Shown here in pieces: positions 1-54,067 of a stretch of 54,067 nt of DNA (positions are counted from its first letter, which is position 1; every line of letters starts with the position of its first letter). The notes under the pieces are model-generated. The model made no database searches. It had not been told where the DNA came from and saw only the letters and a list, made by a program, of their open reading frames with translations. Position numbers and translations under genes: made by a program. The stretch is taken from positions 1 to 54,067 of the forward strand of contig CALMLW010000153.1 in the NCBI GenBank assembly GCA_937868015.1, in the 5' to 3' direction. The stretch is from an uncultured Synergistaceae bacterium. GTDB taxonomy: Bacteria > Synergistota > Synergistia > Synergistales > Aminiphilaceae.

Positions 1-552
1 GATGGTGTCCAGGTCGGGTTCCTGGAGGAACATCTCCATCCCCACCGTGCCTTGGCCCGCCACCACCCAGGGATCCTCGTAGGGAGAGACGTAGATCCGC
101 CCCTCCCGGCGGCAGATCTCCAGGGCCCGAGCCTCCGTGTCGTCGTAGAGGGCGCCGAAGACCTCCAGGGTGACGAAGCCTCCCCCCAGCTGGCAAATGG
201 CCCGGCGCTTCACCTCGGGGCACCCCTCGGGAACAAAGATCCGGGCGTGGACCTCCAAGGCCCGGGCCGCCACCGCCACTCCCTGGGCATGGTTTCCGCT
301 GGAGGCGGTCCCCACGCCGCGCCACCGCTCTTCTTCGGTCAGGGAGAACATGCGGTACAGGGCCCCGCGGATCTTGAACGAATGGCACTTCTGCTGGTTT
401 TCCCACTTCAGGAACACCTCGGCCCCCGTGATTTCGCCGAGGTCAGGAGAAGGCTCCAAGGGCGTCTCGTTCACCCGATGGCGCAAAAACTTGTGGGCCC
501 GCACTATCTCCGTGATGTCGGGCCATCCCCGCTCTTCCATCTCTGGCCTCAT
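1..552 (-). CDS. PLP-dependent threonine/serine dehydratase-like enzyme (fold-type II); N-terminal 184 codons, runs off the window
   Basis: Reverse-strand translation from ATG at 552 gives MRPEMEERGWPDITEIVRAHKFL...KCHSFKIRGALYRM...GTASSGNHAQGVAVAAR. The SFK(I/L)RGA lysine motif and SxGNHAQG glycine loop are hallmarks of threonine ammonia-lyase. No stop before position 1. Not in the ORF track because it lacks a stop. Confidence 0.8.
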   Translation of the reverse strand, partial: MRPEMEERGWPDITEIVRAHKFLRHRVNETPLEPSPDLGEITGAEVFLKWENQQKCHSFKIRGALYRMFSLTEEERWRGVGTASSGNHAQGVAVAARALEVHARIFVPEGCPEVKRRAICQLGGGFVTLEVFGALYDDTEARALEICRREGRIYVSPYEDPWVVAGQGTVGMEMFLQEPDLDTI

Positions 553-651
553 GACTTCACCTCCCTAAAACCGATCCCCCCGCCCGATCCTCCTCCCTTC
601 GACCCCTTCACGGAAGCCTCCGGAGGCAAAGGGGGCAAGGGATCGCGCCCC

Positions 652-1671
652 TCACTCGACAAGAAGCTGTCCCGCCCCCAACTCCGCCGCCCGGGCGAGG
701 GCCCGAGAGGCCCCCGCCAAGTCCTGCAACGCCATGCCTGTGACGTCAAAAAGGGTGATCTCCTCCTCCGAGGAGCGCCCCGGCGCTCGCCCCAGGAGGA
801 CCTCTCCGATCTCCCTCACCGATCCCTCTTCCAGAAAGCCCCGGTCCCGGGCATGGTGACACTCCCCCCGGGAGAAGGCCTGGGCCCGATCGTCGGCAAA
901 GACCCGGGCCTCTTCCAGCAACGAGGCCTCCACCTCCTGCTTTTCGGGCATGTCCGCCCCGATGGCGTTCACGTGGGTACCGGGGGAGATCCAGCCTTTC
1001 CATAGGATGGGAGTGGAGGCGGGGGTGCAGGTGACGATGAGCTCCGCCTCCCGAGCCGCAGCGGGCACCTCGTTCCACCCCAGGGGGCGCAGGGAAATCT
1101 GGGGAAAAAAGGGCGCCATATCTCCCACGAAGCGCCCCACCGCCAAGGCGTTGCGCCCCGCCACCGCCACGTCCCTCACGTGGGGAAGCGCGGCGGCGAT
1201 CCCCGCGAGCTGGGCCCGGGCCTGGCTTCCGGTACCTAGGATGAGCCCTCGGCGGATCCCGGGGCGGGCCAGAAGGCGGGCCCCCACGGCCCCCGCCGCA
1301 CCGGTGCGAAGCTCCGTGAGAGAGGCCCCATCCACCAATCCCAGGGGATGGCCCGTCTCCACGTCCATCACCACCACCAATCCCGCCAGGGCGGAAAGCC
1401 CCCGCTCCACGGGATTATCCCCGGCGTAGCCCATGACCTTGAGGCCGAAAAACCCCCGGGGAAAACCTTCTTCCCCCTCCCGCACCCAGCCGGACTTGAT
1501 GTCCATGTCCCGGAGCTCGGGCTCGAAGACCTGGGAAATTACGGGCCACCGCACCCCCTGGCCGGAAACATGCCACCGGTAGGCCCGCTCCACGCAGGCC
1601 ATCGCGTCTTCCATGGACAAAAGGGCGCGAAGATCTCGGGCGTTGAGATAGCGCATGCCGTAACTCTTCAC
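652..1671 (-). CDS. ornithine cyclodeaminase / mu-crystallin family NAD-dependent enzyme
   Basis: 339-aa ORF. Rossmann motif LILGTGSQARAQL and overall OCD/mu-crystallin family resemblance. GTG start with GAGGAGG RBS 8 nt upstream. 100 nt upstream of the dehydratase-like gene on the same strand. Confidence 0.85.
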   Translation of the reverse strand: MKSYGMRYLNARDLRALLSMEDAMACVERAYRWHVSGQGVRWPVISQVFEPELRDMDIKSGWVREGEEGFPRGFFGLKVMGYAGDNPVERGLSALAGLVVVMDVETGHPLGLVDGASLTELRTGAAGAVGARLLARPGIRRGLILGTGSQARAQLAGIAAALPHVRDVAVAGRNALAVGRFVGDMAPFFPQISLRPLGWNEVPAAAREAELIVTCTPASTPILWKGWISPGTHVNAIGADMPEKQEVEASLLEEARVFADDRAQAFSRGECHHARDRGFLEEGSVREIGEVLLGRAPGRSSEEEITLFDVTGMALQDLAGASRALARAAELGAGQLLVE

Positions 1672-2120
1672 CTTTGTGACACCTCCTCGGGGCCTCCCGG
1701 CGCTGCAAGGCCCCCCTCAATTCCCTTTAGGGGTGGCGGAGCGAAACGATTCGGGGCATAATTGGATCCAGTGGATCCAAATTATACTCCACCTCTCCTC
1801 TCCGTCAAGGGGAAATCCCCCCTTCTCCAGGAGCGCCCAAAAAGAGGCGTGGCGCTCCCATCGTGGGAGTGATATCCTGTGAGGAGGTCCCACGCCTTTC
1901 TGGAAGAACTGCGTCGCCCCGGGATGGGGACCCTCTTGCGCCAGGACGCCTGAGTGCGCCGCCGATCTCCGCTGGCAGCCCGTCTTCCGGTGACATCAAA
2001 GGGCCGGGGGCCTCTGTCGCCTTGGAGATCCGGCCCGGGGGGCAAGGATCCTGGGGGACTTCCGGGAGAGGGGGAAGTCCCCCTCCCCGGGTATCGTTGT
2101 GTTTTTAAGGAGGACATGCC

Positions 2121-2678
2121 ATGAAAAACGCCGTGATCGACGTGATTCGCTCCCGCCGCAGCGTGCGCCGCTATCGCCCTGACCCGGTCCCCCCGGAGGC
2201 CCTGGAAGCCGTTCTGGAGGCCGCCCTCTGGGCCCCCAGCGCCTGCGATGGCCAACCCTGGCACTTCACCGCCCTCGTTTCTCCCGAGCGCATTGCCCAG
2301 ATAGACCGAGAGGCCTGTGCCTTCCTCGCCCGGGCTCCCCTGGATTGGGCGGCGGCCATGGGGCGCGCCGCTAACTTCCGCATCTTCTACGGCGCCCCGG
2401 CGGTGGTGGTGGTATCCGGCCTTAAGGACGCGGAGTTTCATACGGCGGTGGATTGTGCCATCGCCGCCCAAAATCTGGTGCTGGCGGCCGAGTCCCTGGG
2501 GCTCTCCAGCTGCTGGATCGGCCTCACCCACTGGTACTTCCAGTCCGAGGGGGCCCGACGGGACCTGGAGATCCCCGAAGGCTACGAGCCCCACTTCGCC
2601 ATCGCCCTGGGTTATCGGGAAGGCCCCGCTCCGGAGGAACCGGAGCGCCGAGGGCACCCCGTGACGGTCCTGCGCTGA
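2121..2678 (+). CDS. nitroreductase family protein
   Basis: 185 aa. N-terminal RRSVRRY...P, WAPSACDGQPW and SCWIG motifs typical of NAD(P)H nitroreductase/flavin reductase. AAGGAGG RBS 7 nt upstream. Confidence 0.85.
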   Translation: MKNAVIDVIRSRRSVRRYRPDPVPPEALEAVLEAALWAPSACDGQPWHFTALVSPERIAQIDREACAFLARAPLDWAAAMGRAANFRIFYGAPAVVVVSGLKDAEFHTAVDCAIAAQNLVLAAESLGLSSCWIGLTHWYFQSEGARRDLEIPEGYEPHFAIALGYREGPAPEEPERRGHPVTVLR

Positions 2679-2825
2679 CGCCCGGCCCTCCTGAGCCCTC
2701 GGACCGCCCACCCTCGCCCCCGCATCCAAAGTTCGAGGCGCTCCTCGGGGGTGAAAAGGCCGGGGCCCGGGGGGCCATCCCTTCCGGTCAAAAGACCCTA
2801 CATACGCCAGAAAAGAGGAGACCCC

Positions 2826-3506
2826 ATGGATCGGTCGACGTGGTGGCAAGGCGTAAAAAGCATGGTCCCCCTGGCGGTGAGCATCGCGGGATGCGGCGTC
2901 GCCTGGGGAACGCTGGCCCGGCAGGGGGGGATGACCCTTCCGGAGATCTTTCTCATGTCCTCCGTGGTCTTCGCCGGAGCTTCGCAGTTCGTGGCGGTGG
3001 GCATGCTCGGCGCCGGAGCGGGCATGGGGGAGATCATCCTCACCACGCTGATCTTGAACCTCCGCCACCTCCTCATGGGAGCCGCCCTGGCCCCCTACTT
3101 CCGGCGCCTCGCCCCCTGGCGCACCGCCCTCTTGGCCCACGGCCTCGTGGACGAGACCTTTGCCCTGGCGGCGGAAAGATTCCGCACCACCGGAGGTGAC
3201 GCGGCGTTTTTTCTCGGCACTGGTACCTTGGCGTTCGTATCGTGGAACGCCGCGACCCTTCTAGGGGCCTTCGTGGGTTCGGGGACCCTGAACCCCCGGG
3301 ACTACGCCCTGGATTTCGCCTTTTTGGGGGCCTTCACCGGTCTATTGGTGCCCCAGATCAGAAGCCGAAGCACCCTCTTGGCCTTTCTCGCCGCCGCCGC
3401 CACCGCCCTGGGGGGGCGCTTCGTGGCCTCGGAACGCACCGTGGTGCTCCTTTCCGCCGTGGCGGCGGCGGTGGCGGGGGTGTGGGGAGAACGCCATGCG
3501 AACTGA
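2826..3506 (+). CDS. azlC: AzlC family branched-chain amino acid exporter subunit
   Basis: Internal ATG at 2826 (MDRSTWW...) preceded by AGAGGAG. Polytopic membrane protein with AzlC-like sequence. Overlaps the downstream azlD start, as in azlCD pairs. Confidence 0.8.
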   Translation: MDRSTWWQGVKSMVPLAVSIAGCGVAWGTLARQGGMTLPEIFLMSSVVFAGASQFVAVGMLGAGAGMGEIILTTLILNLRHLLMGAALAPYFRRLAPWRTALLAHGLVDETFALAAERFRTTGGDAAFFLGTGTLAFVSWNAATLLGAFVGSGTLNPRDYALDFAFLGAFTGLLVPQIRSRSTLLAFLAAAATALGGRFVASERTVVLLSAVAAAVAGVWGERHAN

Positions 3507-3816
3507 CATGGTGCTGCTCATCCTGGGCATGGGGGCCGTCACCTACGCCACCCGCTTCACCTGCCTCTTTCTGGTGGGAAGGTACGCCCTGCCCCCTCTG
3601 GTGACCCGGGCGCTGGCGTACATCCCCATCGGCATTCTCACGGCCTTCGTGGTCCCCGCCCTCTTCTTTTCCGCCCCTGGCGACGGCGCCGGAGGGACCT
3701 CCGAGATGCTCTGGGGGGGGCTGGCCTCCGCCGCCGTGGCGGCCCGATGGGGGCACGTCCTGGGAGCCATGCTGGCGGGCATGGCGGTGGTGGTGCTCCT
3801 GCGCTGGAGCTTTTAG
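3496..3816 (+). CDS. azlD: AzlD family small membrane subunit
   Basis: 106 aa hydrophobic protein (MRTDMVLLILGMGAVTYATRF...) immediately following and overlapping azlC by 11 nt. Confidence 0.8.
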   Translation: MRTDMVLLILGMGAVTYATRFTCLFLVGRYALPPLVTRALAYIPIGILTAFVVPALFFSAPGDGAGGTSEMLWGGLASAAVAARWGHVLGAMLAGMAVVVLLRWSF

Positions 3817-3859
3817 ACGCCCCATCGTCGTCCACCGGAGCCCCGGGCCCGGCAGGGGG

Positions 3860-5254
3860 CTACCCCTTGATCACCGCCACCGGGCGGAGCCTCGCCACCT
3901 TGAGGCTCAACCCCGCGCCCTGCACCACGTCCACCACGTGGGACACGTCCTTGTAGGCTTCGGGGGCCTCCTCGCCGAGGGTGTGGAGGTTCTCCGCCAT
4001 GACCGAAACCCCTCGTTTCGCCAGAGACCGCAGGAGATCCTTGGCCCCCGTCCTCTTCAGCGCCTCGGTGCGGCTCATGGTGCGCCCCGCGCCGTGACAG
4101 GTGGAGGCGAAGGTGCTTTCCTCCGCCTGGGGCGTTCCCACAAGCACGTAGCTCGCCGTCCCCATGCTGCCGGGGATCAGGACGGGAAGGCCCGCGAACG
4201 CCCGGGTCGCTCCCTTGCGGTGCACACAGAGGGTCCTTTTCCGGCCCTCCCACCGGTGCGTTTCCAGATGCGCCAGGTTGTGGCTGACATCCCAGACGGT
4301 ATACAGGGGCTCCCGGGGAAAGAACGCCTTGAAAACGCGCCGCACCGCGTCGGCGATCACGTGGCGATTCGTCATGGCAAAGTTCGCCGCCGCCCGCATG
4401 GCCCCCATGTACCGTTGCCCCTCCTCCGACGACACCGGCACGCCGCAGAGCTGGCGGTCGGGGACGTCGATGCCGTAATGTCCCATGGCCCGGCGCATGA
4501 TCTTCAGCGCGTCGTCGCACACCTGGTGCCCCAGCCCCCGGCTGCCGCAGTGGATCATCACCGCCACACATCCGGGAATGAGCCCCAGGCGGGCGGCGTC
4601 CTTTTCGCTGTAGATCTCGTCCACCATCTGGATCTCCACGAAATGATTTCCCGATCCCAGGGTACCCAGCTGGGTCCGGCCCCGGTCTTTGGCCCGCTCC
4701 GACACCTCTCCGGGAAGGGCTCCCTTGAGACATCCCCCCTCTTCGGTGTGCTCTCCATCGCCCTCGGTGCCAAAACCGTGCTTCACGGCCCACGCCACCC
4801 CGCCTTCCAACACCTGGTCAAGGTCTTTGGGAGAAAGGGGCTTACCTCCTCCGGAGACCGCCCCCGAAGGCACGGCGGAAAAAAGGGCGGGAAGGAGCTT
4901 GTCCACCACCCGGCCGAGGTCTTTTGCCGCGATGGAGGACGCGAGGAGGCGCACGCCGCAGGAGATGTCGTACCCCACGCCCCCGGGACTGATGATCCCC
5001 TCTTCCGCGTCGAAGGCGGCGACCCCGCCGATGGGAAAGCCGTACCCCCAGTGGATGTCCGGCATGGCGAAGCTGTATCCCACGATGCCGGGAAGGGTGG
5101 CCACGTGGGCCACCTGCAGGATGGCGTTGTCGTCCTCCCGCAGGGAGGCGATGTACTCGTCGGCGAAGATCATGCCGGGAACGCGCATGCCGGGCACCGC
5201 CCCCGGATGGAGCAGGAGGCGGGTGCCGTCGATCCGTTCCAAAAACTTTTTCAT
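3860..5254 (-). CDS. rtcB: RNA-splicing ligase RtcB (3'-phosphate/5'-OH RNA ligase)
   Basis: 464 aa with GSGNHF, HCGSRGLG and CHGAGR motifs characteristic of RtcB. GGGAGGG RBS 8 nt upstream. Confidence 0.95.
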   Translation of the reverse strand: MKKFLERIDGTRLLLHPGAVPGMRVPGMIFADEYIASLREDDNAILQVAHVATLPGIVGYSFAMPDIHWGYGFPIGGVAAFDAEEGIISPGGVGYDISCGVRLLASSIAAKDLGRVVDKLLPALFSAVPSGAVSGGGKPLSPKDLDQVLEGGVAWAVKHGFGTEGDGEHTEEGGCLKGALPGEVSERAKDRGRTQLGTLGSGNHFVEIQMVDEIYSEKDAARLGLIPGCVAVMIHCGSRGLGHQVCDDALKIMRRAMGHYGIDVPDRQLCGVPVSSEEGQRYMGAMRAAANFAMTNRHVIADAVRRVFKAFFPREPLYTVWDVSHNLAHLETHRWEGRKRTLCVHRKGATRAFAGLPVLIPGSMGTASYVLVGTPQAEESTFASTCHGAGRTMSRTEALKRTGAKDLLRSLAKRGVSVMAENLHTLGEEAPEAYKDVSHVVDVVQGAGLSLKVARLRPVAVIKG

Positions 5255-5270
5255 GCGGACATCCCTCCCG

Positions 5271-5687
5271 TCACAGATCCAGATAGAGCCGCAGGAAGGG
5301 GTGGGGAGAGCTCTCCAGCACCATGCCCCCGTACGTCGCCGCCTTCACCGCGATGCGCCCCCCCGGCGAAGGAAAGAGAAGTCCCTCGGCGACGAGGGCG
5401 GGGGGATGGGGCGTCACGGTGAGGGAGGTGGGGTGGAAAAAGACCCCTTCGCTCTCCAGGAGAAAAAGGAGCTCGTGGAGCCAAGAGACCACCAGTTCCT
5501 CAAGATCCAGGGTCTCCAGTCGGAGGACGCGGCTCTTTCCGGCGGTGCCCTCCGGGGGAAGGGGGGGAGCCCCGTCGAGGCAAAGGCAATAAAAACCCTC
5601 CGCCGCCTGCAGAAAAAGATCGTGCCACGAGGTGGCCCACACCTCCAACCCCGCATCGGCGGTGTGATCGATGATTTTCCATCCCAT
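5271..5687 (-). CDS. archease (RtcB activator)
   Basis: True start taken at MGWKIIDHTADAGLEVW (ATG at 5687, GGGAGG RBS). M-x-x-x-x-HTAD is the canonical archease N-terminus. The longer 250-aa ORF in the track is an Arg-rich high-GC extension. Stop is 16 nt upstream of rtcB. Confidence 0.85.
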   Translation of the reverse strand: MGWKIIDHTADAGLEVWATSWHDLFLQAAEGFYCLCLDGAPPLPPEGTAGKSRVLRLETLDLEELVVSWLHELLFLLESEGVFFHPTSLTVTPHPPALVAEGLLFPSPGGRIAVKAATYGGMVLESSPHPFLRLYLDL

Positions 5688-6056
5688 GGGGCTCCCTCCC
5701 CGACCGGCTCCAGGTAAAATGCCTCGACGAAAGGCTTCTCCCCCCTCCTCGCGCCCTTGGGCCGAGGGGCGCGGGCGTTGCCCCCGGAAACGTCTCCGGG
5801 AAACGCCTTCCCCTGTCGCTTTCCCCGTCGGCGGAATTTTTTTCGCCAGCGTCGGTCGTCGCCGGTGGATGGGGCCCACGGCCTCTCGCCGGGCCGAGGG
5901 GAGATTCCTACGCCGTCGCCAAAATTCCCCCTTCTTCCTAAGCGGCATCCTGGGGAGCGCCGCGATCTTTGCGTTGCGCCGGGCCGCCGGGCCGAGGGGC
6001 GGGAAATTTTCCCCACGCCCCACCGCCCCGTGGCCGGAGGCTTCTTCGGCGCCCTC

Positions 6057-9000
6057 TCACCGTCGGGCCCGTTCGCAGATTTCTTCTTCCGTCAGCGGGG
6101 CCCGGTCCGGGTGATGCGAGAGGCACAGGGGCACGCGCACCCGGCGAGGCGCCCCCCGGGGCGAAGCGAATTGAAAGGCCCCGCTTTCCAGCGTGGCGAT
6201 CTCTGCGGCAACGCTCCCCCGATCTTCGAGGAAGGATCTGATCTGATCGATGATGCGGGGGGTATTCGCCCGACCACAGAACCAGGTGCTCATGTTCGAC
6301 AGGGATCCGCCGTCGAGGTCTTTAGGGTTTTGGGTGGCCACCACCAGCCCCAGACCGTACTTTCGCCCCTGGGCCGCGAGACGCTGCAACCCCTGCTTAC
6401 AGGCGCTGGTGCGCACCGAAGGGAGAAAGTCCTTGGCCTCGTCCAGCACGATGAGGCCATTCATGCGCCCCGGGGCCTGGATGGGGGGATGGCGACGCGC
6501 CCAGGTCAGGAGGGACAGGACCACGTGCCCCACCACGATCTGACGGTTCCGGTCCCCCGGAACCCCCACAAGGCTCACCACTGACACGGGGGTGCGCCCT
6601 CCTTCGAGGGGGCGTCCCCACAGGATCTCCGGATCGGCCAAGGGCCCTTCGCCGAAGAGGACGGGGGCGGTGAACATGGCCGATTGCAGGTTGTCCGCCG
6701 CCTCCCGGGCCAGGGCGGAAGCGGCGGAGATCTCCCCCGCCGTCCCGGGGGGAAGTTGGCGCAGAAACCCCAGAAAGGCGTGGATGTCCCCCCCCTCGCC
6801 CTGGGCAAAGGTCTTCACCGCCGCCGCCAGGACCCCCGCCATCCGCTTCGCCTTGGCTCCGCTCCCCACCACCGCCAGATCCGTCAGCATATCCACGGTC
6901 ACGGTGGTCGCCAGCTGGAAGGCGTCGGCATCGTCCCGCAGCGCGGGGAAATCGGGCAGCCCCCGCAGGGCGAAGGGGCGCCCCCGGTCGCATCCCGGAG
7001 TCCAGATCCGGACCTCCGCCGTCTCGAAATACCGCTCCGCCCGAAGATCGTCTCCGGGATCCCATCCCTTGGGGGGGTCGGGCCAGCGGTCCCCCAGCTG
7101 GGCCAAATCCCCAGCGCTGTCGAACACCACCGAGGGAATGCCCGCCTGCGCCGCCTCTTCCACGAGGCGCTTGAGGAGCACGGTCTTGCCGCTGCCGCTG
7201 CCAGCCAACACCACCACGTGCCGGGCAAGGTCATCTGCCGAAAGGCGGGCCCGGGTGGTCTCTCCGGGGTCCCCCAGGACCACGACGGGGGCGTCATCGG
7301 AAGAGTGATCTCTCGCCTCCGGAGGCTGTGACACGCCCTCTCCCGACCCTCCGTCGCCTCCGCCGATCATGAGCCGCAGAGGGGCCAGGGATTCCAGGGA
7401 ACTCAAGGGTTTGCGCTCCCGCAGCCAGACTTTAAAGGCCCCCTCTTCTTCCGGAGCGGAGGCTCCGGAGAGTTCCTCTCCCATCCTGACCACCGCCGCC
7501 AGGGTCCGGAGGTCGTCTTCGACGGGGGGCATGAAGACTCCCCCCGCCTTCAAGAAATCCTCCGTGATCCGAGGTCCCACCTTACCCCCCAGGGGGATCC
7601 CTTCGGGACGGAGGATCACCAACCGCCGCCGGGAGAGGTGCCGGGCGATGCCCGATTCGACCATCGCCGCCTGCAGGCGGTGGTTGTAGGCCGTATGATT
7701 TTCCCGGAGCAGCACCCGGAGGCACACATGCCACTCCGCATCGACTCCCCCGGCGCCCGTCACCATGCGCTTCCATCGCAGGTGAATCGCCGGGCAGGAG
7801 CGTCGCCCCCCCGAGGCGCTCTCCACCTCGAAGAAGGTATTTTCCGGGGTTTCGAGCTCCTCCACGCACCGACGACACCCTGCGGCAAAGAGCTCTCCCA
7901 GGGCCCCCTCGGCCCGGTCGTCGTCCTCCAGGTAGGGGGCGATGTCGACCGAGGCCCGGAGCTCCTCCAGGCGGCCATCCAGGGCCTGGAATCGCGACGA
8001 CACGGCGGGGAGGGCCTCCCGAAAGGGGTCCGTCTCCGGCGACCCTAGCTCGCGGACCTCGCCGTGGGCGAGGCAGGCATCCCGGTGGCGGTGGCAGGCG
8101 CGCAGGATCTCCCGGGGGGAGTAGGTCTCCACAGCGGAGAAAAACTCCGGGGCAAAGGGCCAGGTGGAGTAGGGGGGGGAGAAGCTCCCCCGGGCCGCGT
8201 CGAGCCTCCTTTCCACCAGGTCGCGGGCGATGGAACTCTCGGAGACGGGAAGGAGTCGATGGGGCTCCGTGTACCGGTCGGCAAACGAGGCGGGAACGAG
8301 CTTTTTCAGGTGGTCCCACGTATCGCCGAAGCAGGCCACCACCGTCAGGGTGGAGGAATTGAGGCGGTCCCGCAGGGCTCCAAAGCCCTTGCCGATGTCC
8401 CCCAGGACCAATTTAGCCGTTTTGCCCTCTTCGCGGTCGGGGGCGTGGCGTGCGGCGTCCAGCAGGGGAAAGCAGTTGTCGAGCTGGTCGAAGGCCATCA
8501 GAGTGGGCCCTCGAAAGCTCAACATCCTAAAGATCCCCTGGATGAGATGCCCCGGATCGGGCTCGCACTGGACAAGGCCAAGCTGCATGCCGTCGAAGTC
8601 GTCGACCTTACTCCCCTGGAGCCACGCGGAGGCGAGGCTCCAGATGCGGAGGCAGGCCTCGTTATTCATGCCCATCAGGGCCCGGATCACGTCCAACGAA
8701 GGATGGGTGAAGCGGGTCCGGTGGCGTTGCCACAGGGCGTCCACCATGACTTTCGTCGCCCCGCGAAGGTCGTTCTCGCCGAGGGTCGCCACCTCGGCGG
8801 CGTACTCCAGCCCCTGGGCAAGGGTGGCGGAGCGCCCCGAGATGTCTTCGGCCTCCACGAAGAGGGCGGCGATGACGTGGCGCAGCTGGCTCACTCCCTC
8901 CACCTCCCGGGTGAGGGAATCGGCGAGGCCGAGCAGAAGGGTATGGTCGAAGGAGCGCACGTCGGTCATGTCCACGTAGACGAAGGTCACCCCTCGCTCC

Positions 9001-9278
9001 GTGGCCCTCCGGCGCAGCTCCCCCAGGAGGTGGGTTTTGCCCAGACCCGCATCGCCTTTGAGCACGATCCCCAAAGGGGTTTCCCCCGCCTGGGCCGAGG
9101 CCTCCACCCGGGCCAGAATGTCGGCGCGCACCCGATGGTGTAGCTCCGGCACGTCGCGGGGGTCGTCGAACCAGACGCTGCCGAGCTGGCGCGTGAAGGA
9201 GAAATCCGCTCGGCGGAGGTAGGCCAGATGCTCCGTAGAAGGCAAGACCATCGCTTCCTTTCGGTCCGTCGGGATCAC
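6057..9278 (-). CDS. 1073-aa protein with two complete P-loop NTPase modules: N-terminal STAND/ORC-like AAA module plus C-terminal HerA/FtsK-superfamily (DUF87-like) ATPase
   Basis: Walker A #1 VLKGDAGLGKTHLLGEL with hhhhD Walker B LMAFDQLD. Walker A #2 VVVLAGSGSGKTVLLKRL, Walker B/DEAH-like LIVLDEAKDF, and LVVATQNPKDLD (TQxP motif typical of HerA/VirB4-type ATPases). Start overlaps the upstream ORF stop by 4 nt (ATGA). Confidence 0.8.
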   Translation of the reverse strand: MIPTDRKEAMVLPSTEHLAYLRRADFSFTRQLGSVWFDDPRDVPELHHRVRADILARVEASAQAGETPLGIVLKGDAGLGKTHLLGELRRRATERGVTFVYVDMTDVRSFDHTLLLGLADSLTREVEGVSQLRHVIAALFVEAEDISGRSATLAQGLEYAAEVATLGENDLRGATKVMVDALWQRHRTRFTHPSLDVIRALMGMNNEACLRIWSLASAWLQGSKVDDFDGMQLGLVQCEPDPGHLIQGIFRMLSFRGPTLMAFDQLDNCFPLLDAARHAPDREEGKTAKLVLGDIGKGFGALRDRLNSSTLTVVACFGDTWDHLKKLVPASFADRYTEPHRLLPVSESSIARDLVERRLDAARGSFSPPYSTWPFAPEFFSAVETYSPREILRACHRHRDACLAHGEVRELGSPETDPFREALPAVSSRFQALDGRLEELRASVDIAPYLEDDDRAEGALGELFAAGCRRCVEELETPENTFFEVESASGGRRSCPAIHLRWKRMVTGAGGVDAEWHVCLRVLLRENHTAYNHRLQAAMVESGIARHLSRRRLVILRPEGIPLGGKVGPRITEDFLKAGGVFMPPVEDDLRTLAAVVRMGEELSGASAPEEEGAFKVWLRERKPLSSLESLAPLRLMIGGGDGGSGEGVSQPPEARDHSSDDAPVVVLGDPGETTRARLSADDLARHVVVLAGSGSGKTVLLKRLVEEAAQAGIPSVVFDSAGDLAQLGDRWPDPPKGWDPGDDLRAERYFETAEVRIWTPGCDRGRPFALRGLPDFPALRDDADAFQLATTVTVDMLTDLAVVGSGAKAKRMAGVLAAAVKTFAQGEGGDIHAFLGFLRQLPPGTAGEISAASALAREAADNLQSAMFTAPVLFGEGPLADPEILWGRPLEGGRTPVSVVSLVGVPGDRNRQIVVGHVVLSLLTWARRHPPIQAPGRMNGLIVLDEAKDFLPSVRTSACKQGLQRLAAQGRKYGLGLVVATQNPKDLDGGSLSNMSTWFCGRANTPRIIDQIRSFLEDRGSVAAEIATLESGAFQFASPRGAPRRVRVPLCLSHHPDRAPLTEEEICERARR

Positions 9279-9919
9279 GGCATCAACACCACGACGTGCT
9301 TGTCCGAAGCACCGATGCGAATCGCCGCCCGGCGGTCCTCGTCGGTGAGGGCGGACACGTCGTTATTCGCCTCCAGGGAGACGCGCCCCTCTTTCAGTAG
9401 CCCCAGGAGCAGGGCGTCCACCCGGTCCGGCGACCAAGGGGCCAGGGCCCCCTTGACCAGGGCCAGGGGCAGGCGGTCGCCCCCCTGGGATTTCGCCAAT
9501 CGCCCCATGACGTCGATGATGCGCCGGACCGGATCTCCATCCTCCGGGGGGGCGGGAGAGAAAATCGACGCCAAAGCCCCCCCCTTTTGCACCCACCCTT
9601 CCACCACTCGGAACAGAAAGGCCAGCATCTCCCGATCTCCCCGGGTGAGCCCCCGTTTGGTCGCCACGCGCTCCGCCATCGCCCCCAGGTGGGCATGGGC
9701 CCAACGCCACCCCTCGTCGGTGACGGCGGCGTATTTAGACCTTCCCCGGCGGGTGATCTCCACCAATCCCCCCTCCGTGAGGGGCTTGAGGTCGGCGGTC
9801 TTTTTCAGGCTTACCTGGCGGTGCAGCTCCGTGGCAGAGATGTCCTCCGCGCCCCGGGCCTCGCGCAGCAGGAGACAGTAGAACCATTCCAGGGCCTTCC
9901 CCTGAACTTCCATGGCCAT
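9275..9919 (-). CDS. 214-aa hypothetical protein, predicted tandem winged-helix-like; translationally coupled to the downstream NTPase
   Basis: ORF ends in ATGA overlap with the 1073-aa NTPase start. N-terminal segment (LLREARGAEDISATELHRQVSL...GGLVEITRRGRSKY) resembles a MarR/wH fold; a second helix-turn-rich segment is C-terminal. No confident family assignment. Confidence 0.6.
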   Translation of the reverse strand: MAMEVQGKALEWFYCLLLREARGAEDISATELHRQVSLKKTADLKPLTEGGLVEITRRGRSKYAAVTDEGWRWAHAHLGAMAERVATKRGLTRGDREMLAFLFRVVEGWVQKGGALASIFSPAPPEDGDPVRRIIDVMGRLAKSQGGDRLPLALVKGALAPWSPDRVDALLLGLLKEGRVSLEANNDVSALTDEDRRAAIRIGASDKHVVVLMP

Positions 9920-10024
9920 CCCCCCAAAAAGTCATCCCCCCGGACAAAGAGATCCCCGGGGAATCGTCCCCCACGCCCCCCTTCGAGTCCCGCCCCCGGG
10001 GGGACGCATGGAAATCTACGGTCA

Positions 10025-10054
10025 ATCATAGCGACGGGGGCCGAAAAAGACAAA
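10025..10054 (-). promoter_or_regulatory. candidate sigma70-type promoter (TTGTCT-17-TATGAT on minus strand) about 105 nt upstream of the wHTH/NTPase/archease/rtcB gene string
   Basis: Reverse complement reads TTGTCTttttcggcccccgtcgcTATGAT. AT-rich hexamers are conspicuous in the GC-rich background. Confidence 0.3.
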
Positions 10055-10111
10055 CGATAGTTCTTCCCGGAGGCCGGGGCATCGAGGGGGGATAATGCCG
10101 GCATTTTTCCC

Positions 10112-10140
10112 TTGATGAGGGTCCTCCGGATTGCTATCAT
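10112..10140 (+). promoter_or_regulatory. candidate sigma70 promoter TTGATG-17-TATCAT for the gene at 10238
   Basis: cccTTGATGagggtcctccggattgcTATCATgg about 100 nt upstream of the ATG. Followed by direct repeat CTAGAGAGAGA x2 at 10202-10224. Confidence 0.4.
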
Positions 10141-10237
10141 GGCTCCCATCGCCCCCGGGCCTCCGCCAGAACGGCGCCCCATCGGGGCAGGGATTTTTTC
10201 CCTAGAGAGAGACCTAGAGAGAGAAAGGAAGGCTCCC

Positions 10238-10669
10238 ATGACCCCCATCCTCATAAGACATTACGTCCATCCCCAGCGCAGCGAGGCGGAGAACGCCACG
10301 GGGCTCACCCTGGGGCGGCTGATCTCCGCCCACGCGCCGCGCTTTGCCGCTCTGGATCTTTCCCTGGATCTGGAGGTGGTGCCCTGCGACGCCCCGGAGG
10401 ACCGAAACCGCGTCACCTTTTCCTATCCCGTGCCCTCGGATGACGAAGAGCCCCCCCAGGATCGGGAACGCTCCCTGGAGGATCTCTTGGGTCTAGGGGT
10501 CGTGGTGTCCCCCGGAGCGCCCCATCGCACCCTGGTTTACGAAGGCCAGGCCTACGACGCCATTCCCCCGGGACTCCTGGCGGACGGCCTCCTGCGGGTG
10601 GCCATGGCCCTCATGGGGGGCGGAGGGTGTGGCTCTTCCTGCGCGGGGTGCCAGGGGTGTGGGGCCTAG
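10238..10669 (+). CDS. hypothetical protein with C-terminal Gly/Cys-rich tail (GGGGCGSSCAGCQGCGA)
   Basis: ATG at 10238 with AAAGGAAGG RBS (the track's longer ORF from 10112 has no RBS). 143 aa. Precedes the PduO-type adenosyltransferase gene. Confidence 0.5.
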   Translation: MTPILIRHYVHPQRSEAENATGLTLGRLISAHAPRFAALDLSLDLEVVPCDAPEDRNRVTFSYPVPSDDEEPPQDRERSLEDLLGLGVVVSPGAPHRTLVYEGQAYDAIPPGLLADGLLRVAMALMGGGGCGSSCAGCQGCGA

Positions 10670-10786
10670 GGACGCACTCAAAGGCAATTTAAGGCGATTC
10701 GGCTCGGCCGGGGCCCGCACCGGCCGAGCTCCGGCGAAGGCCCGATGGTAAGGAAAAGGGGCCCCGCCACGAAAGGAGAGAAGATC

Positions 10787-11314
10787 ATGGATGGAGTTTG
10801 GCTGGTCACTCGAGGGGGAGACAAGGGAGAAACCTCTTTGGGCGACGGAGAGCGGGTGCCCAAGGATTCCCCTCGGGTGGAGACCTATGGCACGCTGGAC
10901 GAGTGTCAGGCCGCCCTGGGGCTGGCCCGGAGCCTCTGCCCCTTCGATGACTTGGGGCAGGAGATCCTGCGCCTGGAAGATCACCTGGGCTCCGTCATGG
11001 GGTACTTTGCCGCCTACCCCGGCATGGAAGAGCCCGACGTCACTCTGCTGGACGGCGTGGTGGAAAGGGTTCGGGGCGTGGTGGGAGACTCCTTCTCCTT
11101 CGTGCGTCCCGGGGACTCCGCCCCGGGGGCGGCGCTACACCTGGCCCGGACCGTGGCCCGCCGGGCGGAGCGCTCCGCCGTGAAACTCTACCGCATGAAC
11201 CAGCTCTCCGACCAGGCCTATGCCTACATCAACCGCCTGTCCGACGCCATCTACGCCCTATCGCTCTGGGCCGACAAGGCCAGTAAGGACCGCACCGCCC
11301 CATCTTCAAAATAG
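10787..11314 (+). CDS. PduO-type ATP:cob(I)alamin adenosyltransferase
   Basis: Start at MDGVWLVTRGGDKGETSLGDGERVPKDSPRVETYGTLDE (AAAGGAGAG RBS 7 nt upstream). GDxGxT and RVETYGTLDE are signature PduO/MMAB motifs. Confidence 0.85.
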   Translation: MDGVWLVTRGGDKGETSLGDGERVPKDSPRVETYGTLDECQAALGLARSLCPFDDLGQEILRLEDHLGSVMGYFAAYPGMEEPDVTLLDGVVERVRGVVGDSFSFVRPGDSAPGAALHLARTVARRAERSAVKLYRMNQLSDQAYAYINRLSDAIYALSLWADKASKDRTAPSSK

Positions 11315-11318
11315 CTTC

Positions 11319-11370
11319 GTGCCCCTCCGACGAAGCCGGAGAGGGAGGAAGGCCTTCGGCGGAGGGGCAC
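11319..11370 (+). terminator. GC-rich stem-loop (11-bp stem GTGCCCCTCCG/CGGAGGGGCAC with structured loop) starting 5 nt after the adenosyltransferase stop; no U-tract
   Basis: Perfect 11-bp inverted repeat seen directly. The loop contains a second imperfect inverted repeat (GAAGCC...GGCCTTC). Confidence 0.45.
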
Positions 11371-11413
11371 GCCGTGGAACGAATGGGTCGTGGCATATTT
11401 TCCCCGGAAGCCC

Positions 11414-11419
11414 TATAAT
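11414..11419 (+). promoter_or_regulatory. perfect TATAAT -10 hexamer about 58 nt upstream of the GntR-family gene; -35 is weak
   Basis: cccTATAATgg in a 70 % GC context. Upstream hexamer (TGGCAT/GTGGCA) is a poor match to TTGACA. Confidence 0.35.
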
Positions 11420-11476
11420 GGTATGGAGCCTTCAGCATACAAAAAACCTGACATCGCCCGCGCGAGGAGGTCCCCC

Positions 11477-12151
11477 ATGCCAGACAACCCTCTGTCCCCG
11501 ACCCAGAACATCGACCTGCGACAGATCGTCTACGAGAAGATAAAGGAGGCCATCCTGGATGGCATCATCCACCCCGGGGAGCGCCTCTCCGAGGTGGATC
11601 TGGCCGAAAAGCTCACCGTGTCTCGGACGCCGGTACGGGAGGCCATTCGGCAGCTCGCGGAAACCAAGCTCGTGGCCCTCATCCCCCGCAAGGGGGCCTA
11701 CGTGGTGCTCCTGTCGGTGCAGGACGCCAAGGACCTCTACGAGCTCCGGAGCGCCCTGGAGTGCTGTGCCCTGACCCACCTCTGCCAGAATCCCCCCGCA
11801 GAAGCCCTGCAGGAGGTGCGGGCCGTCTTCGACGGCTTCAACGATTCCATGTCTCAATTCATCCACTACGATCGCCAATTCCACAGCATCATCCGAAGCG
11901 GATCGGGCAACAAGTTTCTTAATAGCGTTTTGGACAACGTGGTGGACCTCATCCAGCTCTGCCGTCGCTACGCCCTGGAGGTGGTCCCCCTGGCCACCTC
12001 GGCGGCGGAACACGTGGGAATCATCGATGCCATCCTCGCCCGGGACGTGGAAAAAAGCCAACGCCTCCTCCGGGATCACCTGCGGCGGGCCTCGGAATCC
12101 CTGGCCACCTACCTGGAAAAACACCCGGAGTTCTCCCGACAGACGCCCTGA
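11477..12151 (+). CDS. GntR-family transcriptional regulator (FadR/FCD C-terminal domain)
   Basis: ATG at 11477 with GAGGAGG RBS. N-terminal wHTH (LSEVDLAEKLTVSRTPVREAIRQL) followed by an FCD-type ligand domain. Confidence 0.8.
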   Translation: MPDNPLSPTQNIDLRQIVYEKIKEAILDGIIHPGERLSEVDLAEKLTVSRTPVREAIRQLAETKLVALIPRKGAYVVLLSVQDAKDLYELRSALECCALTHLCQNPPAEALQEVRAVFDGFNDSMSQFIHYDRQFHSIIRSGSGNKFLNSVLDNVVDLIQLCRRYALEVVPLATSAAEHVGIIDAILARDVEKSQRLLRDHLRRASESLATYLEKHPEFSRQTP

Positions 12152-12190
12152 CCTCTCTTCCATCGATGCCGACAAAAAGGAGGTTTCTCT

Positions 12191-12976
12191 GTGGAACAAG
12201 GATGGGGTTTTGTGATCTATAAGGCGGTGGCCTCCCTCGCGCTCCCCCCGGGGCTTTTGGTGCTGGGACTGGCCCTTTTGGGGCTCGGGGCCCTGCGCCC
12301 GCCCCGGCGCCGGGGGCTGGGGTTTACCCTTTTGACCCTTTCTGTGGCGATCTACGGTATGAGCACCCCCTTCGGCGCCCAGGCACTCCTGGGCACGCTG
12401 GAATCCCCCTGGAAGGCCGATATTCCCCCTCAGGATCGGCGGTGGGGAGTACTGGTGCTGGCGGGAGGAGTGATCGTGAGGGACGGAGAGCCGGCGGAGC
12501 TCAATTCGTTCACCCTGGCCCGGCTGGTGGGGGGATGGGAAGCGGCCCGACAGGGCCCCTGGCCCATGATCGTGAGCGGCGGCCCTTCTCTGGAGGCCCC
12601 CCAGGCCCCCTCTCTAGGGGCCCTCATGGAGGAACGCCTCCGCCGTTGGGGGTACGAAGGCACGGTATGGCGGGAAGAAACTTCTCGTAACACCTGGGAA
12701 AACATGACGGCCTCGAAGGCCATCGTGGTCTCGGAAGACCTGGAGGGCGTCATCGTGGTCACCGATGCCTTTCACATGTCCCGCTCCATGGCCATGGCCC
12801 GGAGAGCCCTGCCGGTGGCGGTACGCCCCTATCCTGTGGGCTTTCTGGTGGACCGGCGCCCCATCACGTTCTGGGATTTCCTCCCAAACCCCGGGAGCTT
12901 GCACCACAGCATGATCGGCCTGAAGGAATACTTAGGGCTCTTTGCCTACGACCTCTACGGCTTCCTTTTCTCGTAG
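12191..12976 (+). CDS. DUF218 (YdcF/ElyC/SanA-like) domain membrane-anchored protein
   Basis: GTG start with AAAGGAGG RBS 7 nt upstream. N-terminal TM segment. VIVVTDAFHMSRS motif typical of DUF218. Confidence 0.7.
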   Translation: MEQGWGFVIYKAVASLALPPGLLVLGLALLGLGALRPPRRRGLGFTLLTLSVAIYGMSTPFGAQALLGTLESPWKADIPPQDRRWGVLVLAGGVIVRDGEPAELNSFTLARLVGGWEAARQGPWPMIVSGGPSLEAPQAPSLGALMEERLRRWGYEGTVWREETSRNTWENMTASKAIVVSEDLEGVIVVTDAFHMSRSMAMARRALPVAVRPYPVGFLVDRRPITFWDFLPNPGSLHHSMIGLKEYLGLFAYDLYGFLFS

Positions 12977-13031
12977 CCTTCTCGTGGCCGCCCGGCCAGC
13001 GCCCCGTCCCCTTCTTTTCCCGGAGACTCGA

Positions 13032-14705
13032 TTAAAACCTCTCTTCTCCTTCAAACAGCCGGGCCATGAGGGGTTCCGCGCTCCTTCCTTCCCCCAGGGC
13101 CTCCTCCATCTCCTCCGCCAGACGCTTTAGGTCATCCCGACCACACTGCGCCGCAGAGGATCCGAGCCTTTCCGCCAGGATGCGGGCCTCTTCTTCGTTT
13201 CCCGCGACCCAGGCTCGCCGGAGGGCCGTGCGGATCAGGGGGAGCTCGGCGGCAAAGGCCTCTTCCATGGAGAGCCTATCGGCCTCGTCCTGGGGCGGGG
13301 AGACGGCCCCGTCGTAGCCCGTCCACTGGGCCACCAGGTCCCAGAGCAGCTTCCGGGGCACGGGCTTCAGGGCGTAGTCGTCCATCCCCGCCTCCAGGGC
13401 TTCCAGGGCGGTCCCCGCTCCCCCCGCCGTGAGGGCCACCACGGGCACGGTGAACCCCCGGCGGCGCAGCTCTCGCGTAGCGGCGATGCCATCCATGTGG
13501 GGCATGAGGATGTCCATGATCACCAGATCGGGGCTCCAGAGCCCCACGATCCGCAGGGCATCCAGGCCGTCTTCGGCGGTATCCACCGTGCACCCCGCTT
13601 TTTTCAGGGCGTCGGCGATGATGGCCCGATTGGTAGCGTTGTCATCCACCACCAGCACCCGGGGGGGGGTGAGGCGCTTCCCCACGTCCTTGCGCCTCAA
13701 CCCCAGCACCAGGGGCACGCGGATCTTCCACAGAAGACCTCCGGCGCTGGCGCTCTCCTGCCAGGAGAGGGAAAACATGTCCAGGAGGTATCGCACCTCC
13801 CGGGAGAGCACCCCGGGGGGGCCCGTAAAAGACCCCGCTTCCAACACGCACTCCATCTCGGCCCCCGAAGGGCGAAGGATGCAGGCCACCCCCTGGGCTC
13901 CCCGCTCTCCGTAGGCGTATTGGATCATGAGGGCCAGAAGAAGCACCGCCCCCTGGGAAAGGCGCCCCCGAGGGGGGAAACGCCCTGCGGAGAAGGCCCA
14001 TTCCCGCTTTTCCAGGAAGGCCCAGGCCTCCCCCAGGGACTGAATCCGCCGGGATACGTCGTGACAGGCCAGAAAGACCGACCCCAGATGGGCCATGTCG
14101 GGCAGGGCCATGACATCGATGCCCCCTTGGAGCAGGGCCAAGGCGGCGGTGACACGGTTTCTCCCGTCCTCCGAAGGGGGGCAGGTCCCCCCATCCAGAG
14201 CCAGTTCCAGGGTCCACAGCGGAGTCCGAAGGAGATGGCCCCCCAAGCGGATTTTATCGGCCATCATGCGGCCGTAGAAGGCGTCCAGGGCCATCACGGC
14301 GGCGACGGCGACGCCCTCCAGGTCCCGGATCTTTCCCGCCGACAGCCCCCCGGCGGGGTTGCCCACGCCGAACCACTCGTCTCCGGAGATGCCGGAAACC
14401 ACGGCGTCCATCGAGGATGCCACTTCCACGCCCCCGAGGATCACGCCGTTTTTCCGCCCCAGGGCCCCCGGACCTTCGGGGCGCCCGGCGTCGAGCGACG
14501 CCAGCTCCTCGGGAGAAAGGGGATTCAGGCGCCTTCCCATGGAAGTGAAAAGCCAGGCGGCCCTCCGGGGAGGGGCGCAACGCCACACCGCCAGGGGAGC
14601 GAGAAATCGATCGCACAAAAACTCCAAAAGTTCCCGGGCAAAGGTGCCCTCGTCCGGGGCGTGGCGTAGACGGCGCAACAGAGAAGGGGCGAGACGTTCT
14701 TCCAT
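13032..14705 (-). CDS. response regulator: N-terminal about 330-aa uncharacterised (GAF-like?) region, CheY-like receiver, C-terminal HPt-like helix lacking the phospho-accepting His
   Basis: Receiver motifs VLVVDDNATNR...DLVIMDILMPHMDG...LTAGG. C-terminal LAERLGSSAAQCG aligns with the HPt consensus aHsLKGsaanlG but with Glu in place of His. AAGGAGGT RBS. Confidence 0.8.
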   Translation of the reverse strand: MEERLAPSLLRRLRHAPDEGTFARELLEFLCDRFLAPLAVWRCAPPRRAAWLFTSMGRRLNPLSPEELASLDAGRPEGPGALGRKNGVILGGVEVASSMDAVVSGISGDEWFGVGNPAGGLSAGKIRDLEGVAVAAVMALDAFYGRMMADKIRLGGHLLRTPLWTLELALDGGTCPPSEDGRNRVTAALALLQGGIDVMALPDMAHLGSVFLACHDVSRRIQSLGEAWAFLEKREWAFSAGRFPPRGRLSQGAVLLLALMIQYAYGERGAQGVACILRPSGAEMECVLEAGSFTGPPGVLSREVRYLLDMFSLSWQESASAGGLLWKIRVPLVLGLRRKDVGKRLTPPRVLVVDDNATNRAIIADALKKAGCTVDTAEDGLDALRIVGLWSPDLVIMDILMPHMDGIAATRELRRRGFTVPVVALTAGGAGTALEALEAGMDDYALKPVPRKLLWDLVAQWTGYDGAVSPPQDEADRLSMEEAFAAELPLIRTALRRAWVAGNEEEARILAERLGSSAAQCGRDDLKRLAEEMEEALGEGRSAEPLMARLFEGEERF

Positions 14706-14843
14706 GACTTTACCTCCTTCAACAGGCCGTTTCCCGAGGGCGGCCCTCCGGGGGTCCGGGGCGTCCCACGGTGCCTGTGGGAGGCTCTCTTCGGCTGAAA
14801 CAAATTGTAACCTTTTCTTATCGCCGGTGCAACGCCGCCTCCG

Positions 14844-16148
14844 TCAGTTCTGATCCGCGAAGCGCCGCCAGAAGCGGGCCAGGCGCTGCCCCATGCCCCG
14901 CTCCTCCCCCAGCACGCCGGGGAAGTAGAAGCGTTCCGTTCTATCCATGTAGGCTTGGGGCACCCAATGCCGGGGGTCGTCGTGGGGGTAGCGGTACCCC
15001 GATCCCGAGGGACGCAGGTGCTCCGGCACCGGCTGGAGGTTGCCCCCCTCCACCGCTCGCACGGCGGCGCCAATGGCCCCATAGGCGCTATTGCTCTTGG
15101 GAGCCGCCGCCAAGTAGAGCGTCGCCTCCGCCAGGGGGATGCGCGCTTCGGGCCACCCCGTGAAGTCCGCCGCTTCCGCCGCCGCCGTCGCCACCACCAA
15201 AGCCTGGGGATCGGCCAACCCCACGTCCTCGGCGGCGGAAATCACCAGGCGCCGGGCCACGAAACGCACGTCTTCCCCCGAGGCCACCAGGCGGGCCAGC
15301 CAGTAGATCGCCGCGTCGGGATCGGAACCCCGGATGCTCTTGATGAGGGCGGAAATGATGGCGTAGTGGTCATCCCCCGCCCGGTCGAAGCGCAGGGCCC
15401 CCCGGGGGAGCAGAGCCGCCCCGGCCTCGGGGGTCAAGACCTTACCTCCTCCCACCGCCACGGAAGACACGGCGACCTCCAGGCGTAGCAGGGCCTGGCG
15501 GGCATCCCCCCCCGCCCCCCGGGCCAGGGCCCCCAGGACCTCGTCCGGCACGGCCACCTCCAGGGTCCCCAGCCCCCGCTCCCGGTCATCCAGCGCCCGG
15601 CGCAGGATCTCCCGCAGGTCGGCTTCGTCCAGAGGTTTCAGGTCGAAGACCACCATGCGGGACAGGAGGGTCTTGTTGATCTCGAAATAGGGATTCTCCG
15701 TGGTGGTGCCCACCAGGATGAGGTCTCCCCCCTCCACCGCCGGGAGCAGGGCGTTTTGTTGGATCTTGTTGAAGTGATAGATCTCATCCACGAAGGCCAC
15801 CGCTCCCCGCCCTCCGTCGGCCTGTTTTCGGCGGCGGGCCCGCTCCACCAGCTCTCTCAGGTCTCCCACCCGGGCGCTCACCGCGTTGATCTCGAAGAGC
15901 CCTCGCCGGGTGCCCTCCGCGAGGAGGCGCACCAGGGTGGTCTTGCCTACCCCTGGGGGGCCATAAAGGATGCAGCTGGGCAGGATTCCCTGGTCCACGA
16001 GGCGGCGCAGGGGCGCCCCGGGGCCCACCAGGTGACGCTGCCCCACGTACTCGGCCAGCGTCCGGGGGCGCATGCGATCCGCCAGGGGGCGCTCGCCCCC
16101 CCGATCCCCCTCTCCCCCGGAGGGGAAGAGCTCCCCGGCGTCGCTCAC
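14844..16148 (-). CDS. rarA: replication-associated recombination protein A (RarA/MgsA AAA+ ATPase)
   Basis: MRPRTLAEYVGQRHL, GPPGVGKTT, VAFVDEIYHFNK motifs. Start reassigned to GTG at 16148 (VSDAGELFP...) with AAAGGAGG RBS 9 nt upstream and a GTGA overlap with the upstream HAD gene stop. The 549-aa ORF from 16493 would overlap that gene by about 350 nt. Confidence 0.9.
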   Translation of the reverse strand: MSDAGELFPSGGEGDRGGERPLADRMRPRTLAEYVGQRHLVGPGAPLRRLVDQGILPSCILYGPPGVGKTTLVRLLAEGTRRGLFEINAVSARVGDLRELVERARRRKQADGGRGAVAFVDEIYHFNKIQQNALLPAVEGGDLILVGTTTENPYFEINKTLLSRMVVFDLKPLDEADLREILRRALDDRERGLGTLEVAVPDEVLGALARGAGGDARQALLRLEVAVSSVAVGGGKVLTPEAGAALLPRGALRFDRAGDDHYAIISALIKSIRGSDPDAAIYWLARLVASGEDVRFVARRLVISAAEDVGLADPQALVVATAAAEAADFTGWPEARIPLAEATLYLAAAPKSNSAYGAIGAAVRAVEGGNLQPVPEHLRPSGSGYRYPHDDPRHWVPQAYMDRTERFYFPGVLGEERGMGQRLARFWRRFADQN

Positions 16149-17128
16149 AGCCCCAACGCCTCCTTTAGGATCGGGTAAAGTCCTTCGGGGTTTTCCGGTA
16201 GCGCCAGCGCCCGGGGCGTCGGCGCCCCCACCGTCACCAGAGGATAGCGTCCGGCGCAGACCCAGCGCACCACCTCGTCCAGCGGACATCCCATGAGCTC
16301 CGGAGGCAAGCCTCGCCAGGCCCGCCACTGCCCCGGCGACAGGGTCTTTTCGGGGGAGACCCCCAGGGTACCCACCCCCAGGGCACAGCTTTGCTCCATC
16401 ACGGCCCCCAGAAGGGGTGATTCTTCGGGAAGGCGTCCCTCCAGGGCCCAGGCCCCCTGGAGCCACCGGGGGTCCAAGGAGGCGTACTCCCAAGGAACAA
16501 GGGGTTCGGGCGCCCGCAGGGACTCCACCAGATCCTTCACCCGGGGAAGGGCCACATCGGCCCAGGAGCTCCAGCTCTCGGGGCCCCGCTCCACCAGCAC
16601 GGCCCTCATGCCCGCCCGCCGAGCCCCCAGGATGTCGTAGAGAAAATCCCCCACCACCACACAGTCCTTCGCCCCCACGCCGAGCCTACGGGCCGCCCGG
16701 CAGAGGGCCTCGGGGTGGGGTTTCACCGGCTTTTCCTCCCGGGAAAACACCAGGGGGGGCAGGGTCAACCCCATGACCTCCGCCGCCCGGAAGATGGATT
16801 CCCGGCAGTTCCGGGAGACCACGGCCCAGGGCCTTCCCCGGTCCTCGATCCAAGCCAGCAGATCGCGGGCTCCGGGCACCACCTCCGCCTGGTCCGCCCC
16901 CGCCATCTCCAGGGCCCTCATGGCCGACTCCAGCTCCTCGCGCCGGTCGGGGGGCAACGAGGGCAACACCTCCAGGATCATGACCCGGCGCCCCTGGAAA
17001 AATTTCTCGTAAATGGGCACAAAGGACAGACGGGTATCCGCCAGCACGCCATCCCAATCGAGGATCCATCCCCCGCAAAAAGCGGGGTGCCAGAAGGGGG
17101 CGCGCCCCGAGCTTTCCATCTCTTCCAC
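16145..17128 (-). CDS. HAD-superfamily hydrolase with C-terminal extension
   Basis: ILDWDGVLADT (DxD motif I), VVSRN (motif II), K...VVGDFLYD (motifs III/IV). Alternative ATG at 17119 has the better RBS (AAAGGGG-8-ATG). Confidence 0.75.
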   Translation of the reverse strand: MEEMESSGRAPFWHPAFCGGWILDWDGVLADTRLSFVPIYEKFFQGRRVMILEVLPSLPPDRREELESAMRALEMAGADQAEVVPGARDLLAWIEDRGRPWAVVSRNCRESIFRAAEVMGLTLPPLVFSREEKPVKPHPEALCRAARRLGVGAKDCVVVGDFLYDILGARRAGMRAVLVERGPESWSSWADVALPRVKDLVESLRAPEPLVPWEYASLDPRWLQGAWALEGRLPEESPLLGAVMEQSCALGVGTLGVSPEKTLSPGQWRAWRGLPPELMGCPLDEVVRWVCAGRYPLVTVGAPTPRALALPENPEGLYPILKEALGL

Positions 17129-17220
17129 CCCTTTCTGTTTCCCTAAGGGAGCCTTTGCCGCGAAGCCTCCGAAGACCTGGCTTCGCCCCCCTCTTCGATT
17201 CTACCAAGACCCTACCAAAG

Positions 17221-17259
17221 CACAGAGGGGAGAGGGCTTCTGCCCTTCCCCCCTCTGTG
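17221..17259. other. 17/18-bp imperfect inverted repeat (CACAGAGGGGAGAGGGC ttct GCCCTTCCCCCCTCTGTG) in a 495-nt intergenic gap
   Basis: Seen directly. No adjacent U-tract on either strand. Confidence 0.4.
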
Positions 17260-17623
17260 GCCGTCGCAAAGCCCCGCAGTGCCGTGACTCGAAGGCCTTG
17301 ACCCGATCCTAACACTTTTGGGAGCCTGCCTCGCTTGAGCTTTGTCGGCGGGTCTTTCCGCCTCCGTCGCCAGCGAGGTGCCAGCCCCCCCTTAGACCGA
17401 GTGTTGGCTCAAGGCACTTCTCGATGACACGCACACCGCAGGATACCTTGTTCCCCATCATGGTAGCACGAAAGATCTTTTCAGACAACCTCCACCGCCG
17501 GTCTCGACAAAAGGGCAAAAAAATCCGCCGCCGATGCGCCACCATGGGCCGCCCCTGGCGATCCCACGCAGCGAAAAGGCCCCGCCCGACCTCCGGCAGG
17601 CCCCCCGAGAAAAAGTCGCCCCC

Positions 17624-18313
17624 CTATTTTCCCCCCACGAAAGATCCCAGGGTCAGGTCTACGGCGGACGCCGTGCCATGGTGTTCATAGCTCCACCGGG
17701 TGATCCCCACCCCGGGGACGAGCTCCATGGTGGTCGTGTCCGGGTTGGTCCGATAGACCACGACGAAGGCCTTACCCGAGGGCGATGTCCCGGGGATCGA
17801 CGGCACATCGCTCCGCTCTTCTTCCACGTACCACTGGTACATCGTGTCATCCCGGGGCTCGTCGCCCCCCCAGGCTTTGTCCTTTGCCAAGGGCAGGGCC
17901 ACCAGCAGATCCCCCTCGGTTCCGGTGGAGGGATCCTCCGCCAGAGACTTGGCAAAGGCCCGGGCCTCCAGCTCGCTGGCCTGGGGGAAGAGCTCCACAT
18001 GACTTGCCCGTTCCACCAGCACCGCATATCCGGGCTCCTGCCCCGGGGTGTAGCCGCTGGTCTCGGAAACCATGCCGCGCATCACGGCAACGGTGCTTCC
18101 GGAGGACGAAAAGACTTCGAGGGCCTCCATGTCCCAGGAAAGGGGGGCCACCTTGGGCCCTTCCGCCCCCTCCTCGGTCCACTGGGCCGTCCCTTCGTAG
18201 TGCCACCGCGCCCCCGAAGTCAGAGGGAAAACGCCCTCCTCCCCAAAGGCCATCCCCGCCCAAAAGATCCCCCATGCCGCCACCGCCGCAGCGCCCCAGC
18301 GTTTCCAACCCAT
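17624..18313 (-). CDS. hypothetical secreted protein
   Basis: Start taken at MGWKRWGAAAVAAWGIFWAGMAFGE (signal-peptide-like). The upstream 55 codons are Gly/Arg-rich with no RBS. Function unknown. Confidence 0.5.
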   Translation of the reverse strand: MGWKRWGAAAVAAWGIFWAGMAFGEEGVFPLTSGARWHYEGTAQWTEEGAEGPKVAPLSWDMEALEVFSSSGSTVAVMRGMVSETSGYTPGQEPGYAVLVERASHVELFPQASELEARAFAKSLAEDPSTGTEGDLLVALPLAKDKAWGGDEPRDDTMYQWYVEEERSDVPSIPGTSPSGKAFVVVYRTNPDTTTMELVPGVGITRWSYEHHGTASAVDLTLGSFVGGK

Positions 18314-18572
18314 CCTGGCCCCTCCTCCATTTCGGTCGTCTTCACCCATGACATCGTTTTCCCCCGCCTCCTTAGCGTCGGAAGGGACCTCCATGGTACG
18401 CCCCGGGCCCCACCTCTGGCAACCTCCCCCCAGAGCCTTTTCGCCGCCCCCGCCGTCGGATGGGGGGCGGGCCAAAAACTAAGGACCTAAGGCCCCGCCC
18501 CAAGTCTTCGAGCCCCAGCGGAGCCCCTCTCCGAGACGGGGAAGGAGGAGCCGTCGCCCCGAGGGGCCTTTG

Positions 18573-19802
18573 CTAGAAGGTCTCCCACCCGCGCTTGAGA
18601 GGGCGGGGTTCGGGCCGGGGCCCGGGAACGGGGCGGATCTCCGCCTCGCTCCACTCCCCCTTTAGGAGGCTCAGGGCGCTTCGAATTTCCTCCGGCAGCA
18701 CGCCCCCCTGCTCCATCTCAAGTTCCAGCACCACCCGACGGGAGGGCCCCTCCCGCCCCACCCGAAAGTCCCGGATGTCCCGCACCCCCCACAGGATTTC
18801 CGCCACGTCGTAGAGCCCCGGGGCCTCCGCCGTGCCGAGACGCCCCCGCACCTCCAGGCGGCGCAGGGGGGAGCCGCAGGGGCACGGGCCGGGGATCAGG
18901 CGCCCCTCGTCACCGGTGCGGTAGCGGATCAGGGGAAAGGTGGAGCGGGTCAGGGTGGTGATCACCACCTCGCCCCAGCTTCCGGATGGCACGGGGTGCC
19001 CCCCCGGGGACACCACCTCCGTGAGAACCTCCCCTTCCCGCAGGTGCCCCCCCTCGTGGGCGCCGCACTCCAGGGCCATGCCCCACCCCACCTCGGTGAG
19101 GCCGTAGTGGTCGAAGATCTCCCCGGGCCAAAGGCGCGCGATCCGACGGCGGAGCGCCGGGGGGAACATGTCCCCGCTCGCCAAAACCGCCTCGGGGACG
19201 TGGCGCGCGACGCGGGCCACCCGCAGGAGCGCTTCGGGCATGCCCACCACCACCCGGGGGTTGAAGGCGTCGATCCGGGCGGCGGTTTTTCGGGGATCTT
19301 CCCCCACGCCCCCCACCTCCACCGCACATCCGAGCTCCCCCAGGGCTTCCCGCAACAGGGCCCCCACGCTCCCGGGGCGATCTCCCCGGAAGAGCACCGT
19401 CACCCGGCTTCCCGGGGGCGTAAAGGCGGTGAGCCCCACGCGGAAAAACTCCCGGGTGGCGGCGAGGTCGGCGTAGGTGAAACAAAGCCTCTTGGGGGGA
19501 CCGGTGCTACCGGAGGTGGCGAGGGTCACGATGCGGGCCACCTCGCTCTGGGACACGGTGAGAAAATCCCCCTCCCGTCCCGCCAGATCGGAAGGATAGG
19601 TGAAGGGGAGCTCCTCCAGAGGAGCCCCCTCTCTTCCCCGGAGCCGGGAGGCGTAAAGGGGCGAATCCTGGGCCGCCCGGGCCACCAGGGCCCGGAGCCG
19701 CTCCTTCTGGAAGGCCTCCAGGGCGGCGCGCCCCGCCAGGGGGGCACCTTCCCCCAGACATCGGGCGCACCAGAGATCCAGGGGCGTGGAGCGAAGGCTC
19801 AT
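18573..19802 (-). CDS. PaaK / coenzyme F390 synthetase-like adenylate-forming ligase
   Basis: Start MSLRSTPLDLW at 19802 in ATGA overlap with the radical SAM gene stop. AMP-binding motif TSGSTGPPK and C-terminal PaaK-like domain. Confidence 0.8.
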   Translation of the reverse strand: MSLRSTPLDLWCARCLGEGAPLAGRAALEAFQKERLRALVARAAQDSPLYASRLRGREGAPLEELPFTYPSDLAGREGDFLTVSQSEVARIVTLATSGSTGPPKRLCFTYADLAATREFFRVGLTAFTPPGSRVTVLFRGDRPGSVGALLREALGELGCAVEVGGVGEDPRKTAARIDAFNPRVVVGMPEALLRVARVARHVPEAVLASGDMFPPALRRRIARLWPGEIFDHYGLTEVGWGMALECGAHEGGHLREGEVLTEVVSPGGHPVPSGSWGEVVITTLTRSTFPLIRYRTGDEGRLIPGPCPCGSPLRRLEVRGRLGTAEAPGLYDVAEILWGVRDIRDFRVGREGPSRRVVLELEMEQGGVLPEEIRSALSLLKGEWSEAEIRPVPGPRPEPRPLKRGWETF

Positions 19803-21121
19803 CCGGCCCCCCGGCGGTACAGCGGGGTGCCGTCCGCCGCCGTGAGATTCCAGGCACAAAAGGGCACCAGACGTCCGTCGGGGGCCGCAGCATGGATGCA
19901 GCACTCCCGGAGGCGCCGGAGGTCCAGGTTCCAGGCATCCTGAAAGGCCATGGCGCTGACGCTGAAAAGAACCCGCCCTTCCTGGCGGAGAAAGCGGTCC
20001 AGGGCGTCTCCAGCGCCGTCGTCATCCCTTTTTTCCAGGGAAGCTCCCCACCGTCGCCGGACGCTCTCCACCGCCCGGGATCTTCCCTCTTCGGCGGATT
20101 GGGATCGGCAGGCACAGGGCGTTCCTCCCAGGGGGACGAGACGGCCGGGGCCCTCCACCCGATACGTTCCTCGGCAGGAGCAGCGCTCGTGCTCGCACCC
20201 CGCGGGGTGAAAGTGCTCCCGGCGCACCATCCCTCCGGTCTGTTCTTCCAGCAACGCCAAGACCTCCGGCAGGGTTATCCGCCGGTGGTCCTGGGGCTCC
20301 AGGGAATAGCGGCCGAAAAAGCTCATGGGCTGCACGTGGACCCCCCGCACGGTGGGAAAGTGCCCCAGGGCGAAGCGCACCAGATCTCCCAGCTCGCCGT
20401 CGTTCACCCCCCGCACCAGGGTGGGGACGAGGACCACGCCGAGCTCCGCCCGGGCGCAGGCCTCCACGGCCCGCTCCCGGGGCTCCCGGAGATCTTTGTC
20501 CCGCAGCCTACGGGACGACCGCTCCGAAAGGCCGTCGAACTGCAAAAAGACCCACCCCAGCCCCGCATCCCGCAGGCGAGGCGCCAGAGCCGGATCTTCC
20601 GCCAGGGCCAGGCCGTTGGTGTTGAGCTGCACCGCCCCAAAGCCCCGCTTTCGAGCCCCCTCCACCAGCAGGGGAAGATCGGGGCGCAGGGTGGGCTCTC
20701 CTCCGGAGAGCTGGAGCACCGCCTCTCCCACCTGGGGACGCATTTTTTCCATCCGCTCCAGCAACAGCTCCAGCGGAGGATCGGGGTCTTCGGAGCCCGC
20801 ATCGGCGAAGCACACCGGGCACCGGAGGAGACACCGCGACGTCACGTCAAGCACCACGGCACAGGTTTTTTGTGCGTGAAAGGAGCAGAGACCGCACGCC
20901 CCGGGGCACGCGGGGTTTCGGCCGAGCTCCGGTGCCGGAGGGGCCTTGGGCCCCCGCCAGGCCTTCCAGGACTCCACGCCGCGCCAGACCACGCAGGAAA
21001 AATCCCCGTGCTCCGGACAGCTTTTTTTCATAAAAACCTCGTCCCCCTCGGGCACCAAAAGGGCCCCCACGGGGCGGAGGCACACCGGGCAAACGCTCTC
21101 GGTCTCGTCGGGGAGCCTCAC
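19799..21121 (-). CDS. radical SAM enzyme with N-terminal zinc-ribbon/extra Cys cluster
   Basis: CPVC...CPEHG ribbon, CPGACGLC, then canonical CLLRCPVC (Cx3Cx2C) with SGGEPTL SAM-binding motif. Cys-rich C-terminal region. GTG start in GTGA overlap with the upstream gene. Confidence 0.85.
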   Translation of the reverse strand: MRLPDETESVCPVCLRPVGALLVPEGDEVFMKKSCPEHGDFSCVVWRGVESWKAWRGPKAPPAPELGRNPACPGACGLCSFHAQKTCAVVLDVTSRCLLRCPVCFADAGSEDPDPPLELLLERMEKMRPQVGEAVLQLSGGEPTLRPDLPLLVEGARKRGFGAVQLNTNGLALAEDPALAPRLRDAGLGWVFLQFDGLSERSSRRLRDKDLREPRERAVEACARAELGVVLVPTLVRGVNDGELGDLVRFALGHFPTVRGVHVQPMSFFGRYSLEPQDHRRITLPEVLALLEEQTGGMVRREHFHPAGCEHERCSCRGTYRVEGPGRLVPLGGTPCACRSQSAEEGRSRAVESVRRRWGASLEKRDDDGAGDALDRFLRQEGRVLFSVSAMAFQDAWNLDLRRLRECCIHAAAPDGRLVPFCAWNLTAADGTPLYRRGAG

Positions 21122-21582
21122 GACGACGCCCCGAAGAGGTCAACGCCGTGGCTCTGGAGGATCTCCAACGTCCGCGTCAGGGTGTGTTGAACCAGGTGGA
21201 GACAGCGCAGGGGGTCGGGCTCCCGCACCGTTTCCCCCAGCAGATCGCCACACCGCACCCCCCCCGTGCCCCCCGTCTGGGTCTCTCGAAACCACTGATT
21301 CAGCTCTTCCGCCATGAGGCGCAACCGGGGATCCCGGAGATCTTCCGCCTCCCCCTTGCCGGCGTAGAGCCCCAGCAGACAGGCGGCCCCCGTGAGGGCA
21401 CCGCAGGTATTCCCCCGGGAGAAGGCCCCCTGACACAGGCCGTTCGCCGCCGCCACGAGATTTCGGTCTTCCTCCCCCCGGTACGCGAGCCCCGCGAGCA
21501 CCATGATCTGGGCGCAGCAGAAGCCCTCCCGGGCCCAGGCCACGATCCATTCCCGGAGATCGTTCTCCCCTTCCAACGTCAT
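21118..21582 (-). CDS. C_GCAxxG_C_C family protein (putative redox-active)
   Basis: Start at MTLEGENDL (ATG 21582, GGGAGGGG RBS; ATGA overlap with the methyltransferase stop). FCCAQ...CQGAF...CGALTGA...RCGDL pattern matches the C_GCAxxG_C_C family. Confidence 0.7.
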   Translation of the reverse strand: MTLEGENDLREWIVAWAREGFCCAQIMVLAGLAYRGEEDRNLVAAANGLCQGAFSRGNTCGALTGAACLLGLYAGKGEAEDLRDPRLRLMAEELNQWFRETQTGGTGGVRCGDLLGETVREPDPLRCLHLVQHTLTRTLEILQSHGVDLFGASS

Positions 21583-22268
21583 CCCCTCCCCGCATGTTGG
21601 CCTGACCCCGGGCCCGGAGAACTCGGTTTCCCGCTCACCCAAAGGGCGTATCCCCGCCGAAAGGGAGCGGTCCAGGCCTCGCAGGAAAGAATTCCCGCCC
21701 AAACCAGGCGGGCCGCCAGCTCGCGCACGGCGCGGGAGTGATCCTCCCGGTGCCTGAGAAGAAACCCCGCCCCGGCAAGGGATCGCTCCATCTCTTCCCC
21801 CCGCCGGGCCCCTCCGACGCACCCCGCACAAGGGCCCCCTCCGGGGGGAACGTTTTCGGGAAGAAAGAGATCTCCCACCCCCAGCACCCCTCCGGGACGG
21901 AGCACCCGAAAGAACTCTCCCAGAATGCTCCGGGGGTCGGCGCTCTGAGAGAGCACACACTCGCACACCACCCCGTCGAAGCTTCCGTCGTCAAAGGGCA
22001 GGGCCTCCAGAGTCCCCTCCACCACCGGGCCCCGCCGGGCGGCGCACCGCAGCCGCTCCGGGGACCGGTCCACCCCCACCGCCTGCCACCCTCCCCGCCC
22101 CAAAAGCTCCAGCATTCCCCCCCGGCCGCACCCCGCGTCCAACACCCGCCCCCCCGGGACAAAGGCGCAGAGCGCAAGCAACCGCCGGGACGTGCCCTCG
22201 CCGCCGGGGTGCAGGGTCTCTTCCAGTTCCTGGGGCCACAGGAGCTCCTCGGGAAAGGGGGATGTCAT
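21579..22268 (-). CDS. class I SAM-dependent methyltransferase
   Basis: Start MTSPFPEEL at 22268 (ATGA overlap with the zinc-ribbon gene stop). Motif I VLDAGCGRGG, motif post-I, LRPGGVL. Confidence 0.8.
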   Translation of the reverse strand: MTSPFPEELLWPQELEETLHPGGEGTSRRLLALCAFVPGGRVLDAGCGRGGMLELLGRGGWQAVGVDRSPERLRCAARRGPVVEGTLEALPFDDGSFDGVVCECVLSQSADPRSILGEFFRVLRPGGVLGVGDLFLPENVPPGGGPCAGCVGGARRGEEMERSLAGAGFLLRHREDHSRAVRELAARLVWAGILSCEAWTAPFRRGYALWVSGKPSSPGPGSGQHAGRG

Positions 22269-22477
22269 TTGTCTTCCAGAATGCGTTCCACGTCCCGCAT
22301 CTTTCCCCGGGCGAGGGATTCGGGCACCAGAATAAAACCGCATTTTCCGCAGACCGGAAGCTCAATCTCAAAGCGGCTCTCCAGATAGCAGGCCGCCACG
22401 CGCCGCATCTCCAGCGTGCCGCCGCAGGCGCACCGCCAGAGTCCTTCGTCCTGAAAGGAAAAAGACGCCTCGCTCAT
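22265..22477 (-). CDS. 70-aa zinc-ribbon protein (CxC...CxxC)
   Basis: WRCACGG...CGKCGF. Both ends in 4-nt overlaps with flanking genes, which argues that it is translated. Confidence 0.55.
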   Translation of the reverse strand: MSEASFSFQDEGLWRCACGGTLEMRRVAACYLESRFEIELPVCGKCGFILVPESLARGKMRDVERILEDK

Positions 22478-24672
22478 GGAATAACCTCCACGGTCATGCG
22501 GTGGCTCCAGGCGTTCAAAATCTCAAAGACCTCTCCCCGGAGACGGTACTCCACCCAAAAGGTCACCTCTCCCAGGCGCAGGCTCGCCAACGCCCGGCCG
22601 TCATCGGCCACGAGGCCCCTCCCCTTTTCCCGGCAGGCGGCCAGCACGCGCCGGAGATCGCTGTCCAAAATGCGCCGCTCCTCCAGCCCGCGCCGCATCT
22701 CGGGAGACACCCCGAGCTCCAGATCTTCCCAGGACTCCCGGGGAATCCCCGAAGCCCCCAAGAGACGCTCCCGCAACAAAATTCGGTTTTCCTGGCGCCC
22801 GGAAAACCCCGTGGCCGGTTCGGGGGGCATCTCGGGAAAAAGAAGCTCTAACACGTGCCACACCCCTTTCCCCAGGCCGGACAAACTCTCCCGGCACATG
22901 GCGCAGTAGGTGAGAAAATCCCGGGAACTCTCCCGGAGCCTCACCTCGGCCCCCCGGCGGGCCAGCTCGGGGGCCCCCTGGGACTGGAGCCCCCCGTATC
23001 CGCAACACTTCGTGCGCTCCCCTCCCATGGGGAGCTCTTCGTACTCCTGCCCCAGACGCTCCAGCACCTGGCGCAGGGCCCCCCGCCACGCCGGATCGTG
23101 CCGGGTGGTACAGGGATCGGAGATCGCCAAGGGCTCCCTTCGGGGAGCTCCGGGGGGAAGTTCCCCCTCCAAGAGCACCTCCCAAAGAGAGCGGCGGGGC
23201 ACCTCGGGGAGAAAGCGCCGGAACATGTCGGCGCAGGAGGGACAGGCCAGCACCACCGGAGGATTTCCCAGGGACAAGAGCGTGGCCCCCAGCCTTTCCA
23301 CCACCGGATCGAGGGCGTCCCGCCGGGCGGCCCACCACGCCGGAGCTCCGCAGCACCCCAAAAGCACCCCCAGGGCTCCGTCGAAACGCCGGTCAAGAAA
23401 GGCCGTCAGAGCCCCCGTCCGCTCCGGCAGGGCCCCCGCCAGCTGGCATCCGGGAAAGAACACCGCCCGGGTGCCCCGGGTGCCGGGGCGAAACCCCGAG
23501 GCCCGGGGAGATTGGGCCTGGGCCAGGTCCTGCAGAGCGAAGGCGTGGGTCGACGGGGGCATGATGCCCCGGGCCACCAGCTCCTCCCGGGCGCTCCGGC
23601 AGAGATCGGCCATGGAAAAATCGTGGGGGCAAAGGGTCTCGCAGAGGCCGCAGAGGGCGCAACTGTTTATCATGCCGTTGGCCTGATGACATCCGTGCAC
23701 CACGGCGAAGTTATTGTAGATCTCCCGGGCGTAGACCCGGGGGTACCGCCCGTGGGACGCGAGAAAGACGCATTCCCGGACGCAAACCCGACACTCGCAC
23801 TGGAGGCATCGTCGGGCCTCCTCCACGGGATCCTCTCGAGGGGGCTCCGTCACCACCCCCTCCAGCGAGGTAAACAGCCGGGTCTCGGTCTGAAACTCCT
23901 TCTCCCGCCCCGCCAGCAACGAGGCCCCCTGGAGAAAGCGGTCGATACTCTGGGCAGCCCTCTTGCCATCGGCGGCCTCCTCCACCGCCGACGGCCCCCC
24001 CGCACGGGGAGCTCCCCCCGCAAAGACCCCCGGGGTCCCCGTGGCGTGGGTCATGGGATCCCACTCCTCCGGCAGGGCCCCACGCCACCCGGGGTCGTCC
24101 CCGCCGCCGTACAGCGCTCCCCCCGGAGGCAGGGGGGGAAAAACGCCTCGCTCCCCTTCCCACCGCACCCCCAGATGCCGCAACAGGCGCCCCGCCTCTT
24201 CCCAGAGCTCGGGGGGCAGGGCACCCTCCCGGGCCCAGTGCCCCCCCAGGGGGCCTTCCGCCCCCCAAAGGGTCACCCGGTGCCCCTTTTTCGCCAGCTC
24301 CAGGGCACAGACCAAAGACGACAGCCCGCCCCCTAGCACCGTCACGGAGCTCCCCCGGGAGGGCAGGCGCATCGGCGGGGGCCCCGGCCGGGATCGGTCG
24401 AGGCAGGCCCGCTCCAGAGCCCCCAGGGTCACCGCCCCGCCCCTTTCGGCCCGGAGACAGCTCCTCTCGCAGGGGGCGTCGCAGAGCCGCCCCACCAGGT
24501 CGGGAAAGGGCATGGCCCGGGACAAGATCTTCCGGGCCTCGTCGAACTTCCCCAACCCCATGGCGCCGCAAAAGGCCCGCCCATCCACCTTCAGGGGGCA
24601 GGCCGCCTGACAGTAGGGGAGCTCCTCCTGCACACAGCGGCGCTCCAGCTCCTTGAGGCTTTCCTGTTCCAT
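22474..24672 (-). CDS. multidomain flavo-Fe-S oxidoreductase: 4Fe-4S + FAD/NAD(P) domain (GltD-like), 2x[4Fe-4S] ferredoxin, two CCG cysteine-rich domains (HdrD/GlpC-like)
   Basis: Start MEQESLKEL at 24672 with GGAGGTG RBS. GGGLSSLVCALELA (GxGxxG), CLQCECRVCVRECV / CALCGLCETLCP ferredoxin motifs, and FFPGCQ...CCGAP...PSCADM / CCGYGG CCG-type motifs. Confidence 0.85.
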   Translation of the reverse strand: MEQESLKELERRCVQEELPYCQAACPLKVDGRAFCGAMGLGKFDEARKILSRAMPFPDLVGRLCDAPCERSCLRAERGGAVTLGALERACLDRSRPGPPPMRLPSRGSSVTVLGGGLSSLVCALELAKKGHRVTLWGAEGPLGGHWAREGALPPELWEEAGRLLRHLGVRWEGERGVFPPLPPGGALYGGGDDPGWRGALPEEWDPMTHATGTPGVFAGGAPRAGGPSAVEEAADGKRAAQSIDRFLQGASLLAGREKEFQTETRLFTSLEGVVTEPPREDPVEEARRCLQCECRVCVRECVFLASHGRYPRVYAREIYNNFAVVHGCHQANGMINSCALCGLCETLCPHDFSMADLCRSAREELVARGIMPPSTHAFALQDLAQAQSPRASGFRPGTRGTRAVFFPGCQLAGALPERTGALTAFLDRRFDGALGVLLGCCGAPAWWAARRDALDPVVERLGATLLSLGNPPVVLACPSCADMFRRFLPEVPRRSLWEVLLEGELPPGAPRREPLAISDPCTTRHDPAWRGALRQVLERLGQEYEELPMGGERTKCCGYGGLQSQGAPELARRGAEVRLRESSRDFLTYCAMCRESLSGLGKGVWHVLELLFPEMPPEPATGFSGRQENRILLRERLLGASGIPRESWEDLELGVSPEMRRGLEERRILDSDLRRVLAACREKGRGLVADDGRALASLRLGEVTFWVEYRLRGEVFEILNAWSHRMTVEVIP

Positions 24673-24959
24673 GGCCCACCTCCGAGATGGCAATCCACGC
24701 CCCCCGTAGGGAGAAAGGTCGCTTTCAAGAAAATTTTTTCGCATCGAAAGAGGCGCCGCCGAAGACGGCCCTGGAGGGCGTTCGTCGGAAACAGCGGAAG
24801 CGGAAAGGCCGAGGAGCGTTCCCTGCCGCTCCGGCGTCCAAAGTTGTCCCTCTCGGTATGCGCTTCGGGAAAAAACCTACCCCTTCTGCCCTCGCCGGTC
24901 CACCGGAAAAATGCCGTGGGCGAAGATGACGGAAGGCAGAATTGTTCTCCTCCGGCAAA

Positions 24960-25001
24960 AACTTTGGGGCCCGAAGCGAGACGCCTCCGGGCCCCAAAGT
25001 T
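24960..25001 (-). terminator. terminator hairpin for the aldehyde oxidoreductase gene: perfect 14-bp stem (AACTTTGGGGCCCG/CGGGCCCCAAAGTT), 14-nt loop, partial U-tract on the minus strand
   Basis: Begins 7 nt downstream of the stop. On the minus strand the 3' arm runs into TTTTTGCC. Confidence 0.55.
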
Positions 25002-25007
25002 GGAACG

Positions 25008-27737
25008 CTAGACCCGCTCGCCCTTCAACCCCGCGAGGATCTTTTCCGGCAGGGCCGGCAGGGCGTGCACCCGCACGCCGCAGGCCTGGTAGATGGCGTT
25101 GCCGATGGCCGCGTGGGGGCTGGACAGCGGCAGCTCTCCCACCCCCGCCGCTCCGAAGGGACCGAACTCCCGGGGGTACCCCTCGAAGTAGACGATCTCC
25201 ATGTCGTCGGGGATGTCTTTGGCGAAGGGGAAGCCCGCCCCCGTCATGGAGGAGTGCTTTTTCAGGTCTTCAAAGTCCTCGGTGAGGGCCAGACCGATGC
25301 CCTGGGCTATGCCGCCGTAGATCTGGCCGTCCGTCACCAGGCGGTTATTCACCTTGCCGATGTCCGCCATGAGGGTCATCTTCTCCACCGTGGTCTTGCC
25401 GGTGTCCAGATTCACCGCCACCTCCGCCATGAAGACCCCGTACATGTACACCACGAAGGGCTTTCCCTGCCCCTTGTCGTCGCAGGCCACCCCGGGGACG
25501 GAGAATTTCCCCACGTACTTCGTGGGAACGCCGTCCGCCGTGGCTTCCGCGTAGGTGCGATAGGTACCGTCGGCCTTCTTGAGCCCCGCGAGCATCTCCT
25601 GGCAGGCCACCCGGATGGCGCCCCCCGTCATGACCTGCTGCCGGGAGCCCCCCGAGGGCCCCGAATTGGGGGTCTTCGACGTGTCGGGCCAGGTGAAACG
25701 CAGGCGCTCCGGGGCCACCTTCATGGGACGCAGGGCCTCGTGAGCCGTGCCGATGGCCCCCATGTCCGCCCCCTGGCCGTGGTCCTCCCACGCCGTGGCG
25801 ATAGTGATGGTATCATCTTGGTTGAGGATGGCCCAGGCCTCGGAGCCGTCGGGGCCGTCCAGGCCGCAGCCGTAGCACCCCAGGGAGAGCCCCACGCCCT
25901 TTTTCACCCTGTCTGTGGATTCCCGCCGGGCCTTATCCTTGGCGGCCTCGTAGCGGGGCTTCAGGGCCTCCAGCATCTCGGGATAGCTGAAGACCTCCGG
26001 AGCCTGGCCGTTGGGGTTCGTCGCCCCGGGGCGATAGCAGTTCTTGTACCGGATCTCCCACGGATCCATGCCCAACTTTTCCGCCAGCTCGTCCATCAGG
26101 GACTCGGAGGAGTACAGGGACTGGGGGGATCCGTAGGCCCGAAAGGCCGATCCCCAGGCATGGTTCGTGCACACCGTGCGCCCCACCCCGCGGATGTGGG
26201 GAATGTCGTATCCCGCCCCCATGAACTGGGCCCCCCGCAGGGTCAACAGGTCTCCGAACTCCGAATAGGGGCCGTGGTCCACGCTGTAGTCCGTCTCCAT
26301 GGCCAAAAGCTTTCCCGCCTTGTCTGCGGCGAAGCGCATGTTCACAAAGAACGGCGACCGCTTCCCCGTGTAGGTCATGTGCTGGAAGTAGTTGTAGCGC
26401 AGGAAGCAGGGCCGCCCCGTGGCCAGGGCCGCCGCTCCCACCAGGGCCTCCATGGTGGGGCTGAACTTATACCCGAAGGTGCCCCCCATGGGGTTGGAGA
26501 CCAGGGCGATCTTGTCGGGCTCCACCCCCAGGCCGGGGGCGATCATGTAGAGATGGAGATGGGCCCCGATGGTCTTGGAGTGGATGATCAGCTTGCCGTC
26601 ATCGTCCATATAGGCAAACCCCACGTCGGGCTCCACGGTGAGGTGGGGCTGGCGCCCCACGTAGAAGTCGTCTTCCACCACCACATCGGCCTTTTCGAAG
26701 ATGGGCCCCGTGGGATCGCCCTTTTCCAGGTTCTGAATGTAGTAGACGTTGGGCGTGCCGGGATGGATCTCCATGGCGTCCTCCGCCATGGCGGCGGGGG
26801 CGCTCATGTAGGCGGGCAAAAGCTCCAGGTCGACCCGGACCTTTTCCGCCGCCGCGCAGGCGTTCTCGTAGGTGTCCGCACAGACGATGGCGATGGCGTC
26901 GCCGAACTGGAAGACCTTCTCGTCGCAGAGGATGGGCCGATCCCAGCCGTCCCCCTTGTTCGTGGGGAAGGTGATGAGGCCGGTGATGCGGTTTTTCCCC
27001 TTCACATCCCGGGCGGTGACCACCTTGTACACCCCGGGCATCTTCTCCGCCTCGGAGACATCCACGCCCTTGATGTTCGCGTGGCTCACCGTGGCCTGCA
27101 CCAGGGCGAGCTGGAGGGCATTCGTCGGGAGCTTGAGCCCCAGGTCCGCCCCGTAGTCCAGCGTCCCCGTGGCCTTGCCCACCGCTGTGGGGCGGGGATA
27201 GGCGCTCCCCCAGATCCGCCCGTCCGGGGGCATTTTGAAGTCGAGGGATTCCTCCGGAGCCTCGCCCCGGAGCACCTGGGCGGCGGCCATGACCGCGTCC
27301 ACCTGGGGAATGTATCCCGTGCACCGGCAGGCATTCCGGTGCTGGTGGAACCACTCCCGCACCTCTTCCCGGGTGGGGTTCGGGTTATGGTCCAGCAGGA
27401 CCTTGGAAGAGACGATGAAACCGGGAGAGCAGAAGCCGCACTGGGTAGCTCCGGAAGAAACCCAGGCCCGCTGCAGGGGATGGAGCTCGTCGGGGGTGCC
27501 GATCCCTTCGATGGTGGTGATCTGGTCTCCGTCCTCCACTCGCTTCATCTTGTAAACGCACGACCGCACCAGCTTGCCGTTCAGGATGACGTTGCAGGCC
27601 CCGCACTCCCCCGTGCCACACCCCACCTTGGTCCCCGTGAGCCCCAGCTGCCCCCGGAGGACGTCCGCCAGGGACGATTCCCCATCCACAATCAGGTTTC
27701 TCTCCACGCCGTTCACGAAAAATCTCTTCTGAATCAC
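25008..27737 (-). CDS. mop: molybdopterin-dependent aldehyde oxidoreductase, single-chain (2x[2Fe-2S] + Mo-MCD domains), Desulfovibrio MOP-type
   Basis: 909 aa. N-terminal CGTGECGAC plus CGFCSPG [2Fe-2S] motifs, then a xanthine-oxidase-family Mo domain. From memory, near-collinear with D. gigas MOP (907 aa). GTG start. Confidence 0.9.
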   Translation of the reverse strand: MIQKRFFVNGVERNLIVDGESSLADVLRGQLGLTGTKVGCGTGECGACNVILNGKLVRSCVYKMKRVEDGDQITTIEGIGTPDELHPLQRAWVSSGATQCGFCSPGFIVSSKVLLDHNPNPTREEVREWFHQHRNACRCTGYIPQVDAVMAAAQVLRGEAPEESLDFKMPPDGRIWGSAYPRPTAVGKATGTLDYGADLGLKLPTNALQLALVQATVSHANIKGVDVSEAEKMPGVYKVVTARDVKGKNRITGLITFPTNKGDGWDRPILCDEKVFQFGDAIAIVCADTYENACAAAEKVRVDLELLPAYMSAPAAMAEDAMEIHPGTPNVYYIQNLEKGDPTGPIFEKADVVVEDDFYVGRQPHLTVEPDVGFAYMDDDGKLIIHSKTIGAHLHLYMIAPGLGVEPDKIALVSNPMGGTFGYKFSPTMEALVGAAALATGRPCFLRYNYFQHMTYTGKRSPFFVNMRFAADKAGKLLAMETDYSVDHGPYSEFGDLLTLRGAQFMGAGYDIPHIRGVGRTVCTNHAWGSAFRAYGSPQSLYSSESLMDELAEKLGMDPWEIRYKNCYRPGATNPNGQAPEVFSYPEMLEALKPRYEAAKDKARRESTDRVKKGVGLSLGCYGCGLDGPDGSEAWAILNQDDTITIATAWEDHGQGADMGAIGTAHEALRPMKVAPERLRFTWPDTSKTPNSGPSGGSRQQVMTGGAIRVACQEMLAGLKKADGTYRTYAEATADGVPTKYVGKFSVPGVACDDKGQGKPFVVYMYGVFMAEVAVNLDTGKTTVEKMTLMADIGKVNNRLVTDGQIYGGIAQGIGLALTEDFEDLKKHSSMTGAGFPFAKDIPDDMEIVYFEGYPREFGPFGAAGVGELPLSSPHAAIGNAIYQACGVRVHALPALPEKILAGLKGERV

Positions 27738-28227
27738 CCGTCCTCACCCCTCTCCCTCTCCTGCCGGAAGCGGATCGCCCCGGCCCTCGCCCCCATCTCC
27801 GCCACAACGCCACGGGGGCAGCCCCCACAAAGAGGGCCGCCCCCGATAGGTACGGACGATCTTCCCCTCCTTGCCAAACGCGGGAGGCATGCCCGTTTCC
27901 GGGCATACCCTAAGCGGCGGCACGCCGTGAGGGGAATTCCCTGGTAGGCCGTGACGCTCGGAAGGTCCCACTATGACGTTTCGTCCCGCCCGAGACGATG
28001 CCCGGGGCCCAAAGGCCCTTCAAGAAAGCCCTGGCATCGCCACAGAGCGGCAAAACTTTTGATCACAGTATCATAAAAAAGCACCCCCTGTCAATTGCCC
28101 CTCACGGCCCCAACGCCGCCCCCCCCCGCCAAACTTCACGAAGGGGGGGCGAAGGGGGGGCGGTGAACCGAAAGCATTTCAAACTCCCGATGATTTTTGT
28201 CATATCGGAACTTATCGGGGAAATAAA

Positions 28228-28257
28228 TTGACGAACGAAAGGTCCTTGTGCTATGTT
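28228..28257 (+). promoter_or_regulatory. candidate sigma70 promoter TTGACG-18-TATGTT for the formamidase-family gene
   Basis: aaattgacgaacgaaaggtccttgtgctatgttgcc about 50 nt upstream of the ATG. A 6-bp hairpin CTCCCC ctc GGGGAG lies in the leader just before the RBS. Confidence 0.4.
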
Positions 28258-28305
28258 GCCTCCGACGCTCCCCCTCGGGGAGGTAACACTTGAGGAGGTG
28301 GACCC

Positions 28306-29217
28306 ATGAGCGCCGTGACGTACTCCGTGGACTCCAGCGGTTTGGTGTATTCGTTCTCCCGACACCATCCTCCCCGACTCCGGGTACCGGACGGCAGCCG
28401 TCTGGAGATCGAGACCTGCGACTGCTTCGAGAACCAGATCCGGCGCCCGGAGGACACCCTGGCATCCCTGGATTGGGACCGGATAAACCCCGCCACGGGT
28501 CCCATCTTCGTCGAGGGGGCGGAACCCGGCGACGTCCTGGCCGCCACCATCGAGGCCATCACCATGGACGACCAGGGGGTGCTGGTGGCGGGACACGACT
28601 TCGGCGTGCTGGCATCGAAGTTCGACGCCCTCCACTCCCGCCTCGTCCCCGTGCGCCGGGGGCGAGTGATCTTCGACGACCGGCTGAACCTCCCCGTGCG
28701 CCCCATGATCGGCGTCATCGGCGTAGCCCCCGGAGGAGATCCGGTGAACTGTGGCACTCCGGGGAGCCATGGGGGCAACATGGACACCACCCTCATCGCC
28801 CCGGGAGCCACGGTGTATTTTCCCGTGGCAGTGCCGGGGGCCCTCTTCGCCCTGGGAGACCTCCATGCCGCCATGGGAGACGGGGAGATCAGCGGGGCGG
28901 GGGTGGAGATCGCGGGGCGGGTGACGCTACGGCTTTCGGTGCGAAAGGACCTCTCCCTGGCGGGTCCCATGGTGGCCACCCCCGAAGGCCTCGCCGCCAT
29001 CGCCTCGGCCCCCACCTTGGACGACGCGGCAAACCAGGCCGTGCGAGAACTCGCCGAGGTGCTCTTTCCCCGCCTGGGGCTCCCCTGGCAGGAACTGGCC
29101 TATCTTTTGAGCATCGCGGGAAGTTTGCAAATCTGCCAGGTGGTGGACCCCCTCAAGACCGCCCGGTTCGTGCTCCCCTGGTCCGCCCTCGCCCCCTACG
29201 GCGTGACCGAGCTCTGA
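28306..29217 (+). CDS. acetamidase/formamidase (FmdA/AmdA) family amidohydrolase
   Basis: 303 aa. GPIFVEGAEPGD, CGTPGSHGGNMD and other FmdA_AmdA family features. GAGGAGGTG RBS. Confidence 0.85.
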   Translation: MSAVTYSVDSSGLVYSFSRHHPPRLRVPDGSRLEIETCDCFENQIRRPEDTLASLDWDRINPATGPIFVEGAEPGDVLAATIEAITMDDQGVLVAGHDFGVLASKFDALHSRLVPVRRGRVIFDDRLNLPVRPMIGVIGVAPGGDPVNCGTPGSHGGNMDTTLIAPGATVYFPVAVPGALFALGDLHAAMGDGEISGAGVEIAGRVTLRLSVRKDLSLAGPMVATPEGLAAIASAPTLDDAANQAVRELAEVLFPRLGLPWQELAYLLSIAGSLQICQVVDPLKTARFVLPWSALAPYGVTEL

Positions 29218-29382
29218 TCTTCACCGACGCCCTTCCCAGACCCCGGGAGATCCTTAGCTCCCCTGGGCCGATCCCCCCCGTCCCGCCGAAACCCGGGCCG
29301 ACCGCGAGGCCCCCCTTGACAGAAGGCCTTTTGAGGGGCACACTATTTCGGTATACATACCATACAATGAGGAGGGTGTCCC

Positions 29383-30261
29383 ATGACCCCCGACCGCCCC
29401 CCCATCTCCCCCCTGATTCCCCTGATCCTCGGCATCGGCGCCATCTCCACGGGGGCCATCTTCGCCCGCATGGCCGACGCCCCTTCGCTGGTCATCGCCG
29501 CCTACCGGGTGGGGCTCGCCACCCTGGTGCTGGCCCCCTTTGCCCTGGCAAGGCGGTGGGGCGAGCTCCGGAATCTCCCTCGGCGTGACCTCGTCACCGT
29601 GGGAGGGGCGGGGTTCTTTCTCGCGCTCCATTTCGCCACGTGGATCGCCTCGTTGAACTACACTTCGGTGGCGAGCAGCGTGGTGCTGGTGAACACCATT
29701 CCCCTTTGGGTGGGGCTTTTGGGGCCCCTGGTGGCGGGGGAACGCTTTTCCCGGTGGACCGCAGGAGGCATGGCGCTGGCCTTTGCCGGGGGCGCCGTGG
29801 TGGGAGGGGGCGATTTTGCCCTGGGGGGGCAGGCCCTCTGGGGAGATCTCCTGGCCCTGGCGGGGGCCCTGGCCGCTGCGGCCTACCTACTCCTGGGGCG
29901 CCGGGTGCGCCCCAAGCTCTCGCTTCTGTCCTACATTTTCCTGTGCTACGGCACGGCGGCGGCCTTTCTCTGGGCCGGAGTGCTTCTGACGGGGCTTCCC
30001 GTGGCGGGGTATTCTTCCGGCACCTGGGGGGCCTTCGGGGCCATGGCCCTCATCCCCCAACTGCTGGGGCACAGTAGCTACAACTGGGCCCTCCGGTGGC
30101 TCTCGGCGGGGTTCATCTCCGTGGCGCTCCTGGGGGAACCTCTGGGTAGCACCCTCTTGGCCTGGATCCTCTTTGGCGAAGGGCTCACCCTCGTCAAGGC
30201 GGCGGGGATGGGGGGCATCCTCGCGGGGATCGTCCTGGCCTCCCGGGGAGAGGGAGCGTAG
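29383..30261 (+). CDS. EamA/DMT-superfamily transporter (10 TM)
   Basis: 292 aa polytopic membrane protein with duplicated EamA-like halves. GAGGAGGG RBS. Confidence 0.8.
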   Translation: MTPDRPPISPLIPLILGIGAISTGAIFARMADAPSLVIAAYRVGLATLVLAPFALARRWGELRNLPRRDLVTVGGAGFFLALHFATWIASLNYTSVASSVVLVNTIPLWVGLLGPLVAGERFSRWTAGGMALAFAGGAVVGGGDFALGGQALWGDLLALAGALAAAAYLLLGRRVRPKLSLLSYIFLCYGTAAAFLWAGVLLTGLPVAGYSSGTWGAFGAMALIPQLLGHSSYNWALRWLSAGFISVALLGEPLGSTLLAWILFGEGLTLVKAAGMGGILAGIVLASRGEGA

Positions 30262-30271
30262 AGAGATGGCC

Positions 30272-30466
30272 CTAAAGGAAAAAACTCACCGTCGCCGCCA
30301 CAGCCAGCAACATCACCCCCGCCAGGGGCCACACGCACCCCAGGGCCGCCCCCACCTTCCGCTGGCGCCCCGATCGGGTCAGGGGGATGCCGATTTTGCG
30401 ACTGATCCGGCTCTTGGCCGCCGAGATGCCTAAAAAGCGCTTCCAGGAAAATCCTCCACGGTTCAT
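30272..30466 (-). CDS. 64-aa small protein with C-terminal TM helix (hypothetical)
   Basis: Strong RBS GGGAGGTG 5 nt upstream of the ATG. Basic N-terminus then a hydrophobic tail. Confidence 0.45.
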   Translation of the reverse strand: MNRGGFSWKRFLGISAAKSRISRKIGIPLTRSGRQRKVGAALGCVWPLAGVMLLAVAATVSFFL

Positions 30467-30470
30467 GATT

Positions 30471-31301
30471 TCACCTCCCGAGACATTTCCGACCCTCCGA
30501 GGGTGTTCCGCCAGGGCGGCATCCTTTTCTGCGGCGATCCGGAGTCCCGATCCCTAGGTCCTCAGCGACTTCGGCACGGTCCTTCTCTTCCCGCACCAGC
30601 ACGAGGCGCCCTCCGTGCCGCACCAACACGGGCATCACCGAAGAGACGGCCATCTGGCACCCATCCGCCACGTCCTCGTCGAAGCCCTTCAACGCCAAGC
30701 GCCCGGCGTGCACCGTACGGCGCACCGCCCCGAGGAGGTCCGGGCGCACCTTCTCCCAGGCCATGAGGGCCAACCGGGCTCCGTCGCCGAGGTCTTGTCC
30801 CGTGAGGTCCCGGAGTCGTTCCACCAACAGGCCCGCACAGAACACGTCGTCGAGCCCCAGGCGGCCGTGGAGCCCCGCGCAGAGCACCGCCACACCCCCC
30901 CCACGCCGAGCGGCAAAGTGGGCCGCCGCATCGGCGTTGCGGGCACAGGCCGCCCCCACGGCGCCTCCGGCTTCCGCGGCCCGCAGGAGGGCCCCAGTGC
31001 CGTTGGTGGTGGCCACGATACCCCGGCGCCCCTGGAGAGGACTGGCGCGGATTTCTCGGGGAGAATTGCCGTAGTCAAAGCCCTCGGGGCGCTCCCCCCC
31101 CTGTTCCCCCAGGAGGAGCCATGCGGTCCCGAGACCTTCCCTGAGGCTCCGGGCCTCTTCCACCGTGGCCACGGGCAAAAGCTCTTCTCCTCCCGCCTCG
31201 AAAAACGCCGTCATGGCCGTGGTGGCCCGGAGGAGGTCCACCACAAGCCACGAGGAAACCCGGGGAAGGGTCTCTCCGGGGGAAAGCACCACGTCGATCA
31301 T
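30471..31301 (-). CDS. comB: 2-phosphosulfolactate phosphatase (ComB) family protein
   Basis: Start MIDVVLSP at 31301 (AGGAG 8 nt upstream). VVDLLRATT, GNSP, ATTNGT motifs typical of ComB. Confidence 0.75.
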   Translation of the reverse strand: MIDVVLSPGETLPRVSSWLVVDLLRATTAMTAFFEAGGEELLPVATVEEARSLREGLGTAWLLLGEQGGERPEGFDYGNSPREIRASPLQGRRGIVATTNGTGALLRAAEAGGAVGAACARNADAAAHFAARRGGGVAVLCAGLHGRLGLDDVFCAGLLVERLRDLTGQDLGDGARLALMAWEKVRPDLLGAVRRTVHAGRLALKGFDEDVADGCQMAVSSVMPVLVRHGGRLVLVREEKDRAEVAEDLGIGTPDRRRKGCRPGGTPSEGRKCLGR

Positions 31302-31373
31302 GTTCTTCACTCCTGAAAAAAATTTTCTTCGAGGGGCCCGGAACGCCCCACCCCCGATCCCGGAGGTTCGGCC

Positions 31374-32036
31374 CTAGGCTCCCCGGTCCCCGAGGGCGAC
31401 CCGCAGCTCCCGGCAGCTTTCCAGGATGCTCGCATGGGAGATCTTCGTGGGGTCAAACTTGAGGAGACGAAAGGTGCTCTGGATGCAAAAGCCGATCAAC
31501 AGGCCGTAGATCACCGTGCCGATGCCCACCATGCCCCCGAGAAACCACCCAAAGGCGATGGCCGATACCTCGATCAGCCCTCGAACGAGCCCCACGGGGA
31601 GCCGGGACCTGCGCGTCAGGGCCACCATGAGCCCATCGCGGGGTCCCGTGCCGAAACCAGAGCCGATATAAAAGTACGTCGCCAGGGCAATGACGTACAT
31701 CCCTGCCAGGAGCATGATGACGCCCGGAATCGTCCGGTCCATGACCGGGATAAGCTCCCCGTGCATGATCACATCGATGAAGATCCCGATCAGAAACATG
31801 TTGAGGATCGTGCCGATCCCCAGGGTTTCCTTCATGAGATAGGTGGCCGCAACGATGACGAAGCCCGTGATGATGCTGGCGGTGCCCAAGGTGATCCCTA
31901 GGGCCCTTCCCAGCCCCACATGGAAGACATCCCAGGGGCCATATCCCACGTGGGCATTGATGGTGAGCACGATGCCCACGGCATAGAGAAAAAGGCCAAA
32001 AATGAGCTTCAGAAATCGCCGGAAAAACCCTGTCAT
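31374..32036 (-). CDS. YczE/YitT-like (DUF161-type) integral membrane protein
   Basis: Start MTGFFRRFLKLIFGLFLYAVG at 32036. Multi-TM, Gly-rich membrane protein. Confidence 0.6.
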   Translation of the reverse strand: MTGFFRRFLKLIFGLFLYAVGIVLTINAHVGYGPWDVFHVGLGRALGITLGTASIITGFVIVAATYLMKETLGIGTILNMFLIGIFIDVIMHGELIPVMDRTIPGVIMLLAGMYVIALATYFYIGSGFGTGPRDGLMVALTRRSRLPVGLVRGLIEVSAIAFGWFLGGMVGIGTVIYGLLIGFCIQSTFRLLKFDPTKISHASILESCRELRVALGDRGA

Positions 32037-32427
32037 CTTCCCCAAACCTCGCTTCTCGAAGGGATATGGGCCGTGGGAAAAGGGACAAGGGACGCCCCCA
32101 CCCTTTTTGCAGGATACCATATGAGGGCCTCGGCCTCCCGGTGGTGATCAGAAAGCCTCCGAATTGGATGGGAACGGGAAGGCCGCTACCGGGGCCTCCG
32201 GAGACCTTCGCATCGACGCCGCCCTTTTCGCGCCCGCCCCCCCCGAAGGAGCGAAGGGCGCGCATCTCATGATCCCCTCCGGAACAACCCCGGGGATACG
32301 TTTTCAGGGCCCGGAGGAACGATGGGAAGCATCCTATTCTCTCCACCTCTTATCGCACAAAAAGGGGAAATCCTTATCACGACGGAGAAAGGGGGTCGTC
32401 AAACGACCGGGGCCGCCCATCTCGCCC

Positions 32428-32456
32428 TTTAAAAAAAAACTCTCGTCTGCTATAGT
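32428..32456 (+). promoter_or_regulatory. candidate promoter TTTAAA-17-TATAGT with upstream A-tract, about 160 nt upstream of the binding-protein gene
   Basis: ccctttaaaaaaaaactctcgtctgcTATAGTgtc. An A9 run in 70 % GC DNA is conspicuous (UP-element-like). Confidence 0.35.
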
Positions 32457-32615
32457 GTCGCTGGCGACATTGGTCGCCCCTTTGGAGCGTGGCTCTTTTT
32501 CCCGGAATCCTTTTAGCGTACTCCCAGGAAGGAGGGGATCGCCGCCCCGTTACGGAGGCCCATGGTGCGTCAGCGGTCGTTTTCGCCCAAATAACTCACA
32601 TGAGGAGGGTGTTTT

Positions 32616-33383
32616 ATGAAGACCAGGTTTTTTCTGCCCTTGACCGTCGCCCTTGTCCTGATTTCCTTCGGCACCGTCGCCCTCGCCGACGATATTAAGA
32701 GCGTTTCCGTCATCCTCGACCCCTGGCCCCCCTATTCCGTGGGGGAGACCAACAAGCCCCCCACGGGAGGGTATTTCGTCGACGTGTGCCAGGAGGCCTT
32801 TTCCCGCCTGGGGGTCGAAGCAAACATCATGCTCTACCCCTGGAAGCGCTGCCTAAAAAGCATCCAGGAAGGCGATAGCGACATCCTGCTGGGGGTCACC
32901 AAGACGGCCGAGCGCGAGAAGTTCATGACCTACTCCGACCCCGTGGTGGTGGACCGGGTGGTTTTTTTCTACGTCAAGGAGAAATATCCCAACGGATTCA
33001 CTTGGGAAAACTACGGCGACCTAAAAGATCTCGCCATTGGCACCACGGCGGGGTACAACTACGGCGAGGAGTTCAATGCGGGAGTAAAAGAGCAAGGGAT
33101 CAAACTAGACGAGGGAGAGTCGGAGACCAAGAGCTTCGAGAAGCTTGCGGCGGGGCGCATGGACCTCTTCGTGTGCTACGAGATCTCCGGCAAATACTGG
33201 GTGAACGCCCACGATGACCTGAGGGGCAAGATCGATGTGGCGGAAAAGCCCGTGCTGGCGGAGATGCCCTTCTACCTGGCCTTCTCCAACAAGGGCAAGG
33301 CCCTCCCCCTGGTCCCGAAGCTCAACGAGGTCCTGGCAGCCATGAAGGCCGACGGCACCACGGATAAGTTGCTGGGGAAATAG
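32616..33383 (+). CDS. periplasmic substrate-binding protein, family 3 (amino-acid type), signal peptide
   Basis: 255 aa. Signal peptide MKTRFFLPLTVALVLISFGTVALA and the SBP_bac_3 fold pattern. No permease/ATPase genes adjacent; followed by a chemoreceptor gene. Confidence 0.85.
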   Translation: MKTRFFLPLTVALVLISFGTVALADDIKSVSVILDPWPPYSVGETNKPPTGGYFVDVCQEAFSRLGVEANIMLYPWKRCLKSIQEGDSDILLGVTKTAEREKFMTYSDPVVVDRVVFFYVKEKYPNGFTWENYGDLKDLAIGTTAGYNYGEEFNAGVKEQGIKLDEGESETKSFEKLAAGRMDLFVCYEISGKYWVNAHDDLRGKIDVAEKPVLAEMPFYLAFSNKGKALPLVPKLNEVLAAMKADGTTDKLLGK

Positions 33384-33447
33384 CTCCCCACCACCCTAGG
33401 CTTTTCCGATCCCCCGAAGCGATCGAAGGCCATGAAAGGAGAATATT

Positions 33448-35178
33448 ATGAAAAATAGCCTCGTATCAAAGCTTGCCGCTCTCATCGTCCTGGGTATCCT
33501 CGTGCTGGCGGCGGTCCTCCTTTTCCTGGCCCGGTCGGGCAGCCAGGACATGCTTCGGGCGACCAGCGGCGTGGCAGATCGCATGCTCACCGAGGACATC
33601 CAGAACAAAAACCAGGCGAATCAAGAGTCCGCCGCCACTTACGGCGCCTCCATGGCGCAGTATTTGGCCTTCATCTCCGCCTCGCCCCTCTGGAATCTGC
33701 AGGAGGAGTTGCTGAAAGAGTACGCCCAGGGGATGCTCCAGCTCCCCAACCTGGCCTACGCCGTGGTGTACGACGATGGCAATAAGGCCGTGGCCGGGGA
33801 GAAGAAAGAGGGCGGCGCCGGGGTCCAGGTCTTTACCCACGGTGTGGTCTACGACGGCAAAAGCATCGGCCAGGTGGAGGTGGGCCTCGCCACGGACCAC
33901 CTCGAAGCGGCTCTTAAGAAAAACGAACAGGTCAAGACCGATCTCATCTCCACCTTCGAGAAGGAGGCCCAAGGAGCCCAATCGGCCCTGGTAAGCCGCC
34001 TGGGGATTACGGCGGCGGCCATCGCGGTGGTGCTGCTGGTGGTGAGCCTTCTGGTGCTCTTTCGCATCGCCAAGCCACTGCGGCGCATGGTGGGGGTCGT
34101 GCAGGACCTGGGCCAGGGCGAAGGGGACCTTACGGTGCGCCTCGACGTGGCGAGCCACGACGAGGTGGGGCTCCTGGGAGAATCCCTCAACCTCTTCGTG
34201 GATAAGCTGGCCGCCATGGTGAGGGAGCTGGTGGAAGTCGCCGGAGAAGTGGGGGCACAGGCCCGATCTCTGGCAGAGCTCTCGGAAAGGTCCACCGTGG
34301 TGGCGGATCGCAGCCGGGACGCCGTGGATCAGATTGTAGTCCTTTCCGAGTCCAACGCCGCCGCCGTGCAGGAAACCAATGCGGGCATCGAAGAGGTGGC
34401 TTCCAGCGCCAGCGCCTCTGCCAAGTCCGCCGAGGCCGGAGCCCATTCCTCCACCAAATCCACTCACTTGACGGAAGAAGTGGTCTCACGCATGGCCGGG
34501 GTCATTCAGTCCATCGTCACCGTGGGAGAACAGGCCCACGCCAACCGCCATACCATCCAGACCCTGAGCGGATCGGTGACGGACATCACCAATTTCGTGG
34601 GGGCCATCACCTCCATCGCGGACCAGACGAACCTCCTGGCGCTGAACGCCGCCATCGAGGCCGCCCGCGCCGGTGAGGCGGGAAGGGGCTTTGCCGTGGT
34701 GGCGGAGGAGGTACGAAAGCTCGCCGAGGAATCAAACCACGCCGCGAAGGAGATCGGGGGCATTATCACCACGCTGCAAAAGTCTGCGGCGGATTCCATC
34801 AAGGCCACCGAAGCCTCCGAGGGCACCCTAAACGAAGTGGTAAAGGCCGCCCAGGGCGTCCAAGGACAGCTTCAGGAAAGCCTTCGGGAAGTCGTCGGCG
34901 TCAACGACGTCATGCAAAACATCGCCGCCGTGGCCGAGGAGCAATCGGCCTCCAGCCACGAAATGGCCACCGCCATCGACAGCATCACCCACGGGGCCTC
35001 CGCCATCGTGGAAAGCCTGGGCACCATCCGGGCCTCCACGGAAGAGACGGCGGATTCCTTCCAAGAGGTGGCTCGAAACGCGGCACACCTTTCGGAAAAC
35101 GTGGCCCACCTGGAACAGATCCTGAGCCAGTTCCGCATCGATCAATCCGAGGAACGGCGCGCCCTACCCCGGGCCTGA
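33448..35178 (+). CDS. methyl-accepting chemotaxis protein (periplasmic sensor + HAMP + MCP signalling domain)
   Basis: 576 aa. Two TM segments flank an about 150-aa periplasmic domain. Highly conserved MCP core [33 protein letters not shown]. Confidence 0.9.
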
Positions 35179-35216
35179 CGTCGGCCATCCGGCACCTCCC
35201 GAGAGCCTTGCCCTTG

Positions 35217-35251
35217 GGGCCCCCGGAAGCCTTATCCGCTTCCGGGGGCCC
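35217..35251 (+). terminator. 14-bp GC-rich stem-loop (GGGCCCCCGGAAGC cttatcc GCTTCCGGGGGCCC) 40 nt after the chemoreceptor gene stop; no U-tract
   Basis: Near-perfect inverted repeat seen directly. Confidence 0.5.
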
Positions 35252-35414
35252 TTCGTTGCGGCACCACCGCACGACTTTCCGGGCCTTCGTCCCCGGGGAG
35301 CGCTTCGAGGCAAACCCCGGAGGGCCTCCAGAGGAGCGGTCCAAAGCCCAGGCCTCCAGGTCCTTCTCGGGGAGGCCCCGCATCCCGAGCCACCACCGCA
35401 AAGGACTCCCCCCC

Positions 35415-35443
35415 TTGACATCCCTCCACGCGAGTGCTACAAA
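35415..35443 (+). promoter_or_regulatory. candidate sigma70 promoter TTGACA-17-TACAAA for cbiMQO
   Basis: ccccTTGACAtccctccacgcgagtgcTACAAAaaatg about 40 nt upstream of the cbiM ATG. Confidence 0.45.
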
Positions 35444-35483
35444 AAATGCTATTCGTAACACCACTTTCGAAGGAGCGATGGAC

Positions 35484-36512
35484 ATGCACATGGCTGACGC
35501 GCTGTTGTCCCCCGCCGTGGGCGGGGCGTTGTGGGCCGTCTCGGCGGGTTTGGTGGGATATGCTGCCCGGAAACTCGACCAGGATCCGGCCCCCTCCCGG
35601 GCGCCCCTCATGGGAGCCCTGGGAGCCTTTGTCTTCGCCGCCCAGATGATCAACTTCACCATTCCCGGCACGGGCTCCAGCGGCCATCTGGGAGGAGGGC
35701 TCCTGCTGGCGGCTCTGCTGGGTCCCCATGCGGCGTTTCTGGTGCTCACCTCGGTGCTGGCGGTCCAGGCGCTCTTTTTCGCCGATGGGGGACTGCTGGC
35801 CCTGGGGTGCAACATCTTCAACATGGGATTCTTTTCCTGCTTCGTGGCCTATCCCCTGATTTTCCGGCCTATGACGGGAGAAAACGCCTCTTCGCGGCGG
35901 ATCCTCGGCGCCTCCCTCGCCGCCTCCATCGTGGGCCTCGCGCTGGGAGCTCTGGCGGTGGTGCTTGAGACCGGCGCCTCGGGAATTTCCTCGCTCCCCT
36001 TCGGCACCTTCGTGTTGCTCATGCTCCCCATCCACCTGGCCATCGGCGTCGGAGAAGGGTTCATCACCGCCTCGGTGGTGCTCTTCGCCCGTCGGGTTCA
36101 GGGCATCGCCCCGGAACGTTCCGTCTCGCCCGGAAAACCGCTGGTCATGGCCCTCGTGGTTCTTGCCCTGCTCACGGGGGGAGTGCTTTCCTGGTTCGCC
36201 TCCACCCACCCCGACGGCCTGGAATGGTCCCTGTTCCACGCCACGGGCCAGGAAGAGGTGGAGGGCCCGGCCACTTCCGTGCACACCGCCCTGGCAAACG
36301 TCCAGGAACGTACCGCCCTCTTGCCCGATTACGCCCTCCCCGCTTCGGACATTTCCCCCGAGAGTTCCGCTCCGGAAGGTGATGCTTCCTGGCCTGCGGT
36401 GAGTGGCGGCACATCTCTGGCGGGGATCGCGGGGGGCCTTTTGACGGGACTCTTGGCCCTCGCCCTGGGATGGGGGCTGCGACGGCGGCAGGCGTGCCGC
36501 GCCTCTTCGTGA
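35484..36512 (+). CDS. cbiM: ECF-type Co/Ni transporter substrate-capture component CbiM/NikM fused to a C-terminal PDGLE domain
   Basis: Start placed at MHMADALLSP (AGGAG 8 nt upstream), since CbiM/NikM needs a Met-His N-terminus for metal coordination. The C-terminal about 110 aa contain THPDGLEW (PDGLE domain, as in CbiN/NikL). Confidence 0.85.
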   Translation: MHMADALLSPAVGGALWAVSAGLVGYAARKLDQDPAPSRAPLMGALGAFVFAAQMINFTIPGTGSSGHLGGGLLLAALLGPHAAFLVLTSVLAVQALFFADGGLLALGCNIFNMGFFSCFVAYPLIFRPMTGENASSRRILGASLAASIVGLALGALAVVLETGASGISSLPFGTFVLLMLPIHLAIGVGEGFITASVVLFARRVQGIAPERSVSPGKPLVMALVVLALLTGGVLSWFASTHPDGLEWSLFHATGQEEVEGPATSVHTALANVQERTALLPDYALPASDISPESSAPEGDASWPAVSGGTSLAGIAGGLLTGLLALALGWGLRRRQACRASS

Positions 36513-37309
36513 CCTCCCTCGAACACCGGCTCCGCGCCGCCTCCCACACCCTGGATTTTGGGCGGAGGCTTTCGCCGATCCACGACCTCGATCCCCGGAC
36601 AAAAATCGCCGTCACCGCCCTTTTTCTCGTGGTGACGGCGTCCTTTCCCTCCTCTGCTCCGGGGGACCTGGCCCCCCTGCTCTTTTTTCCCTGCGTCGTC
36701 GGCGCCCTGGCGGGAATTCCCGGCAGGGCGCTTCTGGGCCGGGCCCTGGTCCTCTCCCCCCTGGTTCTTTTGGTGGGGGTGGCGGAGCCCCTGTGGCACC
36801 GCACGCCGGTTATCATCGCCCCCGGCATCGCCCTCGCCGCCGGTTGGTTTTCCCTGCTGGGCATCGTGATGAAATTTGTTCTTTCGGTGAGCGGGGCGCT
36901 GCTGTTGCTTCGCACCACCCCCCTGGACGACCTCTGCTCCGGCCTCGTCCGGCTGAAGGTTCCCCGGGTGCTGGCCCTCCAGATCCTGCTCCTGGTGCGC
37001 TATCTTTTTCTCCTCGGGGACGAGGCCCTCCGCACGCTCCGGGCCCACGGGGCCCGCACCGGCGGACAATCCCCCTCCCTCGCCCTAGCGGGGCCCCTTC
37101 TGGGGAGCTTGCTGCTACGCACGCTGGCCCGGGGAGAACGCATCTCCCGGGCCATGGCGGCCCGGGAGTTCGGCATGGGGGCTCTGGAAGGCGCCGAAGC
37201 GCCTCTGGATCGCCGGAATCTGCTCTTTCTGGCGGGCTGGGGGGTCTTTTTTCTTCTGGTGCGCCTGAGGCCCCTCTCCCGCCTGGCGGAGATCGGGGGA
37301 CTTTCGTGA
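36509..37309 (+). CDS. cbiQ: ECF transporter transmembrane (T) component CbiQ
   Basis: GTG start in GTGA overlap with the cbiM stop. Hydrophobic CbiQ-like protein with C-terminal ARG-rich cytoplasmic motif (LRAHGARTGG). Confidence 0.75.
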   Translation: MTSLEHRLRAASHTLDFGRRLSPIHDLDPRTKIAVTALFLVVTASFPSSAPGDLAPLLFFPCVVGALAGIPGRALLGRALVLSPLVLLVGVAEPLWHRTPVIIAPGIALAAGWFSLLGIVMKFVLSVSGALLLLRTTPLDDLCSGLVRLKVPRVLALQILLLVRYLFLLGDEALRTLRAHGARTGGQSPSLALAGPLLGSLLLRTLARGERISRAMAAREFGMGALEGAEAPLDRRNLLFLAGWGVFFLLVRLRPLSRLAEIGGLS

Positions 37310-38037
37310 CCGCCCCCTTTTTTCAGGGACAGGACCTGGCCTTTTCCTACCCCGACGCCCCCGGGGCGCTGGAGGGGGTCTCCCTGGACCTCGCTCCGGG
37401 GGAGGCCTTGGGCATCGTGGGGGCCAATGGGGCGGGGAAATCCACGTTGTTGCTCCTTCTGGCGGGAGTTCTTCCCCCCTCCCGGGGACGTTTCGTCTTG
37501 GATGGGGCGAAGATCCCCACCCCCTTTCCTCCCTCCGTCCGCCGTCGCCTGGGGGTGGTGTTCCAGGATCCCGACGACCAGCTCTTTCTTCCCACGGTGT
37601 ACGAGGACGTGGCCTTCGGCCCCCGGCACCGGGGGCTCTCTCCCCAGGAGGTGCATGCCGCCGCCTGGGGAGCTCTGGAACGGGTGGGGGCTCGTCATCT
37701 GGCTCCCCGCATGCCCCACGCCCTCTCGGGAGGAGAAAAGCGCCTCGCGGCCCTCGCCGCCGCCCTGGCCCCCGCCCCCGACGTGCTCCTTTTGGACGAG
37801 CCCAGCGCCGCCCTGGATCCCCGGGCCCGGCGCCATCTCATCGAGCTGTTGCGCTCCCTCCCCGAAGCCCGGATCGTGGCTTCCCACGACCTGGACCTGG
37901 TGCTGGACGTATGCCCCCGGGTGATGATCCTCCGGGAAGGGCACCTCTTCGCCCAGGGGGCCACAGCGGATCTCCTGTACGACGCCCCCCTTCTGGACGC
38001 GGCGGGGTTGGAGCTTCCCCTCTCCCATCGTCCCTGA
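37306..38037 (+). CDS. cbiO: ECF transporter ATPase component CbiO
   Basis: GTG start in GTGA overlap with the cbiQ stop. Walker A GANGAGKST, Q-loop, ABC signature LSGGEKRL, Walker B LLLDEP. Confidence 0.85.
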   Translation: MTAPFFQGQDLAFSYPDAPGALEGVSLDLAPGEALGIVGANGAGKSTLLLLLAGVLPPSRGRFVLDGAKIPTPFPPSVRRRLGVVFQDPDDQLFLPTVYEDVAFGPRHRGLSPQEVHAAAWGALERVGARHLAPRMPHALSGGEKRLAALAAALAPAPDVLLLDEPSAALDPRARRHLIELLRSLPEARIVASHDLDLVLDVCPRVMILREGHLFAQGATADLLYDAPLLDAAGLELPLSHRP

Positions 38038-38060
38038 CGTTTCCACGTCCTGCCCCCTGC

Positions 38061-38089
38061 GGATCTCCTCGGCCTCGTGCCGAGGATCC
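38061..38089. other. palindromic stem-loop GGATC(T)CCTCGGC ctcgt GCCGAGGATCC 24 nt after the cbiO stop
   Basis: 11-bp inverted repeat with one bulge. No U-tract. Confidence 0.45.
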
Positions 38090-38090
38090 G

Positions 38091-38138
38091 CCCCACACCG
38101 ACCGAGGACCGGGGCGAAAGGTTTTTCGTCCCTACAGG
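38091..38138. repeat. copy A of a 48-bp direct repeat (CCCCACACCGACCGAGGACCGGGGCGAAAGGTTTTTCGTCCCTACAGG)
   Basis: 47/48 identical to copy B, 107 bp downstream. Contains an internal 9-bp hairpin GGGGCGAAA-ggtt-TTTCG(T)CCC. Confidence 0.7.
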
Positions 38139-38197
38139 ACCCCCCCGGGGAAATGCGCACGCCTCCGGGCAAAGAGGCATCGCCCACCGGACATCTG

Positions 38198-38245
38198 CCC
38201 CACACCGACCGAGGACCGGGGCGAAAGGTTTTTCGCCCCTACAGG
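38198..38245. repeat. copy B of the 48-bp direct repeat (…TTTTTCGCCCCTACAGG)
   Basis: The only difference from copy A converts a G-U pair to G-C in the internal hairpin (structure-preserving). Confidence 0.7.
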
Positions 38246-38305
38246 GCGCTCGCGCCCCCCATACACGGGCTCTCGCCCCAGCGCCCCTGGGAAAAGTTGA
38301 GTTCT

Positions 38306-40279
38306 TTACGCCCCCTGCACGCTCCGCTCTGCGGCCCGGCGGGCGGCCAGGCGCTCCAGGAACAGGAAGCTCACCAGTCCCAGCGCTGCGGCGATTTTCA
38401 CCACCGGATGGGGCCAAAAGGCCCCCACGCCCAGCGCCAAGGCCACGATGCGCTCCACTCCTCCCAGCGTGCGGAACATCCACCCCCGCCCCGCCGACGC
38501 CAGTCCCAGCACCCCCAGGACGGAAGCCACCACGAGAATCCCCAGAGGAAGAGGGGCCACGTCCTGCAGCAAGATCATGGGGGTGTAGACAAAGCTGTAG
38601 GGCAGGAGGTACGCCACCAGCGCCATGGTGGCGGCCTGGATCCCCGTCCGGGTGGGATCGGCACCGGCGATGCCCGCGCCGGTGAAGGCCGCCAGACACA
38701 CCGGAGGCGTGAGGTCCGCCATGATGCCGAAGTAGAAGACGAAGAGGTGGGCCGCCAGCGGCAGGGCCCCCAGCTTCACCAGCGCGGGGGCGATGATGGT
38801 GCTGCAGACGATGTAGTTCGCTGTGGTGGGAAGGCCCATGCCCAGCACCAGGCAGGCAATCATGGAGAGCACAAGCATGAAGAACAGGTTTCCTCCCGAA
38901 AGGTGGATGATGTTGTTGGAAAGGTTCAGCCCCAGGGAGGTGAGGGACGAGGCGCCCACCACGAATCCCACCAGGGCGCAGGCCATAGCCACCCCCAGGG
39001 AGCCCCGGGCGCCCTCGTCCAGGGCGGCGAGGATCTCTCGCCATCCCAGGCGGGAGCTGGAGCGGAGAGCCCCCACCAACACCACCGCCACAATGCCCCA
39101 GAAGGCCGAGGCAAGGGGGGTGAATTTCATCAGCAACATGGCAATGATCGCCCCCAGAGGGACGAGGAGATGGCCGTCTCGCCGAAGGACATCCCGGGGG
39201 CGGGGCAGGGAGGCCCGGTCGAGGCCCACCAATCCCAGAGCCCGGGCCCACAGATGGACGTTGATGAAAATAGCGCTGTAGTAGAGCAATGCCGGCAGAG
39301 CCGCCGCCGCTGCGATGGAGAGATAGGGCACCCCCAGGAGCTCGCTCATGATGAACGCCCCGGCCCCCATGATGGGAGGCATGAGCTGGCCGCCGGTGGA
39401 CGCACAGGCTTCCACCGCTCCGGCGTACTCCGGAGGGTATCCCACCCGTTTCATGAGGGGGATGGTGAAGGCCCCTGTGGTGGCCACGTTGGCCACCGAG
39501 GAGCCGTTGATGGTGCCGAGCAACCCCGAGGCCACCACCGCCACCTTGGCGGGGCCCCCGGGGCTGTGCCCCGCCAGGGCGAGGGCCAGCTCGTTGAAGA
39601 GCCGGGCGCCGCCGCTTTTGGCGAGGAAGGCGCCGAAGAGCACGAACATGAAGACAAAGGTGGCGGAAACCCCCAGTGCCACGCCGAAGATGCCCTCGGA
39701 CGTGAGATACATGTGTTGGATCACCCGGGCCACGGAATACCCCCGGTGCATGAACATGGCGGGGGCATACCGGCCGAAGAAGCAGTAGAGCAGGAAAAAC
39801 ACCGCCAGCATGGGGAGAACGTTTCCCAGGATGCGGCGCCCCGCTTCCACCACCAGGGCAAGGGTCATGTACCCCAGCACGATGTCCACGGGAAGGGGCT
39901 TGGCCCCCCGGTAGGCGATGTCGTTAAAGAAAAAGACGATGTACCCCGTACCGATGGCCGCCAGAAGGGCTAAGATCCAGTCATACCAGGGAATCCGGGT
40001 TTTATCGACCCTTTGGTGGGAGGGATAGAGCAGAAACACGGCCACCATGGCAAAGAGGAGGTGCACCGCCCGCTGGATGGAGGTGGGCAGAAGGCCGATC
40101 CCCGCCGTGTAGAGGTGAAAACAGGACATGGCCGCACACCAACATACCGCAAATTTTCCCGCAAAACCGGAAAGGCGACGGAAACGGCTTTCCACATCGT
40201 ATTGCTCCACCAGGTGCTGAATTTCTTTTTCTCCCAAGGAGTTCTTCTCAATGAGGTTCTCTCTACTTTCTTCTGCCAC
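38306..40279 (-). CDS. TRAP transporter fused 4TM/12TM permease (TAXI-type DctQM fusion)
   Basis: 657 aa polytopic protein with GTG start and AGGGGGA RBS. Typical TRAP large-permease sequence. Adjacent TAXI receptor gene upstream. Confidence 0.85.
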   Translation of the reverse strand: MAEESRENLIEKNSLGEKEIQHLVEQYDVESRFRRLSGFAGKFAVCWCAAMSCFHLYTAGIGLLPTSIQRAVHLLFAMVAVFLLYPSHQRVDKTRIPWYDWILALLAAIGTGYIVFFFNDIAYRGAKPLPVDIVLGYMTLALVVEAGRRILGNVLPMLAVFFLLYCFFGRYAPAMFMHRGYSVARVIQHMYLTSEGIFGVALGVSATFVFMFVLFGAFLAKSGGARLFNELALALAGHSPGGPAKVAVVASGLLGTINGSSVANVATTGAFTIPLMKRVGYPPEYAGAVEACASTGGQLMPPIMGAGAFIMSELLGVPYLSIAAAAALPALLYYSAIFINVHLWARALGLVGLDRASLPRPRDVLRRDGHLLVPLGAIIAMLLMKFTPLASAFWGIVAVVLVGALRSSSRLGWREILAALDEGARGSLGVAMACALVGFVVGASSLTSLGLNLSNNIIHLSGGNLFFMLVLSMIACLVLGMGLPTTANYIVCSTIIAPALVKLGALPLAAHLFVFYFGIMADLTPPVCLAAFTGAGIAGADPTRTGIQAATMALVAYLLPYSFVYTPMILLQDVAPLPLGILVVASVLGVLGLASAGRGWMFRTLGGVERIVALALGVGAFWPHPVVKIAAALGLVSFLFLERLAARRAAERSVQGA

Positions 40280-40355
40280 GAGGAGTCCCCCTTTCTCCGA
40301 TGCGAAAGGGGCGGCTCTCCGGCCGCCCCGCTTTTTTTCGCCTTGGAAGGTCTCG

Positions 40356-41306
40356 CTACTTCACCGCACCAATTTCTTTGTAGTACTTTTCTGCCCCGGG
40401 GTGAAGGGGGATCATGATGAACTTTACGTTCTCTGGAGCCATGTTTTCCATCTTGGAGTTCACCAACACCAGATCGGCCCGGTTCTCGAAGAGGGCCTTG
40501 GTCATGCGGTAGGCCAGTTCTTCATCGAGATCGGCCTTGACCCCCAGGATGTTCCAGCTGGCATAGGTCTTGACCTCGTTGGGCTGCCCCTTGTAGTAAT
40601 TTGCCGGAATGGTGAAGGGCACCCAGTAGGGGGTTTCCTTCATGACTTTTTCCAGAATGTCCTGGGGAACGTCGATGAAGTCCACCAGGCCCAGGGTGGT
40701 GGCTTCCACCACTCCCGCCATGCCCAAAGCCCCCACCATGACGGCGGCGTCGATGCGCTGATCGCCGAAGGCCCCCGTGGTGTCACCCACGCCGAGGTTT
40801 TCCGGGGTGATGTCCTTGTCGGGGTCCATGCCCGCAACCTTCAGGAGCTGCCGGGCCGTCACCTCGGTGCCGCTGGCCACGGCGCCGATGGAGACTTTCT
40901 TGCCCTTGAACTCTCCCAGGGTCTTGATGCCGCTCTGGCGGGCCACCATGAGCTGGACGGGTTCGGGATAGAGGGGCACCAGGGCCCGGAGGTTTTCCAT
41001 GGGTTTGCCTTCAAACTTTCCTGTGCCCGTGTAGGCGGCGTAGTAGGCCCCGTCCATGAAGCCCACTTCGGCCTCGTTGTCCGTCATGAGCTGGAGGTTG
41101 TTCACGGTGCCCCCGGTGGACTGGGCGTTGGCCTTCATGCCTTCGATCTTTTCGTTCCAGATCTTCGCCATGGCGGCCCCCACGGGGTAATAGGTGCCCC
41201 CGGTGCTTCCGGTGCCGATGTTGATAAACACCGTGGCCGAGGCCCCGGAGACCATGACACCGAGGACCACCATCGCCGCCATCCATCGCACAAAGGATCT
41301 TCGCAT
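40356..41306 (-). CDS. TAXI-family TRAP transporter solute receptor (periplasmic)
   Basis: 316 aa. Signal peptide and TGGTYYPVG motif characteristic of TAXI/Imp receptors. AGGGAGGG RBS. Confidence 0.85.
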   Translation of the reverse strand: MRRSFVRWMAAMVVLGVMVSGASATVFINIGTGSTGGTYYPVGAAMAKIWNEKIEGMKANAQSTGGTVNNLQLMTDNEAEVGFMDGAYYAAYTGTGKFEGKPMENLRALVPLYPEPVQLMVARQSGIKTLGEFKGKKVSIGAVASGTEVTARQLLKVAGMDPDKDITPENLGVGDTTGAFGDQRIDAAVMVGALGMAGVVEATTLGLVDFIDVPQDILEKVMKETPYWVPFTIPANYYKGQPNEVKTYASWNILGVKADLDEELAYRMTKALFENRADLVLVNSKMENMAPENVKFIMIPLHPGAEKYYKEIGAVK

Positions 41307-41403
41307 GACATTCCCTCCCTAGAAATAAACTTTGCTTCACGGCAATTCTGTCCCAAGATGTCGGAGGTGTCAAGGCCGGTTCGTCGTCTCGGGGGAAAAA
41401 TCG

Positions 41404-41424
41404 CTAGATTTTTCAAAAAACTAG
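41404..41424. promoter_or_regulatory. AT-rich palindrome CTAGATTTTTcAAAAAaCTAG in an unusually AT-rich 380-nt divergent intergenic region
   Basis: Seen directly. Lies between the TAXI-TRAP genes (minus) and a secreted-protein gene (plus); a TATACT -10-like hexamer is at about 41653. Confidence 0.3.
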
Positions 41425-41687
41425 GACCCAACTTTCACACAAAGAAGCCATAAATCCTTGCCATCACTAGCTTTCTATAAAAAGTCATCACTACGAGATG
41501 TCCTCCTTCGGGAGAAAGGTCACCATCGTAGCTCTCATTTCGCGGTAAAGCCGGCTGGAAGATGCGCGCCTCCCGGCAAAAGAAAGCGAAAGTCGGGTAA
41601 AGACATCGCCTAAAAGGTCGACCGAGGGGCGAGACGGGGCGGGGAAAGAGATGTATACTCTCGGGCTAGAGAATAGGGGGGGAGACC

Positions 41688-42212
41688 ATGGGGGGTAAGG
41701 CGGCGGTCAAGGCGTTGGTTCTGGCGGTGGCGTGGTGGGCCCTGGGGGCAAGTTCCGCTCCGGGATTTTCTTCCTCCTGGGCGGTTTATACCAACCCACG
41801 CTTCGGCTATACGGTGGACGTGCCTGCGGATTTCCCGGCGGGCGAGGCCCCGGAAAACGACGACGGCCGGACGTTTACCCCCCCGGGGCGCCAAGGGTCC
41901 GTGGCGGTCTACGGCTCCTTCAACGCCCTGGGGCACTCCCCCGAAGATCACCGGGAGTGGCTCAAAGAGGGTTTTGCCAACGCCGGGGGAAGGGCCCGGG
42001 TGACCTACGAGGCCACGGGGAAGAACTGGTGCGTCCTGTCGGGGTTCACCGCCGAGGGGGCCATCTTCTACCAACGGGTGCGCTTCTCTGCCGACGGGGA
42101 CACCATCATCGCGGTCCACTTCGTCTACCCCGAAGAGGACAAGGAGGAGTGGGATCCCGTGGTGGAGCGCATGGGAAAGACGCTCCGTTTCGTAGATGCG
42201 GAGGGAAACTAA
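41688..42212 (+). CDS. hypothetical secreted protein (signal peptide)
   Basis: 174 aa. MGGKAAVKALVLAVAWWALGASSAP signal peptide. GGGGGAG RBS. Confidence 0.55.
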   Translation: MGGKAAVKALVLAVAWWALGASSAPGFSSSWAVYTNPRFGYTVDVPADFPAGEAPENDDGRTFTPPGRQGSVAVYGSFNALGHSPEDHREWLKEGFANAGGRARVTYEATGKNWCVLSGFTAEGAIFYQRVRFSADGDTIIAVHFVYPEEDKEEWDPVVERMGKTLRFVDAEGN

Positions 42213-42245
42213 GATCGCGAGGGCCCATTCGGGCCCTCGCGATCT
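42213..42245. terminator. bidirectional rho-independent terminator: perfect 14-bp stem GATCGCGAGGGCCC attc GGGCCCTCGCGATC followed by TTTTT
   Basis: Immediately after the + strand gene stop, and 4 nt from the stop of the convergent aldehyde:ferredoxin oxidoreductase gene. Confidence 0.65.
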
Positions 42246-42248
42246 TTT

Positions 42249-43994
42249 TCACACCTCTTCGGGGAGGCCCACCATCCGGGCGTAGAGCTCCCTTCGAAGC
42301 TCCATGCGACCCCGGTCCACGGGGCCCGTGGCGGTGGTCCCGGAAAAGATCTTTTCCGGGATCTTTCCCCGGCGGGGGTCGGCGCCGCAGGCGATCTTGT
42401 AGGCGTATTTTCGCCGCAGGGCCTCTTCTCCCATCCGCTTTAGCTTTTCTCCGTCCCAGGAAAGGCCCAGGGCCCCGAGGCCCGCCAGCACCATCTCCTC
42501 GTCGTAGACCCCCCGAGCAAAGAGGCACGTCACCAGGGAATTGGTCACCATGCGCCACTGGGCGTCTTTCACCGCCGCGCCCACCTGCTCTTCCAGGGAG
42601 AGGGATTTGCCCAGGAGCTTTTGATCCGTGCCGTACCCCGGGTCGTCCAGGTGGGAGTGGCGCACCCCCATGAGATAGGTGAGGAGGGCATTTTCCCCCG
42701 TGAGGTACCCCGGGGCCCCCACGCCGCCGAAGTGTATGGCGAAGGCCTCTCCTCCGTACTTTGCCGCACAGAAGGCCACTCCTCGCTCCAGGTCGCGGAA
42801 GAACTCCCCCTCGCCTTTTCGAATGCGATGCATCGCCTGTAGGTACCCTCCTCCGTCGCCGAAGCGCAGGGGAAGGCCTTCGGTCTCCCGGAGCCCCACC
42901 ACCCCGGAAACGAAGGCCTCCGAGGCCCAGGCCAGGGCGGTGCCCATCCCCATGGCGTCCCATCCTTCTTTTTCCACCACGTCCACCAGGGATAGGACCT
43001 CCGGGGGGGAAGAGAGGCTCAGGAGGGTGCCCAGGGCGTAGATGAGCTCGTAATCGTAGGGAATCTTGGTGGTGCGGTAGTGAAATGGGGCAAAGGGCTC
43101 CCGGAGGGCCGCCATGTGGATGCAGCCGCAGGGGCAGTGGGCGCAGGCCATGTGTTGCACCAGGTAGTGCTCGGCGAAGGCCTCCCCCGAAAGGGCCTGG
43201 GCCCCCTCGAAAAAGCCCTGGGAAAAATTCCGGGTGGGGAGCCCTCCGATGGCGTTGAGGGGCAAGATGTTCCCCGCCGTGCCGAGGTCGTGATATTTTT
43301 TCATGTCATTTGAGGCCACCACCCGGTCGTAGATGGCGTCGTAGACCTGGCGATGTTCTCCCCGGTGGATGATCGGGGGGCCCCCGGTGCCGGAGACCAG
43401 GAAGGCTTTGAGGTTTTTCGACCCCATGACGGCCCCCAGGCCCAGACGGCCGAAGTGGCGCCCTCCGTCCACCGTGGCGCAGGCCAGGGGAGCGAGGCGC
43501 TCCCCCGCAGGGCCGATGCGAACCACGGAGCCCTTTCGCCCGTCCGGCGCGGCGTATTCCCGAAGGATGCGCTCCGACGCCAGGGCTGACTGACCCCACA
43601 CCGTGCGGGCCGAGGAGAAGGTCACTTCGTGATTCTCGATGGAAAGAAAGGTCGGGGAGGGGCTTTTTCCGGTGATCACCAGGGCGTCGATGGCCGCATC
43701 TCGAAGGGCCATGGCGAGGCGCCCCCCGGCGTGGGTCTCTCCCAGTTCGCCGTTGAGGGGGGACTTGAAGAGAGCCACTGTCTTGGTGGCCACGGGAAAA
43801 ACGGAGGAAAAGGGACCCGTGACGAAGATCAGGGCGCTCTGCTCCCCCAGGGGGTCTACTTCCGGGGGGGCGTACTGCCACAGGAGTTCGGTGCCCAGGG
43901 TCGTACCTCCCAGGAACCGATCAAAGAGTTCGGGGCGGCGCTCTCGGCGCGCCGTCCCCGTCGTCAGGTCTATGTGAAGGATGGTTTCCTGCAT
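42249..43994 (-). CDS. aor: aldehyde:ferredoxin oxidoreductase (tungstopterin AOR family)
   Basis: Start MQETILHIDLTTG at 43994 with AAAGGAGGG RBS. AOR_N and AOR_C domain sequence with the conserved Cys cluster-binding region (CAHCPCGC). Confidence 0.9.
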   Translation of the reverse strand: MQETILHIDLTTGTARRERRPELFDRFLGGTTLGTELLWQYAPPEVDPLGEQSALIFVTGPFSSVFPVATKTVALFKSPLNGELGETHAGGRLAMALRDAAIDALVITGKSPSPTFLSIENHEVTFSSARTVWGQSALASERILREYAAPDGRKGSVVRIGPAGERLAPLACATVDGGRHFGRLGLGAVMGSKNLKAFLVSGTGGPPIIHRGEHRQVYDAIYDRVVASNDMKKYHDLGTAGNILPLNAIGGLPTRNFSQGFFEGAQALSGEAFAEHYLVQHMACAHCPCGCIHMAALREPFAPFHYRTTKIPYDYELIYALGTLLSLSSPPEVLSLVDVVEKEGWDAMGMGTALAWASEAFVSGVVGLRETEGLPLRFGDGGGYLQAMHRIRKGEGEFFRDLERGVAFCAAKYGGEAFAIHFGGVGAPGYLTGENALLTYLMGVRHSHLDDPGYGTDQKLLGKSLSLEEQVGAAVKDAQWRMVTNSLVTCLFARGVYDEEMVLAGLGALGLSWDGEKLKRMGEEALRRKYAYKIACGADPRRGKIPEKIFSGTTATGPVDRGRMELRRELYARMVGLPEEV

Positions 43995-44008
43995 GGGGGG
44001 CCCTCCTT

Positions 44009-44419
44009 TTAGGCTTCTTCTTCCAGGGCCAGGACGCCGTTGGGGCAGTATCGGGCACAGGTGCCGCAGTGCACGCAGGGGATGGGGCGCCGGTCGTCGG
44101 CGTTCCACTGCAGGGCTCGGATCACGCAGGCCTGGACGCAGGCTCCGCAGGAAAGGCACCGCTCTTTGTCCAGGCGCACTCCCCCCCCTTCGACTTTTTT
44201 AAGCGCCCCAGAAGGGCAGGCGGCGGCACAGTCCGGTTCGGGGCATCGCAGGCAGGTGCGGAGGGAAAAGGCTCCCTCGACACCGGTGTAGGCCCGAACC
44301 CTCAGGGCCGCCCGATTGGTGGTGGCCATCCCCGCAAAGGTCCGGCTGCAGGCATACATGCAGGAGAAGCACCCGATGCAGCGGTCACGGTGAATCACTC
44401 GAAGAACTTTTCTGCCCAC
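44009..44419 (-). CDS. 4Fe-4S polyferredoxin (AOR-associated electron carrier)
   Basis: 136 aa with four CxxCxxCxxxCP-type motifs (CIGCFSCMYAC, CLRCPEPDCAAACP, CLSCGACVQAC, CVHCGTCARYCP). GTG start with GGAGGGAAGG RBS. Confidence 0.8.
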   Translation of the reverse strand: MGRKVLRVIHRDRCIGCFSCMYACSRTFAGMATTNRAALRVRAYTGVEGAFSLRTCLRCPEPDCAAACPSGALKKVEGGGVRLDKERCLSCGACVQACVIRALQWNADDRRPIPCVHCGTCARYCPNGVLALEEEA

Positions 44420-44477
44420 GTTCCCTTCCCTCCCTTCTTCGGGTCCCGAGGGGGCCCTCCGTCATTCCCGCCCCAAT

Positions 44478-45788
44478 TCATTCCTCCACCAGGAGGATTC
44501 TCAGGTCGTTCAGGTTGTTTCCCGTGGGACCCGTCTTCCAAAGGCCCCCTCCGGAGCCGAGGACGGCGTAGGCATCGTTGCGTTCCAGGGCGTCCAGGGG
44601 ATTGAGGCCCCGGGATTCCATGTGATCCCAGGTGGTGCCGTCCACCACTCCCCCCGCCGCATCGGTGGGGCCGTCGGTGCCGTCACTATCCATGGCCAGA
44701 AAGGCCACCCCGGAAAGGCCTCGCAGCGCCCGGGCGCAGGCCAGGGCGGCTTCCTGCCCCGGGCCTCCCCTGCCCTTGCCCCGCACCTTCACCACCGATT
44801 CCCCCCCGGAAATCACCGCCACGGGGGGCGGCCCGGGGTGCTTCGAGGCCCGGATCTCCCGGGCGATCTCTCCGACAAAGGTGCCGATCTCCCGGGCCTC
44901 TCCCGAGAAGAAGGATCCCAGGAAGAGGGGGGTAAAGCCCCGGATCTTGGCGGCCTCTCCCGCCGCACGGCAGAGGGATCGGTTGTCCAGGATCACCTGG
45001 GCCCAGGTGTCATAGCCCTCCACGCTCTTCAAGGTCTCTTCTCGGAGGCCCTTGAGCCCTTCTTCTAGGACGTGGCGCACGTTTTTCGGGGTCTTTCCCC
45101 AAAGATCTCGGCGCTTGAGCACTTCCACCGCATCGGCGAAGGTGGTGTGGTCGGCCACCGTGGGCCCCGAGGAGATGGTGGCCAGGTCGTCCCCCACCAC
45201 GTCGGAGACCACCAGGGCCAAGGAAGATCGGGGGGATATGCGGCGCAGGAGCTTGCCCCCTTTCACCCGGGAGAGGTGCTTGCGCACCGCGTTTACTTCG
45301 GCGATGGAGGCCCCGCAGGTGAGGAGCTCGGCGTTGACCGCGCGGATGTCTTCCAGGGAAATGCCCTTGTCGGGGGCTTCGAAAAGGGCCGATCCTCCCC
45401 CCGAAAGGAGCATCAGGATCGTCACGTCATCGGGCAGGGCGTCGATTTCCCGCAGGATGTCCGCCGTGGCGTTGAGGCTCCGGGCGTCCGGCAGGGGGTG
45501 TCCGGCCTCGAGGCAGTTCATGAAGGGGATCTCGTCGCTGTAACCGTCCCGGGTCAGGACACTCCCCGCCCAGACCAGGTTCCCCAGGAGGTCCGACGCC
45601 GCCCGGGCCATGGCGCTCGCCGCCTTCCCCACCGAGAGGACGTAGAAGGGGCCATCCCACTGTCGATCCCCCACCCGGGCCCCCGAGGGGATGGGCTGAA
45701 GGACGCGCCTCACGGCGTCCTCGGGGGAGCAGGTCGCCAGGGCCTCCAGGGCGATGGCCCTTACGGTGTCACCGAGGGACGATCCCAT
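44478..45788 (-). CDS. glycerate 2-kinase (MOFRL / DUF4147 family)
   Basis: Start MGSSLGDTVRAIALEAL at 45788. Gly-rich LLSGGGSALFE and MOFRL C-terminal domain pattern. Stop is 8 nt before the upstream dehydrogenase gene. Confidence 0.8.
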   Translation of the reverse strand: MGSSLGDTVRAIALEALATCSPEDAVRRVLQPIPSGARVGDRQWDGPFYVLSVGKAASAMARAASDLLGNLVWAGSVLTRDGYSDEIPFMNCLEAGHPLPDARSLNATADILREIDALPDDVTILMLLSGGGSALFEAPDKGISLEDIRAVNAELLTCGASIAEVNAVRKHLSRVKGGKLLRRISPRSSLALVVSDVVGDDLATISSGPTVADHTTFADAVEVLKRRDLWGKTPKNVRHVLEEGLKGLREETLKSVEGYDTWAQVILDNRSLCRAAGEAAKIRGFTPLFLGSFFSGEAREIGTFVGEIAREIRASKHPGPPPVAVISGGESVVKVRGKGRGGPGQEAALACARALRGLSGVAFLAMDSDGTDGPTDAAGGVVDGTTWDHMESRGLNPLDALERNDAYAVLGSGGGLWKTGPTGNNLNDLRILLVEE

Positions 45789-45796
45789 GGGGGCCT

Positions 45797-46759
45797 TCAG
45801 ATCCGCACGGGATGGCAGGGGATCTTGCCATCCAGCACCGCCACTAGGTCTTCCGCCGCCATCGTCGCCATGCGCTCCCGGGTGCGCCGGGTGGCCGATC
45901 CCAGGTGGGGCAAGGGCAAGAGGTTCGGCGCGGCGAAAAGGGGGTGGTCTGCGGGCAGGGGCTCGGGGTCGAAGACGTCCAGGCCCGCCCCGGCGATCCA
46001 CCCTTCGGAGAGGGCCTGCCCCAGGGCTCGCTGATCCACCAATTTACCCCGCCCCGTGTTGATGAAGATGGCGGTTTTTTTCATGCGCCGGAAGGCTTCT
46101 TCGTTCATGAGCCCCGCCGTCTCCGGGGTCAGGGGGCAGTGGAGCGTCACGTAGTCGCTTTTTTCCAGGAGTTCCTCGAAGGGGACCATTTGGGCTCCTA
46201 GCTCCGCCGCGTCTCGGGCGGCGGAATCTCGGGCGGCCACCAGGATCGTCATGGAAAATCCCTGGGCCCGGCGGGCCACAGCGCGACCGATGCGTCCGAA
46301 GCCCACGATGCCCAGGGTGGCCCCGAAGACGTCTTCTCCCGCCAGCAGGTCGGGGGCCCAGGCCCATCGGCCGCTGCGGGCCACTTGGTTGCCCTCCAAC
46401 ACCTTACGGGCCGTCCCCAGGATCAGGGCAAAGGCCAGGTCCGCCGTGGCGTCGGTGAGGACGTCGGGGGTGTTGGTCACCGTGATCCCCCGGGCCTGGG
46501 CGAAGGCCACGTCGATGTTATCGGTACCCACGGCATAGTTGCTGATGACTTTAAGGTGGGGGCCCCGGTCGATGATCCCCCGGTCGATGGGGTCGCTCAG
46601 CAGGGTCAACACTCCGTGGAGGTGGGGCATCCGGTCCGCCAGCACTTCCCGGGGGACGGGGATGTCGCCGTGGGGCCACACTTCCAGGTCGGTCCGGTCT
46701 CGAAGGATGGCTAGCCCGGCCTCGGGGATCTGTCGCGTCACAAAGACCTTCGGTTTCAT
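45797..46759 (-). CDS. D-isomer-specific 2-hydroxyacid dehydrogenase (glyoxylate/hydroxypyruvate reductase-like)
   Basis: 320 aa. GIVGFGRIGRAVARRA NAD-binding motif and catalytic R/E/H pattern of the D-2-HADH family. Confidence 0.85.
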   Translation of the reverse strand: MKPKVFVTRQIPEAGLAILRDRTDLEVWPHGDIPVPREVLADRMPHLHGVLTLLSDPIDRGIIDRGPHLKVISNYAVGTDNIDVAFAQARGITVTNTPDVLTDATADLAFALILGTARKVLEGNQVARSGRWAWAPDLLAGEDVFGATLGIVGFGRIGRAVARRAQGFSMTILVAARDSAARDAAELGAQMVPFEELLEKSDYVTLHCPLTPETAGLMNEEAFRRMKKTAIFINTGRGKLVDQRALGQALSEGWIAGAGLDVFDPEPLPADHPLFAAPNLLPLPHLGSATRRTRERMATMAAEDLVAVLDGKIPCHPVRI

Positions 46760-46805
46760 GTCTTCCTCCTCACCTAGGGGTAGTTTGGGTCCCTGCCGAG
46801 GGGGG

Positions 46806-47531
46806 CTACTGCCTTCCCCCGGAAACCTTCAGCGCCGAACCGCAATACTCGCACACGGCGGGACGACCGGGAAAGATCATCCCCTGGGCCCCACAGCTCC
46901 GGCAGGCCACCACCTGGGGCCCTGCGGGGGCGTTCTCCCGAGGGGCGGGGTTCTCGCCTTCCTGAGAGCTTTTCCACCGGGATTCGGCCTCCATGTGGCG
47001 GAGCACCGAGGGGACGATCACTTGGCCCGCCCCTCGGTCCACCAGAGCCTCGGGCAGGTATCCCTTTTCGATGAGAAAGTCGATTTCCTTCTCCGTCTGG
47101 GGCCGGCTTTTTCCCACGATGCGGGCGATATCGTCCAGGTTGGAAAAGCGCCGGTTGACGATGAGGCCGAGGTACTCCCGCACCATGCGCCCCCGATACT
47201 GGAGGGTGCGACCGTAGCGCCACAGGATGATTCCCAGCACGCCGAAGGCCCCCGCCACCGCCAAAGAGGCATAGCCGTCGTCGGTGAGATCGCCGAAGCT
47301 GGTCATCTCATTCTCGTAGATTCCGTACCCCCCCAGCAGGCAAACCAGGAAGAGGAGCACCCCCACGACCTTCAGCACGCCGCCGGTGGTGATGCCCGCA
47401 TGGCGGTCCCTCCCCAGCCGGGCAAACAACAGCACGAGGCCCACGGGCCAGAAGATGAAGGAGATGATGATGACGGGCCAAGAGAGGTAAAAGGGAGGAT
47501 TCAACTGTCTGTCCGACGAAAAATCGCTCAT
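46806..47531 (-). CDS. membrane protein with C-terminal zinc ribbon (hypothetical)
   Basis: 241 aa. Two N-terminal TM helices and C-terminal CRSCG...CEYCG ribbon. Confidence 0.5.
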   Translation of the reverse strand: MSDFSSDRQLNPPFYLSWPVIIISFIFWPVGLVLLFARLGRDRHAGITTGGVLKVVGVLLFLVCLLGGYGIYENEMTSFGDLTDDGYASLAVAGAFGVLGIILWRYGRTLQYRGRMVREYLGLIVNRRFSNLDDIARIVGKSRPQTEKEIDFLIEKGYLPEALVDRGAGQVIVPSVLRHMEAESRWKSSQEGENPAPRENAPAGPQVVACRSCGAQGMIFPGRPAVCEYCGSALKVSGGRQ

Positions 47532-47585
47532 CTTACGCGCTCTCCTTACATTTTAGTGAATTATGGTGGTCTTCGGCCCACCGCG

Positions 47586-48266
47586 TCACTTTCCCCGGGC
47601 CACCAGATCGTTCCGGCGCTTGAGGGTCGCCAGGGCTTCCTGCACGCTCTCCGGAGAAGCGCCGCTTTCCCGCACCCGGGCCACGGCGCGCTCCACCGCC
47701 CGGTCTTCTTCGGCGAAGCGCTTCGGAGTCACGGGGTCGCTGAAGCGCAGCGCCTCCGCCAACTTGCGGCACGCCACGGCGGAATCTCCCGGGCGAGTCG
47801 CCGTCAAAAGCTCCACCTCCCGGGCCATATCCGCCAGCCACGCCCGCCCCCGGGCGGCCCTCCGGTCCTCCGAGGAGGTCTGCACCCCCCCCATGAGGGC
47901 GAAGATGCCGCCCACGAGGAAGATCGTGCCCCCCGCCACGTGGGTGATGATGTACCCCGTGATGGAAAAGTCGACAAAGCGCCACGCCGCCACCGCCGCC
48001 CCCAGGGCGAAGAGGGTGTATCCCCCCGTGACGGCCGTCAGGGACAGGGTGGAGGGAAAGGGCAGGGCTCGGTCGCTGTCCGACCAGAGGTTGATCAGGG
48101 CCCCCAGGGTGGAAAGGGCCGCTCCCAGGGCCACGGTGCCCAGGGAGATCCAGAAGATGAGATGGCGATCCTCGGGGGTCGTGGAGAGGTAGAGGATCAC
48201 CCCCGTCCCCACCGCCAACACCGCCAGCGCCAGAAGGATCAGCAGACTAAGGGAAAACTTTCTCAT
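47586..48266 (-). CDS. hypothetical integral membrane protein (4 TM)
   Basis: 226 aa hydrophobic ORF co-oriented between two related membrane/zinc-ribbon genes. Confidence 0.5.
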   Translation of the reverse strand: MRKFSLSLLILLALAVLAVGTGVILYLSTTPEDRHLIFWISLGTVALGAALSTLGALINLWSDSDRALPFPSTLSLTAVTGGYTLFALGAAVAAWRFVDFSITGYIITHVAGGTIFLVGGIFALMGGVQTSSEDRRAARGRAWLADMAREVELLTATRPGDSAVACRKLAEALRFSDPVTPKRFAEEDRAVERAVARVRESGASPESVQEALATLKRRNDLVARGK

Positions 48267-48306
48267 GGCCTTCCTCCTCGATTACGATCTTCGGCTGGCC
48301 TTGGGG

Positions 48307-49623
48307 TCAATCCCGTCGGGCCCCGCACTCGGGGCAGAACTTCGCCCCCGGGGACATTTCGGCGCCGCAGGCGGCGCATTTGAGGGGGCCGGGGGTCAAG
48401 GTTTGGCCGCACCCCGGGCAGAACTTCGTGCCGGGGGGACTGGAGGCGCCGCACCGGGGACAGGGCAGGGGGCGAGGGGCGCCGCACTTGGGGCAGGCCG
48501 AAGCCCCCTCGGGCAGATCCGCACCGCAGGTGGGGCAAGGGTCGTAGCGATCGCCGCACGCGGGGCAGAACTTGGCCCCCCGGGGCAGGGACCCTCCGCA
48601 CCGGGAGCAGAGGGCGGGAACGGAGTTCTCCAGAAGGGCCCCGCAGGAAAGGCAAAACCGGGCCCCGGGAGGGTTCAAAGCCCCACAGCGGGGGCAGGGG
48701 GTGGCGCCCGTGGGGCTCAAGGAGCCCGCCATGGAGGCGGCGGCGCCGCCGAAGGCCCCGCCCATTCCCACTCCCATGCCCAGCCCCAACCCCGCCCCCA
48801 GGAGGGTGCCGCTGCTCCCCTCGTTGGAGGCGGCGGCCTGCAGGGTGTCGAAGGTCCTCATCTGCTGGTAGTTGTAACCCACGATGTCCATGCGGGCCTT
48901 TTCCGCCAGGGCCTTCTTGAGCTCCGCCACGGCGGGGTCGTCCTCCGGAATATTGATGGAGTTCACAAAGAAATTGGGCACCTCGATGCCGTACTCTTCC
49001 ACGACGGAGGCGAGGCGCTCCCGGATGTGTCCGGACATGTCGTCCAGATGGGCGTTCACTTCCACCACGCTGATGCCCTGCTTCACCAGGTAGGAAGAAA
49101 TCAGGTCCTTGGCCTTGGTGAGGACGAGCCCCCGGAAGAGGGTGTTCAGGTGCTCCTGGTCGAAGAGTCTCACGGTGCCCACCAGTTTCACCAAGAACTT
49201 CCGGGCGTCGGCCACCCGGACGCCGAATTGGCCGAAGGAGCGCACGGGCAAAAAGACCTTGTATCGGGGGTCCTGGATCTGGATGGGATCGGGGGTGCCC
49301 CACTTGACGTTGAGCATCGACACTTTGTTGACGAACCACACTTCTGCCTTGAAGGGGGACTCTCCTCCGAAGGGGAGCCTCAGGAGCCCCGCCAAAAGGG
49401 GCACGTTGGCCGTCCCCAAGGTGTGGCGCCCGGGAGCGAAAAGATCAAGCGCCTGGCCGTTTTTAAACAGGATGGCCTCCTGGGATTCCCGCACCACCAG
49501 CTGGGTCCAGGTGCCCAGCTCATCGCTCCGCTCCGGCTGGGCCGGATTCGTGTACTTCCACGCCAGCACGGGCACTTCCCGCGTCACTGGCTCGTCCCAC
49601 TCCACCACCTGCACCAGCGCCAT
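48307..49623 (-). CDS. SPFH (band-7)-domain protein with five tandem C-terminal zinc-ribbon repeats
   Basis: Start MALVQVVEWDEP at 49623 with GGAGGAGGTG RBS. SPFH-like core, then 5 x CPxCGA...PxGAKFCPxCG repeats. Confidence 0.75.
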   Translation of the reverse strand: MALVQVVEWDEPVTREVPVLAWKYTNPAQPERSDELGTWTQLVVRESQEAILFKNGQALDLFAPGRHTLGTANVPLLAGLLRLPFGGESPFKAEVWFVNKVSMLNVKWGTPDPIQIQDPRYKVFLPVRSFGQFGVRVADARKFLVKLVGTVRLFDQEHLNTLFRGLVLTKAKDLISSYLVKQGISVVEVNAHLDDMSGHIRERLASVVEEYGIEVPNFFVNSINIPEDDPAVAELKKALAEKARMDIVGYNYQQMRTFDTLQAAASNEGSSGTLLGAGLGLGMGVGMGGAFGGAAASMAGSLSPTGATPCPRCGALNPPGARFCLSCGALLENSVPALCSRCGGSLPRGAKFCPACGDRYDPCPTCGADLPEGASACPKCGAPRPLPCPRCGASSPPGTKFCPGCGQTLTPGPLKCAACGAEMSPGAKFCPECGARRD

Positions 49624-49848
49624 GCCCTCACCTCCTCCACCATCAGGCGCCCATCCGCCCAGGGTCCATTTTAGCACAAAAGGGCCCCCTTTCTCAAAAC
49701 CAGCATGAAAAAGTCACAAAGTTGTCACGCTTTTTCCCGGGACAACCTCCCGGACGGGGGGAACTCCTTGCCTTTATCCTCCCCCAGGGAGACAATGGTC
49801 CCGTCGGGGGAGGCACCCCGAAGAGCGTTTCACGAGGAGGTCTTGGCC

Positions 49849-50601
49849 ATGGCACCGCACATCGGCATCACCTGTGATCTGGACGACCAACGCACCACCA
49901 ACACCCTCCCCCGGGCCTACGTCCGGGCGGTGATGCGGGCCGGGGGCATCCCCCGGGTACTGCCGATTCCGGAGATGGAACACACCCCCGGAGGGTTTAC
50001 CCCCGGGAATGGCCTTGGGGAAGATTGGGGGGAGTGGCTTTCGGGCCTCGACGGGCTTTTGCTCTCCGGCGGAGGGGACTTGGACCCGGCGCTCTTCGGC
50101 GAGGAGCCCCTTCCCGGTCTGGGAGGGGTGGACCTCCACCGCGATGCCCTGGAGATGGCCCTGGCCCGCGCCGCCCGTCGGCGAAAGATGCCCCTTTTGG
50201 GCATTTGCCGGGGATGTCAGGTGCTCAACGTGGCCCTGGGGGGCACGATCTATCAGGATCTCCCCTCCCAACGCCCCGAGGGGTTGCTCCAACACCGGCA
50301 ACCCTATCCCGGCACCTTTCCCTCCCACTCCATGACGGTGCGGGAGGGAACACGCCTGGCCCACGTGCTGGGGAGTCTGAGCGTGCGGGTCAACTCCTTC
50401 CACCACCAGGCGGTGCGGGATGTGGCGCCGGGGCTTGAGGCGGTGGCCTGGGCTCCGGATGGGGTGGTGGAGGGCATAGAAGCTCCGGAGGGACCCTTTC
50501 TTCTGGGAATCCAGAGCCACCCCGAACGTCTCGAAAGCACTTCGGCCCCTATGGCGGCCCTCTTTCGGGCCTTCGTGGCCGCTGCGGGGGAGAAAAAATA
50601 G
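49849..50601 (+). CDS. class I glutamine amidotransferase-like hydrolase (PuuD/peptidase C26 family)
   Basis: Start MAPHIGIT with GAGGAGG RBS. Catalytic Cys in LLGICRGCQVLNVALGG, His/Glu in GIQSHPE. Confidence 0.8.
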   Translation: MAPHIGITCDLDDQRTTNTLPRAYVRAVMRAGGIPRVLPIPEMEHTPGGFTPGNGLGEDWGEWLSGLDGLLLSGGGDLDPALFGEEPLPGLGGVDLHRDALEMALARAARRRKMPLLGICRGCQVLNVALGGTIYQDLPSQRPEGLLQHRQPYPGTFPSHSMTVREGTRLAHVLGSLSVRVNSFHHQAVRDVAPGLEAVAWAPDGVVEGIEAPEGPFLLGIQSHPERLESTSAPMAALFRAFVAAAGEKK

Positions 50602-50627
50602 GGGGGCGGGCTCCGGGTCCGCCCCCC
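50601..50627. terminator. 9-bp GC stem-loop GGGGGGCGG gctccgggt CCGCCCCCC between convergent genes; no U-tract
   Basis: Starts at the PuuD-like stop codon; 49 nt from the pdxS stop. Confidence 0.4.
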
Positions 50628-50675
50628 ATCGCTTTAGAAATTAGAAAGCGCCCTGCGGCGGGCGAGGGGGACCGG

Positions 50676-51563
50676 TCACCATCCCCGGACGGCGAGGGTT
50701 TCTTCGGGGCTAAGCGTCCGGAGGTCGATGCCGGGCATGGCCTCTCCCAGACCCCGGGAAACTTCCGCCAACGCCGCATAGTCGTCGTAATGCGCCACGG
50801 CGGCCACCACGGCCTCGGCCCGGCGCTCGGGAGCCGATGAAGCGAAGATGCCGCTGCCCACGAAGACCCCGTCGCACCCCATCTGCATCATGAGTGCCGC
50901 ATCGGCGGGGGTGGCCACCCCTCCGGCGGCGAGGTGCGCCACGGGCATGCGCCCCCGTTTCCGGCACTCCCAAAGGGTCTCCAGGGGAGCCTGGAGCTCT
51001 TTGGCCAGGGCGGGGAGTTCTTCTTCCGGAGCCCCCAGGAGCCGGGCCATCTCCCGGTTGGTGGCCCGCATGTGGCGCACCGCTTCCACCACGTTCCCCG
51101 TGCCCGCTTCGCCTTTGGTGCGGATCATGGCGGCGCCTTCGGCCACGCGCCGAAGGGCTTCTCCCAGGTTCCGGGAGCCGCAGACGAAGGGGACGGCAAA
51201 GGGGCGCTTGTCGATGTGGTGCTCCTCGTCGGCGGGGGTGAGCACTTCGCTTTCGTCGATGCAGTCCACCCCCAGGGCTTCCAGAATGCGGGCCTCCACG
51301 AAGTGGCCAATACGGGCTTTGGCCATGACGGGAATGGACACCGCGTCCTGAATTTCTTTGATTTTGTCGGGATCGGCCATGCGCACCACCCCCCCCGCCT
51401 TGCGGATCTCGGACGGGATGCGTTCCAGGGCCATCACCGCCATGGCACCGGCTTTTTCGGCGATGCGGGCCTGCGACGCGTTGGTCACGTCCATGATGAC
51501 GCCCCGGGGCTTCATCCACGTCATATCTCGCCTGGGATTCTTCGGGTTGGACCGCTCTTCCAT
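50676..51563 (-). CDS. pdxS: pyridoxal 5'-phosphate synthase lyase subunit PdxS
   Basis: 295 aa. GGVIMDV...AEKAGA...ALERIP...KARIGH...DESEVLT...FVCG...GEAGTGN motifs diagnostic of PdxS/Pdx1. No adjacent pdxT. Confidence 0.9.
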
Positions 51564-51910
51564 GGGGATCGCCTCCTAAAAGGTCTGTGGCGAAGCTTTT
51601 TTCCGCTTCCAGGGAGATCATAGGCAAGGGGCCCGGGGAGATAAAGGGCCACCCCTTCCCCGGGGACGGTCCCCTCTGGACCGGACCAGTTTCCCCGAAA
51701 AAACCCCGGTCCCTGCCCTGGGGAAATCCCGAGGGCGGGGCAGAGGCCTTCGGCGGAAAAATCGGGCACCCCTTCCGGGGGCGCCATGTATGCCCTCTTC
51801 CCGCCGGAGGAGCTTTTGGAGTATAGTGCGGTCACCGATCTTCGCGATGAGGGGCCCTTCTCGCTCCGAGGCCTTTTTCGCGAAAACTTTCGTGCGAGGT
51901 GATCGTTTTG

Positions 51911-52801
51911 ATGAGACGTTCTCTGGTAGGGGTTCTTTTGCTTTTCGCCATGTTTTTTGCCGTTCCCGCCGGGGCCCAGGATTCTTTGGCGCTGCACTAC
52001 GCCCCAGCGGGGGAGTTCGCCGTGGCGTACCGAGACCTGGGGTCGGGGGATCGCCCCCTGGTGCTGGTGCACGGCTGGGCCTGCGATCACACCTTCTGGC
52101 GATATCAGATCCCCTTTTTGGCCCGCCGAGGGCGGGTCATCGCCCTCGATCTCCCCGGGCACGGGTGGAGCACCAAGCCCAAGATCTCCTACACCCCGGA
52201 GGTCTTAGTGGAGGGCCTCCGGGCCGTCATGGATGACGCGGGGGTTTCCCAAGGGGTGCTGGTGGGACACAGCATGGGAGGGGCCCTCTGCCGGGCCTTC
52301 GCCCAGCGCTACCCCCACCGGGTGGCGGGGTTGGTCTTGGCGGACCCCGCCCTCGTCCGGGCCCCCGCAGATCCCCAGAAGCGGGAAGAGTTCGTCCAGA
52401 TGATGAAGGGGTGGGCCACCTCCCTGACCACGGGGCCCGAAGCCCGGGATCACGTCCGGGCCTTCATCGAGGGGATGTTCGTCCCGGAGACCCCGGAGAC
52501 CGTGCGACGTCTGGTGCTGGACAAGATGCTCGGCACCGCCCCCTACGTGAGGGATAGCGCCATGGTGAACTTCTTGCATCTCCCCACCCGGGAGGAGAGC
52601 CTGCCGACCTACGTCCCCACGCTGGCCCTCTTCGGCGCCGAAACGGTCCGGGCCGAGGGGGAGGGATTGGAGGAGGAGCTGCGACGGCTCTTTCCTCACC
52701 TGACCTACGAGGTATGGCCCGGGGTGAGCCACTTCTATATGCTGGAGGTCCCCGATCGACTCAACGATCGTCTGGCGGCCTTCGCGGCCTCCCTGCCCTA
52801 G
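51911..52801 (+). CDS. secreted alpha/beta-hydrolase fold protein
   Basis: Start MRRSLVGVLLLFAMFFAVPAGAQ (signal peptide; GAGGTG 9 nt upstream). HGWACDH...GHSMGG nucleophile elbow (GxSxG). Confidence 0.8.
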   Translation: MRRSLVGVLLLFAMFFAVPAGAQDSLALHYAPAGEFAVAYRDLGSGDRPLVLVHGWACDHTFWRYQIPFLARRGRVIALDLPGHGWSTKPKISYTPEVLVEGLRAVMDDAGVSQGVLVGHSMGGALCRAFAQRYPHRVAGLVLADPALVRAPADPQKREEFVQMMKGWATSLTTGPEARDHVRAFIEGMFVPETPETVRRLVLDKMLGTAPYVRDSAMVNFLHLPTREESLPTYVPTLALFGAETVRAEGEGLEEELRRLFPHLTYEVWPGVSHFYMLEVPDRLNDRLAAFAASLP

Positions 52802-52985
52802 GCGATTTTGTCCCCCGTCCGCCCAAGGTCGAGAGGGGAAGCTCGAAGATCCGCAAAGGAGGGTGAAAGGGTTCGCGGCGGTTTGACACTCCCCGCGCTG
52901 GCGGAGGCTCCTCCGAGGGGGTCTTGGAGAAGACTCCGGGGCCAGGGAAGAGGTGGTAAAAAAGTCCGGAAGGAGCGTGAGCCCC

Positions 52986-54067
52986 ATGAGGTGTGCCCTT
53001 TTCTTCGTCGGAGGAATTCTGGGATTCCTCCTCTTGGGAGGGAACCCCGGCGAGGCCCGGGGGATTTCCTTCGATTTCGGCCCTATGGATGTCCTGGTGA
53101 GACAGGAAATGGCGTCGGGGGGCATTCCCGCCGTGGCGGTGGGGCTTTTGCTGCCGGACGGCCAAACCCTATCCCGGGTATACGGCTCGGCGGACGTGGA
53201 GCAAGATGTCCCTGCTGCGGCGGACACGCTCTTTGCCATGGGATCCGTCAGCAAGGTCTTCACCGCCCTGGGGGTGCTCAAATACCTGGAAGAAGACCGC
53301 ATCACCCTGGAAGACCCTGTCTCCGCCTACTTTCCCGGCTACCCCGAGGGGGAGCGCATCTCCCTGTGCCAGCTCTTGCAGCACACCTCCGGAGTGGCCG
53401 AGGTCACCAAGATCCCCGCCTGGAGCGCCGATCCCGCCCGGGATTGGACCCCCCAGGAGGCCCTGGCTCTTTTTTCCAAAGAGCCCCTGGAGTTCGAACC
53501 CGGACAGCGGGCCCAATACAGCAATTCCCCATTTATCATCCTGGGGATCCTTCTGGAGCGCCTTTCGGGGCGATCCTACGAGCGTTTCGTCCGGGAAGAC
53601 CTCGCCGCCCCCCTGGGCATGACCACCCTTCGCCTGGGGTCGCAGCGGGATATCATGCCCCACCGGGCCCGGGGATATGCCCTCGAAGGGGGACGCCTCA
53701 TCAACGCCCCCCCCGAGAGCCCCGTCTCGGCCTACGCCAGCGGAGGACTCATGGCCACGGCGGAAGATCTGGCCAAGCTGGGCAAGGCCTTCCTTCCCGG
53801 GGTGTTGCTCTCGGAGCAGACCATCGCCGCCATGATCTCCCCGGCGGAGCTTTCCGACGGAAGCGTTTTTTCCATCCCCCTGGAGGACGGAGAGGCCACC
53901 TTCGGCATGGGGCTCGAGGTCTTCACCTGGCACGAGCAGGTCGTGCCCACCAAGAATGGAGCCATCTCGGGGTATTCGGCCCTCTTCCTGGCCCACCCGT
54001 CGTCGAAGACCGCCGTGGCGGTGCTCACAAACCTTTCGGATTCGGGGCGGGCCGCCCAGCGCATCGC
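52986..54067 (+). CDS. serine hydrolase, beta-lactamase/transpeptidase-like family (partial, continues past window end)
   Basis: ATG at 52986 with GGAAGGAG RBS. Signal peptide, then SVSK (SxxK) active-site motif. No stop before 54067. Absent from the ORF track for that reason. Confidence 0.8.
   Translation, partial: MRCALFFVGGILGFLLLGGNPGEARGISFDFGPMDVLVRQEMASGGIPAVAVGLLLPDGQTLSRVYGSADVEQDVPAAADTLFAMGSVSKVFTALGVLKYLEEDRITLEDPVSAYFPGYPEGERISLCQLLQHTSGVAEVTKIPAWSADPARDWTPQEALALFSKEPLEFEPGQRAQYSNSPFIILGILLERLSGRSYERFVREDLAAPLGMTTLRLGSQRDIMPHRARGYALEGGRLINAPPESPVSAYASGGLMATAEDLAKLGKAFLPGVLLSEQTIAAMISPAELSDGSVFSIPLEDGEATFGMGLEVFTWHEQVVPTKNGAISGYSALFLAHPSSKTAVAVLTNLSDSGRAAQRI

Follow-up and report, generated by a model that had tools for sequence, protein, structure and literature searches.

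A dual-ATPase and tandem winged-helix gene pair upstream of archease and rtcB in a Synergistaceae bacterium: a probable effector-less member of a predicted HerA/FtsK capture class

Does a tightly packed gene pair that lies upstream of archease and rtcB serve RNA repair, or is it the core of an anti-invader module with no tie to these neighbors? This question is raised by two genes, here termed B and C, on a 54,067-nucleotide stretch of DNA from an uncultured Synergistaceae bacterium (the window, considered at its full length; Table 1). An earlier note had reported open reading frames of 214 and 1073 amino acids at this site; their coordinates proved to be exact, and the ORF check indicated that both genes are real. 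The same note described an ATGA overlap between them; a 4-nt overlap does exist if gene C begins with the GTG codon at positions 9278-9276, which runs into the TGA stop codon of gene B (9277-9275), but its letters are GTGA. An ATG codon situated 27 nt further downstream (9251-9249) follows the sequence AAGGAAG and agrees with the N-termini of the homologues. NCBI begins the protein there (P0001, 1064 aa), and this ATG is the likelier start of gene C. Depending on which of the two candidate starts is used, genes B and C overlap by 4 nt or are separated by 23 nt, and the junction is tight in both cases. A divergently oriented 185-aa ORF (10112-10669) was considered as a further component and rejected; its conservation is limited to the Synergistaceae.

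Table 1. Positions of genes, domains and motifs in the window; invariance refers to full-length homologues of gene C
Feature	Residues	Position	Strand	Remarks
RtcB		3860-5254	(-)	PF01139, 8.7e-158
Archease		5271-5687	(-)	PF01951, 4.6e-18
Gene C		6057..9278	(-)	1073-aa dual ATPase; 1064 aa with a start at ATG 9251
Gene B		9275..9919	(-)	214 aa, tandem winged-helix protein; ORF and translation
Promoter-like site TTGTCT-17-TATGAT		10025..10053	(-)	~105 nt upstream of gene B; consensus match only
Gene B, wH1	~7-66
Gene B, helical linker	68-120
Gene B, wH2	~130-212
Gene C, Orc/Cdc6/TnsC-like AAA+ module	~45-365	8184..9146	(-)
Gene C, GDAGLGKTHLL	74-84
Gene C, Walker A of module 1, GDAGLGKT	75-82	9033..9056	(-)	G75, G78, G80, K81, T82 invariant
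Gene C, Walker B of module 1, LMAFDQLD	260-267	8478..8501	(-)	D264, Q265, D267 invariant
Gene C, REase-shaped alpha-beta-beta-beta-alpha-beta insert	454-557	7608..7919	(-)	AF2 secondary-structure order
Gene C, helix-rich region after insert	565-638	7365..7586	(-)	AF2 secondary structure
Gene C, flexible linker between halves	640-662	7293..7361	(-)	low-confidence, pLDDT ~30
Gene C, HerA/FtsK-superfamily motor ATPase	665-1050	6129..7286	(-)
Gene C, Walker A of module 2, GSGSGKT	693-699	7182..7202	(-)	G695, G697, K698 invariant
Gene C, Walker B of module 2, LIVLDE	942-947	6438..6455	(-)	D946, E947 invariant
Gene C, LDEA	945-948
Gene C, RKYG motif	972-975	6354..6365	(-)	R972, K973, Y974 invariant
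Gene C, ATQNP	981-985			Q983 invariant

The gene C protein contains two complete P-loop modules, as had been claimed, and every motif quoted for them was located in its amino acid sequence; the invariance of individual residues was scored across 28 full-length homologues. Pfam places AAA_22/AAA_16 at residues 61-128 and DUF87/HerA/AAA_10 at residues 673-729 and 940-1018, and the AF2 model has a pLDDT of 85.1. The original description of the protein as a STAND/ORC-like plus HerA/FtsK-like dual NTPase holds for the ORC-like N-terminal module and for the HerA/FtsK-like C-terminal module, but STAND is not the most fitting label for module 1. The structural neighbors of module 1 are initiator-clade AAA+ proteins (TnsC, ORC2, Cdc6, DnaA, BrxC) and not NLR/Apaf-type STANDs; gene C does not combine a STAND core with a C-terminal sensor repeat in the manner of the NACHT, NB-ARC and Avs proteins, and its NACHT/nSTAND Pfam matches are P-loop matches on module 2 only. 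A sequence search of the PDB with the N-terminal half of gene C returned just weak, generic AAA+ matches. A helical insertion of about 125 amino acids (residues 131-254) separates strand 2 of the AAA+ module from its Walker B motif. In the insert at residues 454-557, E456, H499, E515, H517 and R521 are conserved, and column conservation revealed no D...(D/E)xK triad; the insert is presumed to be catalytically inactive. No PDB match was obtained with a sequence profile of this segment. The following helix-rich region of the model would, by position only, take the place of the C-terminal winged helix of Orc/Cdc6 proteins.

The C-terminal motor lacks a HAS barrel, and an insert of four helices interrupts it at residues 784-870 (6669-6929). 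Its RKYG sequence presumably corresponds to the arginine-finger motif known from HerA/VirB4 ATPases that form rings. Soluble domains cover the whole AF2 chain, and no membrane anchor was found in it. Gene B was modeled by AF2 with a pLDDT of 84.5 and displays an H-b-H-H-b-b topology two times; a Foldseek search against the PDB retrieved wHTH proteins exclusively (the SelB tandem wH, AspA, MarR/ArsR, ScpB and Pol III C34), and these data corroborate its reading as a tandem winged-helix protein.

A survey of 185,579 species genomes with the RKYG motif as the search pattern recovered full-length relatives of gene C at more than 566 loci (~0.3% of species), and the family comprises 1,696 clusters at 50% identity (E<1e-30). 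Its members are scattered over the Actinomycetota, Alphaproteobacteria, Planctomycetota, Cyanobacteria, Myxococcota, Synergistaceae and other groups. A homologue of gene B is found directly upstream and in the same orientation in 83 of 87 loci, with a median offset of -24 nt relative to where the tblastn match of gene C starts, and it evolves faster than its partner (20-25% family identity versus 30-37% for gene C). One member (P0110) possesses a 410-aa C-terminal extension for which no PDB match was found. Phage records contained no member of the family, a single partial match to a viral contig aside, and two metagenome scans yielded no close relatives. A conjugative coupling protein, a VirB4 protein or a housekeeping FtsK paralogue was rejected as an identity for gene C, given that only a single locus of the 87 falls within a T4SS element, that carriage on plasmids is close to nil (3 of 72,556), and that the flanks are heterogeneous. 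RefSeq labels the family members only as 'DUF87 domain-containing protein' or 'hypothetical protein', and PADLOC 2.0, NCBIfam and Pfam hold no dedicated model for them.

Archease and rtcB do follow the pair in the same orientation, across a gap of 369 nt (370 nt in the earlier note), and RtcR is indeed absent: no sigma54-activator motif was detected in the six frames of the window, and a scan of 30 of its larger ORFs gave no match to Sigma54_activat. This arrangement has prompted the proposal that the pair senses damage and regulates, or cooperates with, archease-rtcB, thereby standing in for the missing RtcR. The failure to find a strong intrinsic terminator in the 369-nt gap would be in keeping with such a role, as would a 22-nt motif that precedes gene B and is found again in the gap before archease. 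However, tblastn searches with the RtcB and archease proteins of the window detected neither gene within 10 kb of the pair at any of the 87 related loci. In the sister Synergistaceae contigs L088 and L095, the pair occupies the same chromosomal site at 60-67% identity, and cobD and nitroreductase genes follow it instead of archease and rtcB. The 22-nt motif is missing from L088 and has a further copy within an unrelated gene; as a 21-22-nt flanking repeat, it was likewise dismissed as an att site or operator because of its chance-like character. Searches for a structured RNA or riboswitch in the gap produced only sub-threshold Rfam matches, and its fold does not surpass that of shuffled sequences (z -0.13). 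All structural relatives, moreover, act on DNA. Taken as a whole, we regard a function in RNA repair as extremely improbable, and an operon of the RtcR-RtcBA type was rejected on the basis of the lacking rtcB linkage and sigma54-activator domain. The comparison of gene neighborhoods thus speaks against the RNA-repair link that had been envisioned: the adjacency to archease-rtcB is a coincidence of this lineage, and the module is functionally independent. The practical result for the window is negative, and the RtcB/RNA-repair connection should, in our view, be dropped.

What, then, does the pair do? Most relatives possess a third coupled gene upstream, which encodes either a DUF559 protein (43-54 of 83 related loci) or a TIR protein together with a ParA-like ATPase (8 loci). 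The DUF559 protein is a PD-(D/E)xK endonuclease with a Vsr-type fold, and its catalytic signature is intact (D287, E298, D300 and H305 are invariant). The TIR and ParA/CATASP proteins co-occur in exactly the same 8 loci, a variant that matches PADLOC PDC-M28B at 1e-25. The earlier alternative of a defence system or a regulator of RNA repair can be narrowed down: with neighboring effector genes that change between DUF559 and TIR from genome to genome, the pair behaves as a self-contained accessory unit of the conflict type, and a tie to RNA repair found no support. We suggest, with a probability of roughly 0.6, that genes B and C represent the conserved core of an Orc/Cdc6-coupled HerA/FtsK capture-type anti-invader module in an effector-less, minimal form; the defence role itself is proposed through guilt by association.

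Neither DUF559, TIR nor any other recognizable effector gene adjoins the pair in the window, and tblastn searches with DUF559, ParA-like and other upstream clusters uncovered no remnant of such a gene. One might view this copy, accordingly, as a decaying, non-functional remnant that has lost its effector gene. This is very unlikely, since both ORFs are intact and have kept all catalytic motifs, lineages that share only 65-67% identity likewise keep an uninterrupted 3.2-kb ORF, and two-gene forms recur in several phyla (e.g., at loci L006, L014, L015, L018, L020, L023 and L076).

The genomic surroundings bear on two further interpretations. The 133 flanking ORFs represent 184 Pfam families and are not conserved between loci; recurrent restriction-modification, integrase, transposase or recombinase genes were not found among them. 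The flanks show no enrichment of classical defence or mobility genes, and there is no defence-island signal, which weighs against the anti-invader reading, as does the scarcity of the family on plasmids and in phages and viral contigs. In the Synergistaceae, the pair resides in a housekeeping region with host-like GC content and seems to be vertically retained, a further point against that reading. Such stable retention amid ordinary metabolic genes, the archaeal and Deinococcus HerA proteins of HerA-NurA complexes as top structural matches, and the Vsr-type fold of DUF559 would all suit an accessory DNA-repair or end-processing machine resembling HerA-NurA, in which the motor feeds DNA ends to the Vsr-like nuclease for genome maintenance. 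We consider this unlikely in view of the very patchy distribution of the family over many phyla, the replacement of the nuclease by the TIR/ParA module, and the failure to find NurA among the flanking genes examined. Furthermore, the cassette is found in toxin-antitoxin islands and in an integrative conjugative element: in Tsukamurella, rpsQ and rplN enclose an insertion that comprises the cassette, VapBC and a DEAD helicase, and at locus L006 it is located inside the T4SS element and adjoins AbiE. A selfish, transposon-like mobile module or its domesticated remnant, in which a TnsC-like AAA+ regulator would join a TnsA-like nuclease of REase fold and a DNA pump for the sake of their own spread, is quite improbable: the identical position of the pair in two diverged Synergistaceae lineages and the lack of recurring transposase, integrase or recombinase genes in the flanks speak against it, multiple copies per genome were not seen, and the flanking repeat does not stand out from the many pairs that arise by chance in this GC-rich DNA.

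The anti-invader reading gains a framework from Rakesh, Aravind and Krishnan (NAR 2024; PMC10853773), who predicted computationally a class of Orc/CDC6-coupled 'HerA/FtsK capture systems', a class also cited in PMC12839542. [quoted passage not shown] Gene C has the first and the third of these features, its insert is predicted to be REase-shaped and sits at the iREase position, and gene B has two predicted wHTH domains. An active REase-fold nuclease, from either of two REase families, is according to the same text 'usually' encoded in the neighborhood, as it is in most relatives of the window pair, and neighborhoods are mobile and patchy in both cases. This wording allows membership of the window pair in spite of its missing nuclease gene, yet marks it as a reduced variant. 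It differs from the described systems also in that a single 1073-aa polypeptide unites all ATPase parts, and the variant of its relatives with TIR and ParA/CATASP goes unmentioned in the text consulted. Judged by the described domain set, the window pair is a probable new member of the predicted class. The label 'undescribed' is too strong, such a domain set having been predicted; our literature search found neither a name nor an experiment for this class.

Other HerA-containing systems can be distinguished from the pair. The HerA proteins of SIR2-HerA and DUF4297-HerA (Gao_Her/Nezha) possess an N-terminal HAS barrel, lack an ORC-like AAA+ module and a winged-helix partner, and are coupled to effector families other than DUF559 and TIR; membership was rejected, as no SIR2 or DUF4297 gene is present and the N-terminal 640 residues of gene C form the AAA+ module. 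PADLOC HerA models align only to its C-terminal third (residues ~890-1050). With respect to DndFGH/DptH and TdpAB, the PADLOC DndH models do not match beyond the HerA domain, and Dnd/Ssp modification genes occur in none of the neighborhoods examined. In comparison with BrxC/PglY of BREX, the methyltransferase, PglZ, BrxA/B and the DUF499 C-terminal region are missing, and the C-terminal half of gene C is of the HerA/FtsK type instead. The best PADLOC match was to mad8 of MADS (PDLC04140; 3.9e-19, residues 667-1041), but it spans no more than the generic HerA-like ATPase domain, the window has none of the seven remaining mad genes, and mad2/3/6-like neighbors were noted in just 1-2 of the 133 flanking ORFs. 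MANTIS/Gao_RL and MADS were rejected as unrelated to the pair except for a generic ATPase domain.

In the capture-type mechanism that we propose, the winged-helix protein and the ORC-like module would recognize the DNA of an invader and use ATP to assemble on it; the HerA/FtsK ring would then pump this DNA and either present it to the nuclease or activate the TIR effector. Since the window lacks an effector gene, its core would act alone, use an unlinked effector, or only sense. We doubt that two-gene forms without an effector confer immunity autonomously, with no need for a dedicated nuclease. In one version of this idea, the ORC-like loader and the winged-helix subunit would load the ring, and ATP-driven capture or extrusion would by itself neutralize the invading DNA; in another, the conserved Glu/His/Glu/His cluster of the REase insert would be a real catalytic site; in a rarer one, the core would have been co-opted together with archease-RtcB in this Synergistaceae lineage.

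The family to which the capture-type core belongs is large (more than 566 species, ~1,700 clusters), tidy in its architecture and clear in its swapping of nuclease and TIR effectors. Testing it would for the first time open the predicted 'HerA/FtsK capture' logic to experiment. In this logic an ORC-type loader is combined with a DNA pump, a principle on which parts of Dnd, BREX-related and other systems have been proposed to rest.

The gene pair lies on the minus strand of the window, and both open reading frames, coding for proteins of 214 and 1073 amino acids, were found where the earlier note had placed them (see the table). The motifs quoted there (GDAGLGKTHLL, LMAFDQLD, GSGSGKT, LDEA and ATQNP) were all recovered in the translation of the large gene (gene C), while its 4-nt overlap with the small gene (gene B), previously read as ATGA, is in fact GTGA. 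An alternative ATG start codon for gene C, preceded by AAGGAAG, is present 27 nt downstream of this GTG; it is the start assigned by NCBI to P0001, a protein of 1064 amino acids that is 99% identical to the gene C product, and the N-termini of the homologues agree with it.

Coordinates of the features discussed, in the window unless a locus of a relative (L-number) is named
Feature	Position	Strand	Remarks
Gene B (small winged-helix protein)	9275-9919	minus	214-aa ORF
Gene C (dual ATPase)	6057-9278	minus	1073-aa ORF
Archease	5271-5687	minus	co-oriented with the pair
RtcB	3860-5254	minus	co-oriented with the pair
Gap, archease to gene C	5688-6056		369 nt
GCCCCTCGGCCC, three copies	5759, 5891, 5989	minus	within the gap
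22-nt motif	6000-6021	minus	36 nt past the gene C stop
22-nt motif	9958-9979	minus	40 nt before the gene B ATG
22-nt motif, third copy	19291-19312		within AMP-binding enzyme gene
185-aa ORF	10112-10669	plus	diverges from gene B
Tandem duplication, CCTAGAGAGAGA x2	10201-10224		perfect
SPFH/Band-7 protein	48307-49677	minus	456 aa
TIR variant, L054 (Lentzea)	7121-13081		four genes
TIR variant, L043, L047, L050, L052, L060, L068, L079			
HTH-TPR variant, L005	7156-9387		
HTH-TPR variant, L063, L084, L085, L032			
Gene C counterpart, L088	10680-13868		1078-aa frame
Tsukamurella tyrosinosolvens island, L093 (NZ_LR134464.1)	5562-14600		roughly 9 kb

The AlphaFold2 model of the gene B product (pLDDT 84.5) exhibits two winged-helix (wH) domains with helices joining them, and its structural neighbours are all wHTH proteins. 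The earlier domain reading, a tandem wH protein next to a dual NTPase, was essentially right, except for the STAND label of the first ATPase module, for which ORC-like fits instead. The HerA/FtsK motor in the confident AlphaFold2 model of the gene C product (pLDDT 85.1) has no HAS barrel, and four helices are inserted into it at residues 784-870. The ATPase modules are separated in the model by an alpha-beta-beta-beta-alpha-beta unit (residues 454-557) whose predicted topology is of the PD-(D/E)xK nuclease type; no conserved D...(D/E)xK was found in this unit in the homologue alignment, and E456, H499, E515, H517 and R521 are conserved instead. Helices make up the stretch after this REase-like unit (565-638), and a disordered linker (640-662) comes next. 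The two Walker A/B pairs do not vary across 28 full-length homologues, and neither does an RKYG motif. One family member, P0110 (1500 aa), possesses a 410-aa C-terminal extension (residues 1090-1500) that has no match in the PDB by sequence; an effector or sensor domain may have been fused there.

Systems of this type have already been predicted in silico as 'HerA/FtsK capture systems' by Rakesh, Aravind and Krishnan (NAR 2024; PMC10853773); calling the pair undescribed, as had been done, says too much. According to their description, five elements come together in mobile neighbourhoods, encoded as a single polypeptide or as several: an Orc/CDC6 AAA+ ATPase; a REase without activity, inserted after the AAA+ core and before its C-terminal wHTH; a further REase that is active; a HerA/FtsK ATPase, one version of which has a four-helix insert; and a wHTH, sometimes accompanied by an extra fast-evolving protein with 2-4 wHTHs. 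The Orc/Cdc6 part is proposed to localise the apparatus on DNA, and the HerA/FtsK pump to intercept invader DNA in segregation, transfer or packaging and to pass it to the nuclease, a proposal restated by the same group in 2026 (PMC12839542). Compared by the published description, the pair agrees with this class feature by feature (for the inactive REase, by position and predicted topology), except that the active REase is missing in the window; the window system is probably a reduced member of the predicted class. Our literature searches brought up no experiments on members of the class, and PADLOC 2.0, NCBIfam and Pfam hold no model for the full gene C protein or for the pair. RefSeq names the products of the three-gene cassette 'DUF559 domain-containing protein', 'hypothetical protein' and 'DUF87 domain-containing protein'. 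In L088, a contig of a sister Synergistaceae lineage, the source annotation consists of two ORFs in antisense orientation and a fragment of 136 amino acids, but tblastn recovers one intact frame that is 65% identical to the window protein; the source gene call is wrong.

The make-up of the cassette in relatives was compared by clustering the ORFs of 87 fetched loci. A gene B homologue is located directly upstream of, and co-oriented with, gene C in 83 of them. Usually, a third gene is tightly coupled to the pair on its upstream side. Its product is swapped between loci: in 43-54 of them, it is a protein of ~360 amino acids with a C-terminal DUF559 (Vsr/REase-fold) domain, in which D287, E298, D300 and H305 are invariant, while 4-5 loci carry an HTH-TPR protein. 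The DUF559 form occurs, for example, in Xanthobacter autotrophicus (L026), Methylobacterium (L072) and Tsukamurella (L093). In exactly eight actinobacterial loci, this position is occupied by a TIR protein (about 205 aa) and a ParA/MinD-like ATPase (about 550 aa; PADLOC PDC-M28B, 1e-25) with a CATASP-like C-terminus, followed by the wH and dual-ATPase genes. In the TIR class, His517, a conserved residue of the insert, is exchanged for Trp. In the HTH + TPR-like variant, a protein of 630-743 amino acids is coupled upstream of the wH gene instead of the nuclease. The third gene is absent, as in the window, from at least about 10 loci in several phyla, and the pair is intact in two sister Synergistaceae contigs; that the window copy is a decaying remnant appears very doubtful to us.

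A word-indexed protein search returned only 31 relatives of the gene C product; an exhaustive profile search (E<1e-30) yielded 1,696 clusters at 50% identity. A one-genome-per-species scan detected more than 566 loci, patchily distributed over Actinomycetota, Alphaproteobacteria, Planctomycetota, Cyanobacteria, Myxococcota and others, with about 30-37% identity to the window protein across its full length. The cassette is almost absent from the plasmids, phages and viral contigs searched. Its flanks are heterogeneous (184 Pfam families among 133 ORFs) and contain few PADLOC matches, and no defence-island signal was found among these ORFs. One copy resides within a T4SS element beside AbiE. The Tsukamurella cassette belongs to an island between rplN and rpsQ that splits a ribosomal protein operon. 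Besides the DUF559-wH-dual ATPase genes, this island comprises VapBC, a BTAD fragment, a DEAD/DEAH helicase and two hypothetical genes; the record, named 'plasmid 22', is probably a piece of the chromosome since core ribosomal protein genes are aboard. In the window, the region around the pair has a host-like GC content (about 0.67-0.69) and no tRNA genes, the ORFs scanned include no integrase or transposase, the source names of identical proteins are those of a Synergistaceae genome, and the neighbours are housekeeping genes (ornithine cyclodeaminase, nitroreductase, AzlCD, PduO-type adenosyltransferase, GntR, MgsA). A selfish or domesticated mobile module is a quite improbable reading of the pair.

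Archease and rtcB are indeed co-oriented downstream of the pair, and no sigma54-type RtcR was found in the window by a motif scan of all six frames or by Pfam searches with the larger ORFs, both as previously noted. The RNA-repair link proposed from this arrangement was not borne out: a search within 10 kb of the pair turned up neither rtcB nor archease at any of the 87 loci. The two sister contigs, whose small and large proteins are 60% and 65-67% identical to those of the window, have the intact pair at an identical site in the chromosome, after HAD, MgsA, response regulator, DUF218, GntR, PduO and a conserved small ORF, and it is followed by cobD and nitroreductase genes in place of archease, rtcB and azlCD. 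Hence, the adjacency to rtcB is a peculiarity of the window's lineage. The gap has no Rfam match above threshold, and its full length does not fold better than shuffled versions; directly after the gene C stop, there is a GC-rich hairpin without a T-run. A role of the pair in regulating or serving RNA repair is not supported, a link to RtcB is scarcely credible, and the position beside the RNA-repair genes is a coincidence.

Further observations concern the surroundings of the pair. Two copies of a 22-nt motif (GGGGCGTGGGG.A..ATT.CCC) bracket the two-gene cassette; none was found in L088. The shuffle statistic for this motif is circular because the pattern was taken from the copies themselves, and it may be an operator, an insertion scar or a chance occurrence. 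The divergent ORF probably starts at M43, giving about 143 amino acids. Its C-terminus (GGGGCGSSCAGCQGCGA) is rich in Cys, and Pfam gave no match; the ORF is a lineage-specific neighbour, since it is conserved (about 70%) only in the sister Synergistaceae contigs and absent from all other loci. The tandem duplication lies in the promoter region between this ORF and gene B. The SPFH/Band-7 protein, with several zinc-ribbon (DZR) repeats, is unrelated to the pair.

We suggest, with a probability of roughly 0.6, that the pair is the core of a capture-type anti-invader module. Recognition of DNA would fall to the ORC-like module together with the wH subunit, the HerA part would form a ring, and invader DNA would be pumped to the DUF559 nuclease, or TIR would be activated. 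The weakest points of this capture reading are the lacking defence-island signal and the lacking effector in the window; that the pair instead serves as a DNA-repair machine seems unlikely to us. A defence function is what we infer for these proteins, and the family, known by computation, is an attractive and abundant candidate defence family.

Follow-up and report, generated by a model that had tools for sequence, protein, structure and literature searches.

A conserved six-gene module best explained as an accessory to a pterin-dependent aldehyde oxidoreductase in an uncultured Synergistaceae bacterium

Six consecutive genes (G1 to G6) in a 54,067-nt stretch of DNA, hereafter the window, are best explained as an accessory module within the operon of a pterin-dependent aldehyde oxidoreductase. 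The best explanation for the order of that operon is promoter, Moco riboswitch, the molybdopterin (MCD)-dependent aldehyde oxidoreductase MOP, hairpin, G1-G6 and terminator. The module is conserved among hundreds of anaerobes, and seems to be built around G2, a very small zinc-ribbon protein that invariably ends in lysine. All six proteins score above the cut-offs of curated NCBIfam equivalogs (diclust_near_Sec, DVU_1557, DVU_1556, DVU_1555, radical SAM TrsS and DVU_1553), and judged by these matches the module is a new instance of the already catalogued DVU_1553-1559 neighbourhood. An earlier note on this DNA could not map the genes onto a known pathway; that statement no longer holds, since each protein has its equivalog in this neighbourhood and part of the set has been described in C. 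ljungdahlii. The host of the module in the window is a Synergistota MAG.

Organization of the operon

The genes lie on the minus strand, as G1 (24672-22474; 732 aa, ATG start, GGAGGTG 5' of the ATG), G2 (22477-22265; 70 aa), G3 (22268-21579; 229 aa), G4 (21582-21118; 154 aa), G5 (21121-19799; 440 aa, GTG start) and G6 (19802-18573; 409 aa). The sequence and the ORF table bear out exactly the chain of five 4-nt overlaps that had been reported for 18573-24672: four are ATGA (22477-22474, 22268-22265, 21582-21579 and 19802-19799), and the one at the G4/G5 junction (21121-21118) is GTGA. Full-length alignment to curated profiles supports the start codons of G1-G6 (residues 2-729 of G1, for example, align to positions 1-758 of NF045663), and identical public contigs were independently annotated with the same six products. 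The overlaps indicate co-translation or coupling of the six genes; to read a fixed stoichiometry from them, as was done earlier, goes too far, because coupling does not mean equal amounts. The junctions are also tight across other loci, with median gaps of -4 to 0 nt and 79-97% of gaps at or below 20 nt, figures in which the choice of start codons is biased towards small gaps. The exact 4-nt overlaps are not conserved in all loci, but the tightness of the junctions is.

The unit extends beyond the six genes to which it had been confined. MOP (909 aa, 25008..27737, minus strand), directly upstream and outside 18573-24672, is its seventh and leading gene, and the Moco riboswitch belongs to it as well. 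MOP scores 1637.5 bits against NF045668 (cut-off 1100), and matches the D. gigas aldehyde oxidoreductase (1SIJ/1VLB) over its full length with 1506 bits. The MOP leader holds a Moco (molybdenum/tungsten cofactor) riboswitch aptamer, RF01055, at 27851..27975 on the minus strand (Infernal: 67.3 bits, gathering score 36, E 7.8e-15, match over the full model, 1-135). An RF01055 element also lies 5' of MOP in another locus (L008), and two tandem copies precede the tungsten aldehyde oxidoreductase (W-AOR) of G. metallireducens (L167). On the 5' side of the riboswitch and MOP, a consensus scan gave a candidate sigma-70-like promoter, TTGACA-16-GATACT (28067..28094, minus strand), a pattern match at 10/12 positions.

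Immediately 3' of the MOP stop, a 13-bp perfect hairpin, ACTTTGGGGCCCG ... CGGGCCCCAAAGT, followed by TTTTT, was read directly from the minus strand at 24957..25001; its 14-nt loop accounts for its absence from the scan output. It is possibly an attenuator between MOP and the module. Other loci, too, generally have a gap between MOP and G1 (median about 100 nt). About 70 nt 3' of the G6 stop, the scan found an intrinsic-terminator-like hairpin with a 10-bp stem followed by TTAGTTTTT (18484..18506, minus strand), which is probably where the unit ends in this genome. Other loci do not share the genes that lie 3' of G6 here, a 283-aa ORF and a HAD hydrolase.

Conservation of the module

The loci compared were those of the best matches to TrsS (G5), within 10 kb on either side. 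Most of about 160 loci found in other genomes and metagenomes have these genes in the same order and all on the same strand; the juxtaposition of the six genes is not chance. Among 60 well-flanked species loci, MOP precedes the module in 54, all seven genes occur in 48, and MOP-G1-G2-G3-G4-G5-G6 are colinear in 45, representing several phyla. Look-ups starting from MOP homologues found the module in three of three cases. In MOP-type loci, XdhC-like, MocA-like and phosphatase genes usually come after the module (45-47/60 loci); an XdhC-like gene (NF045664), a MocA-like NTP-transferase gene (NF045665) and a phosphatase gene were each looked for within the 54-kb window, and none was found.

In a sister clade, whose TrsS proteins are 65-72% identical to each other and about 50% identical to other TrsS, the module pairs with a tungsten aldehyde:ferredoxin oxidoreductase in place of MOP. 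At least 17 metagenome loci, as well as G. metallireducens, have the module next to this AFOR-type enzyme, and MoeA accompanies the variant. The body of G1 is missing there, while its last ~85 residues (G1C), either free-standing or fused to G2, are kept together with G2; four loci (L087, L090, L104 and L117) have the minimal set of G1C, G2, TrsS and G6. The linkage of the module to an aldehyde oxidoreductase, MOP in most lineages and the tungsten enzyme in the sister clade, is near-obligate.

Proteins of the module

The six families recognized from the letters alone (a flavo-FeS CCG protein, a Zn ribbon, a class I methyltransferase, a C_GCAxxG_C_C protein, a radical SAM enzyme with extra N-terminal Cys and a PaaK-like ligase) all hold in profile searches. 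Likewise, F430, heme d1, Ahb, PQQ and mycofactocin had rightly been set aside, their NCBIfam scores being far under cut-off.

G1 (810.8 bits against NF045663, cut-off 530) combines an NfnB/GltD-like part with two [4Fe-4S] clusters and FAD, a 2x[4Fe-4S] ferredoxin, two CCG domains (HdrD/HdrB-like) and the C-terminal docking domain G1C (~85 aa, ~22477-22740, minus strand). Its Pfam domains are Fer4_20, NAD_binding_8, Fer4_17 and CCG, and its PDB relatives are of the NfnB and GltD types. G2, a Zn ribbon of the DVU_1557 family with the domain DUF7479 (84.2 bits against NF045645, cut-off 60), has four invariant cysteines (C16, C18, C43 and C46) and a free C-terminus, ...LEDK, at a fixed spacing of 24 residues from the second CxxC. 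The terminal lysine is present in all 123 orthologues and LEDK in 119 of them; among 1.84 billion representatives searched, 104 matches end in EDK, and the other apparent members of the family end in K, except one in EDR. In all fusions seen, G2 is the C-terminal domain, with DUF7479 at the extreme C-terminus, whether G1C-G2 (~160 aa), a CCG pair with G2 (450-471 aa) or a whole G1-G2 (782-895 aa). As natural fusions, the G1 body, G1C and G2 are physically linked.

G3 (DVU_1556 family; 191.5 bits against NF045667, cut-off 155) is a class I SAM methyltransferase whose nearest named relatives are ArsM-type and whose Cys104 is 97% conserved; some of the W-AOR clade loci, and also L172, lack its gene. 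G4 (DVU_1555 family; 148.4 bits against NF045669, cut-off 103) is a C_GCAxxG_C_C thiol protein, with C23, C60, C111 and C127 conserved at 97-100%, for which a structure search found no solved relative.

G5 is the Cys form of the radical SAM (seleno)protein TrsS (558.3 bits against NF045646, cut-off 490), a name reportedly given by Haft and Tolstoy in a 2025 selenoprotein study (mSystems 10:e0141724) to which the NCBIfam entry refers. It is a relative of Tes/GDGT-MAS, scoring 331.7 bits against the Tes model, under its cut-off of 450, and 277 bits against PDB 7TOL. TrsS keeps all four Tes metal sites; the conserved residues are those of the rubredoxin (C11/C14/C35/H38), the N-terminal [4Fe-4S] cluster (C72/C76/C79/H82) and CX3CX2C (C97/C101/C104), as well as M391 and C407/C422. 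Cys87 is specific to TrsS, and selenocysteine takes its place in a Fretibacterium homologue; in L172, the selenocysteine at this position is followed by a hairpin 11 nt downstream. G6, a PaaK-like adenylate-forming ligase of the DVU_1553 family (352.1 bits against NF045666, cut-off 300; 93 bits against the PaaK structure 4R1L), has conserved RYRTGD, C246, C307xC309 and K403.

Possible function of the module

The reading that we favour, tentatively and at less than even confidence as a whole, is that G2 bears a carrier arm that is loaded by G6, tailored by TrsS and redox-coupled to the oxidoreductase through G1. G2 would be a small carrier protein held by the RelE/MqsR-like G1C, as MqsR holds MqsA. 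The PaaK-like G6, with ATP, would activate a carboxylate and join it to the terminal lysine of G2, or would activate that terminus. By Tes-type radical chemistry, TrsS might then use a cluster-sulfur-bound intermediate and Cys/Sec87 to form a C-S or C-C bond on an unactivated carbon of the tethered group; G3 and G4 may help with tailoring or with the handling of sulfur, and some lineages would do without them. The finished arm would be a redox-active prosthetic group, probably a thiol/disulfide, cycled by the CCG site of G1, and the FeS/FAD chain of G1 would swap electrons with the two [2Fe-2S] clusters of MOP, an enzyme without a flavin domain of its own. The overall logic would resemble that of lipoyl-arm or DsrC/DsrK systems, in the service of aldehyde oxidation.

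We infer the arm from the sequence invariance of G2, whose conserved tail could be merely a binding epitope. Because the tungsten-AOR clade is without the CCG protein, a CCG-cycled arm cannot be the whole story. The usual products of ANL/PaaK ligases are CoA thioesters of small acids, which counts against a carrier role of G2. In addition, the D. gigas MOP is active when purified alone, with an ordinary MCD cofactor, so that the module would be unnecessary for in vitro catalysis. The tandem sets of C. ljungdahlii, of four proteins each, would fit stoichiometric partners with shared modifying enzymes, although their description leaves aside whether the remaining module genes are duplicated as well. 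One locus, L012, points both ways: it apparently lacks G2-G4, against a carrier, and it appears to lack both G1C and G2, in favour of one. Also against a carrier, the XdhC-like, MocA-like and MoeA genes after or interleaved with the module fit cofactor maturation equally well.

Such maturation, the main rival reading, is possible, if on the unlikely side. The module would then be dedicated to maturing or repairing the pterin active site in aldehyde oxidoreductases, installing or restoring a labile Mo/W ligand (sulfido or selenido), or finishing or inserting the cofactor, together with an XdhC-like chaperone, a MocA-like cytidylyltransferase and MoeA; G2/G1C would be a delivery adaptor, and G1 would pass electrons to TrsS. 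The genes that follow the module in 45-47 of the 60 loci include NF045664 ('XdhC family aldehyde oxidoreductase maturation factor'), NF045665 (MocA-like with an HD domain) and a histidine phosphatase, and Sporomusa, L040 and L153 carry them inside the module, between G4 and TrsS; however, the XdhC-like and MocA-like genes are absent within the 54-kb window. A MoaB/MoeA-like gene 5' of MOP in about half of the loci, MoeA beside the W-AOR variant and the Moco riboswitch in the leader point the same way, as does the order of structural gene, hairpin and tightly packed helpers, typical of an enzyme-plus-maturase operon. In some species, several module members are selenoproteins. The two pterin enzyme folds that the module serves are unrelated and have the pterin cofactor and aldehyde chemistry in common, but MCD (MOP) and W-bis-pterin (AFOR) are finished by different routes. 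Furthermore, Tes-type radical SAM enzymes, PaaK-type ligases and methyltransferases are not required at any known Moco step, and the invariant free ...LEDK of G2 and the G2-CCG fusions are left unexplained. High-resolution structures of D. gigas MOP, which are not known to show an exotic cofactor, count against maturation too.

A soluble small-molecule pathway is improbable. Here the oxidoreductase would turn an aldehyde into a carboxylic acid, G6 would make the acyl-AMP or acyl-CoA, TrsS, G3 and G4 would modify the free metabolite, for breakdown or for a cofactor- or lipid-like product, and G1 would dispose of electrons. MOP and W-AOR do both oxidise aldehydes to acids, phenylacetate-CoA ligases are closest to G6, an aldehyde dehydrogenase is also near in L072, L093 and L124, and syngas or H2/CO2, conditions under which acids are reduced, induce the C. 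ljungdahlii set. Hydrocarbon chains are substrates of Tes relatives, but the lipid-binding segment of Tes is unaligned in TrsS, which has a shorter Cys-rich stretch instead. Moreover, the universally retained G1C-G2 pair and the invariant end of G2 are given no role, and no transporter, thioesterase or further catabolic enzyme is conserved in the neighbourhood.

We give very little credence to a RiPP-type route as in mycofactocin or PQQ, in which the radical SAM enzyme would cross-link residues at the C-terminus of a ribosomal precursor, G2, for later excision as a free product or cofactor derived from the peptide: a radical SAM enzyme beside a small Cys-containing protein, a C-terminal motif as invariant as in MftA and PqqA precursors, and a recognition-type domain (G1C) bound or fused to G2 would suit it, but neither peptidase nor exporter is conserved in the neighbourhood, G2 is a folded Zn ribbon conserved along its whole length, TrsS is not a SPASM/twitch maturase (34 bits against 265 for the MftC model, 44 against 381 for PqqE), and G2 as the C-terminal domain of redox enzymes of 450-895 aa argues for a permanent arm. 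Thus, of the 'precursor or carrier' proposed in the earlier note, the carrier gains support from the invariant free C-terminus and the cleaved precursor gains none.

Comparison with known systems

For the favoured reading of G2 as a carrier, the closest parallels are in logic. Intermediates are carried by the small protein LysW on its last residue, and DsrC, also small, has an invariant C-terminal arm served by a CCG protein (DsrK). By analogy, the module may be likened to lipoyl assembly (LplA ligase, LipA radical SAM enzyme and E3 disulfide reductase), sharing a small protein whose conserved attachment point is terminal or a lysine, an ATP-dependent ligase, an auxiliary-cluster radical SAM enzyme and a flavin/CCG disulfide reductase, and G2 to the amino-group carrier protein LysW (PMC12998189). 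The module has no sequence relationship to the lipoyl, DsrC/DsrK or LysW systems; unlike in carrier-arm systems, the G2 tail has a terminal lysine and no cysteine, and the G6 ligase is ANL-type, not LplA or ATP-grasp. The RelE/MqsR-like G1C and G2 may be compared with the toxin-antitoxin pair MqsR-MqsA (PDB 3HI2).

In classical biochemistry, MOP is a stand-alone homodimer and a donor to flavodoxin, a picture of which the six-gene module is not part. The upstream MOP is a full-length orthologue (residues 1-905) of D. gigas MOP (PDB 1VLB, 1SIJ) and D. desulfuricans MOD (1DGJ), at 1506 and 1377 bits. With Tes/GDGT-MAS (MJ0619; PDB 7TOL, 7TOM; PMC9433317), TrsS shares the rubredoxin CX2CX20CX2H, the N-terminal [4Fe-4S] site of three Cys and one His, CX3CX2C, and the C-terminal cluster with its labile Met (M391, Met439 in Tes). 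However, TrsS residues 308-385, between the radical SAM core and the C-terminal cluster domain, are unaligned to Tes, about 40 residues shorter and marked by conserved C314 and C336; the invariant Cys/Sec87 is Ile or Thr in Tes; and TrsS stands in an oxidoreductase operon, whereas Tes belongs to lipid synthesis.

In C. ljungdahlii, two tandem sets (CLJU_RS11830-11815 and 11870-11850) are induced on syngas or H2/CO2, and in each the counterparts of MOP, G1, G2 and G4 were described as one unit of four proteins (Sci Rep 2017, PMC5640608). The window shares with them the MOP-type enzyme, the FAD/CCG fusion, the four-Cys protein and the C_GCAxxG_C_C protein; the radical SAM enzyme, ligase and methyltransferase are unmentioned in that account, which proposes electron transfer to a membrane carrier, without experiments on the proteins (PMC5640608).

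The nearest known system is DVU_1553-DVU_1559 of D. vulgaris Hildenborough (NF045663-NF045669, NF045645 and NF045646), in which DVU_1559 is Aor. Compared with this type of neighbourhood, the window is without the XdhC-like gene (NF045664), the DVU_1551 NTP-transferase (NF045665) and the phosphatase, which most genomes have after G6. As in D. vulgaris, the six proteins and MOP pass the cut-offs in a shared gene order; here the host is a Synergistota MAG, and the operon carries a Moco riboswitch.

The Six-Gene Module and Its Prior Record

Six minus-strand ORFs, G1 to G6, span positions 24672-18573 of the window and encode proteins of 732, 70, 229, 154, 440 and 409 aa, respectively: a flavo-FeS CCG protein, a Zn ribbon protein, a methyltransferase, a C_GCAxxG_C_C protein, the radical SAM protein TrsS and a PaaK-like ligase. 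As the earlier note had read, 4-nt stop/start overlaps occur at all five junctions, four of them ATGA (22477-74, 22268-65, 21582-79 and 19802-799) and one GTGA (21121-18). Gene calls on public MAG contigs of identical sequence (GCA_035421105.1 and others) yield the same six products, and it is solidly established that these genes exist and are transcribed together. Junctions in the loci of other genomes are tight, yet the 4-nt overlap is not universal, and the claim of a fixed stoichiometry is unwarranted.

All six proteins score above the cut-offs of curated NCBIfam equivalog models: G1, 'diclust_near_Sec' (NF045663; 810.8 bits, cut-off 530); G2, 'DVU_1557 family redox protein' (NF045645; 84.2 bits, cut-off 60); G3, 'DVU_1556 family methyltransferase' (NF045667; 191.5 bits, cut-off 155); G4, 'DVU_1555 family C-GCAxxG-C-C protein' (NF045669; 148.4 bits, cut-off 103); G5, 'radical SAM (seleno)protein TrsS' (NF045646; 558.3 bits, cut-off 490); and G6, 'DVU_1553 family AMP-dependent CoA ligase' (NF045666; 352.1 bits, cut-off 300). 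Therefore, the module has already been catalogued, and its membership in a known conserved neighborhood is likewise solid. The domains first guessed for the six proteins agree with Pfam. In G1, Fer4_17 was found at residues 288-353 and CCG at 404-484, and a second CCG-like stretch at 512-580 matches GlcF and TfrB; judged from its sequence, G1 thus shares a ferredoxin-type dicluster domain and a CCG pair with HdrD/HdrB-type proteins. G6 reaches 78 bits with the PaaK model TIGR02155 (equivalog cut-off, 646.3) and 93 bits with the PaaK structure 4R1L, a kinship at fold or family level only. G3 scores 63 bits with the ArsM model NF008823, below the cut-off of 263, and lacks the As-binding Cys set of ArsM, its core having a single well-conserved Cys, C104 (97%). 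No solved structural relative of G4 was found.

Membership in the F430, heme d1, Ahb, PQQ or mycofactocin pathways had been discounted from the start and was rejected here, the scores with NirJ, Ahb, PqqE and MftC being far below the cut-offs; for TrsS, they were 34.3 versus 265 bits with MftC and 43.9 versus 381 bits with PqqE. TrsS is listed in a 2026 review, where it is credited to Haft & Tolstoy 2025, and D. vulgaris DVU_1559 is annotated as Aor in published tables. A transcriptome paper on C. ljungdahlii described tandem sets of MOP (molybdopterin aldehyde oxidoreductase), an FAD/CCG fusion, a four-Cys protein and a C_GCAxxG_C_C protein, which are induced on syngas or H2/CO2 (PMC5640608). 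In the literature searched, no experimental function for the module was found, and searches by locus tag gave nothing beyond the tables naming DVU_1559. The NCBIfam neighborhood models and the C. ljungdahlii gene sets are thus already known; as far as checked, the sister clade with tungsten enzymes, the fusions of the C-terminal G1 domain to G2, the invariant LEDK terminus (last four residues) of G2, the C87/Sec site of TrsS and the riboswitch link to the module are new.

Linkage of the Module to MOP

The six ORFs are as described before, but a seventh gene upstream on the same strand had been overlooked. This gene (27737-25008, minus strand) encodes a 909-aa MOP (NF045668; 1637.5 bits versus a cut-off of 1100), a full-length orthologue of the structurally solved MOP of D. 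gigas (1506 bits). The latter was the first structure solved in the xanthine oxidase family and is a textbook molybdoenzyme; to our knowledge, its physiological partner and its role in anaerobes are still vague. The nearest named relatives of the window MOP belong to Synergistales and Thermovirgaceae (83-85% identity), and those of TrsS to Aminiphilus and Synergistaceae (53% identity), which places the host probably in Synergistota; the G+C content of the window is about 67%.

A scan with a TrsS alignment over one genome per GTDB species matched at least 581 species. Synteny was counted by tblastn in the 80 loci with the best TrsS matches, with 10 kb covered on each side, and 60 of them had enough flank; gene presence was scored by tblastn, and start codons in these other loci are approximate. 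MOP is present in 54 of the 60 well-flanked loci and all seven genes in 48, while the order MOP-G1-G2-G3-G4-TrsS-G6 is colinear on one strand in 45 species loci, as it is in the window. The possibility of a chance juxtaposition, raised in the earlier note, is rejected by this conserved order. The module occurs in Desulfobacterota, Synergistota, Bacillota (Acetobacterium, Sporomusa, Desulfosporosinus and Clostridium), Chloroflexota, Acidobacteriota and Nitrospirota. Conversely, all three look-ups started from MOP homologues (Oceanidesulfovibrio, Desulfonema and Fretibacterium) led to the module. MOP is far more conserved (57-84% identity) than the module (26-65%).

Further conserved neighbors were found by clustering all ORFs of the loci. 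G6 is followed by an XdhC-like 'aldehyde oxidoreductase maturation factor' (NF045664), a MocA-like NTP-transferase with an HD domain (NF045665, DVU_1551) and a histidine phosphatase, each in 45-47 of the 60 loci, and a MoaB/MoeA-like gene precedes MOP; ModBC genes are occasional. Some loci, among them Sporomusa, L040 and L153, have the XdhC-like gene, the MocA-like gene or both between G4 and TrsS. By tblastn, NF045664 and NF045665, which occur in 47 of the 60 loci, are absent from the whole 54-kb window and may lie elsewhere in the genome; the phosphatase gene was not found in the window either. Meanwhile, two tandem MOP genes (265-2990 and 3246-5970) precede one module in locus L086, and one Desulfosporosinus fructosivorans genome carries two complete, diverged sets of MOP and module at separate loci (L041 and L050). 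Such tandem or duplicated sets could help to decide whether the module proteins are enzyme-specific partners.

The MOP leader contains a Moco (Mo/W cofactor) riboswitch (RF01055; 27851-27975, minus strand; 67.3 bits versus a gathering score of 36) with a promoter-like site upstream. A Moco riboswitch also lies upstream of MOP in the Synergistaceae locus L008 (3192-3314), and at L167:5357-5476 and L167:5584-5703 two in tandem precede the tungsten aldehyde oxidoreductase gene of G. metallireducens; six loci from Desulfobacterota and Acetobacterium gave no hit. As read from the sequence, the MOP stop codon is followed by a perfect hairpin of 13 bp and a run of T, and G6 by a terminator-like hairpin. 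Directly after the latter lies a 283-aa ORF (17624-18475, minus strand) matched by neither Pfam nor NCBIfam; it was seen in near-identical contigs only and is absent from the other loci. Elsewhere in the window, 10745-12151 and 35208-37309 (plus strand) hold a GntR-type regulator and cobalamin-related genes for a PduO-type adenosyltransferase and for CbiM/CbiQ cobalt transport; the other loci showed no link between these genes and the module.

A Sister Clade with Tungsten Enzymes

Five TrsS sequences fall into a clade of their own, and a metagenome scan with them yielded about 38 more loci. This sister clade, whose arrangement is found in G. metallireducens GS-15, has neither MOP nor the G1 body with its flavo-FeS-CCG domains. 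Its neighbor enzyme is instead a 656-aa tungsten-type aldehyde:ferredoxin oxidoreductase (AFOR_N, AFOR_C), 75-86% identical over at least 17 loci and often accompanied by MoeA; a DMSO reductase-family enzyme is also present in two loci. Only the final ~85 residues of G1, the domain G1C, are kept, either as a small free ORF or fused to G2. The G1 body thus tracks MOP, which is itself without a flavin domain. The methyltransferase is absent in about ten sister-clade loci, and both it and G4 in four, so that the minimal core consists of G1C, G2, TrsS and G6. It is solid that the six genes have a functional tie to aldehyde oxidoreductases that depend on a pterin and represent two unrelated folds.

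The window genome also has an AFOR-type enzyme, ~20 kb off the module and not adjacent to it: a 636-aa ORF (42249-44159, minus strand) shows 28% identity over ~400 residues to the sister-clade tungsten enzyme by tblastn.

TrsS and Tetraether Lipid Synthase

The metal ligands of the tetraether lipid synthase Tes (GDGT-MAS; PDB 7TOL) comprise a rubredoxin site (C9X2C12X20C33X2H36), [4Fe-4S]N bound by C73/C77/C80 and a His, the CX3CX2C motif of the radical SAM cluster, and [4Fe-4S]C with a labile Met439 (PMC9433317). According to these motifs, all four metallocofactor sites are matched by invariant residues of TrsS, namely C11/C14/C35/H38, C72/C76/C79/H82, C97/C101/C104 and M391/C407/C422. However, TrsS scores 331.7 bits with the Tes model NF045702 (cut-off, 450), and the lipid-binding pocket region of Tes (7TOL 332-453) does not align with TrsS 308-385, a shorter, Cys-rich stretch that links the core to the C-terminal cluster domain and has conserved C314 and C336. 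The reading of TrsS as a genuine synthase of tetraether or membrane-spanning lipids was rejected on the score, the missing lipid region and the wrong context.

In addition, TrsS has an invariant C87 ten residues ahead of the radical SAM motif, where Tes has Ile or Thr. In a Fretibacterium sp. MAG (GCA_030529485.1), whose locus L172 is also without the methyltransferase, an in-frame TGA of trsS (L172:6069-6071) aligns with window Cys87, and a hairpin starts 11 nt past it (-18.1 kcal/mol, z -1.7); this TGA is a likely candidate selenocysteine site. It is the sole case and came from a MOP-based look-up; among ~160 loci, no in-frame TGA was found at the Cys columns of module proteins. Separately, a molybdopterin oxidoreductase motif near the module in L035, L085, L086 and L118 (tblastn 'HCAR*HAPTV') has an in-frame TGA at its Cys position; these genes look like selenocysteine enzymes of the formate dehydrogenase type and have no relation to the module as such.

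The Zn Ribbon Protein G2 and Its Partner Domain

The four Cys residues of G2 are invariant. The last residue is Lys in all 123 orthologues, LEDK is the terminus in 119, and the distance from the second CxxC to the end is 24 residues in 120. Run without filters against 1.84 billion representative proteins, HMMER gave 132 matches, 104 with an EDK end; the others that appear to belong to the family have an E-x-K end, apart from a single EDR. Whatever the protein length, the domain stands at the extreme C-terminus: free (60-90 aa), as G1C-G2 (146-231 aa), as CCG pair-G2 (450-471 aa) or as whole G1-G2 (782-895 aa). The structural model represents a Geobacter homologue and not the window proteins, and a docking pair of toxin-antitoxin ancestry is a weakly supported reading of G1C-G2. 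A working toxin-antitoxin system was rejected in view of the fusions to redox enzymes and the fixed operon position.

Possible Roles of the Module

The MOP gene is tied to a module of radical SAM enzyme, ligase and putative carrier in hundreds of species of several phyla, and the module core is common to tungsten aldehyde oxidoreductases too. This points to a whole uncharacterised layer of MOP biology, be it a partner arm or the maturation of the active site, with a bearing on acid-to-aldehyde reduction in syngas fermentation. We tentatively favor a carrier arm by analogy, at somewhat less than an even chance. G2 would be held by G1C and its terminal Lys loaded by G6; the tethered group would be tailored by TrsS, optionally helped by G3 and G4, and the arm would be cycled redox-wise by the CCG site of G1, fed by or feeding the iron-sulfur chain of MOP. 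Such an arm would account for the invariant free terminus of G2, the CCG-domain fusions, the minimal core and the restriction of the G1 body to MOP loci, while leaving the missing CCG of the tungsten clade unexplained.

The main rival, maturation of the active site or cofactor, is possible though rather doubtful: the XdhC-like, MocA-like and MoeA genes that flank and interleave with the module speak for it, as does the Moco riboswitch, but it explains G2 poorly. A pathway acting on a free metabolite is improbable. A RiPP system is very improbable, as G2 is conserved along its whole length, by which a hypervariable core was rejected, and no peptidase is conserved near the module in the clustered loci. 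The remaining probability falls to explanations outside those considered. The idea that the oxidoreductase only supplies TrsS with low-potential electrons was considered and not adopted, since stoichiometric aldehyde would be needed.

The logic of the carrier arm is borrowed, as an analogy only, from the lipoyl, DsrC/DsrK and LysW systems, the first two of which are established knowledge. LysW is covered in PMC12998189. With the LysW, lipoyl and DsrC carriers, G2 seems to share its small size and an invariant, always free terminal residue. Possibly, though we hold this with little confidence, G2 is an unrecognised kind of carrier, whose arm on the invariant C-terminal Lys would be made jointly by a PaaK-type ligase and a radical SAM enzyme of the Tes family (Cys/Sec87), would act as the physiological electron or acyl partner of Mo and W aldehyde oxidoreductases in anaerobes, and would be recycled by a CCG-type disulfide reductase. 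If true, G2 and its arm would provide aldehyde oxidation with a 'lipoyl-like' system.
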